Below are positions 1 through 64,000 of a DNA stretch of 64,000 nucleotides, in pieces. How positions within the stretch are numbered: position 1 is the first letter of the stretch; the number at the start of each line of letters is the position of its first letter. The stretch lies in assembly GCA_032718475.1 (NCBI GenBank), contig JAUCBJ010005607.1:17883-81882 (forward strand), in the 5' to 3' direction. A program made the translations under genes and the position numbers. Below the pieces are notes generated by a model. The model had not been told where the DNA came from and made no database searches. It saw nothing but the letters and a program-made list of their open reading frames with translations. The DNA is from Nemertoderma westbladi (lineage: Eukaryota; Animalia; Xenacoelomorpha).

Positions 1-349
1 GACACTAATTTTTGGATGAAAATTCAAACATTCGTTAAACAGTGCCGATGAGAGTTTTTGCAAATTTTGACTACCCACAATGATCAGCAACTCTTTGGCT
101 ACCTATTATTAATTATTATAGGTAGCTCTATTAGGAACCTATTATTAATCCAACCTTTGTAATATCCTAAATCCCAGACGCAGTTTTTTGGTTTGATTGA
201 AGTTGAAATGATGTTTTAACTTTTTGTTGTTAAATAATGAAATAAAGTTTTTATTTGTACATTAATCCTGGTTCTTTTATTTCTACTTTGTTAGTAATCA
301 ATGCGAGTATTCATATTGGCCTTCTCTAAACAACATCTCAGCTTTACGG

Positions 350-1326
350 GGACACAAAATTAAAATAATTTCGTTCACAACTTGTCAAAATATGGCTGGC
401 ATATTTATTCAACCGTACATTGCTTTTTATCACTTATTTCTCGAAAACTTTTTATGTGTTGCGAAATGGTTAAATTATGGTTCACCACAATAATCAGCAA
501 TTTTTGGGGTCCTGATTTTGATGAACAATATACGAGTTGCACCAGACATATCAAACTTGTATTTTTCGATTCTGGGTGCAAAATTCGGTGCCAACACGAA
601 ATTTTGAATACTTCAATTAAATGTGACAACAGATTTCTCTCATTTAACAGGTTTGCATTCTATGGAATAAATTAAAATCTAACGAGACATCTCAAACTTG
701 TATTTTTCAGAAGTGGGTGCAAAATGTAGTGCTACATCGTTTTGAAATCCATCAAATATATTAATTGATTGTGTCATCTTGTTACTGGCGTTATATGGGT
801 TTGTGACGGTTGTGAATTCAATGGAATAAGTAAAAATTACATAAGAGTTTTCAAACTTGTTTTTTCGGCGGTCGGGAAAATTTTATGTTCCAGCAACAGA
901 TTTTGAAAATAAGCAAATTGATCAATCTATAGTATCATATGGTTTCTTGCGTTATCCGGGTTTATGGGGGTATTATATATATATATATATATATGGATTA
1001 AATATATAAAAATAAATAAATAAAAACGGCACTGGACATCAAATACTTGTATTTTTGAGAAGTGGGTTCGAAATTTTATGCTAGCACCGAAATTTGCTAA
1101 AATCGACATGCAATGATCTGGAGCTGGAATGTATTCCAAAAAAAACTAAGATTTTTTTTTCTTCGTTGAGATCCAGAATAGTAAAATCTACGTACAAACC
1201 AAAAATCAGACGTTTCCGTTAAAATTTATAAATTTTAGAGGGTGTCAATATGAACCGGAACACCACCCCCCCCCCCCCCCCCACCGCTATTTGTACATTG
1301 CATTTTGTAGCCCGGTACTAATAGGG
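350..1326. mobile_element. Non-autonomous piggyBac-like DNA transposon (MITE), right part; same family as 47869-49427
   Basis: Ends in GCCCGGTACTAATAGGG followed by TTAA (1327-1330), identical to the right end of the copy at 49427. Internal repeats such as 'tcaaacttgtatttttc...gggtgcaaaat' are shared with that copy. Left boundary is approximate. Confidence 0.8.
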
Positions 1327-1439
1327 TTAATCCTAAAATGGACAGATTTTATCAAGATGTGAAATTTGTATTAACATTGCCATAATACTGTTTATTGTGT
1401 TTGATACCATATTTGAAAATTAATATTATTATCATTTAG

Positions 1440-1573
1440 GGAAATCCATTCGTATCCAATAGACCCAGAAATCAATGGAGCAACGAGTTGTACTATAACT
1501 GTGGATGCCGTGTACATTAACAGTGCTGCAAACGTTGGGGCTGCCAGAATTATATTCTGGGGCCAACATCAAG
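1440..1573 (+). CDS. Host gene exon: C-terminal part of a galactose-binding/discoidin-like beta-sandwich domain
   Basis: Acceptor tttag|G at 1439/1440 and donor CAAG|gtacgt at 1573/1574. Open frame EIHSYPIDPEINGATSCTITVDAVYINSAANVGAARIIFWGQHQ. The phase-1 end joins in frame to exon 13804 (G+AT=Asp). The domain call is inferred from the ITVxxVY...NVGxxxIxFWG pattern. Confidence 0.7.
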
Positions 1574-4500
1574 GTACGTATGGGTGCAGCGTAGATTAAT
1601 AGTGCTGAAAACGTTGGCGCTTCCAGAATTATTTTCTGGGGCCAACATGAAGGTACGTATGGGTGCAGCGTAGATTAATAGTGCTACAAACGTTGTGGCT
1701 TCCAGAATTATATTCTGGGGCCAACATCAAGGTACGTATGGGTGCAGCGTAGATTAATAGTGCTGAAAACGTTGGCGCTTCCAGAATTATTTTCTGTGGC
1801 CAACATGAAGGTACGTATGGGTGCAACGTAGATTAACAGTGCTACAAACGTTGTGGCTTCCAGAATTATATTCTGGGGCCAACATGAAGGTACGTATGGG
1901 TGCAGCGTAGATTAATAGTGCTACAAACGTTGTGGCTTCCAGAATTATATTCTGGGGCCAACATCAAGGTACGTATGGGTGCAGCGTAGATTAATAGTGC
2001 TACAAACGTTGTGGCTTCCAGAATTATATTCTGGGGCCAACATGAAGGTACGTATGGGTGTAGAGTAGATTAATAGTGCTGCAAACGTTGGGGCTTCCAG
2101 AATTATATTCTGGGACCAAAATGAAGGCACGTATGGGTGCAGCGCAAGTTAATAGTGCTGCAAACGTTGGTAATTCCAGAATTATATTCTGGGGCCAACA
2201 TGCAGGTACGTATGGGTGCAGCGTAGATTAATAGTGCTACAAACGTTGTGGCTTCCAGAATTATATTCTGGGGCCAACATGAAGGTACGTATGGGTGTAG
2301 AGTAGATTAATAGTGCTGCAAACGTTGGGGCTTCCAGAATTATATTCTGGGACCAAAATGAAGGCACGTATGGGTGCAGCGCAAGTTAATAGTGCTGCAA
2401 ACGTTGGGAATTCCAGAATTATATTCTGGGGCCAACATGAAGGTACGTATGGGTGTAGAGTAGATTAATAGTGCTGCAAACGTTGGGGCTTCCAGAATTA
2501 TATTCTGGGACCAAAATGAAGGCACGTATGGGTGCAGCGCAAGTTAATAGTGCTGCAAACGTTGGGAATTCCAGAATTATATTCTGGGGCCAACATGAAG
2601 GTACGTATGGGTGTAGAGTAGATTAATAGTGCTGCAAACGTTGGGGCTTCCAGAATTATATTCTGGGACCAAAATGAAGGCACGTATGGGTGCAGCGCAA
2701 GTTAATAGTGCTGCAAACGTTGGGAATTCCAGAATTATATTCTGGGGCCAACATGAAGGTACGTATGGGTGTAGAGTAGATTAATAGTGCTGCAAACGTT
2801 GGGGCTTCCAGAATTATATTCTGGGACCAAAATGAAGGCACGTATGGGTGCAGCGCAAGTTAATAGTGCTGCAAACATTGGGAATTCCAGAATTATATTC
2901 TGGGGCCAACATGAAGGTACGTATGGGTGTAGAGTAGATTAATAGTGCTGCAAACGTTGGGGCTTCCAGAATTATATTCTGGGACCAAAATGAAGGCACG
3001 TATGGGTGCAGAGCAAGTTAATAGTGCTGCAAACGTTGGGAATTCCAGAATTATATTCTGGGGCCAACATGAAGGTACGTATGGGTGTAGAGTAGATTAA
3101 TAGTGCTACAAACGTTGGGGCTTCCAGAATTATATTCTGGGGCCAACATGAAGGTACGTATGGGTGTAGAGTAGATTAATAGTGCTGCAAACGTTGGGGC
3201 TTCCAGAATTATATTCTGTGACCAAAATGAAGGCACGTATGGGTGCAGCGCAAGTTAATAGTGCTGCAAACGTTGGGAATTCCAGAATTATATTCTGGGG
3301 CCAACATGAAGGTACGTATGGGTGCAGCGTAGATTAATAGTGCTGCAAACGTTGTGGCTTCCAGAATTATATTCTGGGGCCAACATGAAGGTACGTATGG
3401 GTGTAGAGTAGATTAATAGTGCTGCAAACGTTGGGGCTTCCAGAATTATATTCTGGGACCAAAATGAAGGCACGTATGGGTGCAGCGCAAGTTAATAGTA
3501 CTGCAAACGTTGGGAATTCCAGAATAATATTCTGGGGCCAACATGAAGGTACGTATGGGTGCAGCGTAGGTTAATAGTGCTACAAACGTTGTGGCTTCCA
3601 GAATTATATTCTGGGGCCAACATGAAGGTACGTATGGGTGTAGAGTAGATTAATAGTGCTGCAAACGTTGGGGCTTCCAGAATTATATTCTGGGACCAAA
3701 ATGAAGGCACGTATGGGTGCAGCGCAAGTTAATAGTGCTGCAAACGTTGGGAATTCCAGAATTATATTCTGGGGCCAACATGAAGGTACGTATGGGTGCA
3801 GCGTAGATTAATAGTGCTACAAACGTTGTGGCTTCCAGAATTATATTCTGGGGCCAACATGAAGGTACGTATGGGTGTAGAGTAGATTAATAGTGCTGCA
3901 AACGTTGGGGCTTCCAGAATTATATTTTGGGACCAAAATGAAGGCACGTATGGGTGCAGCGCAAGTTAATAGCGCTGCAAACGTTGGGAATTCCAGAATT
4001 ATATTCTGGGGCCAACATAAAGGTACGTATGGGTGCAGCGTAGGTTAATAGTGCTACAAACGTTGGGGCTTCCAGAATTATATTTTGGGGCCAACATGAA
4101 GGTACGTATGGGTGCAGCGTAGATTAATAGTGCTACAAACGTTGTGGCTTCCAGAATTATATTCTGGGGCCAACATAAAGGTACGTATGGGTGCAGCGTA
4201 GATTAATAGTGCTACAAACGTTGTGGCTTCCAGAATTATATTTTGGGACCAAAATGAAGGCACGTATGGGTGCAGCGCAAGTTAATAGTGCTGCAAACGT
4301 TGGGAATTCCAGAATTATATTCTGGGGCCAACATGAAGGTACGTATGGGTGCAGCGTAGATTAATAGTGCTACAAACGTTGTGGCTTCCAGAATTATATT
4401 CTGGGGCCAACATAAAGGTACGTATGGGTGCAGCGTAGATTAACAGTGCTACAAACGTTGTGGCTTCCAAAATTATATTCTGGGGCCAACATAAAGGTAC

Positions 4501-5813
4501 GTATGGGTGCAGCGTAGATTAATAGTGCTGAAAACGTTGGCGCTTCCAGAATTATATTCTGGGGCCAACATAAAGGTACGTATGGGTGCAGCGTAGATTA
4601 ATAGTGCTACAAACGTTGTGGCTTCCCGAATTATATTCTGGGGCCAACATAAAGGTACGTATGGGTGCAGCGTAGATTAATAGTGCTACAAACGTTGTGG
4701 CTTCCAGAATTATATTCTGGGGCCAACATAAATGTACGTATGGGTGCAGCGTAGATTAACAGTGCTACAAACGTTGTGGCTTCCAGAATTATATTTTGGG
4801 GCCAACATGAAGGTACGTATGGGTGCAGCGTAGATTAATAGTGCTACAAACGTTGTGGCTTCCAGAATTATATTTTGGGGCCAACATGAAGGTACGTATG
4901 GGTGCAGCGTAGATTAATAGTGCTACAAACGTTGTGGCTTCCAGAATTATATTTTGGGGCCAACATGAAGGTACGTATGGGTGCAGCGTAGATTAATAGT
5001 GCTACAAACGTTGTGGCTTCCAGAATTATATTTTGGGGCCAACATGAAGGTACGTATGGGTGCAGCGTAGATTAATAGTGCTGCAAACGTTGGGGATTCC
5101 TGAAATATATTCTAGGCCAACATCAAGGTACGTATGGGTGCAGCGTAGGTTAATAGTGCTACAAACGTTGGGGCTTCCAGAATTATATTCTGGGGCCAAC
5201 ATGAAGGTACGTATGGGTGCAGCGTAGGTTAATAGTGCTACAAACGTTGTGGCTTCCAGAATTATATTCTGGGGCCAACATGAAGGTACGTATGGGTGCA
5301 GCGTAGATTAATAGTGCTACAAACGTTGTGGCTTCCAGAATTATATTCTAGGGCCAACATGAAGGTACGTATGGGTGCAGCGTAGATTAATAGTGCTGCA
5401 AACGTTGGGGATTCCTGAAATATATTCTAGGGCCAACATGAAGGTACGTATGGGTGTAGAGTAGATTAATAGTGCTGCAAACGTTGGGGCTTCCAGAATT
5501 ATATTCTGGGACCAAAATGAAGGCACGTATGGGTGCAGCGCAAGTTAATTGTGCTGCAAACGTTGGGAATTCCAGAATTATATTATGGGGCCAACATGAA
5601 GGTACGTATGGGTGCAGCGCAGGTTAATAGTGCTGCAAACGTTGGGGATTCTTGAATTATATTCTGGGGCCAACATGAATGTACGTATGGGTGGGTGCAG
5701 CGCAGGTTAATAGTGCTGCAAACGTTGGGGCTTCCAGAATTATATTATGGGGCCAACATGAAGGTGCGTATGGGTGCAGCGTAGATTAATAGCGCTGTAA
5801 AAGTTGGGGCTTC
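1516..5813. repeat. 79-bp tandem satellite, left block (about 54 units)
   Basis: Unit attaatagtgctgcaaacgttggggcttccagaattatattctggggccaacatgaaggtacgtatgggtgcagcgtag. The repeated short ORFs recur at multiples of 79 bp (mostly 158 and 237). Confidence 0.97.
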
Positions 5814-7329
5814 TGTGACGGGAGCCAACGGAGTTGGCAGTATCGGCTCCCGACCGGTGTGTGAATTGTACGCGTCGCCGCGTCCGTGAGCTGCTGAGCT
5901 GTCGATTGGATGTGTACTAGTAGGCTGAAGGCCATTGGAAATAATCTGAGTTCTGTTATCAGTATTAATAATCACAGTAATCGATAATAGCACAGTCTGA
6001 ATATAATAGCATGCAATACAACGGTTAGTGACTTTTAATGCAAGTCAGTCTGCAAGTCAAGCGTAACAATGGCGTAGCATTAAAATATTTCTAGTGCGTC
6101 ATTAAAGAGCGTAGCATTAAAATATTTATAGTGCGCTCTATCTAAGAAAACAAATAAGTTCGAATAATATAATAATGTAATAAATGAATAAATGAGTAAA
6201 GTTATTTAAAGTAAATAAATAAATAACGTAATAAAGTAAATAAATAAATAAAGTTACATTATCTCATTCTACCATTCCATACCTATAATCCAATAAATAA
6301 CTCAATATCATCCCGCTTCTAGTCACTTTCAGATTTATACTTTGACTGAAACACAATATAATGTCAACACAGTGACAGTGTTAATTGGTCAGCTCTTATT
6401 GGTTATCTAACCACACCACCAATATCAAGGCTCATGAAATCAGCTTTCCTACATTGTAACCCATTATCATCTCATATCATCTCTTCATCACGAATGAGTA
6501 TATAAGGCAGCACACAATATTCATTAGTTGGTAGTGCCAGTGATTTGTTGTTATGGGTTTATAGATTATTATATGTTAGTAGATTATTTAGTTAATATCG
6601 ATTTAAGTATAATAAACTATAATTTGATATATATAATATATATGGCCAAATATAATTAGGCCAATATATCATACTGTATAATAACGCTGCTTAATGTATC
6701 ATACCAATGAGCGTTATTAAAACAAATAATACTTTAATATTGCAATATTTTACTAGACATAACTCTATATTCCGATCCACAATAAAGGGCACGAAGCATT
6801 ACCCACAAATAAATTCCTTTAGGCACGGAATTTACTTAGATATGTTTTTACATATTCATATTTCACTAAAGTCAATATCTATTGACAAATGATAATGTTT
6901 TTGCCGGAACAGTGACGACGGTCAAAACTGTTCCGGTCTCACAACTGTAAGGAACCAACTAAACTAATAATCAATAATCACAATGGTTATATCATTGACA
7001 CATGTTAAACTACCCCTAAACTACAGGGTGGCCTTAATATCCAATAGATGCGCTCTAATCACCCCCAATGTGCTTTCCCGCCCACCATTGGCTTAACCTT
7101 AATTCTCACCTCGCCACTCCCTGTTGCCACTGTCCCTGTGTGCTAGCCTTACTAGCTTGTTTGTCCCTCTGAGGTGGTTTGACCTCTGAACGTGGCTTAC
7201 GGCGTATATCACCCCAGTTGGTTATGAGGTGACATTATTATTGCTAATAATGCACCTTGCCAACCATATAGGTAAAATGCCACTAATCCCATTTTCGGTG
7301 GGTAATGTACGGAATTGAATCCGCTTACA
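5814..7329 (-). repeat. 3' LTR of BEL element 1 (interrupted by a solo LTR)
   Basis: TGTGACGGGAGCC...GAATCCGCTTACA; matches 12321-12966 once 6033-6911 is removed. Confidence 0.92.
6033..6911. mobile_element. Probable solo LTR of an unrelated family, inserted in the 3' LTR
   Basis: Absent from the sister LTR. Flanked by a GTGAC duplication (6028-6032, 6912-6916). Ends TTTT...AACA, interpreted as a mutated TGTT...AACA. Internal TATAAG and AATAAA. Confidence 0.65.
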
Positions 7330-7951
7330 CTCCCCCGATGCTATCTTCCCGGTGAGAAGATAGCTTCAACCTTAAGTGCGCTTCAATTCCTCTGGAATCC
7401 AATCTAATATTGGATGTGGGGTGGAAATTTCTTCTCAGGGTCGGCTTTCCAGTCCGGCCCCCATGGGTCTGTTGTCACTACCCATCCTTGGTACATCAGC
7501 GAGCTAAGCTATACTAAGGCATCTGGCATCTCTGTTTTAGATGATCGCCCTCACTCCTCACACAATTTTCCTCACGGACTTAATCGTCCCTTCCTCTCTC
7601 ACTAGTCCCTTGGGACTCATCCCTCTCTATGCTCGCTCCCCACACTTGAATCTCGCACCTCTTTCACTTCCTCATACTCTACCACCTCCTCCCCATACTT
7701 CCCCTCTTCCCCCATACTCAACCCGTTTTCGTTGTCACTCTCCACACTCTTATCGGGTCCCACGCATGTGTGCACCATGTCAGTGAGATCCGTCTAATGT
7801 CTCGTCCTCCTGCTCTAGTCAATTGGTCGCCGATCCCTGTAGCTAGTTGGAAAAGGTTATATTCGATTATAGTACATATATTGATTATATTGGATATTTA
7901 TATTGATTAATTCTACGTATGTACATACTAATTGCACTTAATTAATTAAAC

Positions 7952-10645
7952 TTAGGAGTTTGTACTGCTGCATTCGTGTGGTGCCTTCCAGGCACGCTCA
8001 CACCCCTGTCCCTGAGTTCTAGATTGCTCCTCCCGCACCCTCCGGGAGCCATCTAAGTTCCTTGCCCCTATCATCATCTTGCCAGGGCTGCTTCCTTCCT
8101 TCCTGTTTATCCTTGGGGCTACTCATCCTTGCCGATACCGTCTTACCAAGCCCCATTGTTGGTTCTTTGGGCGCAGGTGTAATCAACTACCGGTATCGCT
8201 TTGCAGGTGATCCCACTGAGTGTCCCTCCTGTCTCCATCTATGGTAGTGTCCCACAAGATCATCTCCATCGTGCGCGGCACGTGTTCCCCCAGAAAGTCC
8301 TTGAATTCGATCCTATTATCTGGTGACCATCTGTCCAGGTATCTTTGTGTGTTTATGACCCCTCCGTACAATGACGCTATCGCTACCTCCTGATACGTGA
8401 ATGGTAGTCTCCTCTTGGTGATCTGCTGGTAGGCTTCTATGGTAATATTAAAGAAGCCCCACCGGAACTCCGGGCCTTCATCCTTTGTCGTGACATGACT
8501 CCGACGTCGGCCCACTCATCGAACATCCGGAACTTCTCTTCATCGTCCATCCAGTCGCACTGGCGCTCAAAGTGCCCTCTAAACTTGCACTTCGAACATC
8601 TGTTGTGCAACCTCGGACATGCACCCATCTGATGAGTAGACTCGCGGCAGTAGAGACACGCTGTCCCCTTCTGGAAACGGTATAGACAGTTCTTATGCTG
8701 ATGGGTTAATCTCCCACAGTAATCGCAACCGTGTACCATTGTGTCCCGCCCCAAGTCGTCTTTGGCTCCGCGTGGCCTCCTGGGTCTGTGGAGCCGCTGG
8801 GAGGCAAACATCTGGACGCTGTCCTCCCTACCCATGTCGATGTCCTCCTCCACCCTCGGCATTGTTTCTCCAAACACTACCCGTGGTGCCATCCCCGGTT
8901 GCTCGCCCAGCCTGATCGTACTCGCCGCAAAGTCAATTGCCGGCTCCCCGTGCTCCCAGGTCCGCTTACCAGGTTTGTCCCAGAAGGCTCTCGCCCTGCT
9001 GGCCAACACCACCCTCCCGTCCACCCAGTCCGCATCTGAGTGGCCGATCCTCGCTATCAGCGGCATCGCCCTGAACTTGTCCTCTTCTTCTTCCCCTGCT
9101 GGGGCCTCAATCCTCTCAATCGGTGGCATCGCCCCGAACTCATCCTCTTCTTCCTCCCCTGCCGGGAGCGGATCCAAACCCGGTAGCCAGGTTGATCCAC
9201 TGTGTCCCTTTACAACCTGGTATCCGCCCATAGCCTTCCACCCTTCTAACTCCCTCGGTCTCTTCCTTCCGATGTCCCCCTCAGAGCCAGCTGGCATGGG
9301 CATTCATTGCAACCCCGATGTAGACTGTGTCGGAGTCTCTTCCATCCAACCCAGTTCGTCCCCAAGTCGAAACTCGTCTGAGGTCTCCAATCCCCACCTC
9401 AACTCGTCCAAATCCTGGACTTCGAACTCATACTCCTATCCCCTTATATCCGCTTCTCTGCCTGCTGCCTCCCTTCTCTCTCTCCTGGCAACCTGCTCTA
9501 CTCTCTTCTCCCCGACCCTATCTGCCTCCAGTTTCCTCCATCGTTTGTATGGTGTTTCTACCTCTCTGTCCACTAGGTGTTGGGTATCGTAATATACCGA
9601 CTCGCCCTTCAGCCCCGGATGGTCTACAAGACCACTCTAATGCCACCTTAAAGGCTTTCCTGTGATTCAGAGGTGCTCCTGATAGTAGAAACGCCATCGG
9701 CTCCCTCCCGATAACCTCCGTAATGTATAGGTTTAATAAACCTATCATTATCCAATCCTCCTGTAGGATATATCTCTTCTGATATATATTTATCACTCCC
9801 TTCCGGAACTGATACACTTCCTGCTTTCCTGGTCTCGCTCCCCACTTGAGCGAGTTCGCAAGTTACGCTCCCTATTCTTCCCGGAACTTGTTCCATTCCA
9901 TCGGCTTGTGGCAGACGAGTCCCATCAGTTGGCTCATCGCCACGGCTCCGCAATGTCCCGTGTTTTCCACCAATCCCAATCTCATCATAACAGTCTCGTC
10001 ATAACCATGTAGACTACCTGCATGTCCAGGAGATTGGAGGTGTCCGGTCCAATAATCCTATCCGCATCGTCGCGTATTGCCGATCCCACCTTGATCGTAG
10101 TTTTATGTCTCACTAGCTCCTGCACTGCCCTCGGCAACCGGTTCAGCTTCGGCCTGCTTTTCTTTCCATAGGTCCCTAGGTCGAATAGAAAAATATCTCC
10201 GTTCAGCACTGCCAAGTGCAGCAATATAGTTCTAGCCGATCCTCCCGATCCTTCTCGAGCCCTCATCATCCTCCACAGTCCCTTCGTCGCCTAGGACCAT
10301 GTATCCGCCTCTCTCCACGGAATCTACAAATCTCCTCCACTCCTTCCTCGGTGGTTCCCTCAGATACTTAGGTATCCCAAACTTTGCCTAGTCTCCCTTT
10401 ACAACATAGCGAAGGCGAAGATGCTCATGGATCGTGTTGTCCAACGATGGCGTCCCGTAGGTCCCCACCAGTCATCTCTCGTGCATCTCCCTAAACTGAT
10501 CCTGTAGTGTGTGCGCTTTGTGACCCTTTGGGAGTAGTTTGTAGTATCCCTCCATCTTGTTCTCCGGAAGCCTCTGCGTGAAGTCCACTAACAACTACTT
10601 CCCAGTCTTCTCCGATTTCCTCTTCTTCACTAGTTTATCCGCCAT
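7952..10645 (-). pseudogene. Extra ORF of BEL element: DEDDy (WRN/EXD-like) 3'-5' exonuclease plus triple CCHC zinc-knuckle protein, with stops and frameshifts
   Basis: ATG at 10645. Fragments YMVLGDEG, ILLHLAVLNGDIFLFDL...LPRAVQELVRHKTTIKVGSAIRDDADRI...NLLDMQ (9985-10269) and QKRYILQED (9518-9817). Knuckles CDYCGRLTHQHKNC, CLYCRESTHQMGAC, CSKCKFRGHFERQC (8437-9303). Confidence 0.75.
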
Positions 10646-11114
10646 CACGAGTCGACACACTCTCATAAAGGCTCAGTTTAAGTAAGAGGGTTGTCAAACA
10701 GAATGTTACTTGTTCCGATCAGTGACGGCCTACCTCCTACACTATGTTTTTCGGTATATTTTAAACAAATATACCCCCTACATGCCAATTTTCCCTAAAT
10801 TTGCAATTTTGTCAGTTGCTTTTATTAATGATTCCAGAATTTTTTCCCCCCAGTTGCCATAATTTGTTCATTTTTCAATTTTTACTACTATTTATATTCC
10901 CCCCCCCCCCCTACGTGTGCTGTCATTATCTGCTATCTGGTTACTTACTTAAGTAACCCCTCTAGTTGTATACAGAGAAGAGTAGCTACAGTTTTCTCAT
11001 TACCGTACTAGCTTCCTACCTGACAGCTTCCTGGCTCTGTAACAATACCCTAAGTCTGTACTACGGGCTGTGCGCTACAGTAGTCTAGTTCGTGCAGCCT
11101 ACACGGTCTACACA

Positions 11115-11402
11115 GCCCTCACGTGGCGCCCTCAGTGCCCACAAGTTTACAGTACTGTGTACCCCTCTACTACGGTATGCATAAATACCCCCCTCAATTC
11201 CTCACATGGCGCCCTCAGTGCCCTCAAGTTTACAGTACTGTGTACCCCTCGATTACGGTATACATACATACCCCCCCACAATTCCTCACGTGGCACCCTC
11301 AGTGCCCACAAGTTTAAGGTACTGTGTACCCTTCTACTACGGTATGCATTCATAACCCCCCCCTCTCAATTCCTCGCGTGGCGCTCTCAGTGCCCACAAG
11401 TT
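11115..11402. repeat. About 84-bp tandem repeat (about 3.5 copies) between pol and the extra ORF
   Basis: Recurring cctcacgtggcgccctcagtgcccacaagtttacagtactgtgtaccc. Confidence 0.8.
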
Positions 11403-11669
11403 GTGCGTATGTAAATTTGGTATGTTGGTACATTATTGTACCCGTCTGATGTACGTTATTATAACTACCTATACTTGTATATTATGTATGTTGGTAGGTC
11501 TGTACCCATCAGACGTACATAATATGTACTATCTACATTCAGCATACCTTGGTACTAACTACTTATTTTATTATTTTATTTATTTTGTTTATTTTTATTT
11601 TTATGTGTGGGATGGGCGTCTCGCCCTCATTCCCACTCCCCTCAGTACAATATATTGGACGACTCAACT

Positions 11670-12320
11670 CTAGGGAGACCCTTCCAATAGGCAACACTTT
11701 CCTACTGCCCAACTGTAGGTCTTCCTATCTTTGGCCCCTATCTTTCCTCGAATCCTCACTTTCACGGATCTAATTCTTCCATCTTCGTCGGGGTAGGTTT
11801 CTACTACCCTAGCTAATCTCCAGTGGTTATTGATAATTGTATCATCCGTGATGATTATCAAGTCACCCTTCTTTAGCTTCCTTTGGCTATTCCTCCATTT
11901 ACTCCTCTTGTGTAGTGTTGGAAGGTACTCTTGTATCCACCTTGTCCAATACTTACTGCCTTAGTGACCTTCCAGCTTTGACGCGAATGTATATCGTCTG
12001 GATCCATGTTTCACATGTCAATTGTTGCTGGTCTGTCCATCAGTAGGTGTGCTGGTGTTAGGACATCCAGTGATTCTGGATGGTCGTTCTCGGGATATAG
12101 TGGTCAGCTGTTAATAATGTTCGTATCACCTTTATCTTGACTGGCCCAAACATGTCCACGCCTCAGTGTGTGAATGGTGGGTCGTGGTGCCTCACCCTGT
12201 TGGCCGGTAATAGCGCCATCTCCTGTACGGCCATATCCTTCTTCGTCCGTCGGCAGGTCTGGCACTGCCCCACTACCGCCTTCACCATCTTTCTGAGTTG
12301 GATTCCTAGATCTTTCTGAC
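11670..12320 (-). pseudogene. BEL integrase remnants (zinc-binding region and C-terminal DUF5641-like region; catalytic core deleted)
   Basis: VKAVVGQCQTCRR...MALLPANRVRHHDPPFTH and WRLARVVETYPDEDGRIRSV...CCLLEGSP align with the end of the 1795-aa ORF. Deletion junction at about 12120. Confidence 0.88.
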
Positions 12321-12966
12321 TGTGACGGGAGCCAACGGAGTTGGCAGTATCGGCTCCCGACCGGTGTGTGAATTGTACGTACGCATTGCCGCATCCGTGA
12401 GCTGCTGAGCTGTCGATTGGATGTGTACTAGTAGGCCAAAGGCCGTTGGAAACAATCTGAGTTCTGTTATCAGTATTAATAATCACAGTAATCGATAATA
12501 GCACAGTCTGAATATAATAGCATGCAATACAACGGTTAGTGACGATGGTCAAAACCTTTCCGGTCTCACAACTGTAAGGAACCAACTAAACTAATAATCA
12601 ATAATCACAACGGTTATATCATTGACACATGTTAAATTACCCCTACACTACAGGGTGGCCTTAATTTCCAATAGATGCGCTCTAATCACCCCCAATGTGC
12701 TTCCCAGCCCACCATTGGCTTAACCTGATTAATTCTCACCTCGCCACTCCCTGTTGCCACTGTCCCTGTGTGCTAGCCTTACTAGCTTATTTGTCCCTCT
12801 GAGGTGGTTTGACCTCTCAACTCTCTCTGTGGCTTACGGCATGTATCACCCCAGTTGGTTATGAGGTGACATTATTATTGCTTATAATGCACCTCGCTAA
12901 CCCTATTGGTAAAATGTCACTTATCCCATTTTCGGTGGGTAATGCACGGAATTGAATCCGCTTACA
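12321..12966 (-). repeat. 5' LTR of BEL element 1
   Basis: TGTGACGGGAGCC...CCGCTTACA, 646 bp. Confidence 0.92.
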
Positions 12967-13637
12967 GCTTCCAGAATTATATTATGGGGCCAACATGAAG
13001 GTACGTATGGGTGCAGCGCAGGTTAATAGTGCTGCAAACGTTGGGGTTTCCAGAATTATATTATGGGACCAACATGAAGGTACGTATGGGTGCAGCGCAG
13101 GTTAATAGTGCTGCAAACGTTGGGGATTCCTGAATTTTATTCTGGGGCCAATATGAAGGTACGTATGGGGCGCAGAGTAGATTAATAGTGCTGCAAACGT
13201 TGGAGCTTCCAGAATTATATTTCTGGGGCCAACATTAAGATGTACGTATGGGTGCAATGTAGATTAATAGTGCTGCAAATGTTGGGGCTTCCAGAATTAT
13301 ATTATGGGGCCAACAAGAAGGTACATATGGGTGTAGAGTAGATTAATAGTGCTGCAAACGTTGGGGCTTCCAGAATTATATTCTGGGTCCAACATTAAGG
13401 TACGTATGGGAGCAACGTAGATTAAAAGTGCTGCAAACGTTGTTGGGGCTTCCTGAATTATATTATGGGACCAACATGAAGGTACGTATGGGTGCAGCGT
13501 AGATTAATAGTGCTGCAAACTTTGGGGCTTCCAGAATTATATTATGGGGCCAACATGAAGGTACGTATGGGAGCAACGTAGATTAAAAGTGCTGCAAACG
13601 TTGGGGCTTCCTGAATTATATTTTGGGGCCAACATTG
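12967..13637. repeat. 79-bp satellite, right block (about 8 more diverged units)
   Basis: Same unit resumes in register after the TSD; small indels present. Confidence 0.95.
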
Positions 13638-13803
13638 AGCTCAAACATAACTAATTCCAGTATAGATCATAGCAACTAAGTATAACTGAACATTGCATAA
13701 TGTTATACATAATGTAGTAATTAGAATCATGTTAATCTTGAAGAACCATCATTAGAACCACAATTTTGACTCAACATTGGATATTATATTTTAATTATTT
13801 CAG

Positions 13804-14514
13804 ATTCATGTAGTGGAAACTATGTGTCCCATGGATCATGGTGGCCATTGAACAACAACTATGCCGGAAATGACATATTGGAAATTGCTAAACCACTTTC
13901 CTCCCACTCGCAAAATGATAACCACCCAGCAAACACTAACAACATAAAGGGCACTGTAAGATATGTCCCTGGACCAAGTGGCATCGCTAATCAAGCCATG
14001 GAATTTGCCAATGGATACATTTCATTCCCACATGCGGCTAACCAGTTAGTGGACAACACCTTCACCATAGTTGCATTTTTTAAGCCAGGCAACCAAGCTG
14101 GCCCTATATTAGGTTTTGGTGGTCACAACGAAAGAGGTACACATTTGTGGAACTATCTTCAACCGACTTCCCTATGGTACAGCTGTGGTGGCGCACAATC
14201 AATGACAGCAGATAATGCAATCACTACTGACACGTGGTACATGATTTCAGTGGGGGTCAATGCTGAAACTGGAAAAACACTTCTCTATAGTCGAATTGTA
14301 GGGACAAATATAGTAACAACGAAACTGTTTGATTCTCATTTTACTGGCAGATGTACTCCAGATATTACCAGCAATTTCAACATAGGATTTGATGAGAAGG
14401 ATTCAAGAAAACAGCTCGGGCATGTCGCCCATGTCCGATATTACGGCTGTTATTATACTCTGACACAGCTTAATGACATTTATGAGGAGGGTCTGGCTTT
14501 TGAACAGGAAAATG
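13804..14514 (+). CDS. Host gene exon encoding a concanavalin A-like/LamG-like domain
   Basis: ttttcag|AT acceptor and AATG|gtaagt donor; 711 bp, phase 1-1. Motifs WWPL...GP.G...A.EF, FTIVAFFKP, WYMISV, FNIG, G.VAHVRYY...LT..QL..IY. Confidence 0.85.
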
Positions 14515-14953
14515 GTAAGTTTATGATCCAGTTTCTAAATGAATTCGAATAAATAAATTGTAAAAGAAATTACTGCTAGAGGTGCATGTGCTAGAGGAGG
14601 GAGGGGGTCGTCAAAATTTGGGGTGTAGAATTTCTAATTGCAGATTAGTCCGAAAGTCACTCACATCAAACCAAGTTGTTGATAGGACTAGGGATCTTTT
14701 TTAGTAACAAAAATATTTCAAATTTGATTTAAAACCAACAATAAATACCAATGAATTAAAAATAATTTTCAAGTTTTACTAAATACATGGGTGTAAAAAT
14801 TGATTCCCATACTTTTTTAATAATTAACTACAGAAATAGAACATACAAACACAAAGACTTTCAACTAATAATATCTAAAATTAAAATTCAAGCATTCTGA
14901 CCCGCGATGGGTGCGGAGGCTGGGGGGGGGGGGGGGGGGGGGCAGAGAGGAGA

Positions 14954-17450
14954 TCGTAGAGACCCTCTGATAGTGCAGGGTCCGCGGTCCCGAGGATGTC
15001 GTAGAGACCCTCTGGTAGTGCAGGGTCCGTGGTCCCGAGGATGGAGGCCATAGAGACCCTCTGGTGGTGTAGGGTCCGCGGTCCCGAGGATGGAGGCCGT
15101 AGAGACCCTCTGATAGTGCAGGGTCCGTGGTCCCGAGGATGTCGTAGAGACCCTCTGATAGTGCAGGGTCCGCGGTCCCGAGGATGGAGGCCATAGAGAC
15201 CCTCTGGTAGTGCATGGTCTGCGGTCCCGAGGATGGAGGCCGTAGAGACCCTCTGGTAGTGCAGGGTCCGCGGTCCCGAGGATGGAGGCCGTAGAGACCC
15301 TCTGGTAGTGCAGGGTCCGCGGTCCCGAGGATGGAGGCCGTAGAGACCCTCTGGTAGTGCAGGGTCCGCGGTCCCGAGGATGGAGGCCGTAGAGACCCTC
15401 TGGTAGTGCAGGGTCCGTGGTCCCGAGGATGGAGGCCGTAGAGACCCTCTGGTAGTGCAGGGTCCGCGGTCCCGAGGATGGAGGCCGTCGAGACCCTCTG
15501 GTAGTGCAGGGTCCGCGGTCCCGAGGATGGAGGCCGTAGAGACCCTCTGGTAGTGCAGGGTCCGCGGTCCCGAGGATGGAGGCCGTAGAGACCCTCTGGT
15601 AGTGCAGGGTCCGTGGTCCCGAGGATGGAGGCCGTCGAGACCCTCTGGTAGTGCAGGCTCCGCGGTCCCGAGGATGGAGGCCGTAGAGACCCTCTGGTAG
15701 TGCAGGGTCCGCGGTCCCGAGGATGGAGGCCGTAGAGACCCTCTGGTAGTGCAGGGTCCGTGGTCCCGAGGATGGAGGCCGTAGAGACCCTCTGGTAGTG
15801 TAGGGTCCGCGGTCCCGAGGATGGAGGCCGTCGAGACCCTCTGGTAGTGCAGGGTCCGTGGTCCCGAGGATGTAGGCGTAGAGACCCTCTGATAGTGCAG
15901 GGTCCGCGGTCCCGAGGATGGAGGCTGTAGAGACCCTCTGGTAGTGCAGGGTCTGCAGTCCCGAGGATGGAGGCCATAGAGACCCTCTGATAGTGCAGGG
16001 TCCGCGGTCCCGAGGATGTCGTAGAGACCCTCTGGTAGTGCAGGGTCCGCGGTCCCGAGGATGGAGGCCGTAGTGACCCTCTGATAGTGCAGGGTCCGTG
16101 GTCCCGAGGATGGAGGCCATAGAGACCCTATGATAATGCAGGGTCCGCGGTCCCGAGGATGTCGTAGAGACCCTCTGGTAGTACAGGGTCCGTGGTCCCG
16201 AGGATGGAGGCCATAGAGACCCTATGATAATGCAGGGTCCGCGGTCCCGAGGATGTCGTAGAGACCCTCTGGTAGTGCAGGGTCCGCGGTCCCGAGGATG
16301 GAGGCCGTAGAGACCCTATGATAATGCAGGGTCCGCGGTCCCGAGGATGTCGTAGAGACCCTCTGATAGTGCAGGATTCGTGGTCCCGAGGATGGAGGCT
16401 GTAGAGACCCTCTGGTAGTGCAGGGTCCGTGGTCCCGAGGATGGAGGCCATAGAGACCCTATGATAATGCAGGGTCCGCGGTCCCGAGGATGTCGTAGAG
16501 ACCCTCTGATAGTGCAGGATTCGTGGTCCCGAGGATGGAGGCTGTAGAGACCCTCTGGTAGTGCAGGGTCCGTGGTCCCGAGGATGGAGGCCATAGAGAC
16601 CCTATGATAATGCAGGGTCCGCGGTCCCGAGGATGTCGTAGAGACCCTCTGATAGTGCAGGATTTGTGGTCCCGAGGATGGAGGCTGTAGAGACCCTTTG
16701 GTAGTGCAGGGTCCGTGGTCCCGAGGATGGAGGCCATAGAGACCCTATGATAATGCAGGGTCCGTGGTCCCGAGGATGTCGTAGAGACCCTCTGGTAGTG
16801 CAGGGTCCGCGGTCCCGAGGATGGAGGCCGTAGAGACCCTCTGATAGTGCAGGGTCCGCGGTCCCGAGGATGTCGTAGAGACCCTCTGGTAGTGCAGGGT
16901 CCGCGGTCCCGAGGATGGAGGCCGTAGTGACCCTCTGATAGTGCAGGATTCGTGGTCCCGAGGATGGAGGCTGTAGAGACCCTCTGGTAGTGCAGGGTCC
17001 GCGGTCCCGAGGATGGAGGCTGTAGAGACCCTCTGGTAGTGCAGGGTCCGCGGTCCCGAGGATGTCGTAGAGACCCTCTGATAGTGCAGGGTCCGCAGTC
17101 CCGAGGATGGAGGCCGTCGAGACCCTCTGGTAGTGCAGCGTCCGCGGTCCCGAGGCTGGAGGCCGTAGAGACCCTCTGGTAGTGCTCTGTCCGCGGTCCC
17201 GAGGATGGAGGCTGTAGAGACCCTCTGGTAGTGCAGGGTCCGTGGTCCCGAGGATGGAGGCCGTAGAGACCCTCTGGAAGTGCAGGATCTGCGGTCCCGA
17301 GGATGTCATAGAGACCCTCTGGTAATGCGGGGTCCGCTGTCCCGAGGATGCAGGCCGTAGAGACCCTATGATAATGCAGGGTCCGCGGTCCCGAGGATGT
17401 TGTAGAGACCCTCTGGTAATGCAGGTCCGCAGTCCGAGGTTGGAGGCCGT
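14954..17450. repeat. GC-rich 49/45-bp minisatellite
   Basis: Unit gaggatggaggccgtagagaccctctggtagtgcagggtccgcggtccc, with a 45-bp variant (gaggatgtcgtag). The overlapping ORFs have a 49-aa period. Confidence 0.96.
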
Positions 17451-18070
17451 GGGTCGATCAGGATGGCTATGAGGATGCGTTGGAGTACGAACCGATGGGA
17501 TTTCGGCTCCTGAGTGACTCTGCTCCACGTGTGTTCTTATTATTGATCAAATATTAAATACAAACCGTATTACAAATATATACATACAATATATATACAA
17601 TACAATATACATTGTATACTATACAATACAAATATATACAAACAATATTAAAATTAAAAATGTGTTTACATAATTAAAACAAGCCTTTTATATACTTTAC
17701 TTATATACATTGAAAAAAGTTGAATATACCAGGATTTATAAAATGCGAAATAATTAAATTTGACTTTAAATAATATAGCAATATATTATGGATCATGAGT
17801 TTATACTATTAATATAATACTGTATGTCTATTCCTTGCAGCATTTAGGCCACTTGGGCTTTCAATGGCTCTTGTGGAATATCTTTGGTATGTATAAGAAA
17901 GAGTTATACATCTCAAAAAGTTTAGCGTCATCTAGCGAGTAACTATGATATTGACTATGTTATATACGTCATACACATGTATATTTTGAAAGCGCAATTA
18001 GGCCAATATTAAATAATTGAATTGGATGCCTATTACATATAAGATTATTATAGGAATTATTGTTCAGGCA

Positions 18071-18492
18071 TTTTGTTTGTATGAAGTTCGTATCCAATGG
18101 GTTTTCGGCGTGTTTGTTTGTGTGAAGTTCGTATCCAATGGGTTTTCGGCGTGTTTGTTTGTATGAAGTTCGTATCCATTGGGTTTTCGGCGTGTTTGTT
18201 TGTATGAAGTTCGTATCCAATGGGTTTTCGGCGTGTTTGTTTGTGTGAAGTTCGTATCCAATGGGTTTTCGGCGTGTTTGTTTGTATGAAGTTCGTATCC
18301 AATGGGTTTTCGGCGTGTTTGTTTGTGTGAAGTTCGTATCCAATGGGTTTTCGGCGTGTTTGTTTGTATGAAGTTCGTATCCAATGGGATTTCGGCGTGT
18401 TTGTTTGTGTGAAGTTCGTATCCAATGGGTTTTCGGCGTGTTTGTTTGTGTGAAGTTCGTATCCAATGGGTTTTCGGCGTGTTTGTTTGTGT
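18071..18492. repeat. 41-bp minisatellite (about 10 copies)
   Basis: Unit gttttcggcgtgtttgtttgt(a/g)tgaagttcgtatccaatgg. Confidence 0.95.
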
Positions 18493-18819
18493 TTTTAAAC
18501 GTATCATAGCCAACTGGAATTTACCCTTTCGGTACACCCAAAATCAATTCCTGCAGATATACTTGTTATTAATCTTTCTAAGAAACCCCTGTCTCCTAAT
18601 GAATCCAATTTACTCAGTTTGGGTGGTAAATTTTGGTTCCCCTAAATCAATCCCTACTCTCGCTCGCTCTTTTGTCCAAGATTGAATGAATATGCCTGTC
18701 TACGAGCAACCAAGAAAGATGTAGCCGATTACCGCATTTCTGACTTTCGTAATTGTTCCTTCTGTGACCTTCTTTTAGCGCCCCAACATAAATCCCCCCT
18801 CCCCGCCCCCTCTCCCCCT

Positions 18820-19300
18820 CTACTTGGAAAAAGCTAAAGGGATTGTTGTCCTGGACAGTCCTTGTTATGAGAACACGCTGTATATATTAAATTCCGGATA
18901 TTCCGAACTTCAAACAGATCCCTCCATTGCATATAACCGACCGATTCTTTCGTGAGTTCCTACTCTCTACTTATGCCGGCCGTAAAGTATCTGGCCGCCG
19001 CCGCCGTAGAGATGAAGTACTGGAATCCAAAAAACCCTCAGAGATATGCAGAATACCATCGCTTGTGTAAGTCTCAAGGTAGGCCTGGCGCCTTTTATGG
19101 CCTTGTTAAAACTCACAAATACCCCAAATTCCCGGTCTCTGAAGTAGATAAAGACGTCTGGTGATCTAACCTCAAAATACGACCAATTTACCCTGTGTTT
19201 AAGGGTATAGATGCCCCAATTAGAAGAATGCTTACTATGCCTTCAAACCCTCCCACAACCGGATCGCTACATTCGCAAACCTTTCGACGCATTTTATTAA
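18820..19300 (+). pseudogene. Penelope-like retroelement RT fragment
   Basis: KAKGIVVLD..Y at about 18830, then GRPGAFYGLVKTHK...(stop)...LKIRPI, matching the Penelope P.FYGLPK.HK...RPI motif. Confidence 0.7.
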
Positions 19301-19369
19301 ATATTCATGTCTCTTGTGATTGGTCCCATATATATAATATAATAGAATAATATATAATACTGTATTTAA

Positions 19370-19812
19370 CCCTATTTTGCCCGAATGGGGGGGGGGGGGG
19401 GGGGGGGGGGGTGGTGGTGTGGCACAATAAGTTTACAAGTAGCACATATTTGATAATCGCATAACGCATTAAGAAATCAACATGATTTTATGGCCATATT
19501 GGCTTTCCGTGTAGCTGAATTCGTATATGACACTCAACAATTTCGGTTCTGATTGATTGTGGTATTTTTTAATAGGTGCCAATGAGTGAAAAAGGAAGTA
19601 GCACAGGCTGATAATAATTTGATAGTCTACGATAAAATAATTTTAATAAGTTGTTGGATGTGGCTTTTGAGTCACATAGAATTGTCCCCAACTTGTATTT
19701 CATTTGCTCATTTCCACAACGCAAATAACAACGGATTATTCCCAAAAATAAAACTGTAACGTCTTCTATTGAGTTTAGTATATTGTTTTGGTTAGAATAA
19801 CGCGCCAAAGTT
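19370..19812. mobile_element. Possible degraded piggyBac-like MITE
   Basis: TTAA|CCCTATT followed by a G-run, like the left end at 47869. Right end not clearly identified. Confidence 0.3.
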
Positions 19813-19971
19813 AACCTGCTCCTTTCCCTAAATAGATATGTTAACATTCTAACATTGAACATTTTAACATTCTAAAGTTTCAATTACTTCATAATTAAAA
19901 ACACCCATAAGTGAATAACACAAATATTGTTTGTGGCTTATAAAAGTTATCATTATTGTTAATTGTTTCAG

Positions 19972-20643
19972 CTGATGGTTGCCAATACGAATCATACTGG
20001 CCTTTGAGTAGGCAACATGGAGCCAGAGACACGGGTGGAAACCTCCATGGCACAATTAGAGGAAACGTTGAGTATGGTACAGGCCCAGCTGGAGTCGTCA
20101 ATCAGGCAACATTTTTCAATGGGTCTTACATTTCAATTGAACATCGACATGAATTATCCACAGCAGCATCCACCATAGTGGCTTTTGTAAAGCATACAGC
20201 TATAGATGACACAACAAGGGGCGAAACAAGGCTAGGTGATATTGTGTTTGGGTATCAACATCGCGATATTGTAAAGACAGGTGCTGCAGTTTTTTTTAAT
20301 CTTGAACCTTATTTACATATATACTACGTGCATCAAAGTAAAAGGGCGCGCATGAGTGTAACTAATGTGAACAAGATTCGTAACAAGTGGTACATGGTAG
20401 CTGTATCAATAGATAACATATTAAAAGATGGCCTGTTATTCATACAAGAAGTGGATACCAATGTCACATGGCGCCTACCTTTTAAGAGTTATGGCCGTTC
20501 GTTTCGAGATGCGAACTTCCCTTTCATCATTGGCCAAATGCAAAACGGATATGTTGCACATGTTCAATACTACAGCTGTGCTTTAAGTGTAATGGACTTG
20601 AAAGAGGTTTATAGTAAAACATTGGATGAAGAAAGGAAAATAG
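19972..20643 (+). CDS. Host gene exon encoding a second ConA/LamG-like domain
   Basis: tgtttcag|CT acceptor and ATAG|gtgaga donor; 672 bp, phase 1-1. Paralogous to exon 13804 (YWPL, GPAGVVNQA.FFNGSYIS, TIVAFVK, WYMVAV, VAHVQYY.C). Confidence 0.85.
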
Positions 20644-21139
20644 GTGAGAGTATATTCGTAGTAAATTTAATATCATATTTTCATCGATTCTCATATACAA
20701 TGCAATATTATGTTCCAGTGAAGCCACACAGCCCACTACACTAACAGGAATCAATAATGATTCCAAATCTCATAATTAAATTAAGAAATATCTGAGATCT
20801 GAGGATCAAAGGTTTTCTCCTTGTTCACTTCATTCACATTTTATAATTTCAAACATTCTGGGACACTCAGTTGCATGGTTCCATTATGTATGAGGTGGGA
20901 CCAGAATGGATTTGAAAATATTACTAATATAACTAAGTTATGTTAATAATAAATAGCTAATAGGTTTCCCTACAAAATCCACCTATTTACTATATGTAAA
21001 TGCATTCTCAACGTCCATGGGAATGCCTACCTTGTATAGGTTTCCAGAAAATTAGATCTGGTATGAGCTCGCCTATTCTTCTACATCAGTGCCACCTAAC
21101 AACTAAATCGCTGTCTGCGCTCATGTAGATATTATACAG

Positions 21140-23735
21140 TAGATAGATTTATTTATACATTATGTAAAAACAATAACAAATACACCAAACAATGTACCGG
21201 TATAAAGGTATTGTCCAACATAACATATAGCGGATTACCCCTAAAGCTTTGCAGCTTATTTCCAAGGGGGTCGTTTATGTTACCTGGTTACAAATTCAAT
21301 ATTACACTACGCTAACTTAAAACCAATATAAAACGTAATTACACTATGTACATGTACAACTTTACCGAGAGCGTGACAATGTCCGACTCAACGATAAAGA
21401 TGTAATGTACAGAACAATTTATTATAAAACGTATTTACAGTATAAATAGTAAAATTAATAATTAATAAACTAATAACTTACTGTAGGACTATTGTACCTA
21501 ATTTTACATTGCACACGGAGGTGAGATTCAACTGCAGATTTAAAAGAATGTTGATTATTTATGTTTTTATTTCATTAGGCAGAGCGTTCCAATTTTTAAT
21601 ACTGTTAAAAAAGAAAGTATCAGATTCAAAGGATTTACAATTCGGGAGGTAGAAGTTTGAAGCACTAGCTCTGGTACTGTAAGAGTGTGTATTGCGTACT
21701 CTGTTGAATTTTTGTTTTAGGTAATTGGGACATTTACCATTATACACTTTATGCACATGGTTAAGGCGTAGCTGCTTAACTCTACTATCTAAGTTAAGTA
21801 GTCCAGATTCAGAAAAGTCATCTGGAGTTAGGTGGTGCCGAGGTGTGTAGTCTTTAATAAATCGTACTACTTTATTCTGAGCTACTTGTAATTTACATTT
21901 AAGCTGTTTGGTTAAGCTTTCATACCAAGAAGAGCACGCATAGTCCATGTTACACTGTATTAAAGAAGAGCAAAGTAACCTGCGGGAGTCGGTATTTAAA
22001 CTATTTTTATTTCTGTATAGAAACCTAAGCCTACTGTTAACTTTCGAGAAAATATTTTTCACTGTACTTTCTCCTGATAAGCAGTTATCCAATGTGGCGC
22101 CTAAATATTTAACTTCCTTTTTATTTTCAATCTTATGTCCATTACTAGTGACTTCAAACTTAGTTACCTTCTTTAACTTTCTTTTGGAACCAAACAAAAT
22201 ACTTTCAGTCTTACCGTAGTGAATGGATAGCTTATTATCAACCAACCACTCATTACAGGATTCTAGAACTGCACTTAACTTTTGGGAAATATGGATAGGA
22301 TCTTTATGAGAGAAAATAAGAGCACTGTCGTCGGCATATAAAATGAGTTTAAAATCGGGATCTATACTACTTATCATATCATTTACATAGCATACAAAAA
22401 GCAGAGGACCTAATATACTACCGTGCGGTACACCACAGGTAATCTCTTGTACAGTAGACTGCGATTTGCCAATGACTACAGTTTGACCTCTGTCTGACAG
22501 GTACGACTTGAACCAGTCTATAGAACCTACACCCATCAGGCCTAACTTACCAAGCAGAATTTCGTGATCTACAGTATCGAAAGCCTTTTGTAGGTCCAAC
22601 ATTACTATACCAGTATATAAACCCTTTGCGTTATTACATCTAATTGTATCAGTTAAGTTAATAAGGCAGGTGTCTGTAGAATATGATTTACGAAAACCAG
22701 ACTGAAGTTTATAGATCAGATTTAGCCTACTAAGATGTGCTTCCAGCTGTAGAAAAACAGAACGTTCTAGAATTTTAGATACAATACTTAAGATACGAAC
22801 AGGTCTGTAATTACAGGGTTCTACTTTACTATTCTTTTTATACAGAGGAACAACCTTAGCTAATTTCAGTTCGTCTGGTACTACATTATCTACGATAGAG
22901 TAATTAATAATAAAAGTAATAGGCACTTTAAGTACTTCAGCACCATCCTTAAGAAAACGGGCTGGTATTAGATCTAGACCGGTACTTTTTGAGGCTGATA
23001 GGCTAAGTAGATTTTTAAAAACGAAATCCTCAGAAACGGGTTTTAAAAATAACTTTTCTGAATTTTGTAACTTTTCTAAATAAAAAATATTTAGAGTTTC
23101 GGACCCTATACTATATTTATTACTTGATAACGGTAACTTCTTAACTAAATTAGAGGCAACATTAGTAAAATAATTATTAAATAAATTACTAACTAGAGTA
23201 TGATCATGAATCAGCTCACCGTTATCTTGCAGAACAATATTCGATTTAGATTTAAGGTTTTTATAACCTAAAGATTTTAGGGTAGACCATAGACTTTTAG
23301 GATTATCTTTATTCTCACTTATTTTGTTGTATAAATATTCAGATTTAGCTTTTTTTATTTCCCGTTGGACAATGATTTCTATATTTGCAGTAATTATTAT
23401 TATAATCAGCTAAAACACAGTATTTCCTAAATTTATACAAATAGTTATCTCTTTCTCTGATATTACTAAGAATAACCGAGGTCATCCAGGGCTCAGTGCG
23501 TTGTTTAAGACTAATTTCTTTAATTGGTGCTATAGTATTAAGTGCCTTTAGAAATATATCTTTAAAAACAGTGTAGGCAAGGTTAATGTCAGCGGCCTTA
23601 AAACAGGGTTCCCAGTCAGAATTAACTAACAAACCTAAAAAGCGTTCCTTTCTGTAATTTTTCATAGACCTAACTGTTACTGTTTTATGATCCCGGAAAA
23701 AAGATTTTTGTGTCTTTCTTGTGCAAAAAACTATA
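21140..23735 (-). mobile_element. 5'-truncated CR1/L2-group LINE
   Basis: RT ORF 21559-22926 plus upstream ORF2 fragment (23345-23730, PWMT motif). 3' UTR stem-loop 'gacccccttggaaataagc...ttaggggtaatcc', and AATAAA near 21150. Confidence 0.88.
21559..22926 (-). CDS. LINE reverse transcriptase (ORF2 fragment)
   Basis: [37 protein letters not shown] and KYLG motifs. Confidence 0.9.
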
Positions 23736-25133
23736 AAATAAAATTTAAAATTTATTTGATATACATGTAGGTGGTATTGCAATCTAAGAGATAAATTACG
23801 CATTAATTAATTGTCAGAATAATATCAAGGGTATATTTATAATAATGAATTAATAAATACATACAATATTGCAATGTTATATATAGTTAATATACGGAAA
23901 TAATAATAACCTTAAGAAAATAAAACTGAATAATCACTAAATAATAATTTATTTCACAATAATTCATTTAAATCAATTTGCTTGAAATCACATCCCTCCA
24001 GAGGTCGGGTGGGGGGGGGGGGGGGGGGGGCTGACACCACGCTGAGCCTGAGGTGGTCCATCATCAGGGGTCTGGGGTCACAGCCCCCAACAGGGTTCAG
24101 CTGGTGGGCGATCCCCAAGTAGGCGAGGGAATCCCGACTGGGTTTTGTCTTGGTTTGATACGCGTCGCCGCGTTCGCTTACTGTGGCTGATTATGGGCTG
24201 AAAGGCCGAAGGCCGCTATAATAAAAGAGTTTGGTGTTAATGTTGTTGATCTCTGATAGGTATAGATACCGGTAATACAGCACAAGTACAATAAATGTGT
24301 TTGGTGACGATGACAGTTGAAAACCGTTCGACATGTACACTCTATAAAACCAACTGAAGGCACAATTAATGGGTAACGGTTATATATAATTACTACACAT
24401 GGAATATTGCTATCTACAGTTTGGCCTGGCCAATGGATCTAGGACACTTCCCCCCGGACAGTTCCCCCCGGACACTTCCCCCCCGGACACTTCCCCCCCC
24501 GGACACTTGCCCCCTGGACACTTCCCCCCCGCCCAAGTAGGACACTTCCTCCCCGGACACTTCCCCCCGGACAGTTCTCCCCCGGACACTTCCCACAGGA
24601 CAGTTCCCCCCCGGACACTTCCCCCCCCGTCCAAGTAGGACACTTCCCCCCCCGGACACTTGCCCCCCGGACACTTCCCCCCCGCCCAAGTAGGACACTT
24701 CCTCCCCGGACACTTCCCCCCGGACAGTTCTCCCCCGGACACTTCCCACAGGACAGTTCCCCCCCGGACACTTCCCCCCCGTCCAAGTAGGACACTTGCC
24801 CCCCGGACACTTCCCCCCCCAGACACTTCCCCCCCGGACACTTCCCCCTGGACAGTTACCCCCCGGACACTTCCCCCCCGGACAGTTCCCCCCCGGACAC
24901 TTCCCCCCCGCCCAAGTAGGACACTTCCCCCCCGGACACTTTCCCCCCGGACACTTCCCCCCCGGGCACTTGCCCCCGGACACTTCCCCCCCAGTTAAAG
25001 TGTTAATCTGGGTGCATCAAAGCAATAAACAAAGGTTAAAGATGGTTACAGGACAAGTTGTATTTAGACAAGTTTTTTCAAAATTATAAAAGAAACATTT
25101 TTATAGTCATATTTTGTTTGTTTTTCTTTTAAT

Positions 25134-25335
25134 TGGGGGCTGCCGCCCCCTAACCCCCGCTTCTTTTGTTGGGGGCGGCCGCCCCCAAACCCCCGTTTCT
25201 TTTCTTGGGGCTGCGCCCCCAAACCCCTGCTTCTTTTCTTTGGGGCTGCCGCCCCCAAACCCCCGCTTCTTTTCTTGGGGGCTGCAGCCCCCAAACCCCC
25301 GCTTATTTTCTTGGGGGTTATCGCCCCCAGACCCC
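25134..25335. repeat. About 33-bp tandem repeat (ggggctgccgcccccaaacccccgcttcttttctt)
   Basis: About 6 copies visible. Confidence 0.8.
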
Positions 25336-25842
25336 GGCAGTTCCCTGAGTGCCCGTGGTAAAAGACTTAAGACCATTTTGAAATAATTAATTCATGTTTG
25401 TATCATCAGATAATAAATTGACTAAGCCTAAAGTAGGAGCTGTATTGAATGTTAACCAATTTAATATATAAATTACTACAATATTATATAATTCAACAAA
25501 ATCCTATTAAAAATATTGCAAGTAACCAGGAAATTTAATATGTAGTGTGTATAATATCTCTATAGTATGTATAGTAATATGTATATCAATATGTAATGCT
25601 GAACACAGAATACAGGTCGACGCATGTCGATTTTACCCTGGAGAGGAAAGTTTTGATTGCAACAATAATATTCATCCCCATCTGCTACAATTTGAAGAAG
25701 ACTATCACATAATAATACCTATAATTAAAACAATTAATTATTTATTATAATTCTATAGTTAATAAAAACAGTATATCATTCGGGGGATGGAATTTATAGG
25801 TAATCTAATTAATTGTTTAAAGATTAGCAAACAATAGTAGAC

Positions 25843-27255
25843 ATGTACCAAACAACAAGAGTCCCACAAGAAATGAAAACAAATAAGTTGGTGCCAGTTC
25901 CCAAGAAGGGCAACCTAACACTCTATGGTTCTTTTCGGGGAATCTCATTGATCTCGATTGCTGCAAAGCTATACAATAGGATTCTATTAAATCGCATCAG
26001 GGATCCCATTGAGAGACTGCTCCGTGGAAATCAGAATGGGTTCCGTAAAGGTCGTGGGACCATGGAGCCCATTTTGGCACTTAGAAGGATAATTGAAGAA
26101 TTATCAAAAAAGAAAGACAGGCATCTGGCTGTTATCTTTGTTGACTTCTTCAAGGCCTTTGATTCAGTCTCTCGTTCACGTATGTTCAGCATACTTTCAT
26201 TATATGGGATTCCTGATGAAATTATTGCAGCAATCAGATCAGTATACGATGGTTCGACAACATTTGTGTCTACTGTTGACGGTGACACAGAACCATTTGA
26301 AGTGTTATGGGGCGTCCTCCAAGGAGACACACTTGCACCATTCTTGTTCATTATTGTGGTTGACTATGTTCTACGCATGTCCTTAGATCATCATAATGAT
26401 GATGGGGTGATGATAACTCCACCTACTGGCTCCAGAAGTCGAGGAAATCCTGCCAAGTACCTAACTGATCTAGACTTTGCTGATGACTTAGGAGTACTCT
26501 CAGAATCATTAGAGGGAGCCCAACGGCTCCTCAGCTCATTAGAACATGCTGCTTCTAGTGTTGGTCTTTTTATTAACTCCAGAAAGACCAAAATTCTGAC
26601 CGTTAACTTTGAAAGTCCTCAGCAAGTCTCTGATCGGATGAGCATAAGCTCAAAGGATGGTATGCTTGAGCATGTGGACGACTTCTGTTACCTGGGATCA
26701 TGGATCCGGAAGTCAGGTGAGGACCTTCGAATACGTAAGGGAAAGGCATGGGCAGCCTTGAATAGGCTTTCCAGGATTTGGAAGTCACCGAGAATTAATC
26801 GGAAACTTAAGGTCCGATTATTTAGAGCAGCAGTAGTTCCAGTACTCCTCTATGGGAGTCCATGCTGGGCTCTAACTGCTGAGGACACCAAATCTCTGGA
26901 TGGCACATTCACAAGAATGCTACGCCGGGTTCATTGTGTCAAGTACAATGCACACATCTCCAACCAGACACTATATAACATTGGAGGTGTCTCATTGGTT
27001 CCCCCAAGCTTGACACTAGAACAAAACCGCCTCCGCTTTGCAGGACATTGCTTTCGCCGTGAGGACCAGCCAGTGCATAATCTTGTACTTTGGCAGCCTC
27101 ATGGAGTGAAAAAGCATGGTGGACAGCCCATGACTTTCTTGAGACGCATCTTAAAGGACACTGGCCTTAAAGATGCGGATGATCTAGCAAATGTCATGGG
27201 TGATAGGGAGTTGTGGCGGTGCAATTTTGTTGACAAGCCGGCACAGCATTCTTAA
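25843..27255 (+). CDS. RTE-clade LINE reverse transcriptase, 5'-truncated copy
   Basis: RGISL, QNGFR, DFFKAFDSV, GVLQGDTLAPFLF, DFADD, FCYLGS, RLRFAGHC motifs; (TAG)n tail at about 27285-27300. Confidence 0.9.
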   Translation: MYQTTRVPQEMKTNKLVPVPKKGNLTLYGSFRGISLISIAAKLYNRILLNRIRDPIERLLRGNQNGFRKGRGTMEPILALRRIIEELSKKKDRHLAVIFVDFFKAFDSVSRSRMFSILSLYGIPDEIIAAIRSVYDGSTTFVSTVDGDTEPFEVLWGVLQGDTLAPFLFIIVVDYVLRMSLDHHNDDGVMITPPTGSRSRGNPAKYLTDLDFADDLGVLSESLEGAQRLLSSLEHAASSVGLFINSRKTKILTVNFESPQQVSDRMSISSKDGMLEHVDDFCYLGSWIRKSGEDLRIRKGKAWAALNRLSRIWKSPRINRKLKVRLFRAAVVPVLLYGSPCWALTAEDTKSLDGTFTRMLRRVHCVKYNAHISNQTLYNIGGVSLVPPSLTLEQNRLRFAGHCFRREDQPVHNLVLWQPHGVKKHGGQPMTFLRRILKDTGLKDADDLANVMGDRELWRCNFVDKPAQHS

Positions 27256-27878
27256 AAATGCAGCTGCAATGCAGCATGCCGATCCTAGTAGTAGTAGTAG
27301 CAAACAATACGATGTAATTGCATTGATAAAACTCATAAATAAAACTTGGATATAAAATGAAAAATCGGGATGCAAAAGATCACTTTCTTAGCTACGAAAG
27401 GAAAATTGGATACAACTTATCCGGATACAAGCGTTCCGGTTACCTTACAAATTGAAAAATAAGAATGTGCGAAGTTAAGAACAGTCGGGGGGGAAGTGTC
27501 TGGGGGGGAAGTGTCCGGGGGGAGTGTCCTACTTGAGCGGGGGGGGGGGAACTGTCCAGGGGGGAAGTGTCCGGGGGGGGGGGAAGTGTCCAAACACCCT
27601 GGCCAATGAATGCACATTAATCAGATGGTAACCTGCCCCACCATTGGCTAATCTCTTTCTCCCCGCTGGCAATCCCTAATCTCTGTGCTAGCTTTCTTTC
27701 TCCCCCGAGATGGCTTGTAACCTGTCATCTCTCCCTAACTAACCAATTGGCAATATAAGTTGCCCTGTGCGTTGGTAGGTGACATTATATTGGTAATGTC
27801 ACCTAGCCAACTATAATTGGTAAATCGCCAGTTTCCCCATTTTCCGCTGGGTGGTGCTGCGAATTTTATCCGCTAACA

Positions 27879-30690
27879 CTCCCCCCTCCATGCTATCTTC
27901 CCAGTGAGAAGATAGCATCAACCTCAAGTGCGCTCCGATTCCGCTGGAATCCAATCTAACATTGGATGTGGGGTGGAATTATTTTCTTGGGGCCTGCTTT
28001 CCAGACTGGCCCCTCTGGGTCTGTTCTCACTACCCATCCTTGGTACATCTGCGAGCTAAGCTGTACCAAGGCATCTGGCGTCTCAATTTTCTCAAAATCA
28101 CTCAATTTTCTCCCCATACACCATCGTCCAACCTGCTCACCTCCTCCTCACCTTAGTCCCATAGGATTCATCCTCCACTCTGCTCGCCCCCCCCCCCCCC
28201 CCCCCACATGGATCACGCACCTCTTACCTTTCCCCCAAATTCTAGCACCTCCTCCCCATGCTCCTCTCATACTTAACCCTGTTTCATTCCCACTCTCTGC
28301 ACTCCCGTCAGGTCTCACACAACCCTTCATATGCGCACTGTATGTATGGTAAGTGAGCCCTTTGTCTCGTCCACGTGTTTCAGTGAATTAGTCTGTAATA
28401 ATTTGTCCGTTAACCCTTAATCATGACTCTATCTAGACTATACATGGTCCCATTGACCCGGCTTTAGTATTGGTCTCATTGACCCAGCATAAGTATTGGT
28501 CCCATTGACCCGGCGTAAGTATTGGTCTCATTGACCCGGTGTAATTATGTAATTATGTAATTATTTATTTTATTATTTTTATTTATTTTTGTGGGAAGGG
28601 TGTATCGCCCTCATTCCCACCCCCTCAGTCCAACTTATTGGACAACTCATCAACCTAAGGGCGATTCTTCCAGCAGGTAACTCTCCCACTGCCCCCCTGT
28701 AGGTCCTCTTATTCTTCACTCCACTCTCCTTGTCAATCCTAACTCCCTCAGATCTGACCTTCCCTTCTCTTCCACCCTAAGATTGGATCTTTCCGTCCCC
28801 TCACAGAACTCCTTATCGTCCCCTGGTGGAAAAATGCCACCCTTCATCTCATCCTCACTGGTATATGCCACCTCAGCTGGCCTCCCCCTCAATATGTGCA
28901 CTGGCGTTAAAGCCCCCGATGACCCTTGGTCATCATTCGGTACGCAAAATGGTTTAACTTTTAATGCCCCCTCGCACTCTGCCAACCCCGTGTACAACAC
29001 GTCTCCTCTAATTTCCCCATTCCCTTTGTCACCCTTCGTCATCGGCTCCTCTCCCTTTGGATTAAACTTCTTACATCCTCTCCCTTTCCACATTGTCTTC
29101 TTATTTGATACCAGGGGTATCTGTATACTCCTTATTTTGATCGGTGTCTCTTCAGTATATCTCTCCGGATATTTCGCCGTCCAATCTTCCCCATCCTTGT
29201 ACTGGACCTGCGTCTCTTCCGGACATCTCTCCGGATATCTTCCACTCTTCCATCCGCTCTTCCACATCCTTATACTGATACTTCCCAGGAACATCTGTGT
29301 TCCATCCCATCGCCTCTAGGTCCTCTGGGTTGAACCCATTATCTTCTGCCCACTGCCTTGCTGTTGCTTCTTGTCCCGACTCCTGATATCCTTCCCCGGG
29401 CCGCTTCTCATATGGCATCTCTATATCGCCCGTCTTCGACTCCGGCTCTACTTCCCCAATGGTACCAGATAGCATGTATCCAGATGTTTTGGGTGTGTTG
29501 AATGGGATTTGGTTTTTATTGGACCGCTGAGTGTCCATTCGAATGGCATCAGGATAGCCCCGGGTCTCGCTCCTTGTTATCGCCGAAGATGGCTCATAGC
29601 CTCTCATGAGCCGTCTGAGAGTTCATGCCGACAATGAGAGACACTTTCAGGATGTCCAATTTCGGTGTTGAAAAATTGATGTCATCCAAGTACCGATACT
29701 GTTCGGTTTCGATTATTGTCGGCCACCTGGCGTTAATATTAATAGATTTCTTTATCTGGATGGGCTCGATCGTAGCCCCGTAATTACATTCCGGTGTAAT
29801 CGCCGCTATCTGACATCGTCCTGTTCTCATCTTCATGACCTCGTCCTTGCTGGAAATGGTGGTCACGGCCATCTTGCTCAGCCTAGTCTTCATCCCCAAT
29901 CTCTCGGCTACCCATTTTTCCGTTATCGTAAATGCTGCCCCACTGTTAATCAACATCAGTGTAGATACCGATTGCCTGTACTCTCCCTTTATCCTTACTG
30001 GCACCACTCCCAGTAACACTGTTCCACGCTTCTTAAATCTTCCAGTTGTACTTGGCGCCATTGTTTGGCCTCCAGTCTCGTTGGTCTCAGCGTATCTCGG
30101 TGGATGTTCTCGACACCTATCCTTCCTATGTCCTCCCACCGCACATCTGTGACATAATCCAAATCTCCCTGTATAAGCTAATCGATCTTCTTTCAGCAAT
30201 GCCTGCCACTGGTTGCAATCAATGGTCTTATACATCCTATTTCTATCTAGCTGACACCTGTAGTTTGGATTATAACGCTCTATGTATAGCGTCTCGCATA
30301 TTTCGTCCAGGTCCAACTCAGATGGTTTATTGTTTTGGTTGCATATACCCGTATCAGGGGTGTTCTGATGTTCTGTGGACTAGTACTCCCTTCAATGGTT
30401 GCATATGGCAACGATTGCCTCACTCTCGGAAGTGCATCTGCAGCACTGTGTTCCGCTTGAGGTCGGCTGTATTCCACTTTCGGTACCTTACCAAGACTCT
30501 CCTCACTGTACACTGGATCCGTTATCAACTCAGCTTCGTAGATAAGGAAGTTCGACATCTCTTCCAACCCCGGCTCCGCACCCTTCTTCTCTCGGGTGGA
30601 GAAAGTGATCTTTCTCCATTTATTCCTCAACCATATCGGTAGTGCCTGCACTATGCTCGTGATGTTACTTGAAGCATTAAGTTCGTATGG
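27879..30690 (-). mobile_element. BEL element 2: internally deleted and degenerate (gag-protease fragment and eroded integrase tail)
   Basis: PYELNASSNIT...ITDPVYSE and GTVLLGVVPV...LINSGAAFT align with the 1795-aa ORF. LAECEG...LTPVHIL resembles the integrase tail. 3' UTR and PPT are shared with the other two copies. Confidence 0.85.
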
Positions 30691-31597
30691 TGTTAGCGCA
30701 TTTGATAAAAAAGATGTTCTTTCAATCTCAATTTCATATATTGTGACTCCTTGCTGATTATGCTGAAAACACATGCAGTTAAGATCTAACTTTTCGGTCT
30801 GATACAATGAACGGAATGGCGCTAGTATACCTTCAATAAAGGGCCGCACACTATTTGGAGAATACTGATAAATAATCGTAAACCCCTCAACTTTCTTAAT
30901 TACTGAGGTAAGCAGAAGGGTGTACCAGTAGCAATTGCGACTCAAATTTATAGTTGTTTTTGTGTGAAATAAATGCTATTTCATAATCCCTACGTATGTC
31001 AGTTGCAATCCTCCTTATATATGATCAAATTCAGTGACAGTCGGCAAATCAGTGTGCATTAGTGTGAATTAGTGTGAAGATGTGTGAAGGTTAATAAAGC
31101 ATTCCTAAAGAATGCACCATTTGTGATACCTTATAGCCTCTAATTGTGATTAGTGTAAGTCATAAATCTGTTTGATACTTAAAGCGCCACGTCCCAAAGG
31201 AACTGTTAATATTTCCCCGAAAGTAAATATAGTTGTCGGAGATTATATAGTAGCGATCTATCGAATAATACAAAGTAGCCTACTGCAATAACTTTCTCTA
31301 GAACCAAATCCAGTCTCCCATACCGTGGGTCATACGCCGCGCATATGGTTTCAACTGATGTCAATTAGCAAGGGCAATAGTCTATTTAAGGATACACTTA
31401 AATTAGCAGGTTAAACTGTTAAAGGTCTAAAAGCGTGAACATTAATAGATTTTTTCTTTTATTGCTCAGTAGGCAATAAACCCTAACGTACCGGTCGGAC
31501 GGTAAACTGTAGGCTTAGTTGACCCGAACCGGTACTTTACAGCAGTATTACTTCGATTGTGAAATATTGTATATTGTAGGCTGTTAGAGGATTAGGG

Positions 31598-32072
31598 AGT
31601 AGTATGATAAACAACTTAAATAAAACAGCGTCTGCCATAGTCTACCATGTTAAAGAATTTCCCGAACGGCTCTTGCCGCACCTACTTACTATGATTACCA
31701 TTGTGTCACCCCACCCACTTACTATGGTTACCATTGCGCATATGTAAAATATGTCACCACTGTTTATATGTGACATATGTGGTATAAGGCCAGTCCGCAG
31801 ACGGAAGTAATTTAATTAATTCGTGTCTACCAGTTGGCGTTTGACCTTGAACCGCAATAGGTAAAACCCAATATAGTAAGTGGGTTGCAGACGTTTGTTA
31901 TATAGTCTTTAACAAGATTTCGTGATTTGATGAAAAAATGGGGCGAGCCATGAAGCGAGTGAAGCCTTAGCATATGGGTTAAGGTTATAGTATTTATAAT
32001 ATTATTTTCAATTTGATTATTCTACCTATGGGGCGAGCCATGAAGTGAGTGATAGCATCGAAGTAAGGTTAT
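31598..32072 (+). repeat. Left terminal inverted repeat of the Polinton
   Basis: Reverse complement of 51171-51644. Subterminal ggggcgagccatgaagtgagtga repeats continue to about 32500. Confidence 0.93.
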
Positions 32073-32567
32073 GACACAACAACTAAAAAAGGTAAATTTC
32101 TACCTATGGGGCAAGCCATGAAGTGAGTGATAGCATCGAAGTAAGGTTATTGAATTCAACTAATGGCAGCCACCAATATTACAATTCTACAGTTATTGCT
32201 AAGCCACTAGTTGTGGGACGAGCCGTGAAGTGAGTATAAAGTTATAGTATTTATAATATTATTTTATTATGATTATTCTACTTATATGCGGAGGGGTGAG
32301 CCATGAAGTGTGTGAAAGCATATAGGCGCTATCGGTGAGTTGTCTTATCGCCGTCCAGCGCCAACATAAATTTTAATTGCTAATAACTCGGTTATACAGT
32401 GATTTGATGAAAAAATAGGACGAGCCATGAATCGAACGAAGCCTTAGAATATGGGTACCCGCGCAGCGCGGAGTGAGCAAAGCCTTTAGCGTGTGGGTAC
32501 TATTGTTGAATTTTGGTAATTATTTATTGTTATTATATTAATTGTTGAAATTAAATTATTACTTACA

Positions 32568-33035
32568 TTAATGTTGGGTGGGAGGCTGCGTTCTTGTTTG
32601 CCCTATCACTCTTGGGGGGCAGGCGCAAGTCGGGCGGACTCCCCCACCAACAATTCTCCCAGGCTCCGCAGGGACTACCCCTTCTTGCGGCGGATCCGGG
32701 GGGAACCACGGCGATAAACCACGACCTCGCCCTCGGGGACGCCTATTCGGAAATACCATGGCAATAGGCCTAAGAGGCCTACCAATCGCCAGATAAAAAT
32801 TGATAGGCCTATACAACGTTGCCATTGGTGTATTAGGCCTTCTAAGGGGTTCAATGGTACCCCCGCGAGTCCCCCCGCCGAAAGTTTGGGGCACCCTACC
32901 GGAAACAGGTACTTGTTGGATGGGGTCTTCTGCTTCCGGATTCGGGTTTGCGTCGCTACGTAGTTCTTGCTGCCGTCTCACCCACAATAATGTTGCGGCA
33001 ATCTCCGAGGTTGATTTATCACCGCCTGCAGCCAT
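32568..33035 (-). CDS. Polinton accessory Pro/Arg/Gly-rich protein, unknown function
   Basis: GC-richer 155-aa ORF flanked by AT-rich spacers, next to the TIR; no recognised motif. Confidence 0.5.
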   Translation of the reverse strand: MAAGGDKSTSEIAATLLWVRRQQELRSDANPNPEAEDPIQQVPVSGRVPQTFGGGTRGGTIEPLRRPNTPMATLYRPINFYLAIGRPLRPIAMVFPNRRPRGRGRGLSPWFPPDPPQEGVVPAEPGRIVGGGVRPTCACPPRVIGQTRTQPPTQH

Positions 33036-34774
33036 TATGTCGATATGTTTTAGTTGTTTATTTAATTATTGACTTACAAAATATAAGTTTTACAAACAAT
33101 AATGTGAAATCTAACTTAATATAAAACTATTGAATTAATATTCAAACTACTAAATATAAAAAGCACATTGAGTTTTAGTTTATTTAGATAGTTTATAATT
33201 TAACAGTGATATCGGTATCGCTATTCCCGATGTTAATATAGTAAACTATTATACTATTATAACAGAACGAGAGAAAGCCGCCCCAATATTAGATTATAAC
33301 AACAACATATCCATTGGGTAAGAAAGTGGAGAAGAGCCAGGCACGACTCTCAATTTTTTCGTTTATATTATGCGATCAATTTTCACTCATCTCGTCATGA
33401 ACACAACATGTATGTAAACTTTTGATAAATTTGTTGGCTATGCGTTTGCGGCTGTTTGGGCGGGGTGTGGTAGGCCTACACTTTTCACACTGAAACATTT
33501 TGGTTGTGAAATGTTTATGGCACAGCGATCAGAGATATTTTATATATATTTTATTATGAGAGGAAGAAGAACATACAACGTTATTTACTATATTATATGT
33601 AACAAAATAATTGTTTTCGGGTTTGGAAGCCTCCCCAAAGAGTTGATATACGATTATATTTAAAAATATTTCCATGGTCATGGTCATTCACCCGTCTTTA
33701 ATTAGAAATTTGTTTGCATGAAAGACAGTTTAGTTTGGTTTTTACTGATTATTATCTCTTATCTGACTGGGGTAATAATAAAGGATAGGATAAATGGATG
33801 CAAAGTGTGACAGTAACAATTATTTCCCAGTCACCCTAGCATGTCTTAAGTATATGATATCTCAAAGGGGAAGTTTGGATTCACTGCATAAATGCAGTTC
33901 CCCAAACTTCCCCCGAATGCACACTGTAACTTCCACCTTCCCACAAATATCCACTGTTGAATTAATTTGAAGCCATGTAATAAGTACAAAATTGTGCGAG
34001 TTTTTAATTGTGTGGTCCAATTGTTATTTGATTTCTATTTATTATTTAAAGTGCATTTAATATCACACTGGTTTTTAGAATATTATACTATACAACTTTA
34101 TGTTTTATTAATTTACCCAATCGAAGCCTCATAAGGGCCGGTTATTTGTACACATATCCCCTAATGCGCTCACTCAGTAAGGTTCAAACAACATATTAAT
34201 ATGAAAATAAAGTATCTGCAAAGAAAAGAACCCAATACTATATAATTTGACCTTATTAAAAAATTTGCACTTTTGCACACTTATTTGTACAAGTGCACTT
34301 TAGCAGATCGTAATGGTGGCTCTTATTTAACAAACTATGTTTATCCTCTACCGATCTACGATGGTGTATGATCAAGTGTCAGTCACTAAAAGTGTCAAAA
34401 ATCCAATTTAATAAATCGCGACATTTGCGATTTTGGACCATATTCATGGACATTTTAAGTCACTTTATAGACATAAAAAGTTAAACAAATGTTACGATTA
34501 TAGTTAGAAATCATTCCAAACTACATTTTAATCCCAAAAATAACATTCTACGATGAATAGAACTGGAAATAATAGTGTTTGAACTATCGAAAAAATGTTC
34601 ACTATTTAAGTACATTTTGCACTTAGTACACATAAGTATTTTCCCAAGTTTTATCCTATTTCACACACTACAATCTATCCTCTATGCAATGAAAAATGTT
34701 TCAGATTAAACGGCCCTGTAGAACCGAAGTTATTGATGTTTAAAAATAATCACTCGAAAATTTCAAATTCTCTT

Positions 34775-34848
34775 GGTCATATAGTCTAGTGGTTATCAAT
34801 CACGTTAATGAAACCGAAGTTCGCGGATTCGAAATCCAATATTGACCA
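34775..34848 (+). pseudogene. tRNA-derived sequence (Pol III A/B boxes)
   Basis: A-box TAGTCTAGTGG, B-box-like GGATTCGAAATCC, pairing ends GGTCA...TGACC, T-run downstream. The anticodon arm does not pair. Confidence 0.4.
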
Positions 34849-36797
34849 TTCTTATTTTTTTGCAAAAAAAAATATTTTTATTTTTTCACTAAAATCGCTC
34901 TAACTTCGGTTCTGGTGGTCCAAATTCAATAAAATTGGTATATTCTTTGCCGTAATTTTTTTCTTAATCTTTTGAGAAGGGGTTATTTTTGGCCCCAAAA
35001 AAATTAAAAAAAAGGGCCAAAATAACGCGATATTTTTCGACCCTTAAAATTCGTAATTTTAATTATATATGTTAAGATAAAAGATAGCGGAGTTAATTTG
35101 ATACTTTTTACAGGTACTTTTGGCGCAATACGCTAAATTATAATGGAATAGCGATTTGTTAAAAAAAAAAATGTTTCGTCCCTTTTTATAAATATTATAT
35201 TTCACACGATCGCCTGCCGCTCCAGTTTTATAATACCTCCGGCGCTGTGATTAACGCTGTTAGATAGATAATTTAACGCACTATAAGTCTGCGTAAACAA
35301 ATCTCCCGTAAGTTAAGTAGTTTTCGAGCTAGACGATTTCCCGCGAAGCAAGTTTGAAGCGCGAAATTATAATTTTGGCCCTCATTTTTTTAATATCATC
35401 CTTGGAGCAAAACCGATAGCATATTTGAATTCCCCGTATGGATATTGACTGTATAGAATGTACCTTAACCAACTAAAGTTAAAAATAAAAAATTATTCGA
35501 TAAAAACTACTTTACAAATTCTGGCCCTATTTGGCCCCTATTGCCGACATATTTTTTGTACCCCCATTCGATAGGAACGTAGCCCCAATGGTCTTCTACG
35601 AGTTTCATAAAAGAATTAGTGGATTCCTACCCGCGTTGTCGAATTAAACATTTCGGAAATAAGTTTTCCAAAAAAGACGGACAAAAACGTACAAATTTAC
35701 AGCCCCTTTTTCCACCCGAAATTTTAATAAATATCTTACCCCCATTCGATACGAAGGTAGTACCACTCTTCCCCTTTCCAACCGCGTTACTTTCGTCCCC
35801 GTACGATTAATATTAGCCGAGTTATAGCGGATCCCGCAAAGTCATTTTGTCCGTTTTTTCAACTTTGACGGACATTTTCGGAAAAAAGGCGTAGTAATCT
35901 TTTTTGAAAAAAAAACGAATTCACTAATTAATCCCTTCTATCGTATCCTGGCGTCGGCTAAGCAATAACCTAGGGTTTTTTCGAGCCACTGTAGAGCACC
36001 TTTCAAAAAAATTTTAAAATTGTCGAAAAAATGACGGATTTTTGTCCGCCGTGTCCGTCGAAGGGTTAGATTTAATAATGTTAGAGTTGCTAATATCTTA
36101 GAATTCCGAGCCGCTCCCCTGGTGAGAAAATAAAAAAATTTGGTGTGTTCCTTCAACGAAAAGTCCCCCAGAATCCCAAGTTAACCTATATAGTTAGCGA
36201 TTGCCTGCGGCTTTAGGAGTGGCCGCGGTATTCACCTCCCTCATAGCGGCCGCGGCGGTGTTGCGTCAAATGGAGAAATATTTATCCCACCTAGCTAATT
36301 TGGTAAGGCTAATTATCTATGCTTCGTATATGGCTTATTTCTTCTTTTGTGAAACCGGTCACATATGCGAGTAAATTGAACCCAGACCTTTGATTGTCGT
36401 TAGAGCGTTTAATTATTGTCTAATGCGCGTAGCATGGATAGAGATTCTGGCCTTTGTGTTAACCACATAGGTTGGGCGGCAGATGCTTGGTATATAATGG
36501 AAAGAGTTGGACCCCAATATGGCTATGTCCAATTATTATTCCAGTTTTACTGGCGCCCACGCGCTAAAGACTTCACCTCACAAGGTTTCAGTGATTGACG
36601 ATGAAAATTATTAAAAAAATTAAAAAACGAATAGTGCCGCGTGAAGACCCCACCCACGTCACTTACCACGTCCCATATATTTATTAAAAATATTGCTATT
36701 ACTATATACCCAAGAAATAAATATTTATTATTAATATTAATGCTAATAATATTTTCACACACCGCAATTGAATATACCCATAACCGAAATAAATAAA

Positions 36798-37238
36798 TTA
36801 TTTTATTAATGAAAGTGTCCACAGTAATAACAATAAATCATTGTACCGCAAATTAGAGGTGAATATATTCATTGCTCCGGGATTTTTCGGCACCTCGGTT
36901 AGATAATACAGACAAAATAGACCGCACTGAGTCGAATGTGGCGCTTGAAATATTTTACGATTCCAAGTATGCCTTTGGGTATATTTATGCAACCAATATG
37001 ATATTTTCGGTGGTGGGGCTTTACCAAACGAATCTAAATAATAAGCAATTCTGTTAACCACGCGTACGCAAGACCAGTGTTGCCTCGGTAGGCCTATACG
37101 TTGATTATTAATAATAAATGAATAATTTTGTTTATGCTTATTTTTTTTTGCGTGTATTAGGTGTAATTGGTCGATTGCGTAAACACCGATGTATTCGGGC
37201 CCCACCGGGAATTTCGCTAATTGTATAGAGTCCAACAT
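36798..37238 (-). CDS. Polinton adenain-like cysteine maturation protease
   Basis: QHW (His), YYLDSFG (Asp), Q...CGLFCLYYL (Gln/Cys). Confidence 0.9.
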   Translation of the reverse strand: MLDSIQLAKFPVGPEYIGVYAIDQLHLIHAKKNKHKQNYSFIINNQRIGLPRQHWSCVRVVNRIAYYLDSFGKAPPPKISYWLHKYTQRHTWNRKIFQAPHSTQCGLFCLYYLTEVPKNPGAMNIFTSNLRYNDLLLLLWTLSLIK

Positions 37239-37332
37239 TTTAGCGTGCGCGTATCATTAAAAGTTTAAGATAATTTTTCTAATTCCACAGGCGGTGCGGC
37301 TTCGCTTACTTTGTACTATGCGAGATCTTTAT

Positions 37333-38566
37333 TTATTCGGTTATTATTTCCTTGGCTTCCGAAATAGATAGAAGAGCGTCATAGCTTGCCATTAATATAA
37401 CGTTAATAGTGTTAACTAGCGCATTACTAAATTTCAGAATCAAATGCCCGCTTGTATGTATACTAGGTTGAATCTCATGGCTTTGATCGCCTCCTGCGGT
37501 AAGATCAAATACTATCAAAGGAAATTGGGTACGAAACCGTTCTGGTGTTAGAGAGCAAAATACGCCGCTCAAGCTCTTGAACACGTTCATTAAACTTTCG
37601 AATTCCAACATAAAATTGTTTTCCGGAAAGTTAGGGCGATATGGATACCATTGTATAATACGGGAGTCGATGTTTAGTTCGGCATAATTTAAACCGAAAT
37701 GGTTAAAATGTAGCGGATTACTGCTTAATTCCCCGTTGAAGCTGACGTTGGTAAGCATTCCAATCAAAATATACTTAGGTAATTTCCCTTGGATTATGTT
37801 CGATTCTGTATAACTGGACTGTCCGCCACCAATAGTGAAGGTTTTCACTTCTTGTTTTAACAAGTTATAAATAAAGTCATTTTTTTGTGACCCCAACAAA
37901 TGCGTGCGCATAACCTCGGCATCAATCCTGTGGCATTTTATTTTTAAATTAATATCCATGATTTCAACTCTTGGGTTTGCCAACTTTCAAAAAAAAATTA
38001 TTCGATACTCGGTCTATACGAAGTCGAATGTTAATTCCTGGTGGCAGTAATTTGTCCTGACTTGTCAAGTCTAGAAAAATTGGGGCCACTACGAATTTAA
38101 CATAATTCCCACGAACGTCGTTCCCAGAAACGACAGGTACCCCACCTAGATTATTATCTGTATCCTCATAACCACCAGCTCTTAAAATACCGCGTTTTTC
38201 ATTAGCATCTGTCAACAGTAATGTCTGAAATGTAGACTTATAGGCGTAGAACCCATTCGAGGTTTCAACTAGCTTTTCATTTAGGTACAACGAACAATTT
38301 TCAAATAGTGACCCACCCGGGTAATTGAGATGGTGGAGGGTTGTATCGTCGTTAGCCCTATTACCGTCCCACGTAATTTTATATTTAATGTGAAATTTCG
38401 AATTCTTTAAATCAGTATATAGAACATTTGACTGGGGTATAAAGAACTCTATTTGCCTGGCATTCGCGTCAAGAGTAGAGATCGGGTAGATATGCAAAAA
38501 ATGTGAAGATGTATATTCTCGCTGATTTGTTTTACTCGAGAATAATGATAATTCTAATTTACTCAT
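37333..38566 (-). pseudogene. Polinton major capsid protein (double jelly-roll), frameshifted at about 37970
   Basis: KLELSLF, IEFFIP...YTDLKNS, SLFENCSLYLN, YAYKS, QDKLLPPG; then GKLPKYILIGM, FNGELSSNPLHFNHF, FDLT. Confidence 0.9.
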
Positions 38567-38603
38567 TGTTAAGTTACATGAAAATATCACGACATTTATT
38601 ATT

Positions 38604-39101
38604 TCACTTTTTACGTTTGCGCCCAACGTTCATACCCACACTTGGGTGTCGCCGTTTCCCGCTCCTCTTTTTTTTACTTTTCGGGTTTGTAAATTCATTG
38701 TATACCCGTTGGGCGATTTGGCATGTCTTTGGATGAGGTTCTAACCGCGCGGCCACTTTATTTATCAAATCATCTGCTTTACTGCGTAAAATACGTTTTC
38801 CTTCCGGTATTATGTATTTCCGCGCCACTTTTGCTGCTTTGGGGAGTGCTTTAGTTAGCACCTTTCTCCCTAACTTGCGCGCTAATATACCGAGGCCAGT
38901 TGTTAATATTCCGTGCCCACGCTGACGATTTTGGGTGTATCGCTGGCCGAATTTATTATTCTTATTATTCCATACACCAGTAGATGGGCCAAACCCGGGG
39001 AGAATGCTTCCACCTTTAAAAACGGGTATATCGCTATAATTCCCACTTCTCAGTTGGATTTGTGGGGTGCTATATAATTTAAACAAATTAGAATCTGACA
39101 T
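38604..39101 (-). CDS. Polinton basic core/virion protein
   Basis: PVFKG and RQRGHGI motifs followed by an amphipathic segment and a K/R-rich tail; lies immediately upstream of MCP. Confidence 0.7.
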   Translation of the reverse strand: MSDSNLFKLYSTPQIQLRSGNYSDIPVFKGGSILPGFGPSTGVWNNKNNKFGQRYTQNRQRGHGILTTGLGILARKLGRKVLTKALPKAAKVARKYIIPEGKRILRSKADDLINKVAARLEPHPKTCQIAQRVYNEFTNPKSKKKRSGKRRHPSVGMNVGRKRKK

Positions 39102-39223
39102 TATTATTATGAGTATTTATTATAACGTATAATAATAATTCTTTACTACATACGTATATGTGTAATCAACAAATAATATATGTACCACATAATAATACAA
39201 TATAATTAATAAATATATACACA

Positions 39224-39817
39224 TTAATTTGATGACAACCATTTCCCATAACCAACTGCGAGTTTCATAGAACAGTAATTAAAACAAGAATCTTTATCAG
39301 AATGGTAGGCACAATTTGTTATTGCCGAATAATCATGGAAAATGCATTTGGTGTCATAATCGACATATTTTTCGTTTATGCCGTACGTTTCTAGAAGTGT
39401 TCCATTCACATTAAATTCATTTTTTAAAATAAATAATTTCGGTATTCCGCGTATTAATATTTGAAACCCCAACTGTTTTTTTTCTTGTAACCATTCCTGT
39501 ATGTACATTTTAAATGCGCTTTGGTCCATAAATCCGTAGTCAAAATTAATGTGATGCGTAATATTGGCGAGTTGTATGAGATGATCGTATTCGCTTAAAC
39601 TTAAAATTTTTGCGGGCAGACCATTAATAAACCATACGTTTTCTAATGATTTGATGGTAGTATTATAAGCCGCAAACTCTTTAAAATAAATGGTTGCAAC
39701 GGGGTGTTGGCCGATCTGCGGATGATGCGTATAATATTGGAAATCTACTATTATTCCTGGGTTTTCCAGCGTCGGGTAATAATCACGCCCGCGGCTGCGA
39801 CTTAGAAATTTATCCAT
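39224..39817 (-). CDS. Polinton conserved protein, putative DnaQ/RNase H-fold with Cys/His cluster
   Basis: IIVDFQ...FKEFA, ILIRG.PK, C-terminal C..H...C.YH...C...CS pattern. Confidence 0.55.
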   Translation of the reverse strand: MDKFLSRSRGRDYYPTLENPGIIVDFQYYTHHPQIGQHPVATIYFKEFAAYNTTIKSLENVWFINGLPAKILSLSEYDHLIQLANITHHINFDYGFMDQSAFKMYIQEWLQEKKQLGFQILIRGIPKLFILKNEFNVNGTLLETYGINEKYVDYDTKCIFHDYSAITNCAYHSDKDSCFNYCSMKLAVGYGKWLSSN

Positions 39818-39891
39818 ATAGTTGCTATTACTTCAGATAATCAGATAATAATAAATAATAAATAATTTACATCGATTAAATTGAAACTATC

Positions 39892-40698
39892 TCAGTCAAT
39901 TCGTATAAAATGAAGCGTCAATATTGAATTTCCATAATGAAAGCGCAACAGATCACCCGAATCCCCAACCAATTTAGCCCGTATATAGCGTAAATTAGAT
40001 GTTACTTTAAGTTTTTTATAGTATATCTGTTTGACTTCCCTAGTAATGACTTCACCGTATTCCCCTTCTAATGGTATGGTGCGCAACAGCCGATATTCGT
40101 TATTGTCCACAAATTGAGATTCAACACAATTAAGGTGAATATTTATGTTAGGGTCTAGTATCTCGACTGCGTCAGGATGTTTACGGCACTGGTACTTATT
40201 ATTCCACGGATTAATTCTAATTAAATTATAATCTCCGACGTCGGTTTTTACGCACTTGAAACCTAATTTATCAATATCGTGCTCTATTAATCCTAGGTAA
40301 CCACCCAAACGTTTGCTAACAAAGATTTCCCATTGTTTTCCTTTGAAATGAATAGTTATATCGCCTGACCTCGCTCTATTATCAACTATATTAATTTGTG
40401 CTTTAATAATGCTTTTGTTGAAGAACTCAATGATTCTTTCCAATGTCAGGAACGACCCTTCTGGGAGAGTGACATCTCTTGTATCCATTTTTTTATTTTT
40501 TATAGCCTTTATATAAATGTTACTATTATCGTGACGAATACTAGATACGTAGGTTATACTAGTCAAACCTACTAACCATTGCCCTCTAGCGATAGGTAAA
40601 GTAATTTGTAAATTTATTTGGAAATCGCTAGCATTATTAAGTGGAAATTCTATTGGGTTCGCGTTTGAAGGTAGTACAACATAATAACTATTCATCAT
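39892..40698 (-). CDS. Polinton minor capsid protein (penton) paralog 2
   Basis: YVVLPSNA...FPLNNASDFQINL...WLVGLTSI; C-terminal VESQFV...LLRTIP...YKKL...F...SILTLHF. Confidence 0.85.
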   Translation of the reverse strand: MMNSYYVVLPSNANPIEFPLNNASDFQINLQITLPIARGQWLVGLTSITYVSSIRHDNSNIYIKAIKNKKMDTRDVTLPEGSFLTLERIIEFFNKSIIKAQINIVDNRARSGDITIHFKGKQWEIFVSKRLGGYLGLIEHDIDKLGFKCVKTDVGDYNLIRINPWNNKYQCRKHPDAVEILDPNINIHLNCVESQFVDNNEYRLLRTIPLEGEYGEVITREVKQIYYKKLKVTSNLRYIRAKLVGDSGDLLRFHYGNSILTLHFIRID

Positions 40699-41575
40699 TA
40701 TACCAGTTTTGTAATTGCGACCGTTTTTTTAGTTCTAGAACTAAAATTGTTTTACCACCATGAAACACTATATGCTTTCCTTTATGATCGCGAAGCGTTA
40801 TACTAATTGTATTAACTAATTTTTGATTTTTTAACTGTTTGTAATGAGTGTTTTCGAACTCTTGACTTATAAATGAGTATGGTTGCCATTTTAACGGAAT
40901 TATCCGCAAAAGAGGAACCATAGAATGCCCCACGTGGGAAGATTCAATTATATCTGTATATATAAACATTGTATGTCTATCCCTCGTTATATCACAGGGT
41001 TCAGGAAATTCAATTCCATTTTTGTCTGAATTCCTAGAGCCTAAACTTAGTAAGTTGTCTTCTGGGTTGTAATGTATTGACCAAAACGCGCCAAGACCAT
41101 GTATGTTATTTTTTAAAGACGATAAGCCAAATATATTTATTAAATCCCCGTAGAATTGGAAATAGCGTCCTTTCATAGAATGCAAATGTATTTTCGATGT
41201 GTGCTTGTGATAATTAAACTTAACATCGGAGAAACCATAATGTTCTACGGAATTTTTTTTCAAATATACGGTAATATAATTTATAATTGACTCAACGGAA
41301 GCATACAGCCCATGATTAAGATCGATTTCAATAAGATTATACGGGGCAATGTGGAATGGTATATCCACATCTTCCATGTATTCACCAATTTTAATTCCGG
41401 ATCTTTGCTCAATATTCCTATAAGTTGATACATATTGTATTTCTTTTAGGCCCACAACCCAATCCGTGGTAATGGGGATAGGTTTGGACAATTCAATTGT
41501 AAAATCGCTCCGGGTGTTGTTAGGATATTTATCTAGACTGGCGTCAGAAGTCAATGTCAAATGTAAGCGATCCAT
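40688..41575 (-). CDS. Polinton minor capsid protein (penton) paralog 1
   Basis: LTLTSDASLDKYPNNTRSDFTIEL...WVVGLKEI; FIYTDIIE..HVGH..VPLLRII...HYKQL...ITLRD..G. Confidence 0.88.
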   Translation of the reverse strand: MDRLHLTLTSDASLDKYPNNTRSDFTIELSKPIPITTDWVVGLKEIQYVSTYRNIEQRSGIKIGEYMEDVDIPFHIAPYNLIEIDLNHGLYASVESIINYITVYLKKNSVEHYGFSDVKFNYHKHTSKIHLHSMKGRYFQFYGDLINIFGLSSLKNNIHGLGAFWSIHYNPEDNLLSLGSRNSDKNGIEFPEPCDITRDRHTMFIYTDIIESSHVGHSMVPLLRIIPLKWQPYSFISQEFENTHYKQLKNQKLVNTISITLRDHKGKHIVFHGGKTILVLELKKRSQLQNWYNDE

Positions 41576-42666
41576 TATTGTATCCTATCAACCCACCGGT
41601 GCTTCGCATAACCAACGAATTTTACCAGGTATTGTTTTTTCCCTGTTTTTTTGTTTACTACTTTTTCCTTGATTACTTTTTCAATTGGTAAGAACTCAAA
41701 CGGTTCTTTCACCTTTTTCATTTCATATTGATAAAATGTCCCTTTAATAACACGCCTATTCACATCCATAACTTCGTACATAGGGTACGGCTCTCGATCC
41801 ATCCGTATTCTAGAAATTTCGAAAATTTCCCAGGTATAGTTAGGTGTATATCCTTTGGAAAATGGTGTCGCGGTTAAACTCAGACGCACTTTATCGCCAA
41901 CTTTGAAATAAACTCGACACTGTTCGCGGCGTTTCTTTCTATTGGGATGGCGCACACTGCCATATAGTTTTAAAAATAAGCCAGTTTCATTATTTTTATT
42001 GACTAAGTTTGGCGCCATACCGATGGTTCTATGTATTGAATTATTATATGAAATTACCAGCTTTGGTAATATGTCGATCCATTTCTTATTTTGCCGCCTT
42101 GTGAACACTTTATACATTTTCGACTTAAGTGTGCGGTTAAGCCTCTCACAGATGCTAGCTTTAAATTGGCTAACTAATGTATAAAAATTAACATTATTAT
42201 TCTGTAAGAATTCTTTCACTAATTTATTTACAAACTCAGTACCCTGATCAACCGCCAGTCTTTTAGGCTTTCTTTCTTCGAATATTGTGGTTAGGGCGCG
42301 TTTAATTTCGACACCGGTTTTATGTTTTAACCCTAGTGCCCACGCCTTGCGACTAAAGCAATCGATACAAGTAATTATGTAACCATAACCATTATTCTCC
42401 ACCCTAAAGGGTTGCATATCGCATATGTCCGCCTGATATAGATCTCCAATGCCGTCCGTGAAAATTTTTGATGTCGGGTAATGGCGCCTAGCCGGCGCGT
42501 GTAGGGAATACGTTCATTGGGAGCTCAACCACTTCTTTGCGCGATTTCTCGTAACTTTAGCGGCTTTCGCTAGTTTGGTTACGCTCGCGAAACCGGCAGC
42601 ATTTGAAACATCGTAATATATTCTTCCCAGTCGTTTGTTTGTTCGATTTTCTACGATTCTCCCCAT
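41575..42666 (-). pseudogene. Polinton retroviral-like (rve) integrase with C-terminal chromo-like domain; one premature stop
   Basis: YY...AGFAS..KL, YSLH.P, QADICDM, IDCFSR, DQGTEF, ERLNRTLK, YNNSIH.TIGM.P, KGYTPNYT.E, IEKVI...YLVKFVGY. In-frame TGA at about 42514. Confidence 0.92.
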
Positions 42667-42784
42667 CGGTTGTGTCAAGTCGCGGTAGAAAAGACTTGCA
42701 ATGACAGTTAATACTTAATATGAAACGTTCAAAAAACATACTACTATTTTAATGTTGTCCCGCGTTTTGTTTCCACACGTCGAT

Positions 42785-43241
42785 TTATTGTAGTCCTACA
42801 TATTGTTTCCAAGCATCGACGCGTTTTGCGTTGGAGGGGGTCACACGGACCCCTTGTCGTTTCAACCAACCGTGACCAATTAATCGTTTTGGTATCCTTA
42901 ATCGTTTTAATAACCCCAAAAATGTTGTTTGTCCTGGAATTATTTTGGTGTTTTTCTTATTTTTTTTTGTAGTCAGCAATTCAATCAAATGATCAATTCG
43001 CTCCGGGTATAAGTTTATTTTCTATATAGAGTTTATTATTATCACTCCACCGTACTCTGTCTCGCGAGAATCGCATCAAATAACTCAACAATCGTTTGGC
43101 TTTCTGGGATGAAATTGCCACACCATCTAGCGGTTGTATTATATTATTGCTTTTCTTATTATTATTATAAGTATCTGTTAATAAAGTAGAAACTAGATAC
43201 AACTTCTTAAAATTTCCGAGGCTAATCTCGCTATTTTTCAT
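42785..43241 (-). pseudogene. Polinton conserved hypothetical protein, frameshifted
   Basis: KAKRLL..L......W...L.I....IPGAN / IELL...PG...FL..L....IP...IG pattern, split across two ORFs. Confidence 0.6.
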
Positions 43242-43439
43242 CGTTATATATCATTATTAATATATTAATACTATATACTAGAGTTCACGTTGATGGACCG
43301 ATAATAACCTAATTTTGGTGAAAGTCTAAAACAAGGTGTGAAAATGGTTTTCGCGCGGGGTCGCTACTGCGGTATAGACTGAGCCTCAGGGCCTTGGTGA
43401 GGTGTGTTAGAGTTCGTGTTCGTGGGTTGATAAACAGTT

Positions 43440-44073
43440 TGCCCTAATGGGTTGAAAATATCACCCCTAACTCTTATACTATCATCCATTTTTGATGAAA
43501 GTCTAAGAGAAGGTGTGTGAATAGTTTTTGTGTGGCGTCGCTATATGCTTGAACAATAAAATTGCTATTTTTTGGGTACACTTGCCGCGCTATATAACTT
43601 ATTTGATTTGCGTCGCGGGGATTTTTTGTGAAAATACAATATTGGGCATTTAGACTTCTAGTCTGTGTTTCCACCCCTTTACTGAAAAAATTTTGTGTTA
43701 TATAGATAATGAAACAGGAAGTATGATGGCAGGTTTTTGTGAAGCTTTCTGTCAAACTCTCATCACTCCTACTTTCGCTTAACAAGTCGTCTATAATAAT
43801 TAGATCGTTTTCGCGGAAAATAGAATTAATTTTTTGCAGTAAACCTTTGAATAGATGTGTTATACCTGGGAATTAAGGTGGGGTGGCGCCATAAAAGAAT
43901 AATACACGCTTCGGGGTTATATCAAAAACTAAATTTTTATTTTTTACGATTTTTGATACCAGCACTGTTTTTCCGGAAGAACTTGGACCCGCAATAATCA
44001 TGGCCGAACCCATCTTGAAAGAGGCGTCGTATGATGTGATTGGTTCCTGCGATATCGCCGGCTCTCGGGACAT
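43440..44073 (-). pseudogene. Polinton A32/FtsK-like DNA packaging ATPase, frameshifted
   Basis: Walker A GPSSSGKT; Walker B LIIIDDL at about 43790; FTK..HH...YITQN.F...SLNAQY...KNPRD..QI...ARQ. Confidence 0.9.
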
Positions 44074-44090
44074 TGTTGATAGGTAGTCAC

Positions 44091-44555
44091 TCAGTAGATG
44101 GGAAACCTAGAAACTTGACGGTTGATGCGTGTACCAGAGGTACTAGGTCTATACCCCCGGCGGGATTGGGCTAATTTTCTGCCTCTTACAGCCGTTATTA
44201 TGGGTGATATTTTCTGATAAGCGTTAAGCCCACTCATTAAACCAGAGATTAGTAGATTTATAAATCCGCCCCTTTGCACCAATCGTTTACGGTAAATTCT
44301 GATGGGATACTTGGCTGATGTTGGTTTTTTAGCAATCTCCCGTATTGTTTTTTTATGGCGTTTTAACCTCGCGATTGTTTGCTCAGGAATTTTTACGTTA
44401 CCATTTAATACATTTAGATTAATTTTAATTAGAAAACTTATAAGTTCATCGGTTCCACCGACGCGTAAGAAGGTTTTTCTACGGTTAAGGGAGGCGTTAG
44501 ATAAGAACTTTAAATCCCCGTCAAATTGTTTAATTAAAGCTTTGAGTGATTTCAT
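44091..44555 (-). CDS. Polinton conserved virion protein with adenain-type cleavage site (pX/pVI-like)
   Basis: LNVLNGNV...LKRHKK.IR.IA...LVQRGG|FINLLISGL amphipathic segment. Confidence 0.75.
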   Translation of the reverse strand: MKSLKALIKQFDGDLKFLSNASLNRRKTFLRVGGTDELISFLIKINLNVLNGNVKIPEQTIARLKRHKKTIREIAKKPTSAKYPIRIYRKRLVQRGGFINLLISGLMSGLNAYQKISPIITAVRGRKLAQSRRGYRPSTSGTRINRQVSRFPIY

Positions 44556-44970
44556 TACGTCATATATTAATAACTTATATAAACGAGAACAATAATAGTA
44601 AGTAATAAAACACCGCCACCGTTATAAATAGTATCGAGTATATGCGCGGGTGGGGTTTTTCACGCGATAAAACCGAGCAATTATAGAAACCAGCACTCTT
44701 TAAAACCTAACATCGATAATTAATAAAATACATTATATAACGCGAACAATGAATTAATTTTGACTGACAGAAAGACCGACAAATAGACAGATATACTAGA
44801 TTTATGTAAATGTAAACCGACATCAGAAATGAAATTGACACCCTTGACAACCTAAGACTACCGATAAAACACGTTATATATAATGTGAATAATGGTAATA
44901 TCCGCGTTTATTAAAAAACCTAAAGAGATCCCGCCGGACAAACCTAAAACTGGCACCAGAAATGAAAAAA

Positions 44971-45531
44971 TTAGATATTTCTACCTAAATGACTATCTAA
45001 ATTACCAATAAAATTCAAAAACTTTGGAAAAAATACTCGAAATATCCCGGGTCTTGCCATACACACAACATTTCGTGTGTAAAAAACGCAAAATGTTATG
45101 ATATTAGAACTAGTTTTACCCCGACGATAAAACTGCACAATAATATTATTAAATATCTCCGGCTCATATTTCACCTCCGCATTATAATAATTATCTAAAA
45201 AATGAAACCTGACCGTTTTCATTAATTTCCTATAGTCTATGTCTAGATTGTTAATAATATAAGTTTGGCTATTGATTGAAATAAAAGTTAGTTTATAATC
45301 AGTATGCTTATATATATACTTAATAATTTTTTTTATTTTAGGCGATTTACCGAGTACAGTGACCTTACCGATCGGGAAAAAGAGACACGTCCATCCGCAA
45401 ATTTTGGCGATATATTGAAAAGGATTTAAGATGAGTTTTCCATTTCGAATTCGTTTAGCCAGCACATCGAATGATATGCACCCATCAACCAACCTCAAAC
45501 TTATATTACTGTTGACAACTCTAAAAGACAT
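44971..45531 (-). CDS. TATA-binding-protein-like protein encoded by the Polinton
   Basis: 186 aa, two-repeat TBP core: FRVVN, LAKRIRN (TBP IALRARN), TCLFFPIGKVTVLG (TALIFSSGKMVCTG), KYEPEIF (SYEPELF), FCVFYTRNVVCM (LLIFVSGKVVLT). Confidence 0.8.
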   Translation of the reverse strand: MSFRVVNSNISLRLVDGCISFDVLAKRIRNGKLILNPFQYIAKICGWTCLFFPIGKVTVLGKSPKIKKIIKYIYKHTDYKLTFISINSQTYIINNLDIDYRKLMKTVRFHFLDNYYNAEVKYEPEIFNNIIVQFYRRGKTSSNIITFCVFYTRNVVCMARPGIFRVFFPKFLNFIGNLDSHLGRNI

Positions 45532-45540
45532 CGCAATCCG

Positions 45541-48500
45541 CTATTCTATAATGGGCGGTAAATAAAGCTTAGGGGCAGGCGCTTTACGATCCAAATGTGT
45601 TTTATAATGGCTGTAAGGTAGACTTTCATTAGTTGATGTGTAGTATCTTTTATCTTCCCACAGTGTTAGCGATTTTTTTCTTTGTGAAACGGTGTAGATT
45701 TTATGTAAATTAGATTGAAACCTTTGACTGTATTCGTAATGCTCGCTAACCTCGTTATATACTTTTAAATATGATTCGTGGGAGAGTTTCTTTTTTATAA
45801 CCATTTTTCCTACGCCTTTAGCGACACGTTTTGGAACTGACCCCCCCACGAAAGCTATAACATTTTGGTCTAAGTAAAATAACCTGGTCAAACGGGATAG
45901 ACTTCCCTTCATCCTTTAAATATCTATATTTCCCTTTCTGTTCTACTGTATACAGCGGATGTGTAATAGGATAATTTGAACAGTCTAAAACTTTTTTTGA
46001 TTGTAACGCAGATAAAAATTGGTGTTGGGATAAACCAACACACTGTAAAAAAAAAGAATCTGTGTCCCCACCTAACAAATTTATACTACAATTTAATTCG
46101 GCTTCCAGGGGCTTTAATTTCTCGTAGAAGAAACTGTAATAATCTAACTTCGACAGGTCCAATACAGCTTGGCCTAAAAAAATAGGTTTATGCAAACAAA
46201 CCGCAGTTTTAGATAGGACATGACCTGATAATGAATCAGTGAACATAATTAAATTTTCGTGATTCGGCTTGGATAATAATAAGACACATTTCTCGATTGA
46301 ATTACATAAGCGAAATGAGACACGGTCCCGTATATTCTCCATGCTTTTCCCGAAAAGCGCGTTATTTGTTCCTTTGTGAAACTTATCATAAAAGTCATTG
46401 CTTGCTATTTTTCTTTGCTGGGTGTTATATTCAATAAAATCCTTAAAAATGTAACCTTGCTTAAATCTAATAAGTTTATGAACTTTAATCAAGCGCATGC
46501 CATGATGAATATAAAAGCGCAATAATTTTAGATGCACACCGTACTCATACTTATCAAATTGGGTTAACATCAATTTTTTCGTTGAACTATTGAAAATTTT
46601 ATCACCATTATAATGGAAGCTCGGCTGTGGCATCATGAATAGTCTACAACAGTACAACAGTATTCAAGGTCTACAACAGCAAAATATCCGTATATATCGT
46701 CAATTTCCAGACTCATGATATCGCCACTATCAACATCCAACCATTCAAAGTCAGAATAAGGAAGTTTCTCCGACAATGAACCGCTATATAAACTGTTGAA
46801 ATATAAATTATATAAATGAGCTTCAGGTTTATTAGGGTCGTATGTTTCTGTGCCTGGTATATTCGCATTTGCCATATGAAGGTTGGTGTAAGAAACTCCA
46901 CCCCTAATGGAATTTTCGAATGTTAAATACATTTCATGGTCTGCAAGTAGACGAATATGTGACTTGGAAAATCTCAAAGCCGCGTCCCAACTAACCCCCG
47001 CCATCGTGTAATAGTTCGAGACCTCAAGCGAATAATGTTTAGTACAATAAGCGCGAAAATTTTCAAAAATATCGGCTAGCAGCAACACGTCAAGATGTAA
47101 GTAAGCTTCCAAATAATCAAAAAGTGTCTCACATCCAAATTGTTCCCACGAAAGATGAGCAAATGTATATTCTTCAGGGCTAATAGATGATAATGTTAAT
47201 TCGCTGTAAAACTCTTTTGGATGCGGTAATTTAGTATCCCCCAATTTACTTAAGGAATCGACATATTCATAAGGAAAAACTGACTTACGACGTAAAATTT
47301 CGTTGGTAACATTTGGATATAATTTTCTCATTTGCTTCACAGTGTGCGGAATAACGGTTGTTAAATCTGATACATCTTTTGTCAAAAACCCAGCCAAAGC
47401 AGAAAGGGAAAATCCCATAAACGCGAATGAATCAATAAAATGTATAGTTATTGATTTGCTGGTTGGGAGCCCTCTTACGTCCTTTTCTGGAATAGCATAA
47501 CCAAGCACGCTAAGTGCTTCTGACATTGGAATATCTATGCGAAGTGAGATATATCTTTTAGTATTTTTTGCAATGGTTTCAATTTTCCTGTTTTTATATT
47601 TACTACTGGCAAACCCTTTTTGTAAAATTAAATGTGAATCATAAAAAAAAATTATGACAGACAACTGGGAATAGGTGACGTTTAACACTTAATTGTTTAT
47701 TACAGGAAATACATGCTGCACCAATGAAAGCCCCGTTGTAATGGTTGTGATGCATTACACTTGGATTTATATCTTCCCGAAAAAATGATTTACAATTAAA
47801 GCAATTTGTGGTATGCATATAAGCTTGGTATTGTGTGTGATCCAGGTGTTTGGGGTGGTGTGTGTTAACCCTATTAAACCCGGGGGTCAATATGACCCAC
47901 CCCCCCCGTGGTTTTTTTATTATAATTCTGAAACAAACGCAGTTGGAAATCTGAAATTTTATGACTTTTCCTAAAAATCTATTGTCTTCATGGTAGTGAA
48001 AACCGTTTTCAAAAATATTGGGTACTTTTCGAGTTATAGCACCATTTTTTAACCCTACTTTTGGCACTTTTTTTGAGACGTTTTTTGAAAATTACATTTC
48101 ATTTAATATGAATTGTAACATCTCTAGTTTTGATTTACACCGGTTTTTTGGTGTTAGAAATTGGATGGAATTCATATAAATTGATTTAGAAATTTCAAAC
48201 TTGTTTTTTTCGATGGGTGCCAAATTTTGGTACCAGCACCAAATTTTGAAATAAGTCAATTTTGTAAATTGATTGTTTGAAACTTGTTTTTTGCGCAATT
48301 GGGGTTTTTTGGGGTTCTGGATTCGATGAAATATATACGAGTTGCACCAAGCGTATCAAACTTGTATTTTTCGGTGCTGTGTGCAAATTTTGGTGCTAGC
48401 ACGAAATTTTGAAAATCCATTTAATATATAAAATTGCTTGTGACAATTTATTTCTTGCGTTTTAGAGGTTTATGGCTCTTCTGAATTCAATGGAAAATAT

Positions 48501-49610
48501 AATTATCGAACTAGACATCTCAAACTTGTATTTTTCGGATGTGGGTGCAAAATGTGGTGCTAGCACCAAATTTTGAAAACCATCAAATATATCAATTGAT
48601 TGTGTCACCTTGTTTCTTGCGTTATACGGGTTTGTGATGGTTCTGAATTCAATGGAATCAGTAAAAATTTCATAAGAGTTCTCAAACTTGTATTTTTCGC
48701 CGGTGGGTGAAAATTGTTGTGCCAGCACCAAATTTTGGAAATTATGCAAATTGATAAGTAGATAGTATCACCTTGTTTCTTGCGTTATACGTGTTTATGA
48801 GGGTCCTGAATCCGATGGAATCAATAAAAACAGCACTGGACATCGCAAACTTGTACTTTTTGGTGATGGGTACGAAATTTGGTGCTAGCACCAAAATTTG
48901 CCAAATTACGCCGAAAAATACAAGTAGCAATGATCTGGCATATTAGAAATGTATTACATTAGAATCAGCGCCCTCGAAAACCTGAAAATGTGAATTTATA
49001 GCATCGTTTAAGTGAATTAACAATTTTGTGTTCTAACTGAAAAGTGCTGGTTACTTGTTTTTTTCATTTTTTTCCTACGCAGAGAGGACTAAATAGCCAT
49101 TTATAGTAATCATATCATTTTTAAATATTTTCCAATGTATTTTGCACCCCAAAAAACCTGTATTGAAAAATAATTAGCCGAAAATGTAACTTTCAAATTT
49201 TGTGAAAATTGTGCACTACTTGTAATTTTGGTGCTGCAATATAACCACCCCAGTACATTTTTTCGAAAATTTTTTTTTTCGGTCGGATCCAGACAAGTGA
49301 TACCTACGTACATACAAAAAATCAGACATTTTCGTAAATATTTGTAGATTTTAGAGGGAGGGGTCAATATGACCCCCCCCCCCCCCCCGGTATTTGTACA
49401 ACATTTTATAGCCCGGTACTAATAGGGTTAAAGGTAGACCATTCATAACACTTAAATAAATCAAAAACCAGACTATCGATAAAATTCTGTACCGAGTTAT
49501 TATCGATATTTTGTCTAAATGTAGACAAAAAATAATTTGGTGGGTTACTTAATTCGCTATTGGGCTTTCCCGTATTGAACCGAAGAAAAAGCAAATTCAC
49601 GGTGATAATT
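45541..49610 (-). pseudogene. Protein-primed family B DNA polymerase (pPolB) with endonuclease-VII-like Zn domain; frameshifted, MITE-interrupted, 5' end lost
   Basis: CFNC...HNHYNG.FIGAAC.SCN, HN..YDSHLI, FIDS..F, K.VFPYEY, YL..DV.LLADIFENFR, IRGG, FNSLY (motif A Asp replaced by Tyr), KGTNNALFGK, DTDS, LRPK.Y, AKGV, DKRY. Confidence 0.93.
47869..49427. mobile_element. Non-autonomous piggyBac-like MITE inserted in pPolB
   Basis: TTAA TSD (47865-47868, 49428-49431); TIRs CCCTATTA..CCGGG; subterminal ggggtcaatatgacc repeats. Confidence 0.93.
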
Positions 49611-49612
49611 TT

Positions 49613-50173
49613 ATGGAGTTCGAAGATTGTGGGTACATTGGATATATCTACGACTTTGAAGGGCAATGATTTGTCGGCGTTTGGGAAGCGGATGATATAG
49701 GTAGACAATGGAAGGGTGTTCTATATTACGATGGGTTGAATCTCAGAGCGGATGAATTCTGTTTGCTCGACTTTAACATAGATAAGAATGTTAACGAGAA
49801 TATCGATGAGGTTAGTATGAGGTACAAATCAACCGTTAACGAAAACGGGATATATTTGTCCCACAACTTCGACACCAAGGTTATTTTCATCCCTCGAAAC
49901 AACACAAATGTCAAGATAATTAAGCAATTACAGAAGTACGCGGGCCACGATATTCCGTCTGGGTGTGAGTTTCTACCGATTAAAAAATTAGTTGTTGAGG
50001 CTGCGATTGATGAATTAGCGGACGAGGAACTAATGAAAGTGGAAATGCCGAACAACGCTAGTCAGCTGAAGACGTCCGAAGCAGTAAAAGTCATTGCTAA
50101 GAAAATGGATGAGAAAAAAATCTGGTTGCCCGCGATTGCAGAAAATGAACGGGTAGACGGCGCTGAAGAATGA
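49613..50173 (+). pseudogene. Polinton accessory ORF, unknown function (one internal stop)
   Basis: ATG at 49613 is in frame with ORF 49736-50173, with a single TGA between them. Confidence 0.55.
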
Positions 50174-50435
50174 AAAGAATGATTATAAGGATATTGATAC
50201 CCTCGTTGGGGGTGTGAGCGCTCAGATGAAGATGAAAACACCTACAGCCATGAAAGAACAAGCGCTTAAGCGAAAAATTGATCTCATCGTGAATAAAACA
50301 CCTAGCTATGCGTATGAAGATATCAGCAACTTTGAAGAGGACATCGTCAATGATACGGATGATGGTGAAGACATTTTCAATGAAATCGAGACTAATGGGC
50401 AACCTCAAATAAAGAAGAATAAACATTCAGTGTGA
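50170..50435 (+). CDS. Polinton small acidic accessory ORF (start uncertain)
   Basis: 73-aa ORF 50214-50435 with an acidic C-terminal half, abutting the previous ORF. Confidence 0.4.
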
Positions 50436-50655
50436 ATCTTCGAGCGGTAGAAACTTTATTATATAAATAGACCATGTTCGTGGCGGTGTCGCTGCAACGA
50501 GCCGGGCACGGTTAAATTATTATTATTATTATTTTGTGGTGGTAAATTATTTGTTGGTATAATGAATTATCGATTGAAATAAATATTATATAAATTTATT
50601 TATTTATAGTATTATACATTATTATTATTATTATATACGCATTTATTTATTTTAC

Positions 50656-51090
50656 GTGAATATGTTGGGAGAAAATGAGCTTGTGGTGGATGAAGTGGAT
50701 GTGGATGTGGAGGAAGAGGAGGAAGATGAGGATGTAGCGAAGGAGAACGAAGAGATATTGGTAGCGATGTATGTGAGGGAGAGAGAAGAAGCGCGGCTAG
50801 AAAGATTGTTAAATCCAAGGAATGAGTGGGAGGAGATAGAAAAAAAACATTATTTGGAGGAAGAGGCGAGGAAGAACAGCGCGTGGGGAGAAGATTGGAC
50901 GTTAGAAATGGAGGCGGAGGGGGATAGGAGAGTGCGGGAGGCGGAGAGATGTGCGCGGGAGAAAGCGATGGAGGAGAGAATCAATATGTTGGAAGGAATG
51001 ATGGAGTTGTTGGGTGATGGTGGTGGTGGTAATGATGCAGAGGATCAGGAAGAAGATTGGGCGGATGGTGATAGTGGGATAAGCGGGTAA
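50656..51090 (+). CDS. Polinton highly acidic, Glu/Trp-rich accessory protein
   Basis: 144-aa purine-rich ORF with upstream TATATAAA and downstream AATAAA, next to the right TIR. Confidence 0.6.
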   Translation: MNMLGENELVVDEVDVDVEEEEEDEDVAKENEEILVAMYVREREEARLERLLNPRNEWEEIEKKHYLEEEARKNSAWGEDWTLEMEAEGDRRVREAERCAREKAMEERINMLEGMMELLGDGGGGNDAEDQEEDWADGDSGISG

Positions 51091-51170
51091 GGTGGTGGGA
51101 GAAATTTTTAAATAAAGCGGTTACGGATTTAAGTAAATGATCAAATTAAAATAATAATATTATAAATACA

Positions 51171-51644
51171 ATAACCTTACTTCGATGCTATCACTCACTT
51201 CATGGCTCGCCCCATAGGTAGAATAATCAAATTAAAATAATATTATAAATACTATAACCTTAACCCATATGCTAAGGCTTCACTCGCTTCATGGCTCGCC
51301 CCATTTTTTCATCAAATCACGAAATAATGTTAAAGACTTTATAACAAACGTCTGCAACCCACTTACTATATTGGGTTTTACCTATTGCGGTTCAAGGTCA
51401 AACGCCAACCGGTAGACACGAATTAATTAAATTACTTCCATCTGCGGACTGGCCTTATACCACATATGTCACATATACACAGTGGTGACATATGTTACAT
51501 ATGCACAATGGTAACCATAGTAAGTGGGCGGGGTGATACAATGGTAATCATAGTAAGTAGGCAGGGCAAGAGCCGTTCGGCAAATTCTTTAACATGGTAG
51601 ACTATGGCAGACGCTGTTTTAATTAAGTTGTTTATCATACTATT
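51171..51644 (-). repeat. Right terminal inverted repeat of the Polinton
   Basis: Reverse complement of 31598-32072 with a few substitutions. Confidence 0.93.
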
Positions 51645-53914
51645 TTAGGGATTGATCACCCCTTAGTCCTTGTATGGTTTACTTATTCCTGTCGGCTTTA
51701 TTTATCGATAAGTGTCATATTGAGAAGAAGGCGTGTAAACCTGCTCAGATTGTAAAACTAACTTGTAGGCTGGATTGTTGTCTGATTGTTGTTAGGTCTG
51801 AGGTGGATTACAGTATAGGTAGGATAAAGGTAGGATGTCCGATAAAGTGCTAGTTAGGAAGTGGAGGCATCCAGCGCTGTAAGGTAAATCCTCCACGAAA
51901 GAATAAGTCGTACTACGTAGTCTAGAACGCTTACTAACTAATCATTTTGGAGACTGCATATACTGTGGTTTATTTAGGCTTGACTGTGGTCTGTCAGCAT
52001 TTTGGTCTGTGTTTTATTTGAATAGTCTGTATGGGTAGTGTAATATTTATTATTCAAAGTTTATTCAAGTAATTTACAACATTCATGTCCTTAAGTTTAT
52101 TCCTTACAGTAATTCTGCTTGTTATGCATACTGTTATAGTTAAATTAACCCAGGTACTACTTCAGGACTGCTTGGCGTAGGACAGACTGGTGATTTAGTA
52201 CTCCGGTTACTCCAGCAGATACCCTGGTTCTTTTGGCTGTTCACGTATCTTTAACTGCAAGTTATATGTTGTATAAGTGATAGTACCTAATCTAGGGTTT
52301 AGAGTATAGTGCTTTCCTGAAAGTTAATTTAGTGCATAGGCAGTATATATGTGTTGTAACATGGTTAATAGGTCCGTTAGCTATAGGCTTCGATAATTAA
52401 TCTCTAGGTATAGGACACTCTGGGTACGTAGTGTTTATAGTGTAGACTATAAGCCATCAGATGGTGGCATTTCCTTATCAGGACAACACAATTTATTGAA
52501 TACTACTTTATTGGTTTCAAAATTCCGTAATTCCCTGACAGTCTGTAAGAACCAGAAATTCTAGATCCTTGTTAGTCTGGTTCGTAAAATTCTTGTTAAA
52601 TTACCCTAAATATTGTACGTGTAACTTTGTTTATTGTTTACTTAGAGATTGTGTAATCTCAACCTGTTGTAAGTAAGTAATTGTAGTGATAAGTAACTTA
52701 GTTAAGTCGAACTATCCGTATTTAGTGTCTAACCAGTAGCACTCCACTAAGAGCATCCAACCTTTGTGAAGTGACTTCTTACTCAGAAATAATAACATAT
52801 TTCAATAATTGACAAAACCCATTACGGGTATATATATATATTTACAAATTTAACTCAATCAGATTTATAAATTAGTAGGCCTGTTATACATACATCAATT
52901 AGGTCTTAATATCAGTTGAGCCTATTGCTTAATATCAGTCATAGAGTAAAGGGAAATAATTCCTAAAATCGGATATAATCAGTTATTGTTTAATTATTGA
53001 CATTATCGGTGTTTACAGTAAGCTTATTATATATTTATATAACTTAGGCTAAACTTATATACCGGTATTCTGTGACTGATCCTAGTCTGTAGTAATACTG
53101 TTATATATACTATAGGTGTGTACCAGTATTCTAACACTCGATATATACCACGTTACATTGAGTAACAATATTTGGTAACTACGAGACTGACAGTTGATAC
53201 TGATTTGCCCTAGACTTACTTTAACTGTTATTATCGAGATAGGCATTCAACTGTAAATAAATTATGTCTGACCCAAAACAAACAATGTCGGATAGTCTCT
53301 TTGAACAGACGATCTGTGACCCAGATCAAAGTATAGAAAGGCCACAACCGAGGTCTAAGTCCCCTCCTACTGTAAGAAAGGCCATCCTTATGGTAGTTGT
53401 GTCAGACCCTAGGTTAGTGAAGCACCATAGGTCTATTATAGGCACTAGGGCTCAAGTTATGTGAGACCAAGCGATGGCTGTAGAACAGCAGCAGCGCCCT
53501 GACTGAGAGGTTATTTCTCAACCACTCAGTAACTCTAGTTCCAACACGGAAGAGTTAACGCCTGGGATCGGATCAAAGATGGAAGAAGAGGTTTATCCTG
53601 ACCCACTATTGATTCTTCCTGGGGCAGTGCTCACTCGAGTTCTTCTAGCCATAGAAGAACATCAAGCGGACTGGACAAGAAATAAGCGACCGACCAGAGA
53701 TAGTTACGCCGGATACCTGCTGGAAGAATTAAGGTCTATTGTAGAGACTCAATGGAACTTCCCCGGACCCGGACTCCCGTTTAACTTATCTGAAGCTGCC
53801 TGGGAAGACTTGCATCAGATGGGCGTAGTTAGAGATACCAGAGATCCCGCTATATAGAGGAGGTCAGCAGCCGGATATGTCCAGGGATTCTTCAACTCCT
53901 TGGGACGAATAGAA

Positions 53915-54365
53915 GCACAGAACAAATAGCCGACACTTTCAGCTCACATTTCTGTTCTATAGGACCTAAACTAGCTAATGAAATACCTACATCCAACCGC
54001 TTGCCACTACGATTTATAAATAACTCCCGCCCCAACTCATTCTGTCTAGTTGAAACTTCCCCTGTAGAAGTAGAATACTTATTACTCCATCTAGACCAAA
54101 AAACTGCAACTAATGATAGCTTCCCTACAAAACTATTAATACTAGCCGCCAAACCCCTATCAGTTCATCTATCATATCTTATAAATCTATCTATCTGCCA
54201 AGGTTTCTTTCCTACTATACTAAAAATAGCCAAAGTTTTACCCTCCTTTAAAACCGGTGACCCTTATGATACTAATAACTACAGCCCAATCTCCCTCCTA
54301 CCAGTAATAAGTAAGCTCTATGAAACAATTATAAACAATCAATTAATATCCTACTTATCAAAATA
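53915..54365 (+). pseudogene. CR1/L2-like LINE ORF2 fragment, interrupted by BEL element 3
   Basis: F..HFCSIGPKLA, LINLS...G.FP..LKIAKV.P.FK.GD.....NY.PISLLPVISKLYE. Confidence 0.85.
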
Positions 54366-54904
54366 TGTGACGGGATCCAGGAAGGATCCCGATTTATCCG
54401 TTTGTCAGTTCACGCGTCCCCGCCGTGTGTGAAAGATAAAGAGTTTCTGTTGTTCGTTGTATTGTAATGTTCGAGGTATATACAATATAGATATAGATAA
54501 TGATGACTGGTAATATTGTTGTACACGGAAGGCGGGAGACGGTAACTGAAATCCCGGTACTTCCCTAGCTAAACTATTCTTACAGTAGTACCAATAACAC
54601 TGAGATAACTGAGGTAATATGATTACTGGTTACTGGTTATATTGCACGGTGGCCTTATTGCTCTACTCAATCGATGCCTTGCCCCCCTCTGATTGGTTGA
54701 TACCCTTGTTGGAGCCCTTTGGAGTGTCCCGTTCACTCCACCTGTTCTCTTGGTTAGGGGTTTGGCCCCTGACCCTTAATGTGTGGTTCACCTTCCCATT
54801 TTGTTGGGGTGGCGCGAGTTGGTTGATTGCCCAATCTCGAGGCCCCCAATATTGCTCATCGGCTTAACTTTTATGGGGTGTTAGCGGGATTGGATAAGCT
54901 AACA
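54366..54904 (-). repeat. 3' LTR of BEL element 3
   Basis: TGT...ACA termini, adjacent to the polypurine tract. Confidence 0.88.
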
Positions 54905-56079
54905 CTCCCCCCCATGCTATCTTCCCGGTGAGAAGATAGCATCAACCGAAAAGTGCGCTACAATCCCGCTGGATCCCGATCTAGCATCGGGTGTGGGGTG
55001 GAAATCTTTTCTCTCAGAGTCGGCTTTCCAGGCCGCTCCCTCTGGGTATGATAACGCTACCCTTTACGCCTGGCGTCCACGTCGGGCCGATCGTGCTCGT
55101 CTCTCACACGATTTTTGTTTCCCCAACACTTTCGCCCTTGACTCTACTCTCCTCTCACTCTACTCTCGGACTTCTCTGTCCCTTACTCAGCCTCTTACTC
55201 CTTCCCCCCCCCCCCACACGCTAGGATTGCATCGGCACCCTCTCCGCACTCCGCACTATCATTCTTCCCTCGACCCCTCATTGACTACCTCATCCCCTCT
55301 GACGAATGTCACCTCCCCTCCCGTGCCGTCGCACTCAAGAAGTGTGAAGTCGTCTCGTGTCTCGTCCATAGTCCCATAGTCAATTTAGTCCCCATTCCCA
55401 GTAGCTAATTGAGAAAGGTTGTATGACTATAGTACTTACATCGAGCGTATATATATTTCTAGATTACTGATTACTACGTACATACATACAAATTGCACTT
55501 ATATTGATTATTTAGATTGAAATTAAATTTGTATTTAATAGTTCGCACGTCTCGCGTGGCGCCTTCCAGGCGTACCACACTAAAGTCTCAGTCTATTCCT
55601 CCCGACCTCGGGAACCTCCCCGTCTCTCTCGAGATGGCTTCCTCCCTGGGTCGCTTCCTAGTCACTATCGCTCCCCTGGGATCTGCTATCTGTCTTCTCC
55701 TGTCTAGCGATTTCTTCCAATCGCTTCGCTTCCCATCTATCCTATTCTATTCTATCAGTTACTTTAATTGTGTTCCAGAATGATTTTCCTACTGTTACCA
55801 TAATTTGTAACTTCCAGCCCTATCCTATTTATTTTGTTTTGTTTTACTGTGCTATTACTTACTATTGCCTATGGATTATCCTACTCTTTAATCCACATTC
55901 TGGCCTACTCTGTGGGCCTATGCAGTACAACAGTATGCGTCGCGTGGCCACACGATTTATCCAGCTGTACCCACATGCCCCCCTCTAACTGCTAGCTAAT
56001 ATCTATGTCGTATATACCCCTCTACCTCTATCTCTTACTAACTAGTACTTTCTTACTAATTCTCACTCTCTCTTCTCTA

Positions 56080-56610
56080 ACTGTCGGTACTACGTACCCT
56101 TTAACTACCTACTCTCTTACGGTACTACATACCTTCTAACTCTTACTCTCTAGCTAGTTAGCGGTACTACGTACCCTCAACCAACTAACTATCCTAACTC
56201 TTACTCTCTAGCTAGTTAGCGGTACTACGTACCCTCAACCAACTAACTATTCTAACTCTTACTAACCAATGGTACTACATACCCTCTGACTCTTACTCTC
56301 TAGCTAGTTAGCGGTACTACGTACCCTCAACCAACTAACTATTCTAACTCTTACTAACCAATGGTACTACGTACCCTCTGACTCTTACTCTCTAGCTAGT
56401 TAGCGGTACTACGTACCCTCAACCAACTAACTATTCTAACTCTTACTAACTAATGGTACTACGTACCCTCTGACTCTTACTCTCTAGCTAGCTAGCGGTA
56501 CTACGTACCCTCAACTAGCTAACTAACTAACTAACTCTTACTCTCTAGGTACCACGTATCTTCTAACTCTTCTACCTTCTGCCTATTAACTGCGTACCTA
56601 CTACGTACTA
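56080..56610. repeat. Composite tandem repeat in the 3' UTR of BEL element 3
   Basis: Recurring ctcttactctctagctagttagcggtactacgtaccctc modules. Confidence 0.85.
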
Positions 56611-56718
56611 TTATTTTATTTTTATTTTATTTGTATTTGTGTGGGAAGGGCGTCTCGCCCTCAATCCCACCCCCCTCAGTCCAAAACTTGGACGACTAAA
56701 AACTCCTCTCAGACTCCA

Positions 56719-59700
56719 TTAAGGTGCCCCTTCTAGGAGACAGCATTTCCCTACAGCTCTCCTGTAGGTTTTTCTGTCCTTCGCACCTATCTTACCACCT
56801 ATCCGCACTTCTACCGATCGGACTCTTCCGTCCTCGTCGGAGTAAGTGCCTACAATTCTCGCCAACCGCCATTGGTTGTTGATGATAGTATCATCCATAA
56901 CGATTACGAGATCTCCCTCTTTCAACTCTCTATTCGGCTTCCTCCATTTGCTTCTTTTATGGAGTGTGGGTAGGTATTCTTCTACCCACCTCCTCCAATA
57001 CTCTGCGCTAATTGCTTTAGCGACCTTCCAACTCTGGCGGGAGTGTATATCATCTGGGTCTACACCCCGCATATCGATGGTCGCTGGCCTTTCCATCAGA
57101 AAATGGCTAGGCGTCAGCACGTCTAGTGACTCAGGGTCATCATTCTCCGGATATAGCGGTCTGCTATTAATGATCCCCTCGCACTTCGCAAGCACTGTCC
57201 GTAAGACGTCCTCAGTGACCATGTGGGTGTTCATTAGCTTAGTCATTAGACGCTTTGAACTGCCCACCAGTCTCTCGACGCATCCTAGTGTATGTGGTGC
57301 ATACGGCGTCCTCCTTTCCCACTTCACTTGTCGTCGTCTCATGGCCGCCCTGACTTCCTCCCCTTCCAGGATGTCCAAAGCCTCTGCCATCTCATTCTCT
57401 GCGCCTACAAAGTTGGTGCCATTGTCGCTGTATATCACTGCGATCGTCCCACCTTTGCGGTCCCTAAACCTTTCCAAGGCATTAATGAATGCTGATGCGG
57501 TTGCATCTTGGGCGAGTTCTATCCCTACTGCCCGCGTGTTGTTACATACGAAGATAATGCCGTAGCGTTTCTCCGTGTGCCGCATCACTTTGATCTTTAT
57601 CGGCCCGAACATGTCCACACCGCAATGCGTAAATGGCGGGTCGTGCTGTCTTACCCTACTCGCCGGTAGTGGTGCCATCTCCTGTACGGCTCGCTCCTTC
57701 TTCGCTCGTCGGCAGGTCTGGCACTGCCCCACTACCGCTTTAACCTTCTTCCTTAATTGTTTGACCCAATAGGTCCTCCTTATCTCTGTGAGGGTTCGGT
57801 TGGTGCCCCCATGCAATATCGATTTGTGGGAGTCCCATATAATCTGGTGGACTATTGGCGATCCTGTAGGAATGATGATGGGTTTCGGTGGTACGATTAT
57901 GCTGTTGTTGTATCCCACCCTAGAATTCATTACTAGAATCCCGTCGTCATTGAGTTGTGGCGACAGCGTAATCAGCTCGCTGTCCCGTCGGAGGTGCTGA
58001 TGGTTACCGACGCGTTCCACCTCGTCGCCGTAGTTCTTCCGTTGTTCATAGCGGATCACTGCCTTGGCCGCTCCTTCCAGATCTATGGCTGTCCTGATCT
58101 TCTTGTCCTTGCCAACTCCCGCAAGGAATTTCCCGAAGGCTCTCCAGTACGCCACTAGTTTCTTGGTCTTATACCAACTAGAACTGTAGCTGAGGAGTTT
58201 ATCCATTGGGTTATCGCACAGTTCCCTTCCTGGTTGCACGTCCCTAATCTCCCTCACCATCTGGGAGTATATCTCTTCTCCCTCTGAATCTCCCTCTTCT
58301 CCTTCTGATACTACTTCCGAGCCCGGGTCCACCTTCCTCATCGGTGGCCAGGCCTCCCTATCGCTCAGAAATTGTGGCCCATGTTGCCACAATACTTCCT
58401 TCTTCAGGAAAGTGTGGCGTTCCACGCCCCTCGACAGCAAGTCCGCTGGGTTCTCGTTTGTTGGGCAGTAGTGCCACCTTTCCAGTTCTGTGCTCGCCCT
58501 TATTTCGTCCACTCTATTCGCGACGAATATCGGGTATCTCGTCCTTTCGTTGTGTAGCCAACCAAGCACTACCATGAAGTCCGTCCAGTAGTGTGTCTCC
58601 ACTATGTTGGGAATAGTATCCACTAGGTAGGCTGTGGCTCTTACTCCTAGTCTCGCAGCTGTCAATTCTAACTTGGGAACTGATGCTGAATCTGGCGGCG
58701 TTGACTTTGCTTTGCTAAAGGCTAGCCTTGGCCTATGAGCCCCCTCTTGTTGTACTAAGTAGAGTGCCGCTCCGTACGCTTCCAACGACGCGTCGGAGAA
58801 CATGTGTAGGTCCAGATTCGTCATGTTCCCATCCGGGAAATACACCCTTGGCATGTTGTATGTTCCCATCTTCTCCAAGTTTCCTGTCCATTTGCTCCAC
58901 TGTTTCTTGATTTCCTCTGGTACCTCTACGTCCCATTCATCTTTCAATTTGTATACTCTCTTGAGTATCTGTTTCCCCGTGACTAATAATGGGGATGCTA
59001 GGCCTAGGTGATCGTATATCCTTGCTATATACGATACATAGCCCCTCTTCGTGTGGATGTCTGCGCCCTCCTGGCTCAGCTGATACTTCAGTTCGTCTGT
59101 CTTTCTATCCCACACGGTTCCCAATGCCTTCTGCTGAGATTCTGTTCTTTTAATCGCCATGTCCTGCCCTTTGGCTGTTGTGGGATTATCCATGGTCGAT
59201 TCTGGTTTCCTGTCCTCTATGGCTTTTATAAATTCTTCCGAACTGGATTGGAATTTGGTCAGGTTAAAGCCGGATCCCTTTAGGATGTCGCGAACCTCGC
59301 GCCCTGTATCCAGTATCTCCTTAACCGTATTTCCAGACTCCATTCCGTCGTCTACGTAGAAGCCGCGTCGAATCATATCGACGGCCCTACTGCTGTATCT
59401 ATCTTCCTTCCCCTTTACTGTGTCTCTCACTGCCATAGTCGTCGTAAATGAAGATGACTTGGCACCCATGTTCTGTACTATCATCTTATATGCTGGTATT
59501 ATCGGCGGTTCTTCTTCGCCGTTATACCATAAGAAGCGTTGACTGTCACTATCTTCTTCCGTTACACGGACTTGGTTGAACATGCCTTCTATGTCACACG
59601 TGAAGGCGTGTTTCCCATTTCGAAATCTAAGTAACACCTCTATGCCCGAATTGTATATGTTTGGGCCTTCTAACAGATAGTCGTTTAAGCATTTTCCGTT

Positions 59701-62106
59701 GGTCTTTGCCGATGCATCAACCACCATCCACAGTTTACCTTTCTTTGGGTCTAAAGCCACGGGGAGTGGCAGGTAATATGTCCTGTCCGTGTTCGGTTCG
59801 TCGACCGGTAACTCCACGGCCCATCCTTTCTCGACGTACTTCTTGATCGTTCTGTGGATGTACTCATTCTTCTCGGGGCTCCGTTTTAGTGTTTGTTTCA
59901 GCTTGCGGAGTCTCGTGAGTACCATCCCTCTGTTATCGGGCAACGGTATTTTCGGTAGTTTCCATACCATTCCTATAGTGTACCGCCCCTCGTCGCACTT
60001 CATCGATTCTTCCACGCTTTGTAAAGCCTGTTTATCTTCTACCGAGGTCCCGACCCCGGTTTCTTTTAGTCCCTCGAAATCTTGTCTGAGCAGTCTTTTA
60101 AGCTGCTCCTCTGCTCCCTCGTCACCCATTTCCTGCATTGTTCCCGCGAACATGCATCCTGATGTCTCCGACATCCTAAATGGTATCTTGCTCTTGATTG
60201 GGCCACTCAGTGTCCACCCGAATGGTGTCAATATCGCCACTGGGTCACACTCCCTGTCTTCGCCGAAGACCGTTTGCATTCTCTCGTGGGCCGTCGGGCA
60301 GTCCATTCCTACTATGATGGATACCTTCCTGACGTCCACCTCCGGGATTGAGAAGTCAATACTGTCCAGGAATTTATATTGCTCGACCTTGATGTTGGTT
60401 GGTCGCCTGGCATTGATATTAATTGACTCTATCACTTGGATGGGGTCGATGGTTGCCCCGTAGTCACATCCCGGTGCCACTGCTGCTATCGCGCACCGTC
60501 CGGTCCTCATCTCTAGGACTTCGTCTTTGCTCGAGATGGTTGTTACTGCCATTCTACTCGGCCTCGTCCTCAATCCTATTTCTTCGGCCACCCAATCCTC
60601 GACTAACGTGAAGGCAGCTTCGCTATCAACCAGCATCAGAGTGGTTACTGATCGATTGCCTTCCCCAATCACTCGCACCGGTACTACCCCAAGTAGCACC
60701 GTTCCTCTCTTCTTCGCCCCTACCGTGCTCGTTGCCATCGTTTGGCCTTTGTCTCGATGGAACTTAACCGGCGTCTCCTTGCATTGCCTCGCTCGATGTC
60801 CACTCATCACACATCGCGAGCAGATGTCATTTCTGTCCGCGTATTCTACCTGATCTTCCCTGGGTAACGCTTGCCAGTAGCTGCAATTCATGGTTAGATG
60901 CCTTGCATTTGTATGTAGCTGGCATTTGCTCTTTGGGTCGTAGCCGTCCTTGTACAGCGCATCGCGTATCGCAACTGCATTTGTACTAAAGTCCCTACTG
61001 TTTTTATAGCTTGGGTTCGGCCTACTGGATGTATTAGGGTTATGTTCATTCGTGTTGTTATTTTTCCCCTGTCCGGTCTTACCCTCGGCTACTTGTGGAC
61101 TCGCAGTCCCCTGCGTTGCTGCATATGGCAGTGATTGCCTGAGCTTTGGTAATGCGTTCGACGTGTTGTGCTCTGGTTTCGGTCGATTGTAATCCGTCTT
61201 TGGTCCCTTTCCCAGGCTATCTTCGCTATAGACTGGGTCGGTTATTAGTTCAGCTTCGTAGCTTAAGAAGCTGGACATTTCTTCTAGACCCGGTTCCGCA
61301 CCCTTTCTGTCTCTAGTGGAGAAAGCGACTTTTCTCCACTTATTGCGCAGCCACATCGGTAGTGCCTGCGCTATCGTGGTGATGTTGTTGGACGCGTTGA
61401 GCTCGTATGGTGCGTCTAGCGTCTTTAGCACGATCAGCGCCTTTTCGACTTTGTTAGCAAACGTCTTAATGCTAACGGGATTATCCTGTAGGCCACCCGT
61501 TGTTATGCCTCTCAGGGTTTGCCTGATGATCTTAGCTGGGTGCCCGTATTCCCTATCCAGTGCCCGCCATGCCGTCGTGAAGCCGCCTTCTATACCCTGG
61601 TATTGCCTCACGATGTCGTATGCTGGGCCTCCTGTGTATACTTGCAGATACTTCAGGCACTCCGCCTGCGTTAAGTTTTTTGTTAGTATCTCGTTACTAT
61701 ACATGCGCCGAAACTGTATATATTCTTCCGGCCTACTCCAATCGAATTTGAATGGTTCCACGGGTGGTAACTCGATCCTGGTTTTTAACGCATCGATCAA
61801 CGTGGCCATCCACACCGCCTGCGCCTCCAATGGGTTCGATGGATGCTGCATAGTTTCCCTTGTTTGGTGCGGTCCATCCGTTCTATTCCCTGTTTTTCTC
61901 TGACTTGGGTATATCATTGGGGGTAGCGGCCCCCTCCATATTTCTGTGTCGCATGACTTATTTTCATCCAAGGGGTTCGTTGTTCTCGCTCCTATTGGGG
62001 TATATTGTTGATATTGCGATGGGGGAATGTCACCCTGTCCCCCCCCCCCCCCCCCACCGGTATGCTTGGTACTGGGGTTGATGTTAATATATTGGGGCCC
62101 ATGCAT
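56719..62106 (-). CDS. BEL/Pao Gag-Pol polyprotein (capsid DUF1759-like, Zn knuckles, protease, RT, RNase H, integrase)
   Basis: 1795 aa. CSRCVMSGHRARQC; LVDSEA (protease DSG changed to DSE); CLND.LL.GP; DIEGMF.Q; FYVDD; FSDAS; NPADLLSRG; H...C..C; DMFGP; SDNGTNF; ERLV. Confidence 0.96.
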   Translation of the reverse strand: MHGPQYININPSTKHTGGGGGGGQGDIPPSQYQQYTPIGARTTNPLDENKSCDTEIWRGPLPPMIYPSQRKTGNRTDGPHQTRETMQHPSNPLEAQAVWMATLIDALKTRIELPPVEPFKFDWSRPEEYIQFRRMYSNEILTKNLTQAECLKYLQVYTGGPAYDIVRQYQGIEGGFTTAWRALDREYGHPAKIIRQTLRGITTGGLQDNPVSIKTFANKVEKALIVLKTLDAPYELNASNNITTIAQALPMWLRNKWRKVAFSTRDRKGAEPGLEEMSSFLSYEAELITDPVYSEDSLGKGPKTDYNRPKPEHNTSNALPKLRQSLPYAATQGTASPQVAEGKTGQGKNNNTNEHNPNTSSRPNPSYKNSRDFSTNAVAIRDALYKDGYDPKSKCQLHTNARHLTMNCSYWQALPREDQVEYADRNDICSRCVMSGHRARQCKETPVKFHRDKGQTMATSTVGAKKRGTVLLGVVPVRVIGEGNRSVTTLMLVDSEAAFTLVEDWVAEEIGLRTRPSRMAVTTISSKDEVLEMRTGRCAIAAVAPGCDYGATIDPIQVIESININARRPTNIKVEQYKFLDSIDFSIPEVDVRKVSIIVGMDCPTAHERMQTVFGEDRECDPVAILTPFGWTLSGPIKSKIPFRMSETSGCMFAGTMQEMGDEGAEEQLKRLLRQDFEGLKETGVGTSVEDKQALQSVEESMKCDEGRYTIGMVWKLPKIPLPDNRGMVLTRLRKLKQTLKRSPEKNEYIHRTIKKYVEKGWAVELPVDEPNTDRTYYLPLPVALDPKKGKLWMVVDASAKTNGKCLNDYLLEGPNIYNSGIEVLLRFRNGKHAFTCDIEGMFNQVRVTEEDSDSQRFLWYNGEEEPPIIPAYKMIVQNMGAKSSSFTTTMAVRDTVKGKEDRYSSRAVDMIRRGFYVDDGMESGNTVKEILDTGREVRDILKGSGFNLTKFQSSSEEFIKAIEDRKPESTMDNPTTAKGQDMAIKRTESQQKALGTVWDRKTDELKYQLSQEGADIHTKRGYVSYIARIYDHLGLASPLLVTGKQILKRVYKLKDEWDVEVPEEIKKQWSKWTGNLEKMGTYNMPRVYFPDGNMTNLDLHMFSDASLEAYGAALYLVQQEGAHRPRLAFSKAKSTPPDSASVPKLELTAARLGVRATAYLVDTIPNIVETHYWTDFMVVLGWLHNERTRYPIFVANRVDEIRASTELERWHYCPTNENPADLLSRGVERHTFLKKEVLWQHGPQFLSDREAWPPMRKVDPGSEVVSEGEEGDSEGEEIYSQMVREIRDVQPGRELCDNPMDKLLSYSSSWYKTKKLVAYWRAFGKFLAGVGKDKKIRTAIDLEGAAKAVIRYEQRKNYGDEVERVGNHQHLRRDSELITLSPQLNDDGILVMNSRVGYNNSIIVPPKPIIIPTGSPIVHQIIWDSHKSILHGGTNRTLTEIRRTYWVKQLRKKVKAVVGQCQTCRRAKKERAVQEMAPLPASRVRQHDPPFTHCGVDMFGPIKIKVMRHTEKRYGIIFVCNNTRAVGIELAQDATASAFINALERFRDRKGGTIAVIYSDNGTNFVGAENEMAEALDILEGEEVRAAMRRRQVKWERRTPYAPHTLGCVERLVGSSKRLMTKLMNTHMVTEDVLRTVLAKCEGIINSRPLYPENDDPESLDVLTPSHFLMERPATIDMRGVDPDDIHSRQSWKVAKAISAEYWRRWVEEYLPTLHKRSKWRKPNRELKEGDLVIVMDDTIINNQWRLARIVGTYSDEDGRVRSVEVRIGGKIGAKDRKTYRRAVGKCCLLEGAP

Positions 62107-63969
62107 CTATCCGCAATAATTCCCCCCTCCCCTGGGTATATGTTATATCCTTTGGTGCTGTAGTCATACTGTTGCACTGGTACCGGTATAGGCCTATCAG
62201 CTTCTGGCCTACCTACCGGAATGTACTCCGCGACTTCCGGGTTCAATCCCGTTGTCCGCGTTATCCTATCGCCTAGATTGCTTCTGTCAGCATGGCCTAT
62301 GGTATGTGCAGTAAGGCCTACAGTATGTCCTACAGTCTGTACGTATTGCTCGGGATCGAAGTTTATTCTTCTCGAATTATCCTCCCCGCGGCTACCGTAT
62401 TCTCGATCGGCAGGTATATCCCGTCGGAAGGTTTCTCTTCGACCCCCTCTACTGCTCTCATCCTCGTGCCGGTACATCATGTACCCCTCTCTCGACGCAT
62501 AGTGCGTCTCGTCGGGTCGCGTCTCTCCGGGACGACGGCAATCTCCCGTAGTTCGACCCCACCGGCTCTCTTCTTCCACCTCAACTACCGACGGTTCGCT
62601 ATCCGTCCTCGTTCTTCTATCGTTCGCGGCGATACTTCTCCTACCGTCTTCTCTTCTTCTTCTTTCAGTGTAGTATTCCCGCTCGTGAGATCTCTCGTCG
62701 ATCTCCCGGTTAAACTCCACCGTTCTTCTTCTCTCCTCTGATCGGGCTCGATACTCCGTCCGCCCTCTCGCGACGTCAACCTGCCTCTCTCCGCTCGATC
62801 GCACGCCGCTGGGGATACTCGCATTCCCCCTATTACTCTCCGTCGCCGGGTGTTGCGGTTTACCTGTTTCGGCCCTCGCATTATCCGCCGGCGCCTGTGG
62901 GGCACTCTCTGCCCCCCCTCTCTCGTCACTAACTTCTCGCGGTGGGGTGCTCATAGCCCCCCCCCCCACCCGCCACTTCTAACTTCGCTACCTCTTACTA
63001 TACTTCTATATCCCTCTTGTGGGGCATTCTCCGCCCCCCCCCCTCTCGCCGCTAATCTTATGTGGTGGGGCGCTCATAGCCCCCCCCCCCCCCACTCGCC
63101 ACATTTAACCTCACTCACACCTCTATACCCCTCTCTAGTCGACACAATGTTTGTATTGCGGCTGGGTCCACTTACCCCCGCCTCTCTCTCTACTACTTCC
63201 TGGCCTACCAGGCCTACTTCGGGTTGGCTCAACCCCGCCGCTTCCGGCCTACTATTTACGAGGCCTACCAGGCCTACCTCGGGTTGGCTCAACCCCGCCA
63301 CTTCCGGCCTACTGACTACGTGGCCTACCAGGCCCTCACCCGCCGGGCTATGTACGTCCGACGCGTTTACATTAACAACACCACTGTGATTATCCTCTAG
63401 TTCACCCAAATTATCCTGTGCACCAAAGTTAGAAACGTTATCTTGCGTTATAACATTATTTGGATTATTTTGTAAATTCGAATTTGGGTTATTATTTAAA
63501 TTACTTGGGTTACTTTGTATAACTACATTATTAGAATTATTTTGCACGTTAATATTAGAATCGTTCTGATTTAAAATAAAATTATTACTATTAGGTAATG
63601 TATTTCCTGCAATAAATATTTGGTTAGGGTCGTTCAATACAGTATTATTAATATTAACGTCATCTACCGTAATATTATTATTACCCCCCCCCCCCCCCCG
63701 CCCGTAAGGTCACACCAATTTCGTGTCTGTCGTGCGGTCCCTCTCACTGGGGTATTAATAAACGAATCTACTGTCCCCGGCCCCTCGAGAATATTCGAGC
63801 CAGCCTCGCTCTCAGACGCCCCCATCTGCGCCAGTTCCAGTTCGCGCATGTGTCTAGCTTTGTACTCTACAAACCCACCTCGCTGTTTCTTTAATTTCCT
63901 TCGCTCATGCTCCCTTCTGGCCATTCTCACCTCACACTCCCGCGCGTCCTGTTTGGCCAACTCTACCAC
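62039..63969 (-). pseudogene. N-terminal low-complexity extension of Gag, split at poly-G runs
   Basis: ORFs 61992-62969, 63074-63637 and 63664-63969 each switch frame or end at long C-runs on the + strand. Confidence 0.65.
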
Positions 63970-64000
63970 TCTCCTAGCTTCCTCCCTTCGCCTTGCCTCA

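What the first reader, a model, noticed from the sequence alone, without database searches (positions are those of the whole stretch)
1440..5813. Satellite DNA born from a host exon's 3' end and splice donor
Seen in sequence: the first satellite unit is the last 58 nt or so of a coding exon (INSAANVGAARIIFWGQHQ) plus the donor AG|GTACGT and about 21 nt of intron. About 60 copies follow, most carrying AAG|GTACGT (some GCACGT). Reading through the first donor gives GGT ACG TAT GGG TGC AGC GTA GAT TAA, so use of any downstream donor would add a premature stop. Only the first donor joins in frame to exon 13804. Inference: a traceable origin for a satellite, and an array of decoy 5' splice sites that could bind U1, trigger NMD or tune expression by copy number.
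Basis: partly seen in the sequence, partly recalled or inferred. Interest (0 to 1): 0.75.

Follow-up and report, generated by a model that had tools for sequence, protein, structure and literature searches.

The report
Exon-end repeat with 62 splice donors
A 79-base piece covering the end of a likely lectin-like exon and its splice signal is repeated 62 times into the next intron of an animal gene, a known kind of repeat in which cells likely keep using the first signal, so it is probably a by-product rather than a regulatory device.

Summary
The array is real and longer than reported: 62 donor-phase copies of a 79-nt unit, 54 at 1513-5813 and 8 at 12967-13639, split by a 7.15-kb LTR element with a 5-bp target duplication. 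The local origin gains support. Public DNA contigs of this species hold a second array end that stops 18 nt after the donor and runs into unique DNA, so the unit is about 61 nt of exon plus 18 nt of intron, not 58+21. The only 5' flank seen is this exon. An imperfect direct repeat (9 of 13 nt) at the junction likely seeded the duplication; 2- and 3-unit higher-order blocks indicate later unequal exchange. The exon is probably coding (splice phase, GC step, third-position variants), but there is no RNA and no homologue. The decoy/NMD idea has no support: donor positions are not detectably better conserved than the rest, and 12 copies are GC. The class is published (human F7, 6-16, CBS, LMNB2, PDGF), where the first donor dominates, and this scan has met it in other genomes. 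New member of a known kind; interest 0.23.

The parts
1440..1573 (+). Likely coding exon (134 nt, enters in phase 2, leaves in phase 1); peptide EIHSY...IFWGQHQ, possibly the C-terminal strands of an F5/8-type-C-like domain
   Evidence: AG with T-rich tract at 1439 like the two other acceptors; GC 23% before, 44-46% inside; only 1 of 3 frames open; Atlas lead only; no Pfam, PDB or RNA support
1500..1512 (+). Exon-side arm of an imperfect direct repeat; partner is 1579-1591
   Evidence: 9 of 13 identical at offset 79, binomial p 0.002
1513..1591 (+). Founder unit: last 61 nt of the exon, donor, first 18 nt of intron
   Evidence: 4 differences from the array consensus; contigs of 981, 2021 and 1863 nt match 1513-1591 and then leave; loose end at donor+18
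1574..1575 (+). First (presumed authentic) donor, AAG|GTACGTAT
   Evidence: sequence; 9 of 11 matches to a recalled donor consensus, the same score as 43 later copies
1597..1599 (+). In-frame TAA reached if any later donor is used
1513..5813 (+). Left block of the array, 54 donor-phase sites, with 2-unit and 3-unit higher-order stretches
   Evidence: identity at lag 2 0.954 vs lag 1 0.882 (units 8-23), lag 3 0.982 vs lag 1 0.89 (units 23-32)
5814..12966 (-). Degenerate LTR retroelement inserted inside one unit; LTRs 5814-7329 (with an extra 884 nt) and 12321-12966, TG...CA ends
   Evidence: GCTTC target duplication at 5809-5813 and 12967-12971; LTRs differ at 28 of 632 aligned nt; integrase-end fragments 76-83% identical to the ORF at 56719-62106; the junction is also in run X1
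12967..13639 (+). Right block, 8 donor-phase sites, more diverged; it stops at the exon-end phase, probably truncated
   Evidence: mean pairwise identity 0.879 vs 0.917 in the left block
13804..14514 (+). Next exon, LamG-like (concanavalin-A-type) domain, phase 1 to phase 1
   Evidence: Pfam Laminin_G_3 E 5e-5, below the curated cut-off; Atlas 0.98; best library hit E 5e-11, a protein of LamG_3 repeats
19972..20643 (+). Third exon, paralogous LamG-like domain, phase 1 to phase 1
   Evidence: 31% identical to the previous exon, E 2e-19; Pfam E 0.02

Best explanation
This is a 62-copy, 79-nt tandem repeat whose first copy spans the end of a likely coding exon and its splice donor, and it likely arose on the spot and is likely spliced out whole from the first donor. 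Steps: (1, inferred) slippage or unequal exchange between two imperfect 13-nt direct repeats, one in the exon and one in the intron head, duplicated 1513-1591; (2, shown as pattern, mechanism inferred) unequal exchange amplified it and left 2- and 3-unit blocks; (3, shown) an LTR element inserted into one unit, and the 8 copies beyond it are more diverged; (4, inferred) this copy lost its original 3' end, which another copy or allele in the species retains; (5, inferred from the F7 experiments) the most upstream donor wins, so the 61 later sites are mostly silent passengers, and any leak would carry the stop at 1597.
For: Second array end at donor+18 followed by 255 nt or more of unlike DNA in runs X1 and X2, matching long contigs that cover exactly 1513-1591 in X1, X2 and X3 (X2 and X3 are one sample). 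All 5 loose-end rows shown on the repeat are this exon, that end or the LTR (11 of 13 rows shown). No other copy in the window. 9 of 13 microhomology. Other copies or alleles keep the exon and 16-20 nt of acceptor but change upstream of 1420-1424; their 3 listed exon variants are all at third codon positions, 2 silent (chance 0.037). Phase 1 at all three donors. No excess conservation of donors. Precedent: PMC1557585; microhomology origin: PMC6947457, PMC13167724.
Against: No homologue of the 44-aa peptide and none that carries both exons, so the exon and the 1573-13804 join rest on sequence features. The unique part of the exon is open by chance in 20% of shuffles, the whole in 6%. The 23 exon-2 variants I classed (of the rows shown; 22 rows hidden) are 5 silent, 18 replacing, 0 stop, as expected without constraint, so the gene is not shown to be functional. 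The sequence after the second end still resembles the unit start (8 of 11 after a 2-nt gap, by eye; 13 of 25 overall, p about 0.12 over 7 offsets), so it may be a decayed unit and not pristine intron. No array-free allele or relative was seen. In 6-16 and CBS the next two donors are used too. The F7 work is in mammalian cells.
Confidence: 0.62

Rival explanations
1. Regulatory decoy array: later donors take part of the splicing, the products carry the 1597 stop and are degraded, or the sites bind U1, so that copy number tunes output.
For: 44 of 62 sites have the same 9-mer as the first; all later use is unproductive; 6-16 and CBS use the next two donors (PMC1557585 introduction).
Against: No excess conservation at donor columns (p 0.49); one GC variant spread to 12 copies with the higher-order blocks; the AGs inside the unit lack the T-rich tract of the gene's acceptors (T 24-29% vs 59-71%), so decoy exons are unlikely; in F7 deleting monomers did not change splicing.
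Confidence: 0.1
2. The unit is wholly exon-derived: an older duplication of the exon's last 79 nt made a new donor at the first junction, so the 'intron head' is itself a decayed exon copy.
For: 1495-1515 matches the intron head at 13 of 21; this window's array stops exactly at the exon-end phase, 13639; the second end stays partly unit-like.
Against: The 61-nt part differs from the consensus at 4 sites while the 18-nt part matches the exon at only about 60%, a sharp step; the second array ends at donor+18, as a 61+18 unit predicts; no GT follows 13639.
Confidence: 0.12
3. The gene copy is dead or untranscribed, so donor choice does not matter and the array is plain intronic junk in a pseudogene.
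For: Exon-2 variants show no deficit of replacements (5 silent of 23, expectation 0.22); the introns hold an LTR element and two other arrays.
Against: Frames of 236 and 223 codons are open with intact phase-1 splice sites; no indel and no stop is listed in exon 2 in two runs; excess replacements also fit a diversifying recognition gene.
Confidence: 0.1
4. A pre-existing dispersed satellite landed here, and its decayed first copy was exonised or only mimics an exon end.
For: Edge copies of arrays are often the most diverged (general knowledge); the exon copy alone has C at 1515 and G at 1543; no protein homologue.
Against: Only this exon appears as 5' flank among the loose ends shown; 45 of 61 copies have a stop in the exon frame while the first copy is open; no copy elsewhere in the window.
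Confidence: 0.06

Closest known systems
Human F7 intron 7 37-bp VNTR (Borensztajn et al. 2006, PMC1557585; abstract, passages and whole Discussion read)
   Same: First monomer spans the exon-intron boundary; identical donors repeat into the intron.
   Different: F7 unit is 4 exon + 33 intron nt in 5-9 copies; here 61 + 18 nt in 62 copies over 12 kb, split by an LTR element, in a non-mammalian animal; splicing is untested here.
Human 6-16 intron 2, CBS intron 13, LAMIN B2 (100 bp) and PDGF intron 4 (81 bp) minisatellites (as listed in the introduction of PMC1557585; originals not read)
   Same: Boundary-spanning units of similar size (81, 100 bp) with reiterated donors.
   Different: 10-25 copies. 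6-16 and CBS use two later donors as well; LAMIN B2 and PDGF only the first. Which applies here is unknown.
Microhomology-seeded tandem duplication (Haber and Louis model, read through passages of PMC6947457; PMC13167724, abstract and opening paragraphs)
   Same: Single-copy segment flanked by short direct repeats duplicates, then expands.
   Different: The arms here are imperfect (9 of 13), and no array-free ancestral allele was seen.

Membership tests
Exon-intron-boundary minisatellite (F7 type) | Head-to-tail array of 10-100-nt units at one locus | tested here: met
   79-nt period, 54.4 + 8.4 copies
Exon-intron-boundary minisatellite (F7 type) | First monomer spans an exon end and its donor | tested here: inconclusive
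   Met in sequence, but the exon is inferred; no RNA run listed, no homologue
Exon-intron-boundary minisatellite (F7 type) | Donor sequence reiterated unchanged downstream | tested here: met
   44 of 62 share the first 9-mer; 50 of 62 keep GT
Exon-intron-boundary minisatellite (F7 type) | Most upstream donor used in transcripts | not testable with these tools
   No RNA holder listed
Exon-intron-boundary minisatellite (F7 type) | Copy number varies between individuals | not testable with these tools
   Only short-read contigs, which collapse arrays
Satellite DNA in the classical sense (long, abundant, often many loci) | Arrays of tens of kb or more, or at several unrelated loci | tested here: inconclusive
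   About 5 kb here; at least one more array end in the species, no unrelated 5' flank shown; no whole genome held
Microhomology-mediated tandem duplication | Short direct repeats at the two ends of the duplicated segment | tested here: inconclusive
   Imperfect 9 of 13 arm; may instead be a decayed unit
Decoy exon / decoy splice-site element | Conserved internal splice sites that change intron removal | tested here: inconclusive
   No excess donor conservation, low power; weak internal acceptors; effect on splicing untested. The definition is recalled, from no call.
F5/8 type C (discoidin-like) domain, for the exon peptide | Profile match to PF00754 | tested here: not met
   No Pfam family at E up to 1 for the 44-aa piece; Atlas rank 13, score 0.91, family on 41% of members: a lead only

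The most novel reading that the evidence does not exclude
The exon-plus-array module has been copied among paralogues of a polymorphic lectin-like gene family, and array length acts as a splicing rheostat: the more intact donors follow the exon, the more transcript is diverted to a stop-carrying form, while GC variants and the LTR insertion reset the dial. It would be the largest natural test of 5' splice-site choice outside mammals.
Probability: 0.08. Interest if true: 0.6.

Novelty: new member of a known kind. Interest (0 to 1): 0.23.

Why it matters
It is a clean record of how a tandem repeat is born from coding DNA: founder copy, likely seeding microhomology, higher-order blocks, an LTR insertion that isolates 8 copies, and a second array end that marks the junction. 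With 44 identical donors it would be a good invertebrate test of the 'first donor wins' rule. It also warns annotators of false exon extensions. As biology it repeats a class described in human genes, and no function is indicated.

Tried and rejected
No whole genome is held, so no genome-wide count of the 79-mer. No RNA holder listed; this is no evidence on expression. Run X4 has no contig on the exon or repeat; absence in contigs proves nothing. Contig depth over the repeat (hundreds to thousands against 8-70 on flanks) is not a copy number and was not used as one. Metagenome scans found nothing: 24-nt motif, exon-2 protein. Protein searches with exon 2 or the exon 2/3 alignment gave no hit; the profile-free library search gave 5 LamG proteins, none with the exon-1 peptide. 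Pfam and PDB gave nothing significant for the 44-aa peptide. The second array's flank motif is not in the window. PMC10078293 (passages) had nothing on boundary-spanning repeats. Rejected: a coding repeat (79 is not a multiple of 3; all six frames hit stops within three units); an assembly artefact (unit variants, the LTR junction and the 3' flank recur in public contigs, though X1 or X2 may be the source sample); a link to the 41-nt array at 18072 (a 12-nt match seen by eye, not reported by blastn at E up to 1). Searches for an invertebrate case in print listed none; two searches listed no exon-end satellite by title or abstract start. The library lacks most subscription papers, and no supplements were opened.

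Full report
Observation. Tandem Repeats Finder reports a 79-nt array at 1512-5813 (54.4 copies, 90% matches) and the same unit at 12967-13635 (8.4 copies). I count 62 donor-phase sites, 54 left and 8 right. Between them lies a 7153-nt element with TG...CA long terminal repeats and a GCTTC target duplication that splits one unit. Its LTRs differ at 28 of 632 aligned bases, and it carries integrase-end fragments 76-83% identical to the long ORF at 56719-62106. The donor 9-mers are 44 AAG|GTACGT, 12 AAG|GCACGT and 6 others. Reading through the first donor meets TAA at 1597-1599. 20 of 62 donors are in phase with 13804, so the stop, not the phase, makes later donors unproductive.

Is the first copy an exon end? 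For: an AG with a T-rich tract at 1439 like the acceptors at 13803 and 19971; GC rises from 23% to 44-46%; 1 of 3 frames is open, and it is the one that joins 13804 in phase. The next two exons are paralogous LamG-like domains (31% identical, E 2e-19; Pfam E 5e-5 and 0.02, both under the curated cut-off; Atlas 0.98), and all three donors are phase 1, as is usual for shuffled extracellular modules (general knowledge). Public DNA contigs hold versions that keep 1420/1424-1506 and then run into 320-350 nt of unlike upstream DNA, so conservation starts at the acceptor. Their 3 listed exon variants are all third-position, 2 silent and 1 N to K (chance 0.037). The Atlas gives unnamed clusters first, then DUF5000 (0.92) and F5/8 type C (0.91, 41% of members), a lead only. 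Against: shuffles are open in 6% (whole exon) and 20% (unique part) of trials; Pfam and PDB find nothing; no homologue holds both exons. The 23 exon-2 variants that I classed are 5 silent, 18 replacing and 0 stop, equal to the neutral expectation (22 rows of that table were hidden). No RNA run was listed, so expression is open.

Origin. The contigs change this. In X1, X2 and X3 (X2 and X3 are one sample) long contigs of 981, 2021 and 1863 nt match 1513-1591 at 8-10 differences and then leave. Laid on the right block, the 2021-nt contig is repeat-like upstream, and loose ends in X1 and X2 show the repeat ending 18 nt after a donor, followed by at least 255 nt of unlike DNA whose first 13 nt are not in the window. 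So the species has a second array end, allele or paralogue, at the place a 1513-1591 unit predicts, and the window's own 3' end is probably cut short. The exon-intron similarity then reads as an imperfect direct repeat, 1500-1512 against 1579-1591 (9 of 13, p 0.002), the kind of seed proposed by Haber and Louis (passages of PMC6947457; abstract and opening of PMC13167724). Caveat: the DNA after the second end is still somewhat unit-like (8 of 11 after a 2-nt gap, then 5 of 14, counted by eye), so an older all-exon duplication is not excluded.

Dispersed or local? Of 13 loose-end rows, 11 were shown; the 5 that lie on the repeat are the exon (2), the second end (2) and the LTR start (1). X1 had 16 contigs laid, 4 of them partly. 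No unrelated 5' flank appears, and the window has no other copy. Contigs show presence, not absence, X1 or X2 may be the source sample, and no whole genome was available.

Turnover. Units 8-23 are more alike at lag 2 (0.954) than lag 1 (0.882); units 23-32 at lag 3 (0.982 vs 0.89). The right block averages 0.879 pairwise identity, the left 0.917. The exon copy differs from the consensus at 4 sites; two of its letters are private, two are shared with copies 5, 38, 42 and 3, 6, 46. In X1 a single contig covers 1424-1600 with one difference, so I see no sign that the array diversifies the exon end.

Function. Donor columns hold 5 variant letters in 9 columns, the rest 57 in 70 (Fisher p 0.49). 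The test is weak and the units are not independent, but it shows neither protection nor purging, and the GC variant simply travels with the higher-order blocks. The AGs within the unit have 24-29% T upstream against 59-71% at the gene's acceptors, so internal decoy exons are unlikely. The stop at 1597 has its counterpart in the exon's shifted frame and needs no selection.

Comparison. PMC1557585 (abstract, passages, whole Discussion) describes minisatellites whose first monomer spans an exon-intron boundary in human F7, 6-16, CBS, LAMIN B2 and PDGF. In F7 the later donors are functional but silent, the most upstream intact one is chosen, and deleting monomers did not change the pattern; 6-16 and CBS use two later donors as well. 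This locus has the same anatomy with more copies and a larger exon share. I found that paper, before the scan's notes; these list 46 findings with the same words in at least 21 genomes, including a 56-copy case and invertebrate cases reported to use the first donor (unchecked AI notes, 8 shown). Nothing was noted before on this genome.

Verdict. Real, locus-born with fair support, function not indicated. New member of a known kind, interest 0.23. The rheostat reading stays at about 0.08-0.1 until RNA is seen.

Noticed in passing
window 5814-12966: The LTR element is rearranged: integrase-end fragments (about 11673-12300, minus strand) lie next to one LTR, a zinc-knuckle gag-like ORF (8437-9303) further on, an 84-nt repeat at 11117-11402, and the other LTR has an extra 884 nt. 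It looks non-autonomous; 76-83% identical to the long ORF at 56719-62106 (BEL/Pao-like by recalled features).
   Followed up: partly
window 13785-13824: A contig in X1 and X2 shares only the acceptor and the first 21 nt of exon 2, with unlike DNA on both sides: possibly a paralogue with a different second exon, or a fragment.
   Followed up: no
window 13804-14514: Exon 2 is highly polymorphic between contigs, with 18 replacing of 23 classed variants and no indel listed; X2 also has a different intron end (13 differences in 13717-13836) and a 127-nt back-joint. It may be a diversifying recognition gene family.
   Followed up: partly
window 14955-17450 and 18072-18492: The next intron holds two more arrays (49-nt unit, 52 copies; 41-nt unit, 10 copies), not related to the exons.
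   Followed up: no
window 36800-48100: Compact minus-strand gene cluster that looks like a Polinton/Maverick (protein-primed polymerase, packaging ATPase, integrase, capsid-like and protease-like ORFs; labels recalled from the ORF list, not tested), with a 163-nt repeat at 48187-48900.
   Followed up: no
window 1180-1335: Short segments upstream of the exon draw extremely deep contig cover in X1-X3, and contigs skip 60-110 nt between them: probably the ends of an abundant miniature transposon.
   Followed up: no
window 21559-23806 (-) and 25828-27255 (+): Two reverse-transcriptase ORFs of non-LTR retrotransposons (616 and 475 aa) downstream of exon 3.
   Followed up: no

Follow-up and report, generated by a model that had tools for sequence, protein, structure and literature searches.

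The window, the whole 64,000-nucleotide stretch of Nemertoderma westbladi DNA that was analysed, contains three BEL/Pao-type elements, referred to here as elements 1, 2 and 3. Element 1 is on the minus strand. It consists of approximately 650 nt of pol, a 1-kb spacer, a decayed third open reading frame (ORF3, 10645-7952) and a 3' region that extends to approximately 6895 (Table 1). It is a 5'-truncated fragment in which pol upstream of 12319 is lost and 650 nt are left (12319-11670). The truncation on the 5' side is made by a duplicate of the LTR end and flank of the same element (12320-12966). Because element 1 is truncated, its Pfam set includes only DUF5641 among the domains that define BEL/Pao elements, whereas element 3 has the full set (PF05380, DUF1759 and DUF5641). 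The end of its pol is 71% identical to that of element 3 over 593 nt. The window holds only the 3' LTR end of element 1, and the start of this LTR is not fixable within the window. The entire ORF3 stretch is covered by thousands of contigs from three DNA runs (two studies, same organism) and is therefore a high-copy repeat.

Table 1. Features of elements 1 and 3, given in positions of the window.
Feature	Position	Strand	Evidence or remark
BEL/Pao pol 3' tail (integrase end and DUF5641) with stops and frameshifts	12319-11670	-	DUF5641 E 1.1e-23, Integrase_H2C2 E 0.056 (Pfam)
Hairpin directly 3' of the pol stop, followed by an AT-rich run; kept in elements 1, 2 and 3	11607-11636	-	Alignment
84-bp tandem repeat, 3.4 copies, in the pol-ORF3 spacer	11117-11402		TRF
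Stretch 5' of ORF3 in common with element 3 (55835-55655)	10706-10898	-	Local alignment score 84; shuffle mean 45.7, max 80 of 300
Decayed ORF3, ~900 codons: predicted exonuclease fold, acidic linker, three knuckles, conserved C-terminal module	7952-10645	-	End uncertain below 8240
Predicted DEDDy-type (EXD2/Nibbler/WRN-like) exonuclease domain	9710-10390	-	Profile matches E 1.3e-8 and 7e-10
Three CX2CX4HX4C zinc knuckles	8557-8727	-	zf-CCHC_4 E 9e-4, three stretches; family motif H-x4-C-P-x-L-H-x2-C-x2-C-x2-R-G-H
Conserved post-knuckle module (F..ADxG..T.R, W/GFF), split by the break near 8471	8400-8556	-	Alignments of relatives
3' non-coding region and 3' LTR, with blocks in common with elements 2 and 3; CA end near 6895	6895-7830	-	LTR end placed by eye against element 3
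Duplicate of the LTR end and flank of element 1	12320-12966	-	93% to 6911-7329, 95% to 5813-6032
Element 3: 1795-codon open BEL/Pao gag-pol frame, related family	56719-62106	-	Peptidase_A17 E 6e-38, DUF5641, DUF1759

The hairpin behind the pol stop has folding z-scores of -2.2, -2.7 and -1.8 in elements 1, 2 and 3, respectively. A strong hairpin (z -4.7) is present near 7335-7370 in the LTR region of element 1. Conserved hairpins at 11607-11636, 7335-7370 and 7975-7995 have equivalents in elements 2 and 3. At 7975-7995, the end of the ORF (elements 1 and 3), one pair is changed on both sides. The duplicated LTR end and flank is without 6033-6910 and is joined at a short microhomology. A 79-bp satellite lies on both sides of element 1 (1512-5813 and 12967-13635). 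Elsewhere in the window, a decayed Maverick/Polinton-like element with DNA polymerase B and integrase occupies 36798-48091 (minus strand), and one of its ORFs (39224-39832) has a weak Maelstrom match (E 0.006). Laminin-G-like ORFs and non-LTR-type reverse transcriptase ORFs, two of each, are found at 13770-14552 (+), 19944-20744 (+), 21559-23409 (-) and 25828-27255 (+).

The sequence-only reading described a decayed ORF of about 900 codons on the pol strand, after the pol stop at 11670, with an exonuclease signature and three zinc knuckles. The motifs it quoted are found at 10645-7952. On the minus strand these are VLGDEG (10297-10280), LLHLA/IFLFD/LP/KVGSAIRDD (10227-10066) and QKRYILQED (9781-9755). 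The three knuckles match CX2CX4HX4C exactly and start at 8727, 8658 and 8598; more than one knuckle occurs in 0 of 2000 composition-matched simulations. The ORF3 frame is broken near 10250, 9985, 9635, 8471 and 8240, and it contains in-frame stops as well. At all five breaks the contigs of the three DNA runs are longer or shorter than the window, and the breaks are therefore a property of the window copy. An ATG at 10860 may represent an earlier start of ORF3 or an exon.

The proposed Pfam check of ORF3 gives a divided result. The knuckles match zf-CCHC_4 (E 9e-4), but single frames of the window ORF3 have no exonuclease match in Pfam or PDB, and the exonuclease fold is reached through relatives. 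A phmmer search finds 19 proteins, and the best-matching stretch of each is the knuckles. Seven long proteins among the 19 have an N-terminal domain, and P0008 matches PF01612 with an E of 6e-5, just short of the cut-off. A first profile, built from the N-terminal domains of these seven proteins (found by their knuckle stretch, and with the window excluded), matches the window at 10227-10012 with an E of 1.3e-8. This bears out the WRN/EXD-like exonuclease that had been proposed for the window ORF. A weak second match follows at 9955-9710, in the correct order. With a larger profile, the same two segments are matched with E values of 7e-10 and 0.012. The plant Gag-like P0006 and the proteins P0023 and P0038, in which knuckles occur with a homeodomain, are left out of the exonuclease profile. 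The knuckle module is fused to the homeodomain in P0023/P0038 (E 1.8e-5 for P0023) and is duplicated in P0005.

Searched against PDB, a 27-sequence exonuclease profile finds EXD2 (E 5.5e-15), whose ExoI and ExoII line up with those of the profile, and then, weakly, WRN and Egalitarian. The top PDB match of a full-length ORF3 profile is trypanosome RNase D (E 2e-8), mostly from the knuckles. The AF2 model of the exonuclease domain of one relative (L045) has a pLDDT of 92, and Foldseek matches it to EXD2 and Nibbler. In VIA-align, this model matches Nibbler with Z 15.9 (rmsd 3.1, 205 aligned, 12% identity), WRN with Z 14.2 and Egalitarian with Z 13.1; WRN and Klenow range over Z 13.5-14.2. The AF2 model of a full-length ORF3 relative is poor (pLDDT 46) except in the exonuclease core. 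A predicted DnaQ-like fold is found in the ORF3 relatives, and the window copy is tied to it by profile. Only L069, among 12 relatives' ORF3s scanned with Pfam, passes the PF01612 cut-off. Because the domain is nearly invisible to Pfam (1/12 passed), repeat libraries would miss ORF3.

Metagenomes were searched with a degenerate knuckle-motif pattern alone, which has one match in the window and none in 100 shuffles. The pattern occurs at 120 or more metagenome loci, and most of those listed come from a few related assembly series. Flanks are present for 80 of the listed loci; the 40 of 120 without flanks are left unscored. Of the 80 flanked loci among the matches listed, 61 carry an exonuclease domain 5' of the knuckles and in the same orientation. 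Among the same matches, the other 19 flanked loci comprise 16 with less than 1.3 kb of upstream sequence and three with a long ORF3 without exonuclease. By tblastn, 42 of the 80 flanked loci among those listed have BEL pol upstream in the same orientation, and a profile raises this number to 48. When at least 4.5 kb of upstream sequence is present, 34 of 37 listed loci contain BEL pol, and the three long loci without it are L004, L010 and L078. A Pfam scan of the upstream Pol gives BEL/Pao in all seven loci scanned (PF05380 and DUF5641 in L009, L024, L026, L031, L040 and L069; DUF5641 in L071). The viral contigs searched contain no match to ORF3, and P0016 is not found among the metagenome contigs searched.

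The position of ORF3 within complete elements can be read from two relatives. L071 has two 775-bp LTRs and a 5-bp target duplication, with ORF3 inside the element and before the 3' LTR. L018 has two LTRs of 797 bp, and ORF3 is outside the LTRs themselves and also before the 3' LTR. These two loci agree with the earlier placement of an extra gene in the env position of a BEL/Pao element. In L055, L058 and L074, a purine tract and TG occur after ORF3. The predicted exonuclease-triple-knuckle third gene is confirmed as a part of many BEL/Pao families, where it follows pol.

A primer site beginning TGGCGCCCAAC, presumably of the tRNA-Lys type, is common to six relatives. The same site or a close variant follows the LTR in L028, L050, L052, L055, L058, L074, L071 and L018. 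The primer site given for the Belpaoviridae is tRNA-Arg or tRNA-Gly (PMC8742986). Element 1 has no primer site in the window, its 5' end being lost. Four loci of a BEL branch (L041, L049, L066 and L051) have an ORF3 with the knuckle module, an unrelated N-terminal part and a long helical C-terminus. In the long ORF3s of L041, L049 and L066, the knuckle module is kept and the exonuclease fold is absent.

Pol and exonuclease distances are strongly correlated (rho 0.87, n = 22, 0 of 2000 permutations) among relatives in which Pol differs by 16-74%. This co-divergence fits vertical inheritance. The quick tree contains 26 Pol rows and has no outgroup, and in it the window Pol is on a long branch (best identity 31%). 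A further 16 of the 42 Pol rows are too short or broken and are outside the tree. With no outgroup to root the tree and so long a branch for the window Pol, a single origin of the ORF3 carriers is not proven. The exonuclease domain has dN/dS values of 0.03-0.27 in the 26 estimable of 31 pairs, dead groups included. Copies of the window family vary at 36 sites in the exonuclease domain, and 27 of these sites fall on the third position of a codon (p 4e-7); the count excludes position 10249, which coincides with a break. Both results are in line with the dN/dS below 1 that had been expected.

Together with selection and the presence of the gene in dozens of families, the correlation with Pol also supports the view that ORF3 is ancestral and not a one-off capture. 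A separate nested element was considered and is rejected: ORF3 is between the two LTRs in L071 and L018, occupies the same slot across dozens of families, co-diverges with Pol and is under selection. ORF3 was likewise considered as env and rejected. In the relatives' ORF3s of at least 500 aa, hydrophobicity over 19 residues (Kyte-Doolittle) does not exceed 1.94, and no env Pfam domain is found in those scanned. ORF3 probably does a basic job in the element cycle, since it is stable in families with Pol differing by up to 74%.

The catalytic set (D-E-D/E-Y/H-D/E) was scored in 42 groups of less than 60% identity among the listed loci, and it is intact in 21, altered in 20 and truncated in one. 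This count drops 7 of 61 exonuclease loci, in which a stop falls inside the domain. L045 and L069 are of the intact type, L028 and L006 of the altered type. Losses of catalytic residues are spread over several separate groups. Because half of the groups retain the full active site, catalysis matters somewhere. In the window, ExoI reads Gly-Asp-Glu (10291-10283), with Gly in place of the first Asp of intact relatives. The ExoII Asp lies at 10071, where two runs list no variant, and ExoIII has the form YxxxE (Tyr 9772, Glu 9760), as in P0012 and P0017. The ExoI Gly codon has no variant at 25% or more, at high depth and in two studies, and Gly is present in at least three quarters of the depth. 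The expectation of intact DEDDy residues and an active nuclease is not supported for the window family on this point.

In the available text of the TbRND study, D80A or E82A in ExoI abolishes cleavage (PMC7797062). Since ExoI reads G-D-E in the copies sampled, ORF3 of the window family is likely a pseudo-nuclease, as predicted from its residues, that is still conserved. The DEDD fold of Maelstrom-type proteins can cut with a rebuilt site. Given such rebuilt sites and the acidic residues that adjoin ExoI in the window copy, 'dead' is a prediction.

Elements 2 and 3 lack an alignable ORF3. Element 2 (27600-30700, minus strand) is a BEL derivative that contains pol fragments, no ORF3 and a 26-bp repeat in the spacer. 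The body of ORF3 is not alignable in element 3. This element was thought to keep the ORF3 tail as a shared 'AWKAP' coding segment, and that claim does not stand. Aligned with each other, the tails of elements 1 and 3 score 54, less than the best shuffled alignment (58.5), and the 20 nt common to the region fold as a hairpin in both elements. The segment also lies below the further length difference near 8240. AWKAP is rejected as coding evidence on these grounds. Element 3 instead matches element 1 upstream of ORF3 (score 84, shuffle maximum 80), and it is likely an internal deletion derivative.

Pol stops are scorable in 41 relatives among the listed loci, and 17 of these have TGA-C. An in-frame opening of at least 200 codons continues past the pol stop in 13 of 17 TGA-C loci versus 1 of 24 others (Fisher p 1.6e-6, for rows that are related and TGA-C loci that perhaps form two independent groups). 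In 9 of the 41 relatives, all with TGA-C, no further stop interrupts the pol frame between the pol stop and the knuckles of ORF3 (L006, L024, L026, L029, L062, L065, L067, L074 and L076). Contexts at the pol stop include TGA-CGG and TGA-CAA-TTA, which are presumably viral read-through signals. The TGA-C junction is a candidate for a programmed read-through fusion of ORF3 to Gag-Pol, and such read-through would tie the ORF3 protein to Gag-Pol. Splicing to an acceptor just past the pol stop is a fair rival to read-through. TGAC resembles a branch point, the codon pattern in the linker is weak (identity 0.60, 0.55 and 0.49 by position) and independent origins are few. Folding z-scores of the RNA downstream of the TGA-C stops give a mixed picture and range from -3.7 to +1.8. 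The window family has a 1-kb pol-ORF3 spacer and no TGA-C in-frame junction, and its ORF3 would need a spliced or subgenomic RNA.

The reading of ORF3 that is given an even chance of being correct is that the window family encodes a catalytically dead protein that would bind the element's own RNA, and that intact members would also trim 3' ends. The ancestral ORF3 protein would have worked like trypanosome RNase D. Its knuckles would grip single-stranded RNA and feed the 3' end to a two-metal DEDDy site. RNA binding would be the function kept by selection, because about half of the groups have dropped catalysis. The likely target would be the element's own RNA or particle, and the role 3'-end holding or shielding, packaging or transport. 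The analogy is to Egalitarian, whose exonuclease fold needs no catalytic residues to bind RNA stem-loops (PMC13186709, in the available text). Intact ORF3 members may additionally trim 3' tails. A broader scenario is put forward tentatively and is somewhat doubtful as a whole. It supposes a BEL/Pao lineage that is large, old and so far undescribed and is defined by an exonuclease-triple-knuckle gene, a repeated shift from nuclease to RNA binder, UGA-C read-through in at least two branches and a product that acts as a particle-borne 3'-end guard or an anti-piRNA factor.

ORF3 could also act against silencing of the element, either by binding or trimming the 3' ends of host piRNA or siRNA or by competing with Nibbler/EXD1-type factors. 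Nibbler is the top structural match in VIA-align, and the Atlas matches include an EXD1-like cluster (0.78, a lead only). Dead versions could serve as decoys, and a silencing role is raised in the available text of the rotifer paper (PMC5408684). However, the Nibbler match has 12% identity and exceeds that of WRN by only 1.7 Z, and the exonuclease domains of DNA polymerases score little lower. The low dN/dS and the co-divergence with Pol give no sign of an arms race, and a protein made by read-through would be present in small amounts and linked to Gag-Pol. An anti-silencing role comes second in rank and is considered rather unlikely. An active 3'-5' nuclease for reverse transcription, which would proofread or trim cDNA ends, primers or 3' tails in the particle, is improbable. 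The WRN and Klenow exonuclease domains do match (Z 13.5-14.2), and 21 of 42 groups have the full site, including the in-frame TGA-C loci L024 and L062, but selection on the 20 altered groups and on the window family is left unexplained.

Another arrangement places the gene of the window family not in the env slot but within a very long LTR beginning immediately downstream of pol. A purine run and then TG lie directly 3' of the pol stop in all three elements, tandem repeats come next, and no equally conserved polypurine tract is found after ORF3. This arrangement is at odds with L071 and L018, which carry ORF3 outside LTRs of 775 and 797 bp, and with L055, L058 and L074, in which a purine tract and TG lie past ORF3. 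It has little probability, and it concerns the position of the gene and not its identity. That ORF3 is neutral cargo, a nested element or an env substitute is largely refuted and very improbable. It would fit the interrupted ORF3 of the window and the open gag-pol frame of element 3, which has no ORF3, but the gene is under selection, co-diverges with Pol, has no hydrophobic segment above 1.94 and is found in the same slot in dozens of families.

BEL/Pao third genes are described as envelope-like, whereas the predicted non-envelope gene here is stable in dozens of families. An RNase D-like domain was reportedly noted by Malik et al. in 2000 in Cer13 of C. elegans, beside env. Among the Belpaoviridae with an env-like third gene, Roo, Tas, Cer13 and Atlas likewise have a third gene after Gag-Pol, but according to the available text it is a fusion glycoprotein, unlike ORF3 here (PMC8742986, PMC9094657, PMC13524379). 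The ICTV profile of the family names only env-like third genes (PMC8742986). The word 'exonuclease' is absent from the available main text of PMC3118150, PMC13524379, PMC9094657 and PMC12451622. The available text of PMC11662393 and PMC5603734 adds nothing on the subject. Full-text searches show no BEL/Pao exonuclease-knuckle gene, although such elements may be present in Repbase, in GyDB or in the supplementary data of PMC3118150 and PMC5408684.

Among host proteins, TbRND (PDB 7C42/7C45) has its domains in the same order as ORF3, with a DEDD domain, a linker and then CCHC knuckles. Unlike ORF3, it belongs to the host, has four knuckles and works in mitochondria, where it trims the U-tails of guide RNAs; its knuckles bind RNA (PMC7797062, in the available text). 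TbRND is the top Atlas cluster for P0012 (0.86). The common layout of TbRND and ORF3 may be convergent, because the ORF3 exonuclease is nearer to EXD2 by sequence. Egalitarian, EXD1 and Maelstrom are host germline proteins that are not element-borne and contain no knuckle triplet; a LOTUS partner occurs among them. EXD1/Maelstrom-type proteins have Lsm or HMG partner domains. These proteins resemble ORF3 in their DEDD fold and in catalytic residues that, in the available text, are dispensable or lost (PMC13186709, PMC5408684).

The closest published counterparts by description are the DEDDy-exonuclease ORF3s of bdelloid rotifer LTR elements (Juno and Vesta), which are shared with Athena/Terminon (PMC5408684) and are also reported in PMC5718144. 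The sequence-only reading does not mention this precedent. As in the elements described here, Juno and Vesta have a DEDDy 3'-5' exonuclease gene in the env slot and no membrane segment. The rotifer carriers are dUTPase-bearing rotifer LTR lineages and Penelope-like elements, while ORF3 here belongs to BEL/Pao. The rotifer genes are described as recent, family-specific captures with intact residues, whereas ORF3 here co-diverges with Pol and has several catalytic losses. In the available text, no triple CCHC module is reported for the rotifer ORF3s and a Cys-His-Cys motif is noted; the comparison with the BEL/Pao ORF3 is by description only (PMC5408684). An Atlas feature match of a window piece is to a PF01612 cluster (17% of members) in which Rotifera are commonest (score 0.90, a lead only). 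DEDDy ORF3s in rotifer elements are already known, and what is probably new here is the predicted exonuclease-knuckle third gene in BEL/Pao. Intact and dead, spaced and in-frame, and gene-less sister copies make the question raised by the rotifer elements testable, namely whether such proteins act by cleaving RNA, by protecting it or by opposing small-RNA silencing.

Follow-up and report, generated by a model that had tools for sequence, protein, structure and literature searches.

The TATA-binding protein (TBP) of cellular organisms (PF00352; yeast 7o4i_O and 1ytb, human 1cdw and 5fur) is a saddle made of two lobes, a fold that bends DNA. In TBP–TATA structures, the C-lobe lies on the 5' TA step and the N-lobe on the 3' half of the box, and four phenylalanines intercalate into the DNA. 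The core gene set of Polintons, also called Mavericks, consists of pPolB, integrase (INT), packaging ATPase, protease (PRO), MCP and mCP. TBPs have also been described in viruses. Those of NCLDVs are divergent two-lobed proteins that keep key phenylalanines (L5.1) (Ravarani et al. 2020, PMC7221094). Section 11 of that article gives two C-lobe glutamates as the TFIIB contact of TBP; conservation at the first of them is about 40% among viral TBPs, which vary at this contact, and most of the viruses concerned encode their own TFIIB (PMC7221094). The herpesvirus vTBP, KSHV ORF24, offers a functional model, as outlined in PMC7498053: this viral TBP mimic recognises the non-canonical box TATT and recruits host Pol II to late genes; it acts in a viral complex of six proteins and has an N-terminal domain of its own that binds the Pol II CTD. 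Among Polinton-related elements, MELD viruses with an adintovirus-like PolB carry a 'TBP' gene label in the legend of Fig. 5 of Starrett et al. (2021, PMC8502044). There it is a single legend abbreviation in the section on non-animal datasets, and the accompanying text holds no distribution, residue, selection or promoter data for it.

By term search, TBP and TATA go unmentioned in the main text of 10.1101/2023.08.22.554363, PMC11071308, PMC11131425 and 10.64898/2026.10.13.758929, and VLTF3 is the one transcription factor that PMC11131425 mentions. Our literature search found no paper that describes TBP as a lineage-wide Polinton gene or puts it to an experimental test; subscription journals, Repbase reports, figures and bioRxiv supplements may hold mentions. 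Given that viral TBPs and a TBP label on a Polinton-related virus are already known, novelty is limited. The present analysis adds the prevalence of TBP across a clade, its co-divergence with pPolB and a second motif type.

The TBP predicted in the 64,000-nt stretch of DNA analysed here (the window) resembles the cellular protein in its full-length two-lobed saddle, the first asparagine, three phenylalanines and the YEPE stirrup. It differs from it in having a proline at the N-lobe stirrup phenylalanine, a serine at the second asparagine and RN in place of the C-lobe GK turn, in lacking an N-terminal extension and in being encoded by a mobile element. Unlike ORF24, the Polinton TBP is a bare core of 150–200 aa, for which a normal TFIIB route is predicted.

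The Polinton and its 186-aa ORF

The window contains a full-length 20-kb Polinton at 31598–51644, which has the terminal inverted repeats (TIRs), the AG start, the 6-bp target site duplication (TSD) and the six core genes of described Polintons. The TIRs (31598–32013 and 51229–51644) are 414 nt long and 96% complementary; the left end reads AGTAGT and the right end shows one mismatch (AG...CT ends). The TSD, TTAGGG, stands on both sides of the element, at 31592–31597 and 51645–51650. It is identical to the common animal telomere repeat unit, which may be chance; the flanks hold no telomeric arrays.

The core genes lie on the reverse strand. Along this strand, pPolB (45541–48091, Pfam), broken into at least four pieces, is followed by the 186-aa ORF (44971–45531), by a basic 154-aa ORF with the working name PW (44091–44555; a relative matches Adeno_PX, E=3e-6), by the packaging ATPase (43474–44073, profiles of related loci) and by the rve integrase (41575–42666; Pfam rve E=3e-11, with a weak chromo-like C-terminal match), the last two each split by an in-frame stop. 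Two minor capsid (penton)-like genes (40688–41575 and 39892–40698) come next, and then a Maelstrom/DEDDh-like ORF of 197 aa (39224–39817; Pfam Maelstrom E=0.005, below the cut-off), a basic 165-aa ORF at the position of a core-protein gene (38604–39101; name inferred from position and composition), the MCP gene, split by a frameshift (37333–38566, profiles of related loci), and an adenain-like maturation protease (36798–37238). The minor capsid, protease and other core names outside Pfam were assigned by motif to the gene-cluster profiles of related loci. All six genes of the core set (pPolB, rve integrase, ATPase, protease, MCP and mCP) are present in the element. Many of the closest relatives of the window pPolB carry an endonuclease VII domain (PF02945).

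The preliminary description of this DNA had stressed that the TBP frame is unbroken while pPolB, ATPase, integrase and MCP are disrupted. The pattern holds: those four genes are split, and TBP, the protease, both minor-capsid-like genes and three smaller ORFs are open. It does not hold as a sign of selection. The neighbouring genes carry 7 breaks in about 3200 codons (some gene lengths being approximated), a rate at which a 186-codon gene would be intact with P of about 0.67, so the open frame is uninformative on selection.

The ORF starts with ATG, 9 nt past the pPolB stop at 45541 and on the strand of the core genes, in the arrangement first described. Its own sequence gives little away: it falls below the cut-off of Pfam PF00352 (E=0.0066, 16.7 bits against 22.9), while all 12 relatives described below exceed it (E 6e-11 to 6e-24). 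Its best sequence match in the PDB is 4wzs_D (E=0.11), and direct single-sequence searches with it returned no homologue (0 of 70 candidates; 0 loci), the lone match of one such search, P0001, being a repetitive, unrelated sequence. In the ESM Atlas, 28 of 30 matches were TBPs, with a top score of 0.95 and a low recognition score. A profile built from the 12 relatives, with the window ORF left out of the building, scored 33.8 bits on that ORF (E=5.8e-10), against 4.7 bits for the runner-up among 460 window ORFs and 7.8 for the best of 1000 shuffles. Profile–profile comparison gave TBP a probability of 99.7%.

An AF2 model, built from 33 Polinton-type rows of which one (P0144) later fell with archaeal TBPs, reached a pLDDT of 85.9; a single-sequence AF2 model (pLDDT 32) was set aside. 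Foldseek matched the former to TBP in the PDB with a best E of 6e-10 and a TM of up to 0.72, and the top 44 ranks, among the matches listed, were all TBP chains. VIA aligned it to TBP with Z 14.8 and an rmsd of 2.5 over 166 residues (yeast Z 14.8, human Z 14.4), and the top matches of a BFVD fold search include viral TBPs. The TBP core of the model spans residues 1–183 of the 186, and identity to solved TBPs is 17–20%. Profile and structure searches thus both lead to TBP, with the two saddle repeats that had been aligned by eye, and we regard it as confirmed, at the level of sequence profile and predicted fold, that the ORF encodes a two-lobed, highly divergent TBP.

Distribution, inheritance and selection of the TBP gene

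Relatives were fetched via pPolB, taking the best 80 of 387 metagenome loci together with 4 IMG/VR loci. A search of the 1587 six-frame ORFs of these 84 loci gave two matches near E=1e-4, and one profile-building round extended these to 12 TBP loci, with no reversed decoy under E=1. Within this set, TBP is present in all seven loci that have both MCP and integrase and in 8 of the 11 that have MCP. The other three MCP loci (L053, L069 and L072) reach only 1.8–3.6 kb beyond pPolB and give no proof of absence because they end so close to it. Most of the 72 loci in which TBP is absent are short contigs; the gene was not found in the IMG/VR loci (L001–L004) or in L078. In 9 of the 12 relatives, TBP shares the strand of pPolB, which it follows with one to three ORFs between them, and in the remaining 3 it sits at the far end on the opposite strand. 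The direct pPolB–TBP adjacency of the window, for which other copies were to be searched, recurs in none of the 12, although the gene itself does recur; in 3 runs of 2 samples, the junction from the pPolB end to the TBP start is spanned by relatives of about 82% identity. Accessory genes in or beside related Polintons include a KilA-N domain (L027:6804–7892), a phospholipase A2-like domain (L033:4605–4991) and a ubiquitin-conjugating enzyme fragment (L011:13477–13749).

All 13 TBP carriers fall in one pPolB clade (SH-aLRT 99), outside which lie the IMG/VR loci in the tree (L001–L003) and L078. TBP and pPolB distances are correlated (rho 0.72, p=0.0002, n=13), also when one of each of three close pairs is removed (rho 0.65, p=0.0006, 10 rows), and the two trees share the same two-way split of the carriers, with a TBP-tree support of only 89/94. 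In the TBP tree, 19 Polinton-type rows are separated by a 94/89 branch from 7 archaeal and 4 giant-virus TBPs and P0144; the comparison proposed earlier with viral TBPs is in this way obtained, and that with animal TBP/TRF only through a proxy, the eukaryote-like giant-virus TBP L096. The window TBP is the most divergent of the set, with an end branch of 4.58. On these sequence grounds, TBP belongs to the regular, conserved gene content of a single pPolB clade and is not an oddity of one element.

The dN/dS of TBP is 0.09, 0.25 and 0.22 in three of five pairs, the other two being saturated at synonymous sites, values that indicate purifying selection in the relatives. In the same organism, the TBP ORF is covered by contigs from 3 studies, two fully and one partly; none of them, among the matches listed, spans the whole window. 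The TBP variants seen there (32 difference rows) list no stop and no indel. Minority variants comprise 9 synonymous and 13 nonsynonymous changes (pN/pS 0.37, p=0.024). The 10 differences between the window copy and the high-depth copies (contig depth not being copy number) divide into 3 synonymous and 7 nonsynonymous (p=0.34), which is no significant constraint.

DNA-face residues, upstream motifs and a proposed promoter role

Residues were mapped onto canonical-type TBPs with 33 family rows that include near-duplicates. Three of the four intercalating phenylalanines of canonical TBP are kept in the window protein, F127 and F150 in 33 of 33 rows and F52 in 29. The preliminary description had counted all four, but the N-lobe stirrup phenylalanine aligns to Pro37, a proline in 21 of the 22 rows with a residue, and Phe38 occurs only in the window sequence (1 of 22 rows), with the high-depth copies differing at codon 38. 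The first-repeat asparagine was rightly recognised (N7, kept in 19 of 20 rows with a residue). The second DNA-face asparagine is replaced by Ser88 (T in 18, S in 9 and N in 6 of the 33 rows), leaving the symmetric pair incomplete. At the turn where the family has Gly-Lys (G in 32 and K in 30 of 33 rows), the window TBP has Arg153-Asn154. Its helix 62–81 is strongly basic (7 K/R, 1 D/E), which is not a family trait, the net charge in the 12 relatives ranging from -4 to +3.

The stirrup YEPEIF (122–127) is kept, and across the 33 rows E125 is always acidic and E123 is acidic in 30. We infer that positions C.L3.2 and C.L3.4, as numbered in PMC7221094, correspond to this YEPE pair, E123 and E125, so both acidic TFIIB-contacting residues of the C-lobe stirrup would be present in the window TBP. 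NCLDVs mostly encode their own TFIIB and vary at its contact, whereas in the Polinton family the acidic stirrup is preserved and the element encodes no RNA polymerase; the Pfam TFIIB family gave no match in the ORFs of the element or the unassigned ORFs of 7 relatives, a search that a very divergent TFIIB could escape and in which the loci of the relatives are partly incomplete. With the glutamate pair kept and no TFIIB gene found, host TFIIB and Pol II are likely to be recruited.

Upstream motifs were examined as exact 7-mers before genes in 13 loci, and with approximate shuffles the best of them reached an uncorrected p<=0.05 in five. In the 150 nt upstream of the late genes, ATAAAC is present for 7 of 7 in L011 and for 6 of 7 in L010, five of the latter having it 32–35 nt from the ATG; in L011, moreover, ATAAACAA occurs 10 times on the coding strand and never on the other, with 0.7 expected. 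TAAGC precedes all eight late genes of L047. None of these three loci has its own motif before TBP itself. The motif type broadly tracks two clades, with both types in L033 and neither clearly in L025 and L056. The window element itself shows no significant shared upstream motif (best 7-mer p=0.27): TAGTA stands before 7 of 10 genes and was rejected (empirical p=0.31), and TATAACG and CTAGTAT were not significant as boxes. Many genes of the element abut, and so, speculatively, its promoters may be few or its box a different one.

We consider it probable that the TBP serves as the promoter-recognition factor of the element and recruits host TFIIB and Pol II to its capsid, packaging and integrase genes, a reading drawn from the residues described above and from analogy with known TBPs. 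The suggestion in the preliminary description that host Pol II is directed to the promoters of the element gains indirect support from the conserved glutamate pair, the lack of a TFIIB match in the ORFs searched and the shared box of several relatives. The TBP fold, its recurrence in the clade, its co-divergence with pPolB and purifying selection in the relatives support this role, as do the kept C-lobe phenylalanines and acidic stirrup, the change from phenylalanine to proline in the N-lobe, the failure to find a TFIIB in the ORFs searched and the clade-linked motifs of some relatives. By inference, the protein would also bind DNA, recognise the site proposed next, contact TFIIB and act at late genes. 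It is predicted to bind a non-canonical TATA-like site. There the 5' TA step would be kinked by the conserved C-lobe, which would also hold host TFIIB, and the rebuilt N-lobe would change how the 3' half is read. Element promoters would thereby be read poorly by host TBP, and host TFIIB and RNA polymerase II would be brought to the capsid, packaging and integrase genes. The window TBP is the most divergent of the set, with Arg153-Asn154 and its long end branch, and its function may therefore have shifted. The motif before late genes could instead be read by host TBP or by another factor.

Other readings of the gene have to be weighed against this one. The ORF is intronless and an intact frame is expected by chance, features that would suit a gene recently retrocopied from host TBP/TRF or one carried along neutrally. 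Such an origin is effectively refuted and in our judgement extremely unlikely, given the low identity to solved TBPs, the presence of homologues throughout the clade that co-diverge with pPolB at a dN/dS well below 1, and the position of the Polinton-type TBPs on one side of the 94/89 branch, apart from archaeal and eukaryote-like giant-virus TBPs. None of the three outcomes that the preliminary description had named as refuting its reading was observed. A decoy or host shut-off function, the decoy idea having been raised in that description, in which the TBP would bind host TFIIB or TBP regulators non-productively and damp transcription or silencing, would account for a kept glutamate pair beside the loss of one intercalating phenylalanine and, in 27 of 33 rows, of the second asparagine, and the basic helix of the window protein could be read in the same way. 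We think it unlikely, as the three DNA-face phenylalanines and the first asparagine are as conserved as the stirrup, the basic helix is peculiar to the window protein when set against the range in the relatives, and the clade-linked motifs of relatives point to a target in cis.

A promoter factor might also work with an element-encoded or unusual adaptor, in the orthogonal style proposed for giant viruses or that of the herpesvirus vPIC, and not with plain host TFIIB. Viral TBPs usually pair with partners of their own (PMC7221094, PMC7498053), and one or two small conserved ORFs stand just upstream of TBP in L035, L036, L045, L047 and L056, and also in L025 and L057; they are candidate co-factors in one clade. 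They have no TFIIB match or other Pfam match of note, and were not detected in the window element or in L010, L011, L027, L033 and L063. Nor does the window TBP carry an additional domain comparable to the N-terminus with which ORF24 binds Pol II, and this variant seems to us quite unlikely. By eye, two of the small TBP-adjacent ORFs in relatives had looked PC4-like and one like an ssDNA-binding protein; no such Pfam match was obtained. The gene could, finally, encode an architectural DNA bender acting at AT-rich TIRs or origins in replication, packaging or integration, with no role in transcription. Its co-orientation with pPolB in most relatives, its abutment on pPolB in the window and the TATA-like runs in the TIRs would agree with this, but bending does not need a nearly invariant acidic TFIIB stirrup and the gene position varies, including the 3 of 12 relatives with TBP at the far end on the opposite strand; we rate it very unlikely.

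If the promoter-recognition role is taken further, a large Polinton clade may possess a one-protein late-transcription switch, an extension that we put forward tentatively and with some doubt: the vertically inherited TBP would have a rebuilt N-lobe co-evolving with the box of its clade (of the TATAAAC type in one branch and the TTAAGC type in the other) and an intact C-lobe that plugs into host TFIIB. Were this so, no smaller viral system of promoter specificity would be known, and these 'transposons' would run a staged, virus-like expression programme. A lineage-wide TBP and candidate boxes offer a way to test, using a single small protein and short reporters, how the capsid genes of Polintons are expressed and whether these elements go through a viral life cycle in animals. 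The family may also be seen as a natural library of altered DNA-reading surfaces with a conserved TFIIB contact, useful for specificity studies and orthogonal promoters. Where genomes or metagenomes are annotated with short 'TBP-like' genes that lack introns, these may, in turn, be Polinton genes and not host paralogues.

Accessory ORFs and repeats in the window

The Maelstrom/DEDDh-like ORF at 39224–39817 (-) scored 0.91 to Maelstrom-domain clusters and 0.94–0.95 to unnamed arthropod and Preplasmiviricota clusters in the Atlas. ORFs resembling it adjoin TBP in L027, L036, L045 and L047, and a profile of those missed the window ORF. It is a candidate DEDDh-type nuclease or piRNA-pathway mimic.

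The N-terminal half of pPolB was not recognisable in the element. At the expected 5' part of the gene, 48187–48900 holds 4.4 copies of a 163-bp unit (73% matches), possibly an inserted repeat. Near the right TIR, three opposite-strand ORFs of 167, 92 and 170 aa, the last very acidic, occupy 49670–51090 (+) and have no clear Pfam family.

Outside the Polinton, an open 1795-aa BEL/Pao retrotransposon ORF (Peptidase_A17, DUF1759, DUF5641 and integrase zinc-binding) lies at 56719–62106 (-). Together with the type of the element and the arthropod-rich Atlas clusters for an ORF nearby, this retrotransposon suggests that the host is probably an animal. A 79-bp tandem satellite, whose approximately 58 in-register copies are some 90% identical, extends from 1423 to about 6200. 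A C-rich GGACACTT(C)n repeat forms inverted arrays at 24440–24986 and 27478–27580, separated by about 2.5 kb, which are possibly the ends of another transposon.
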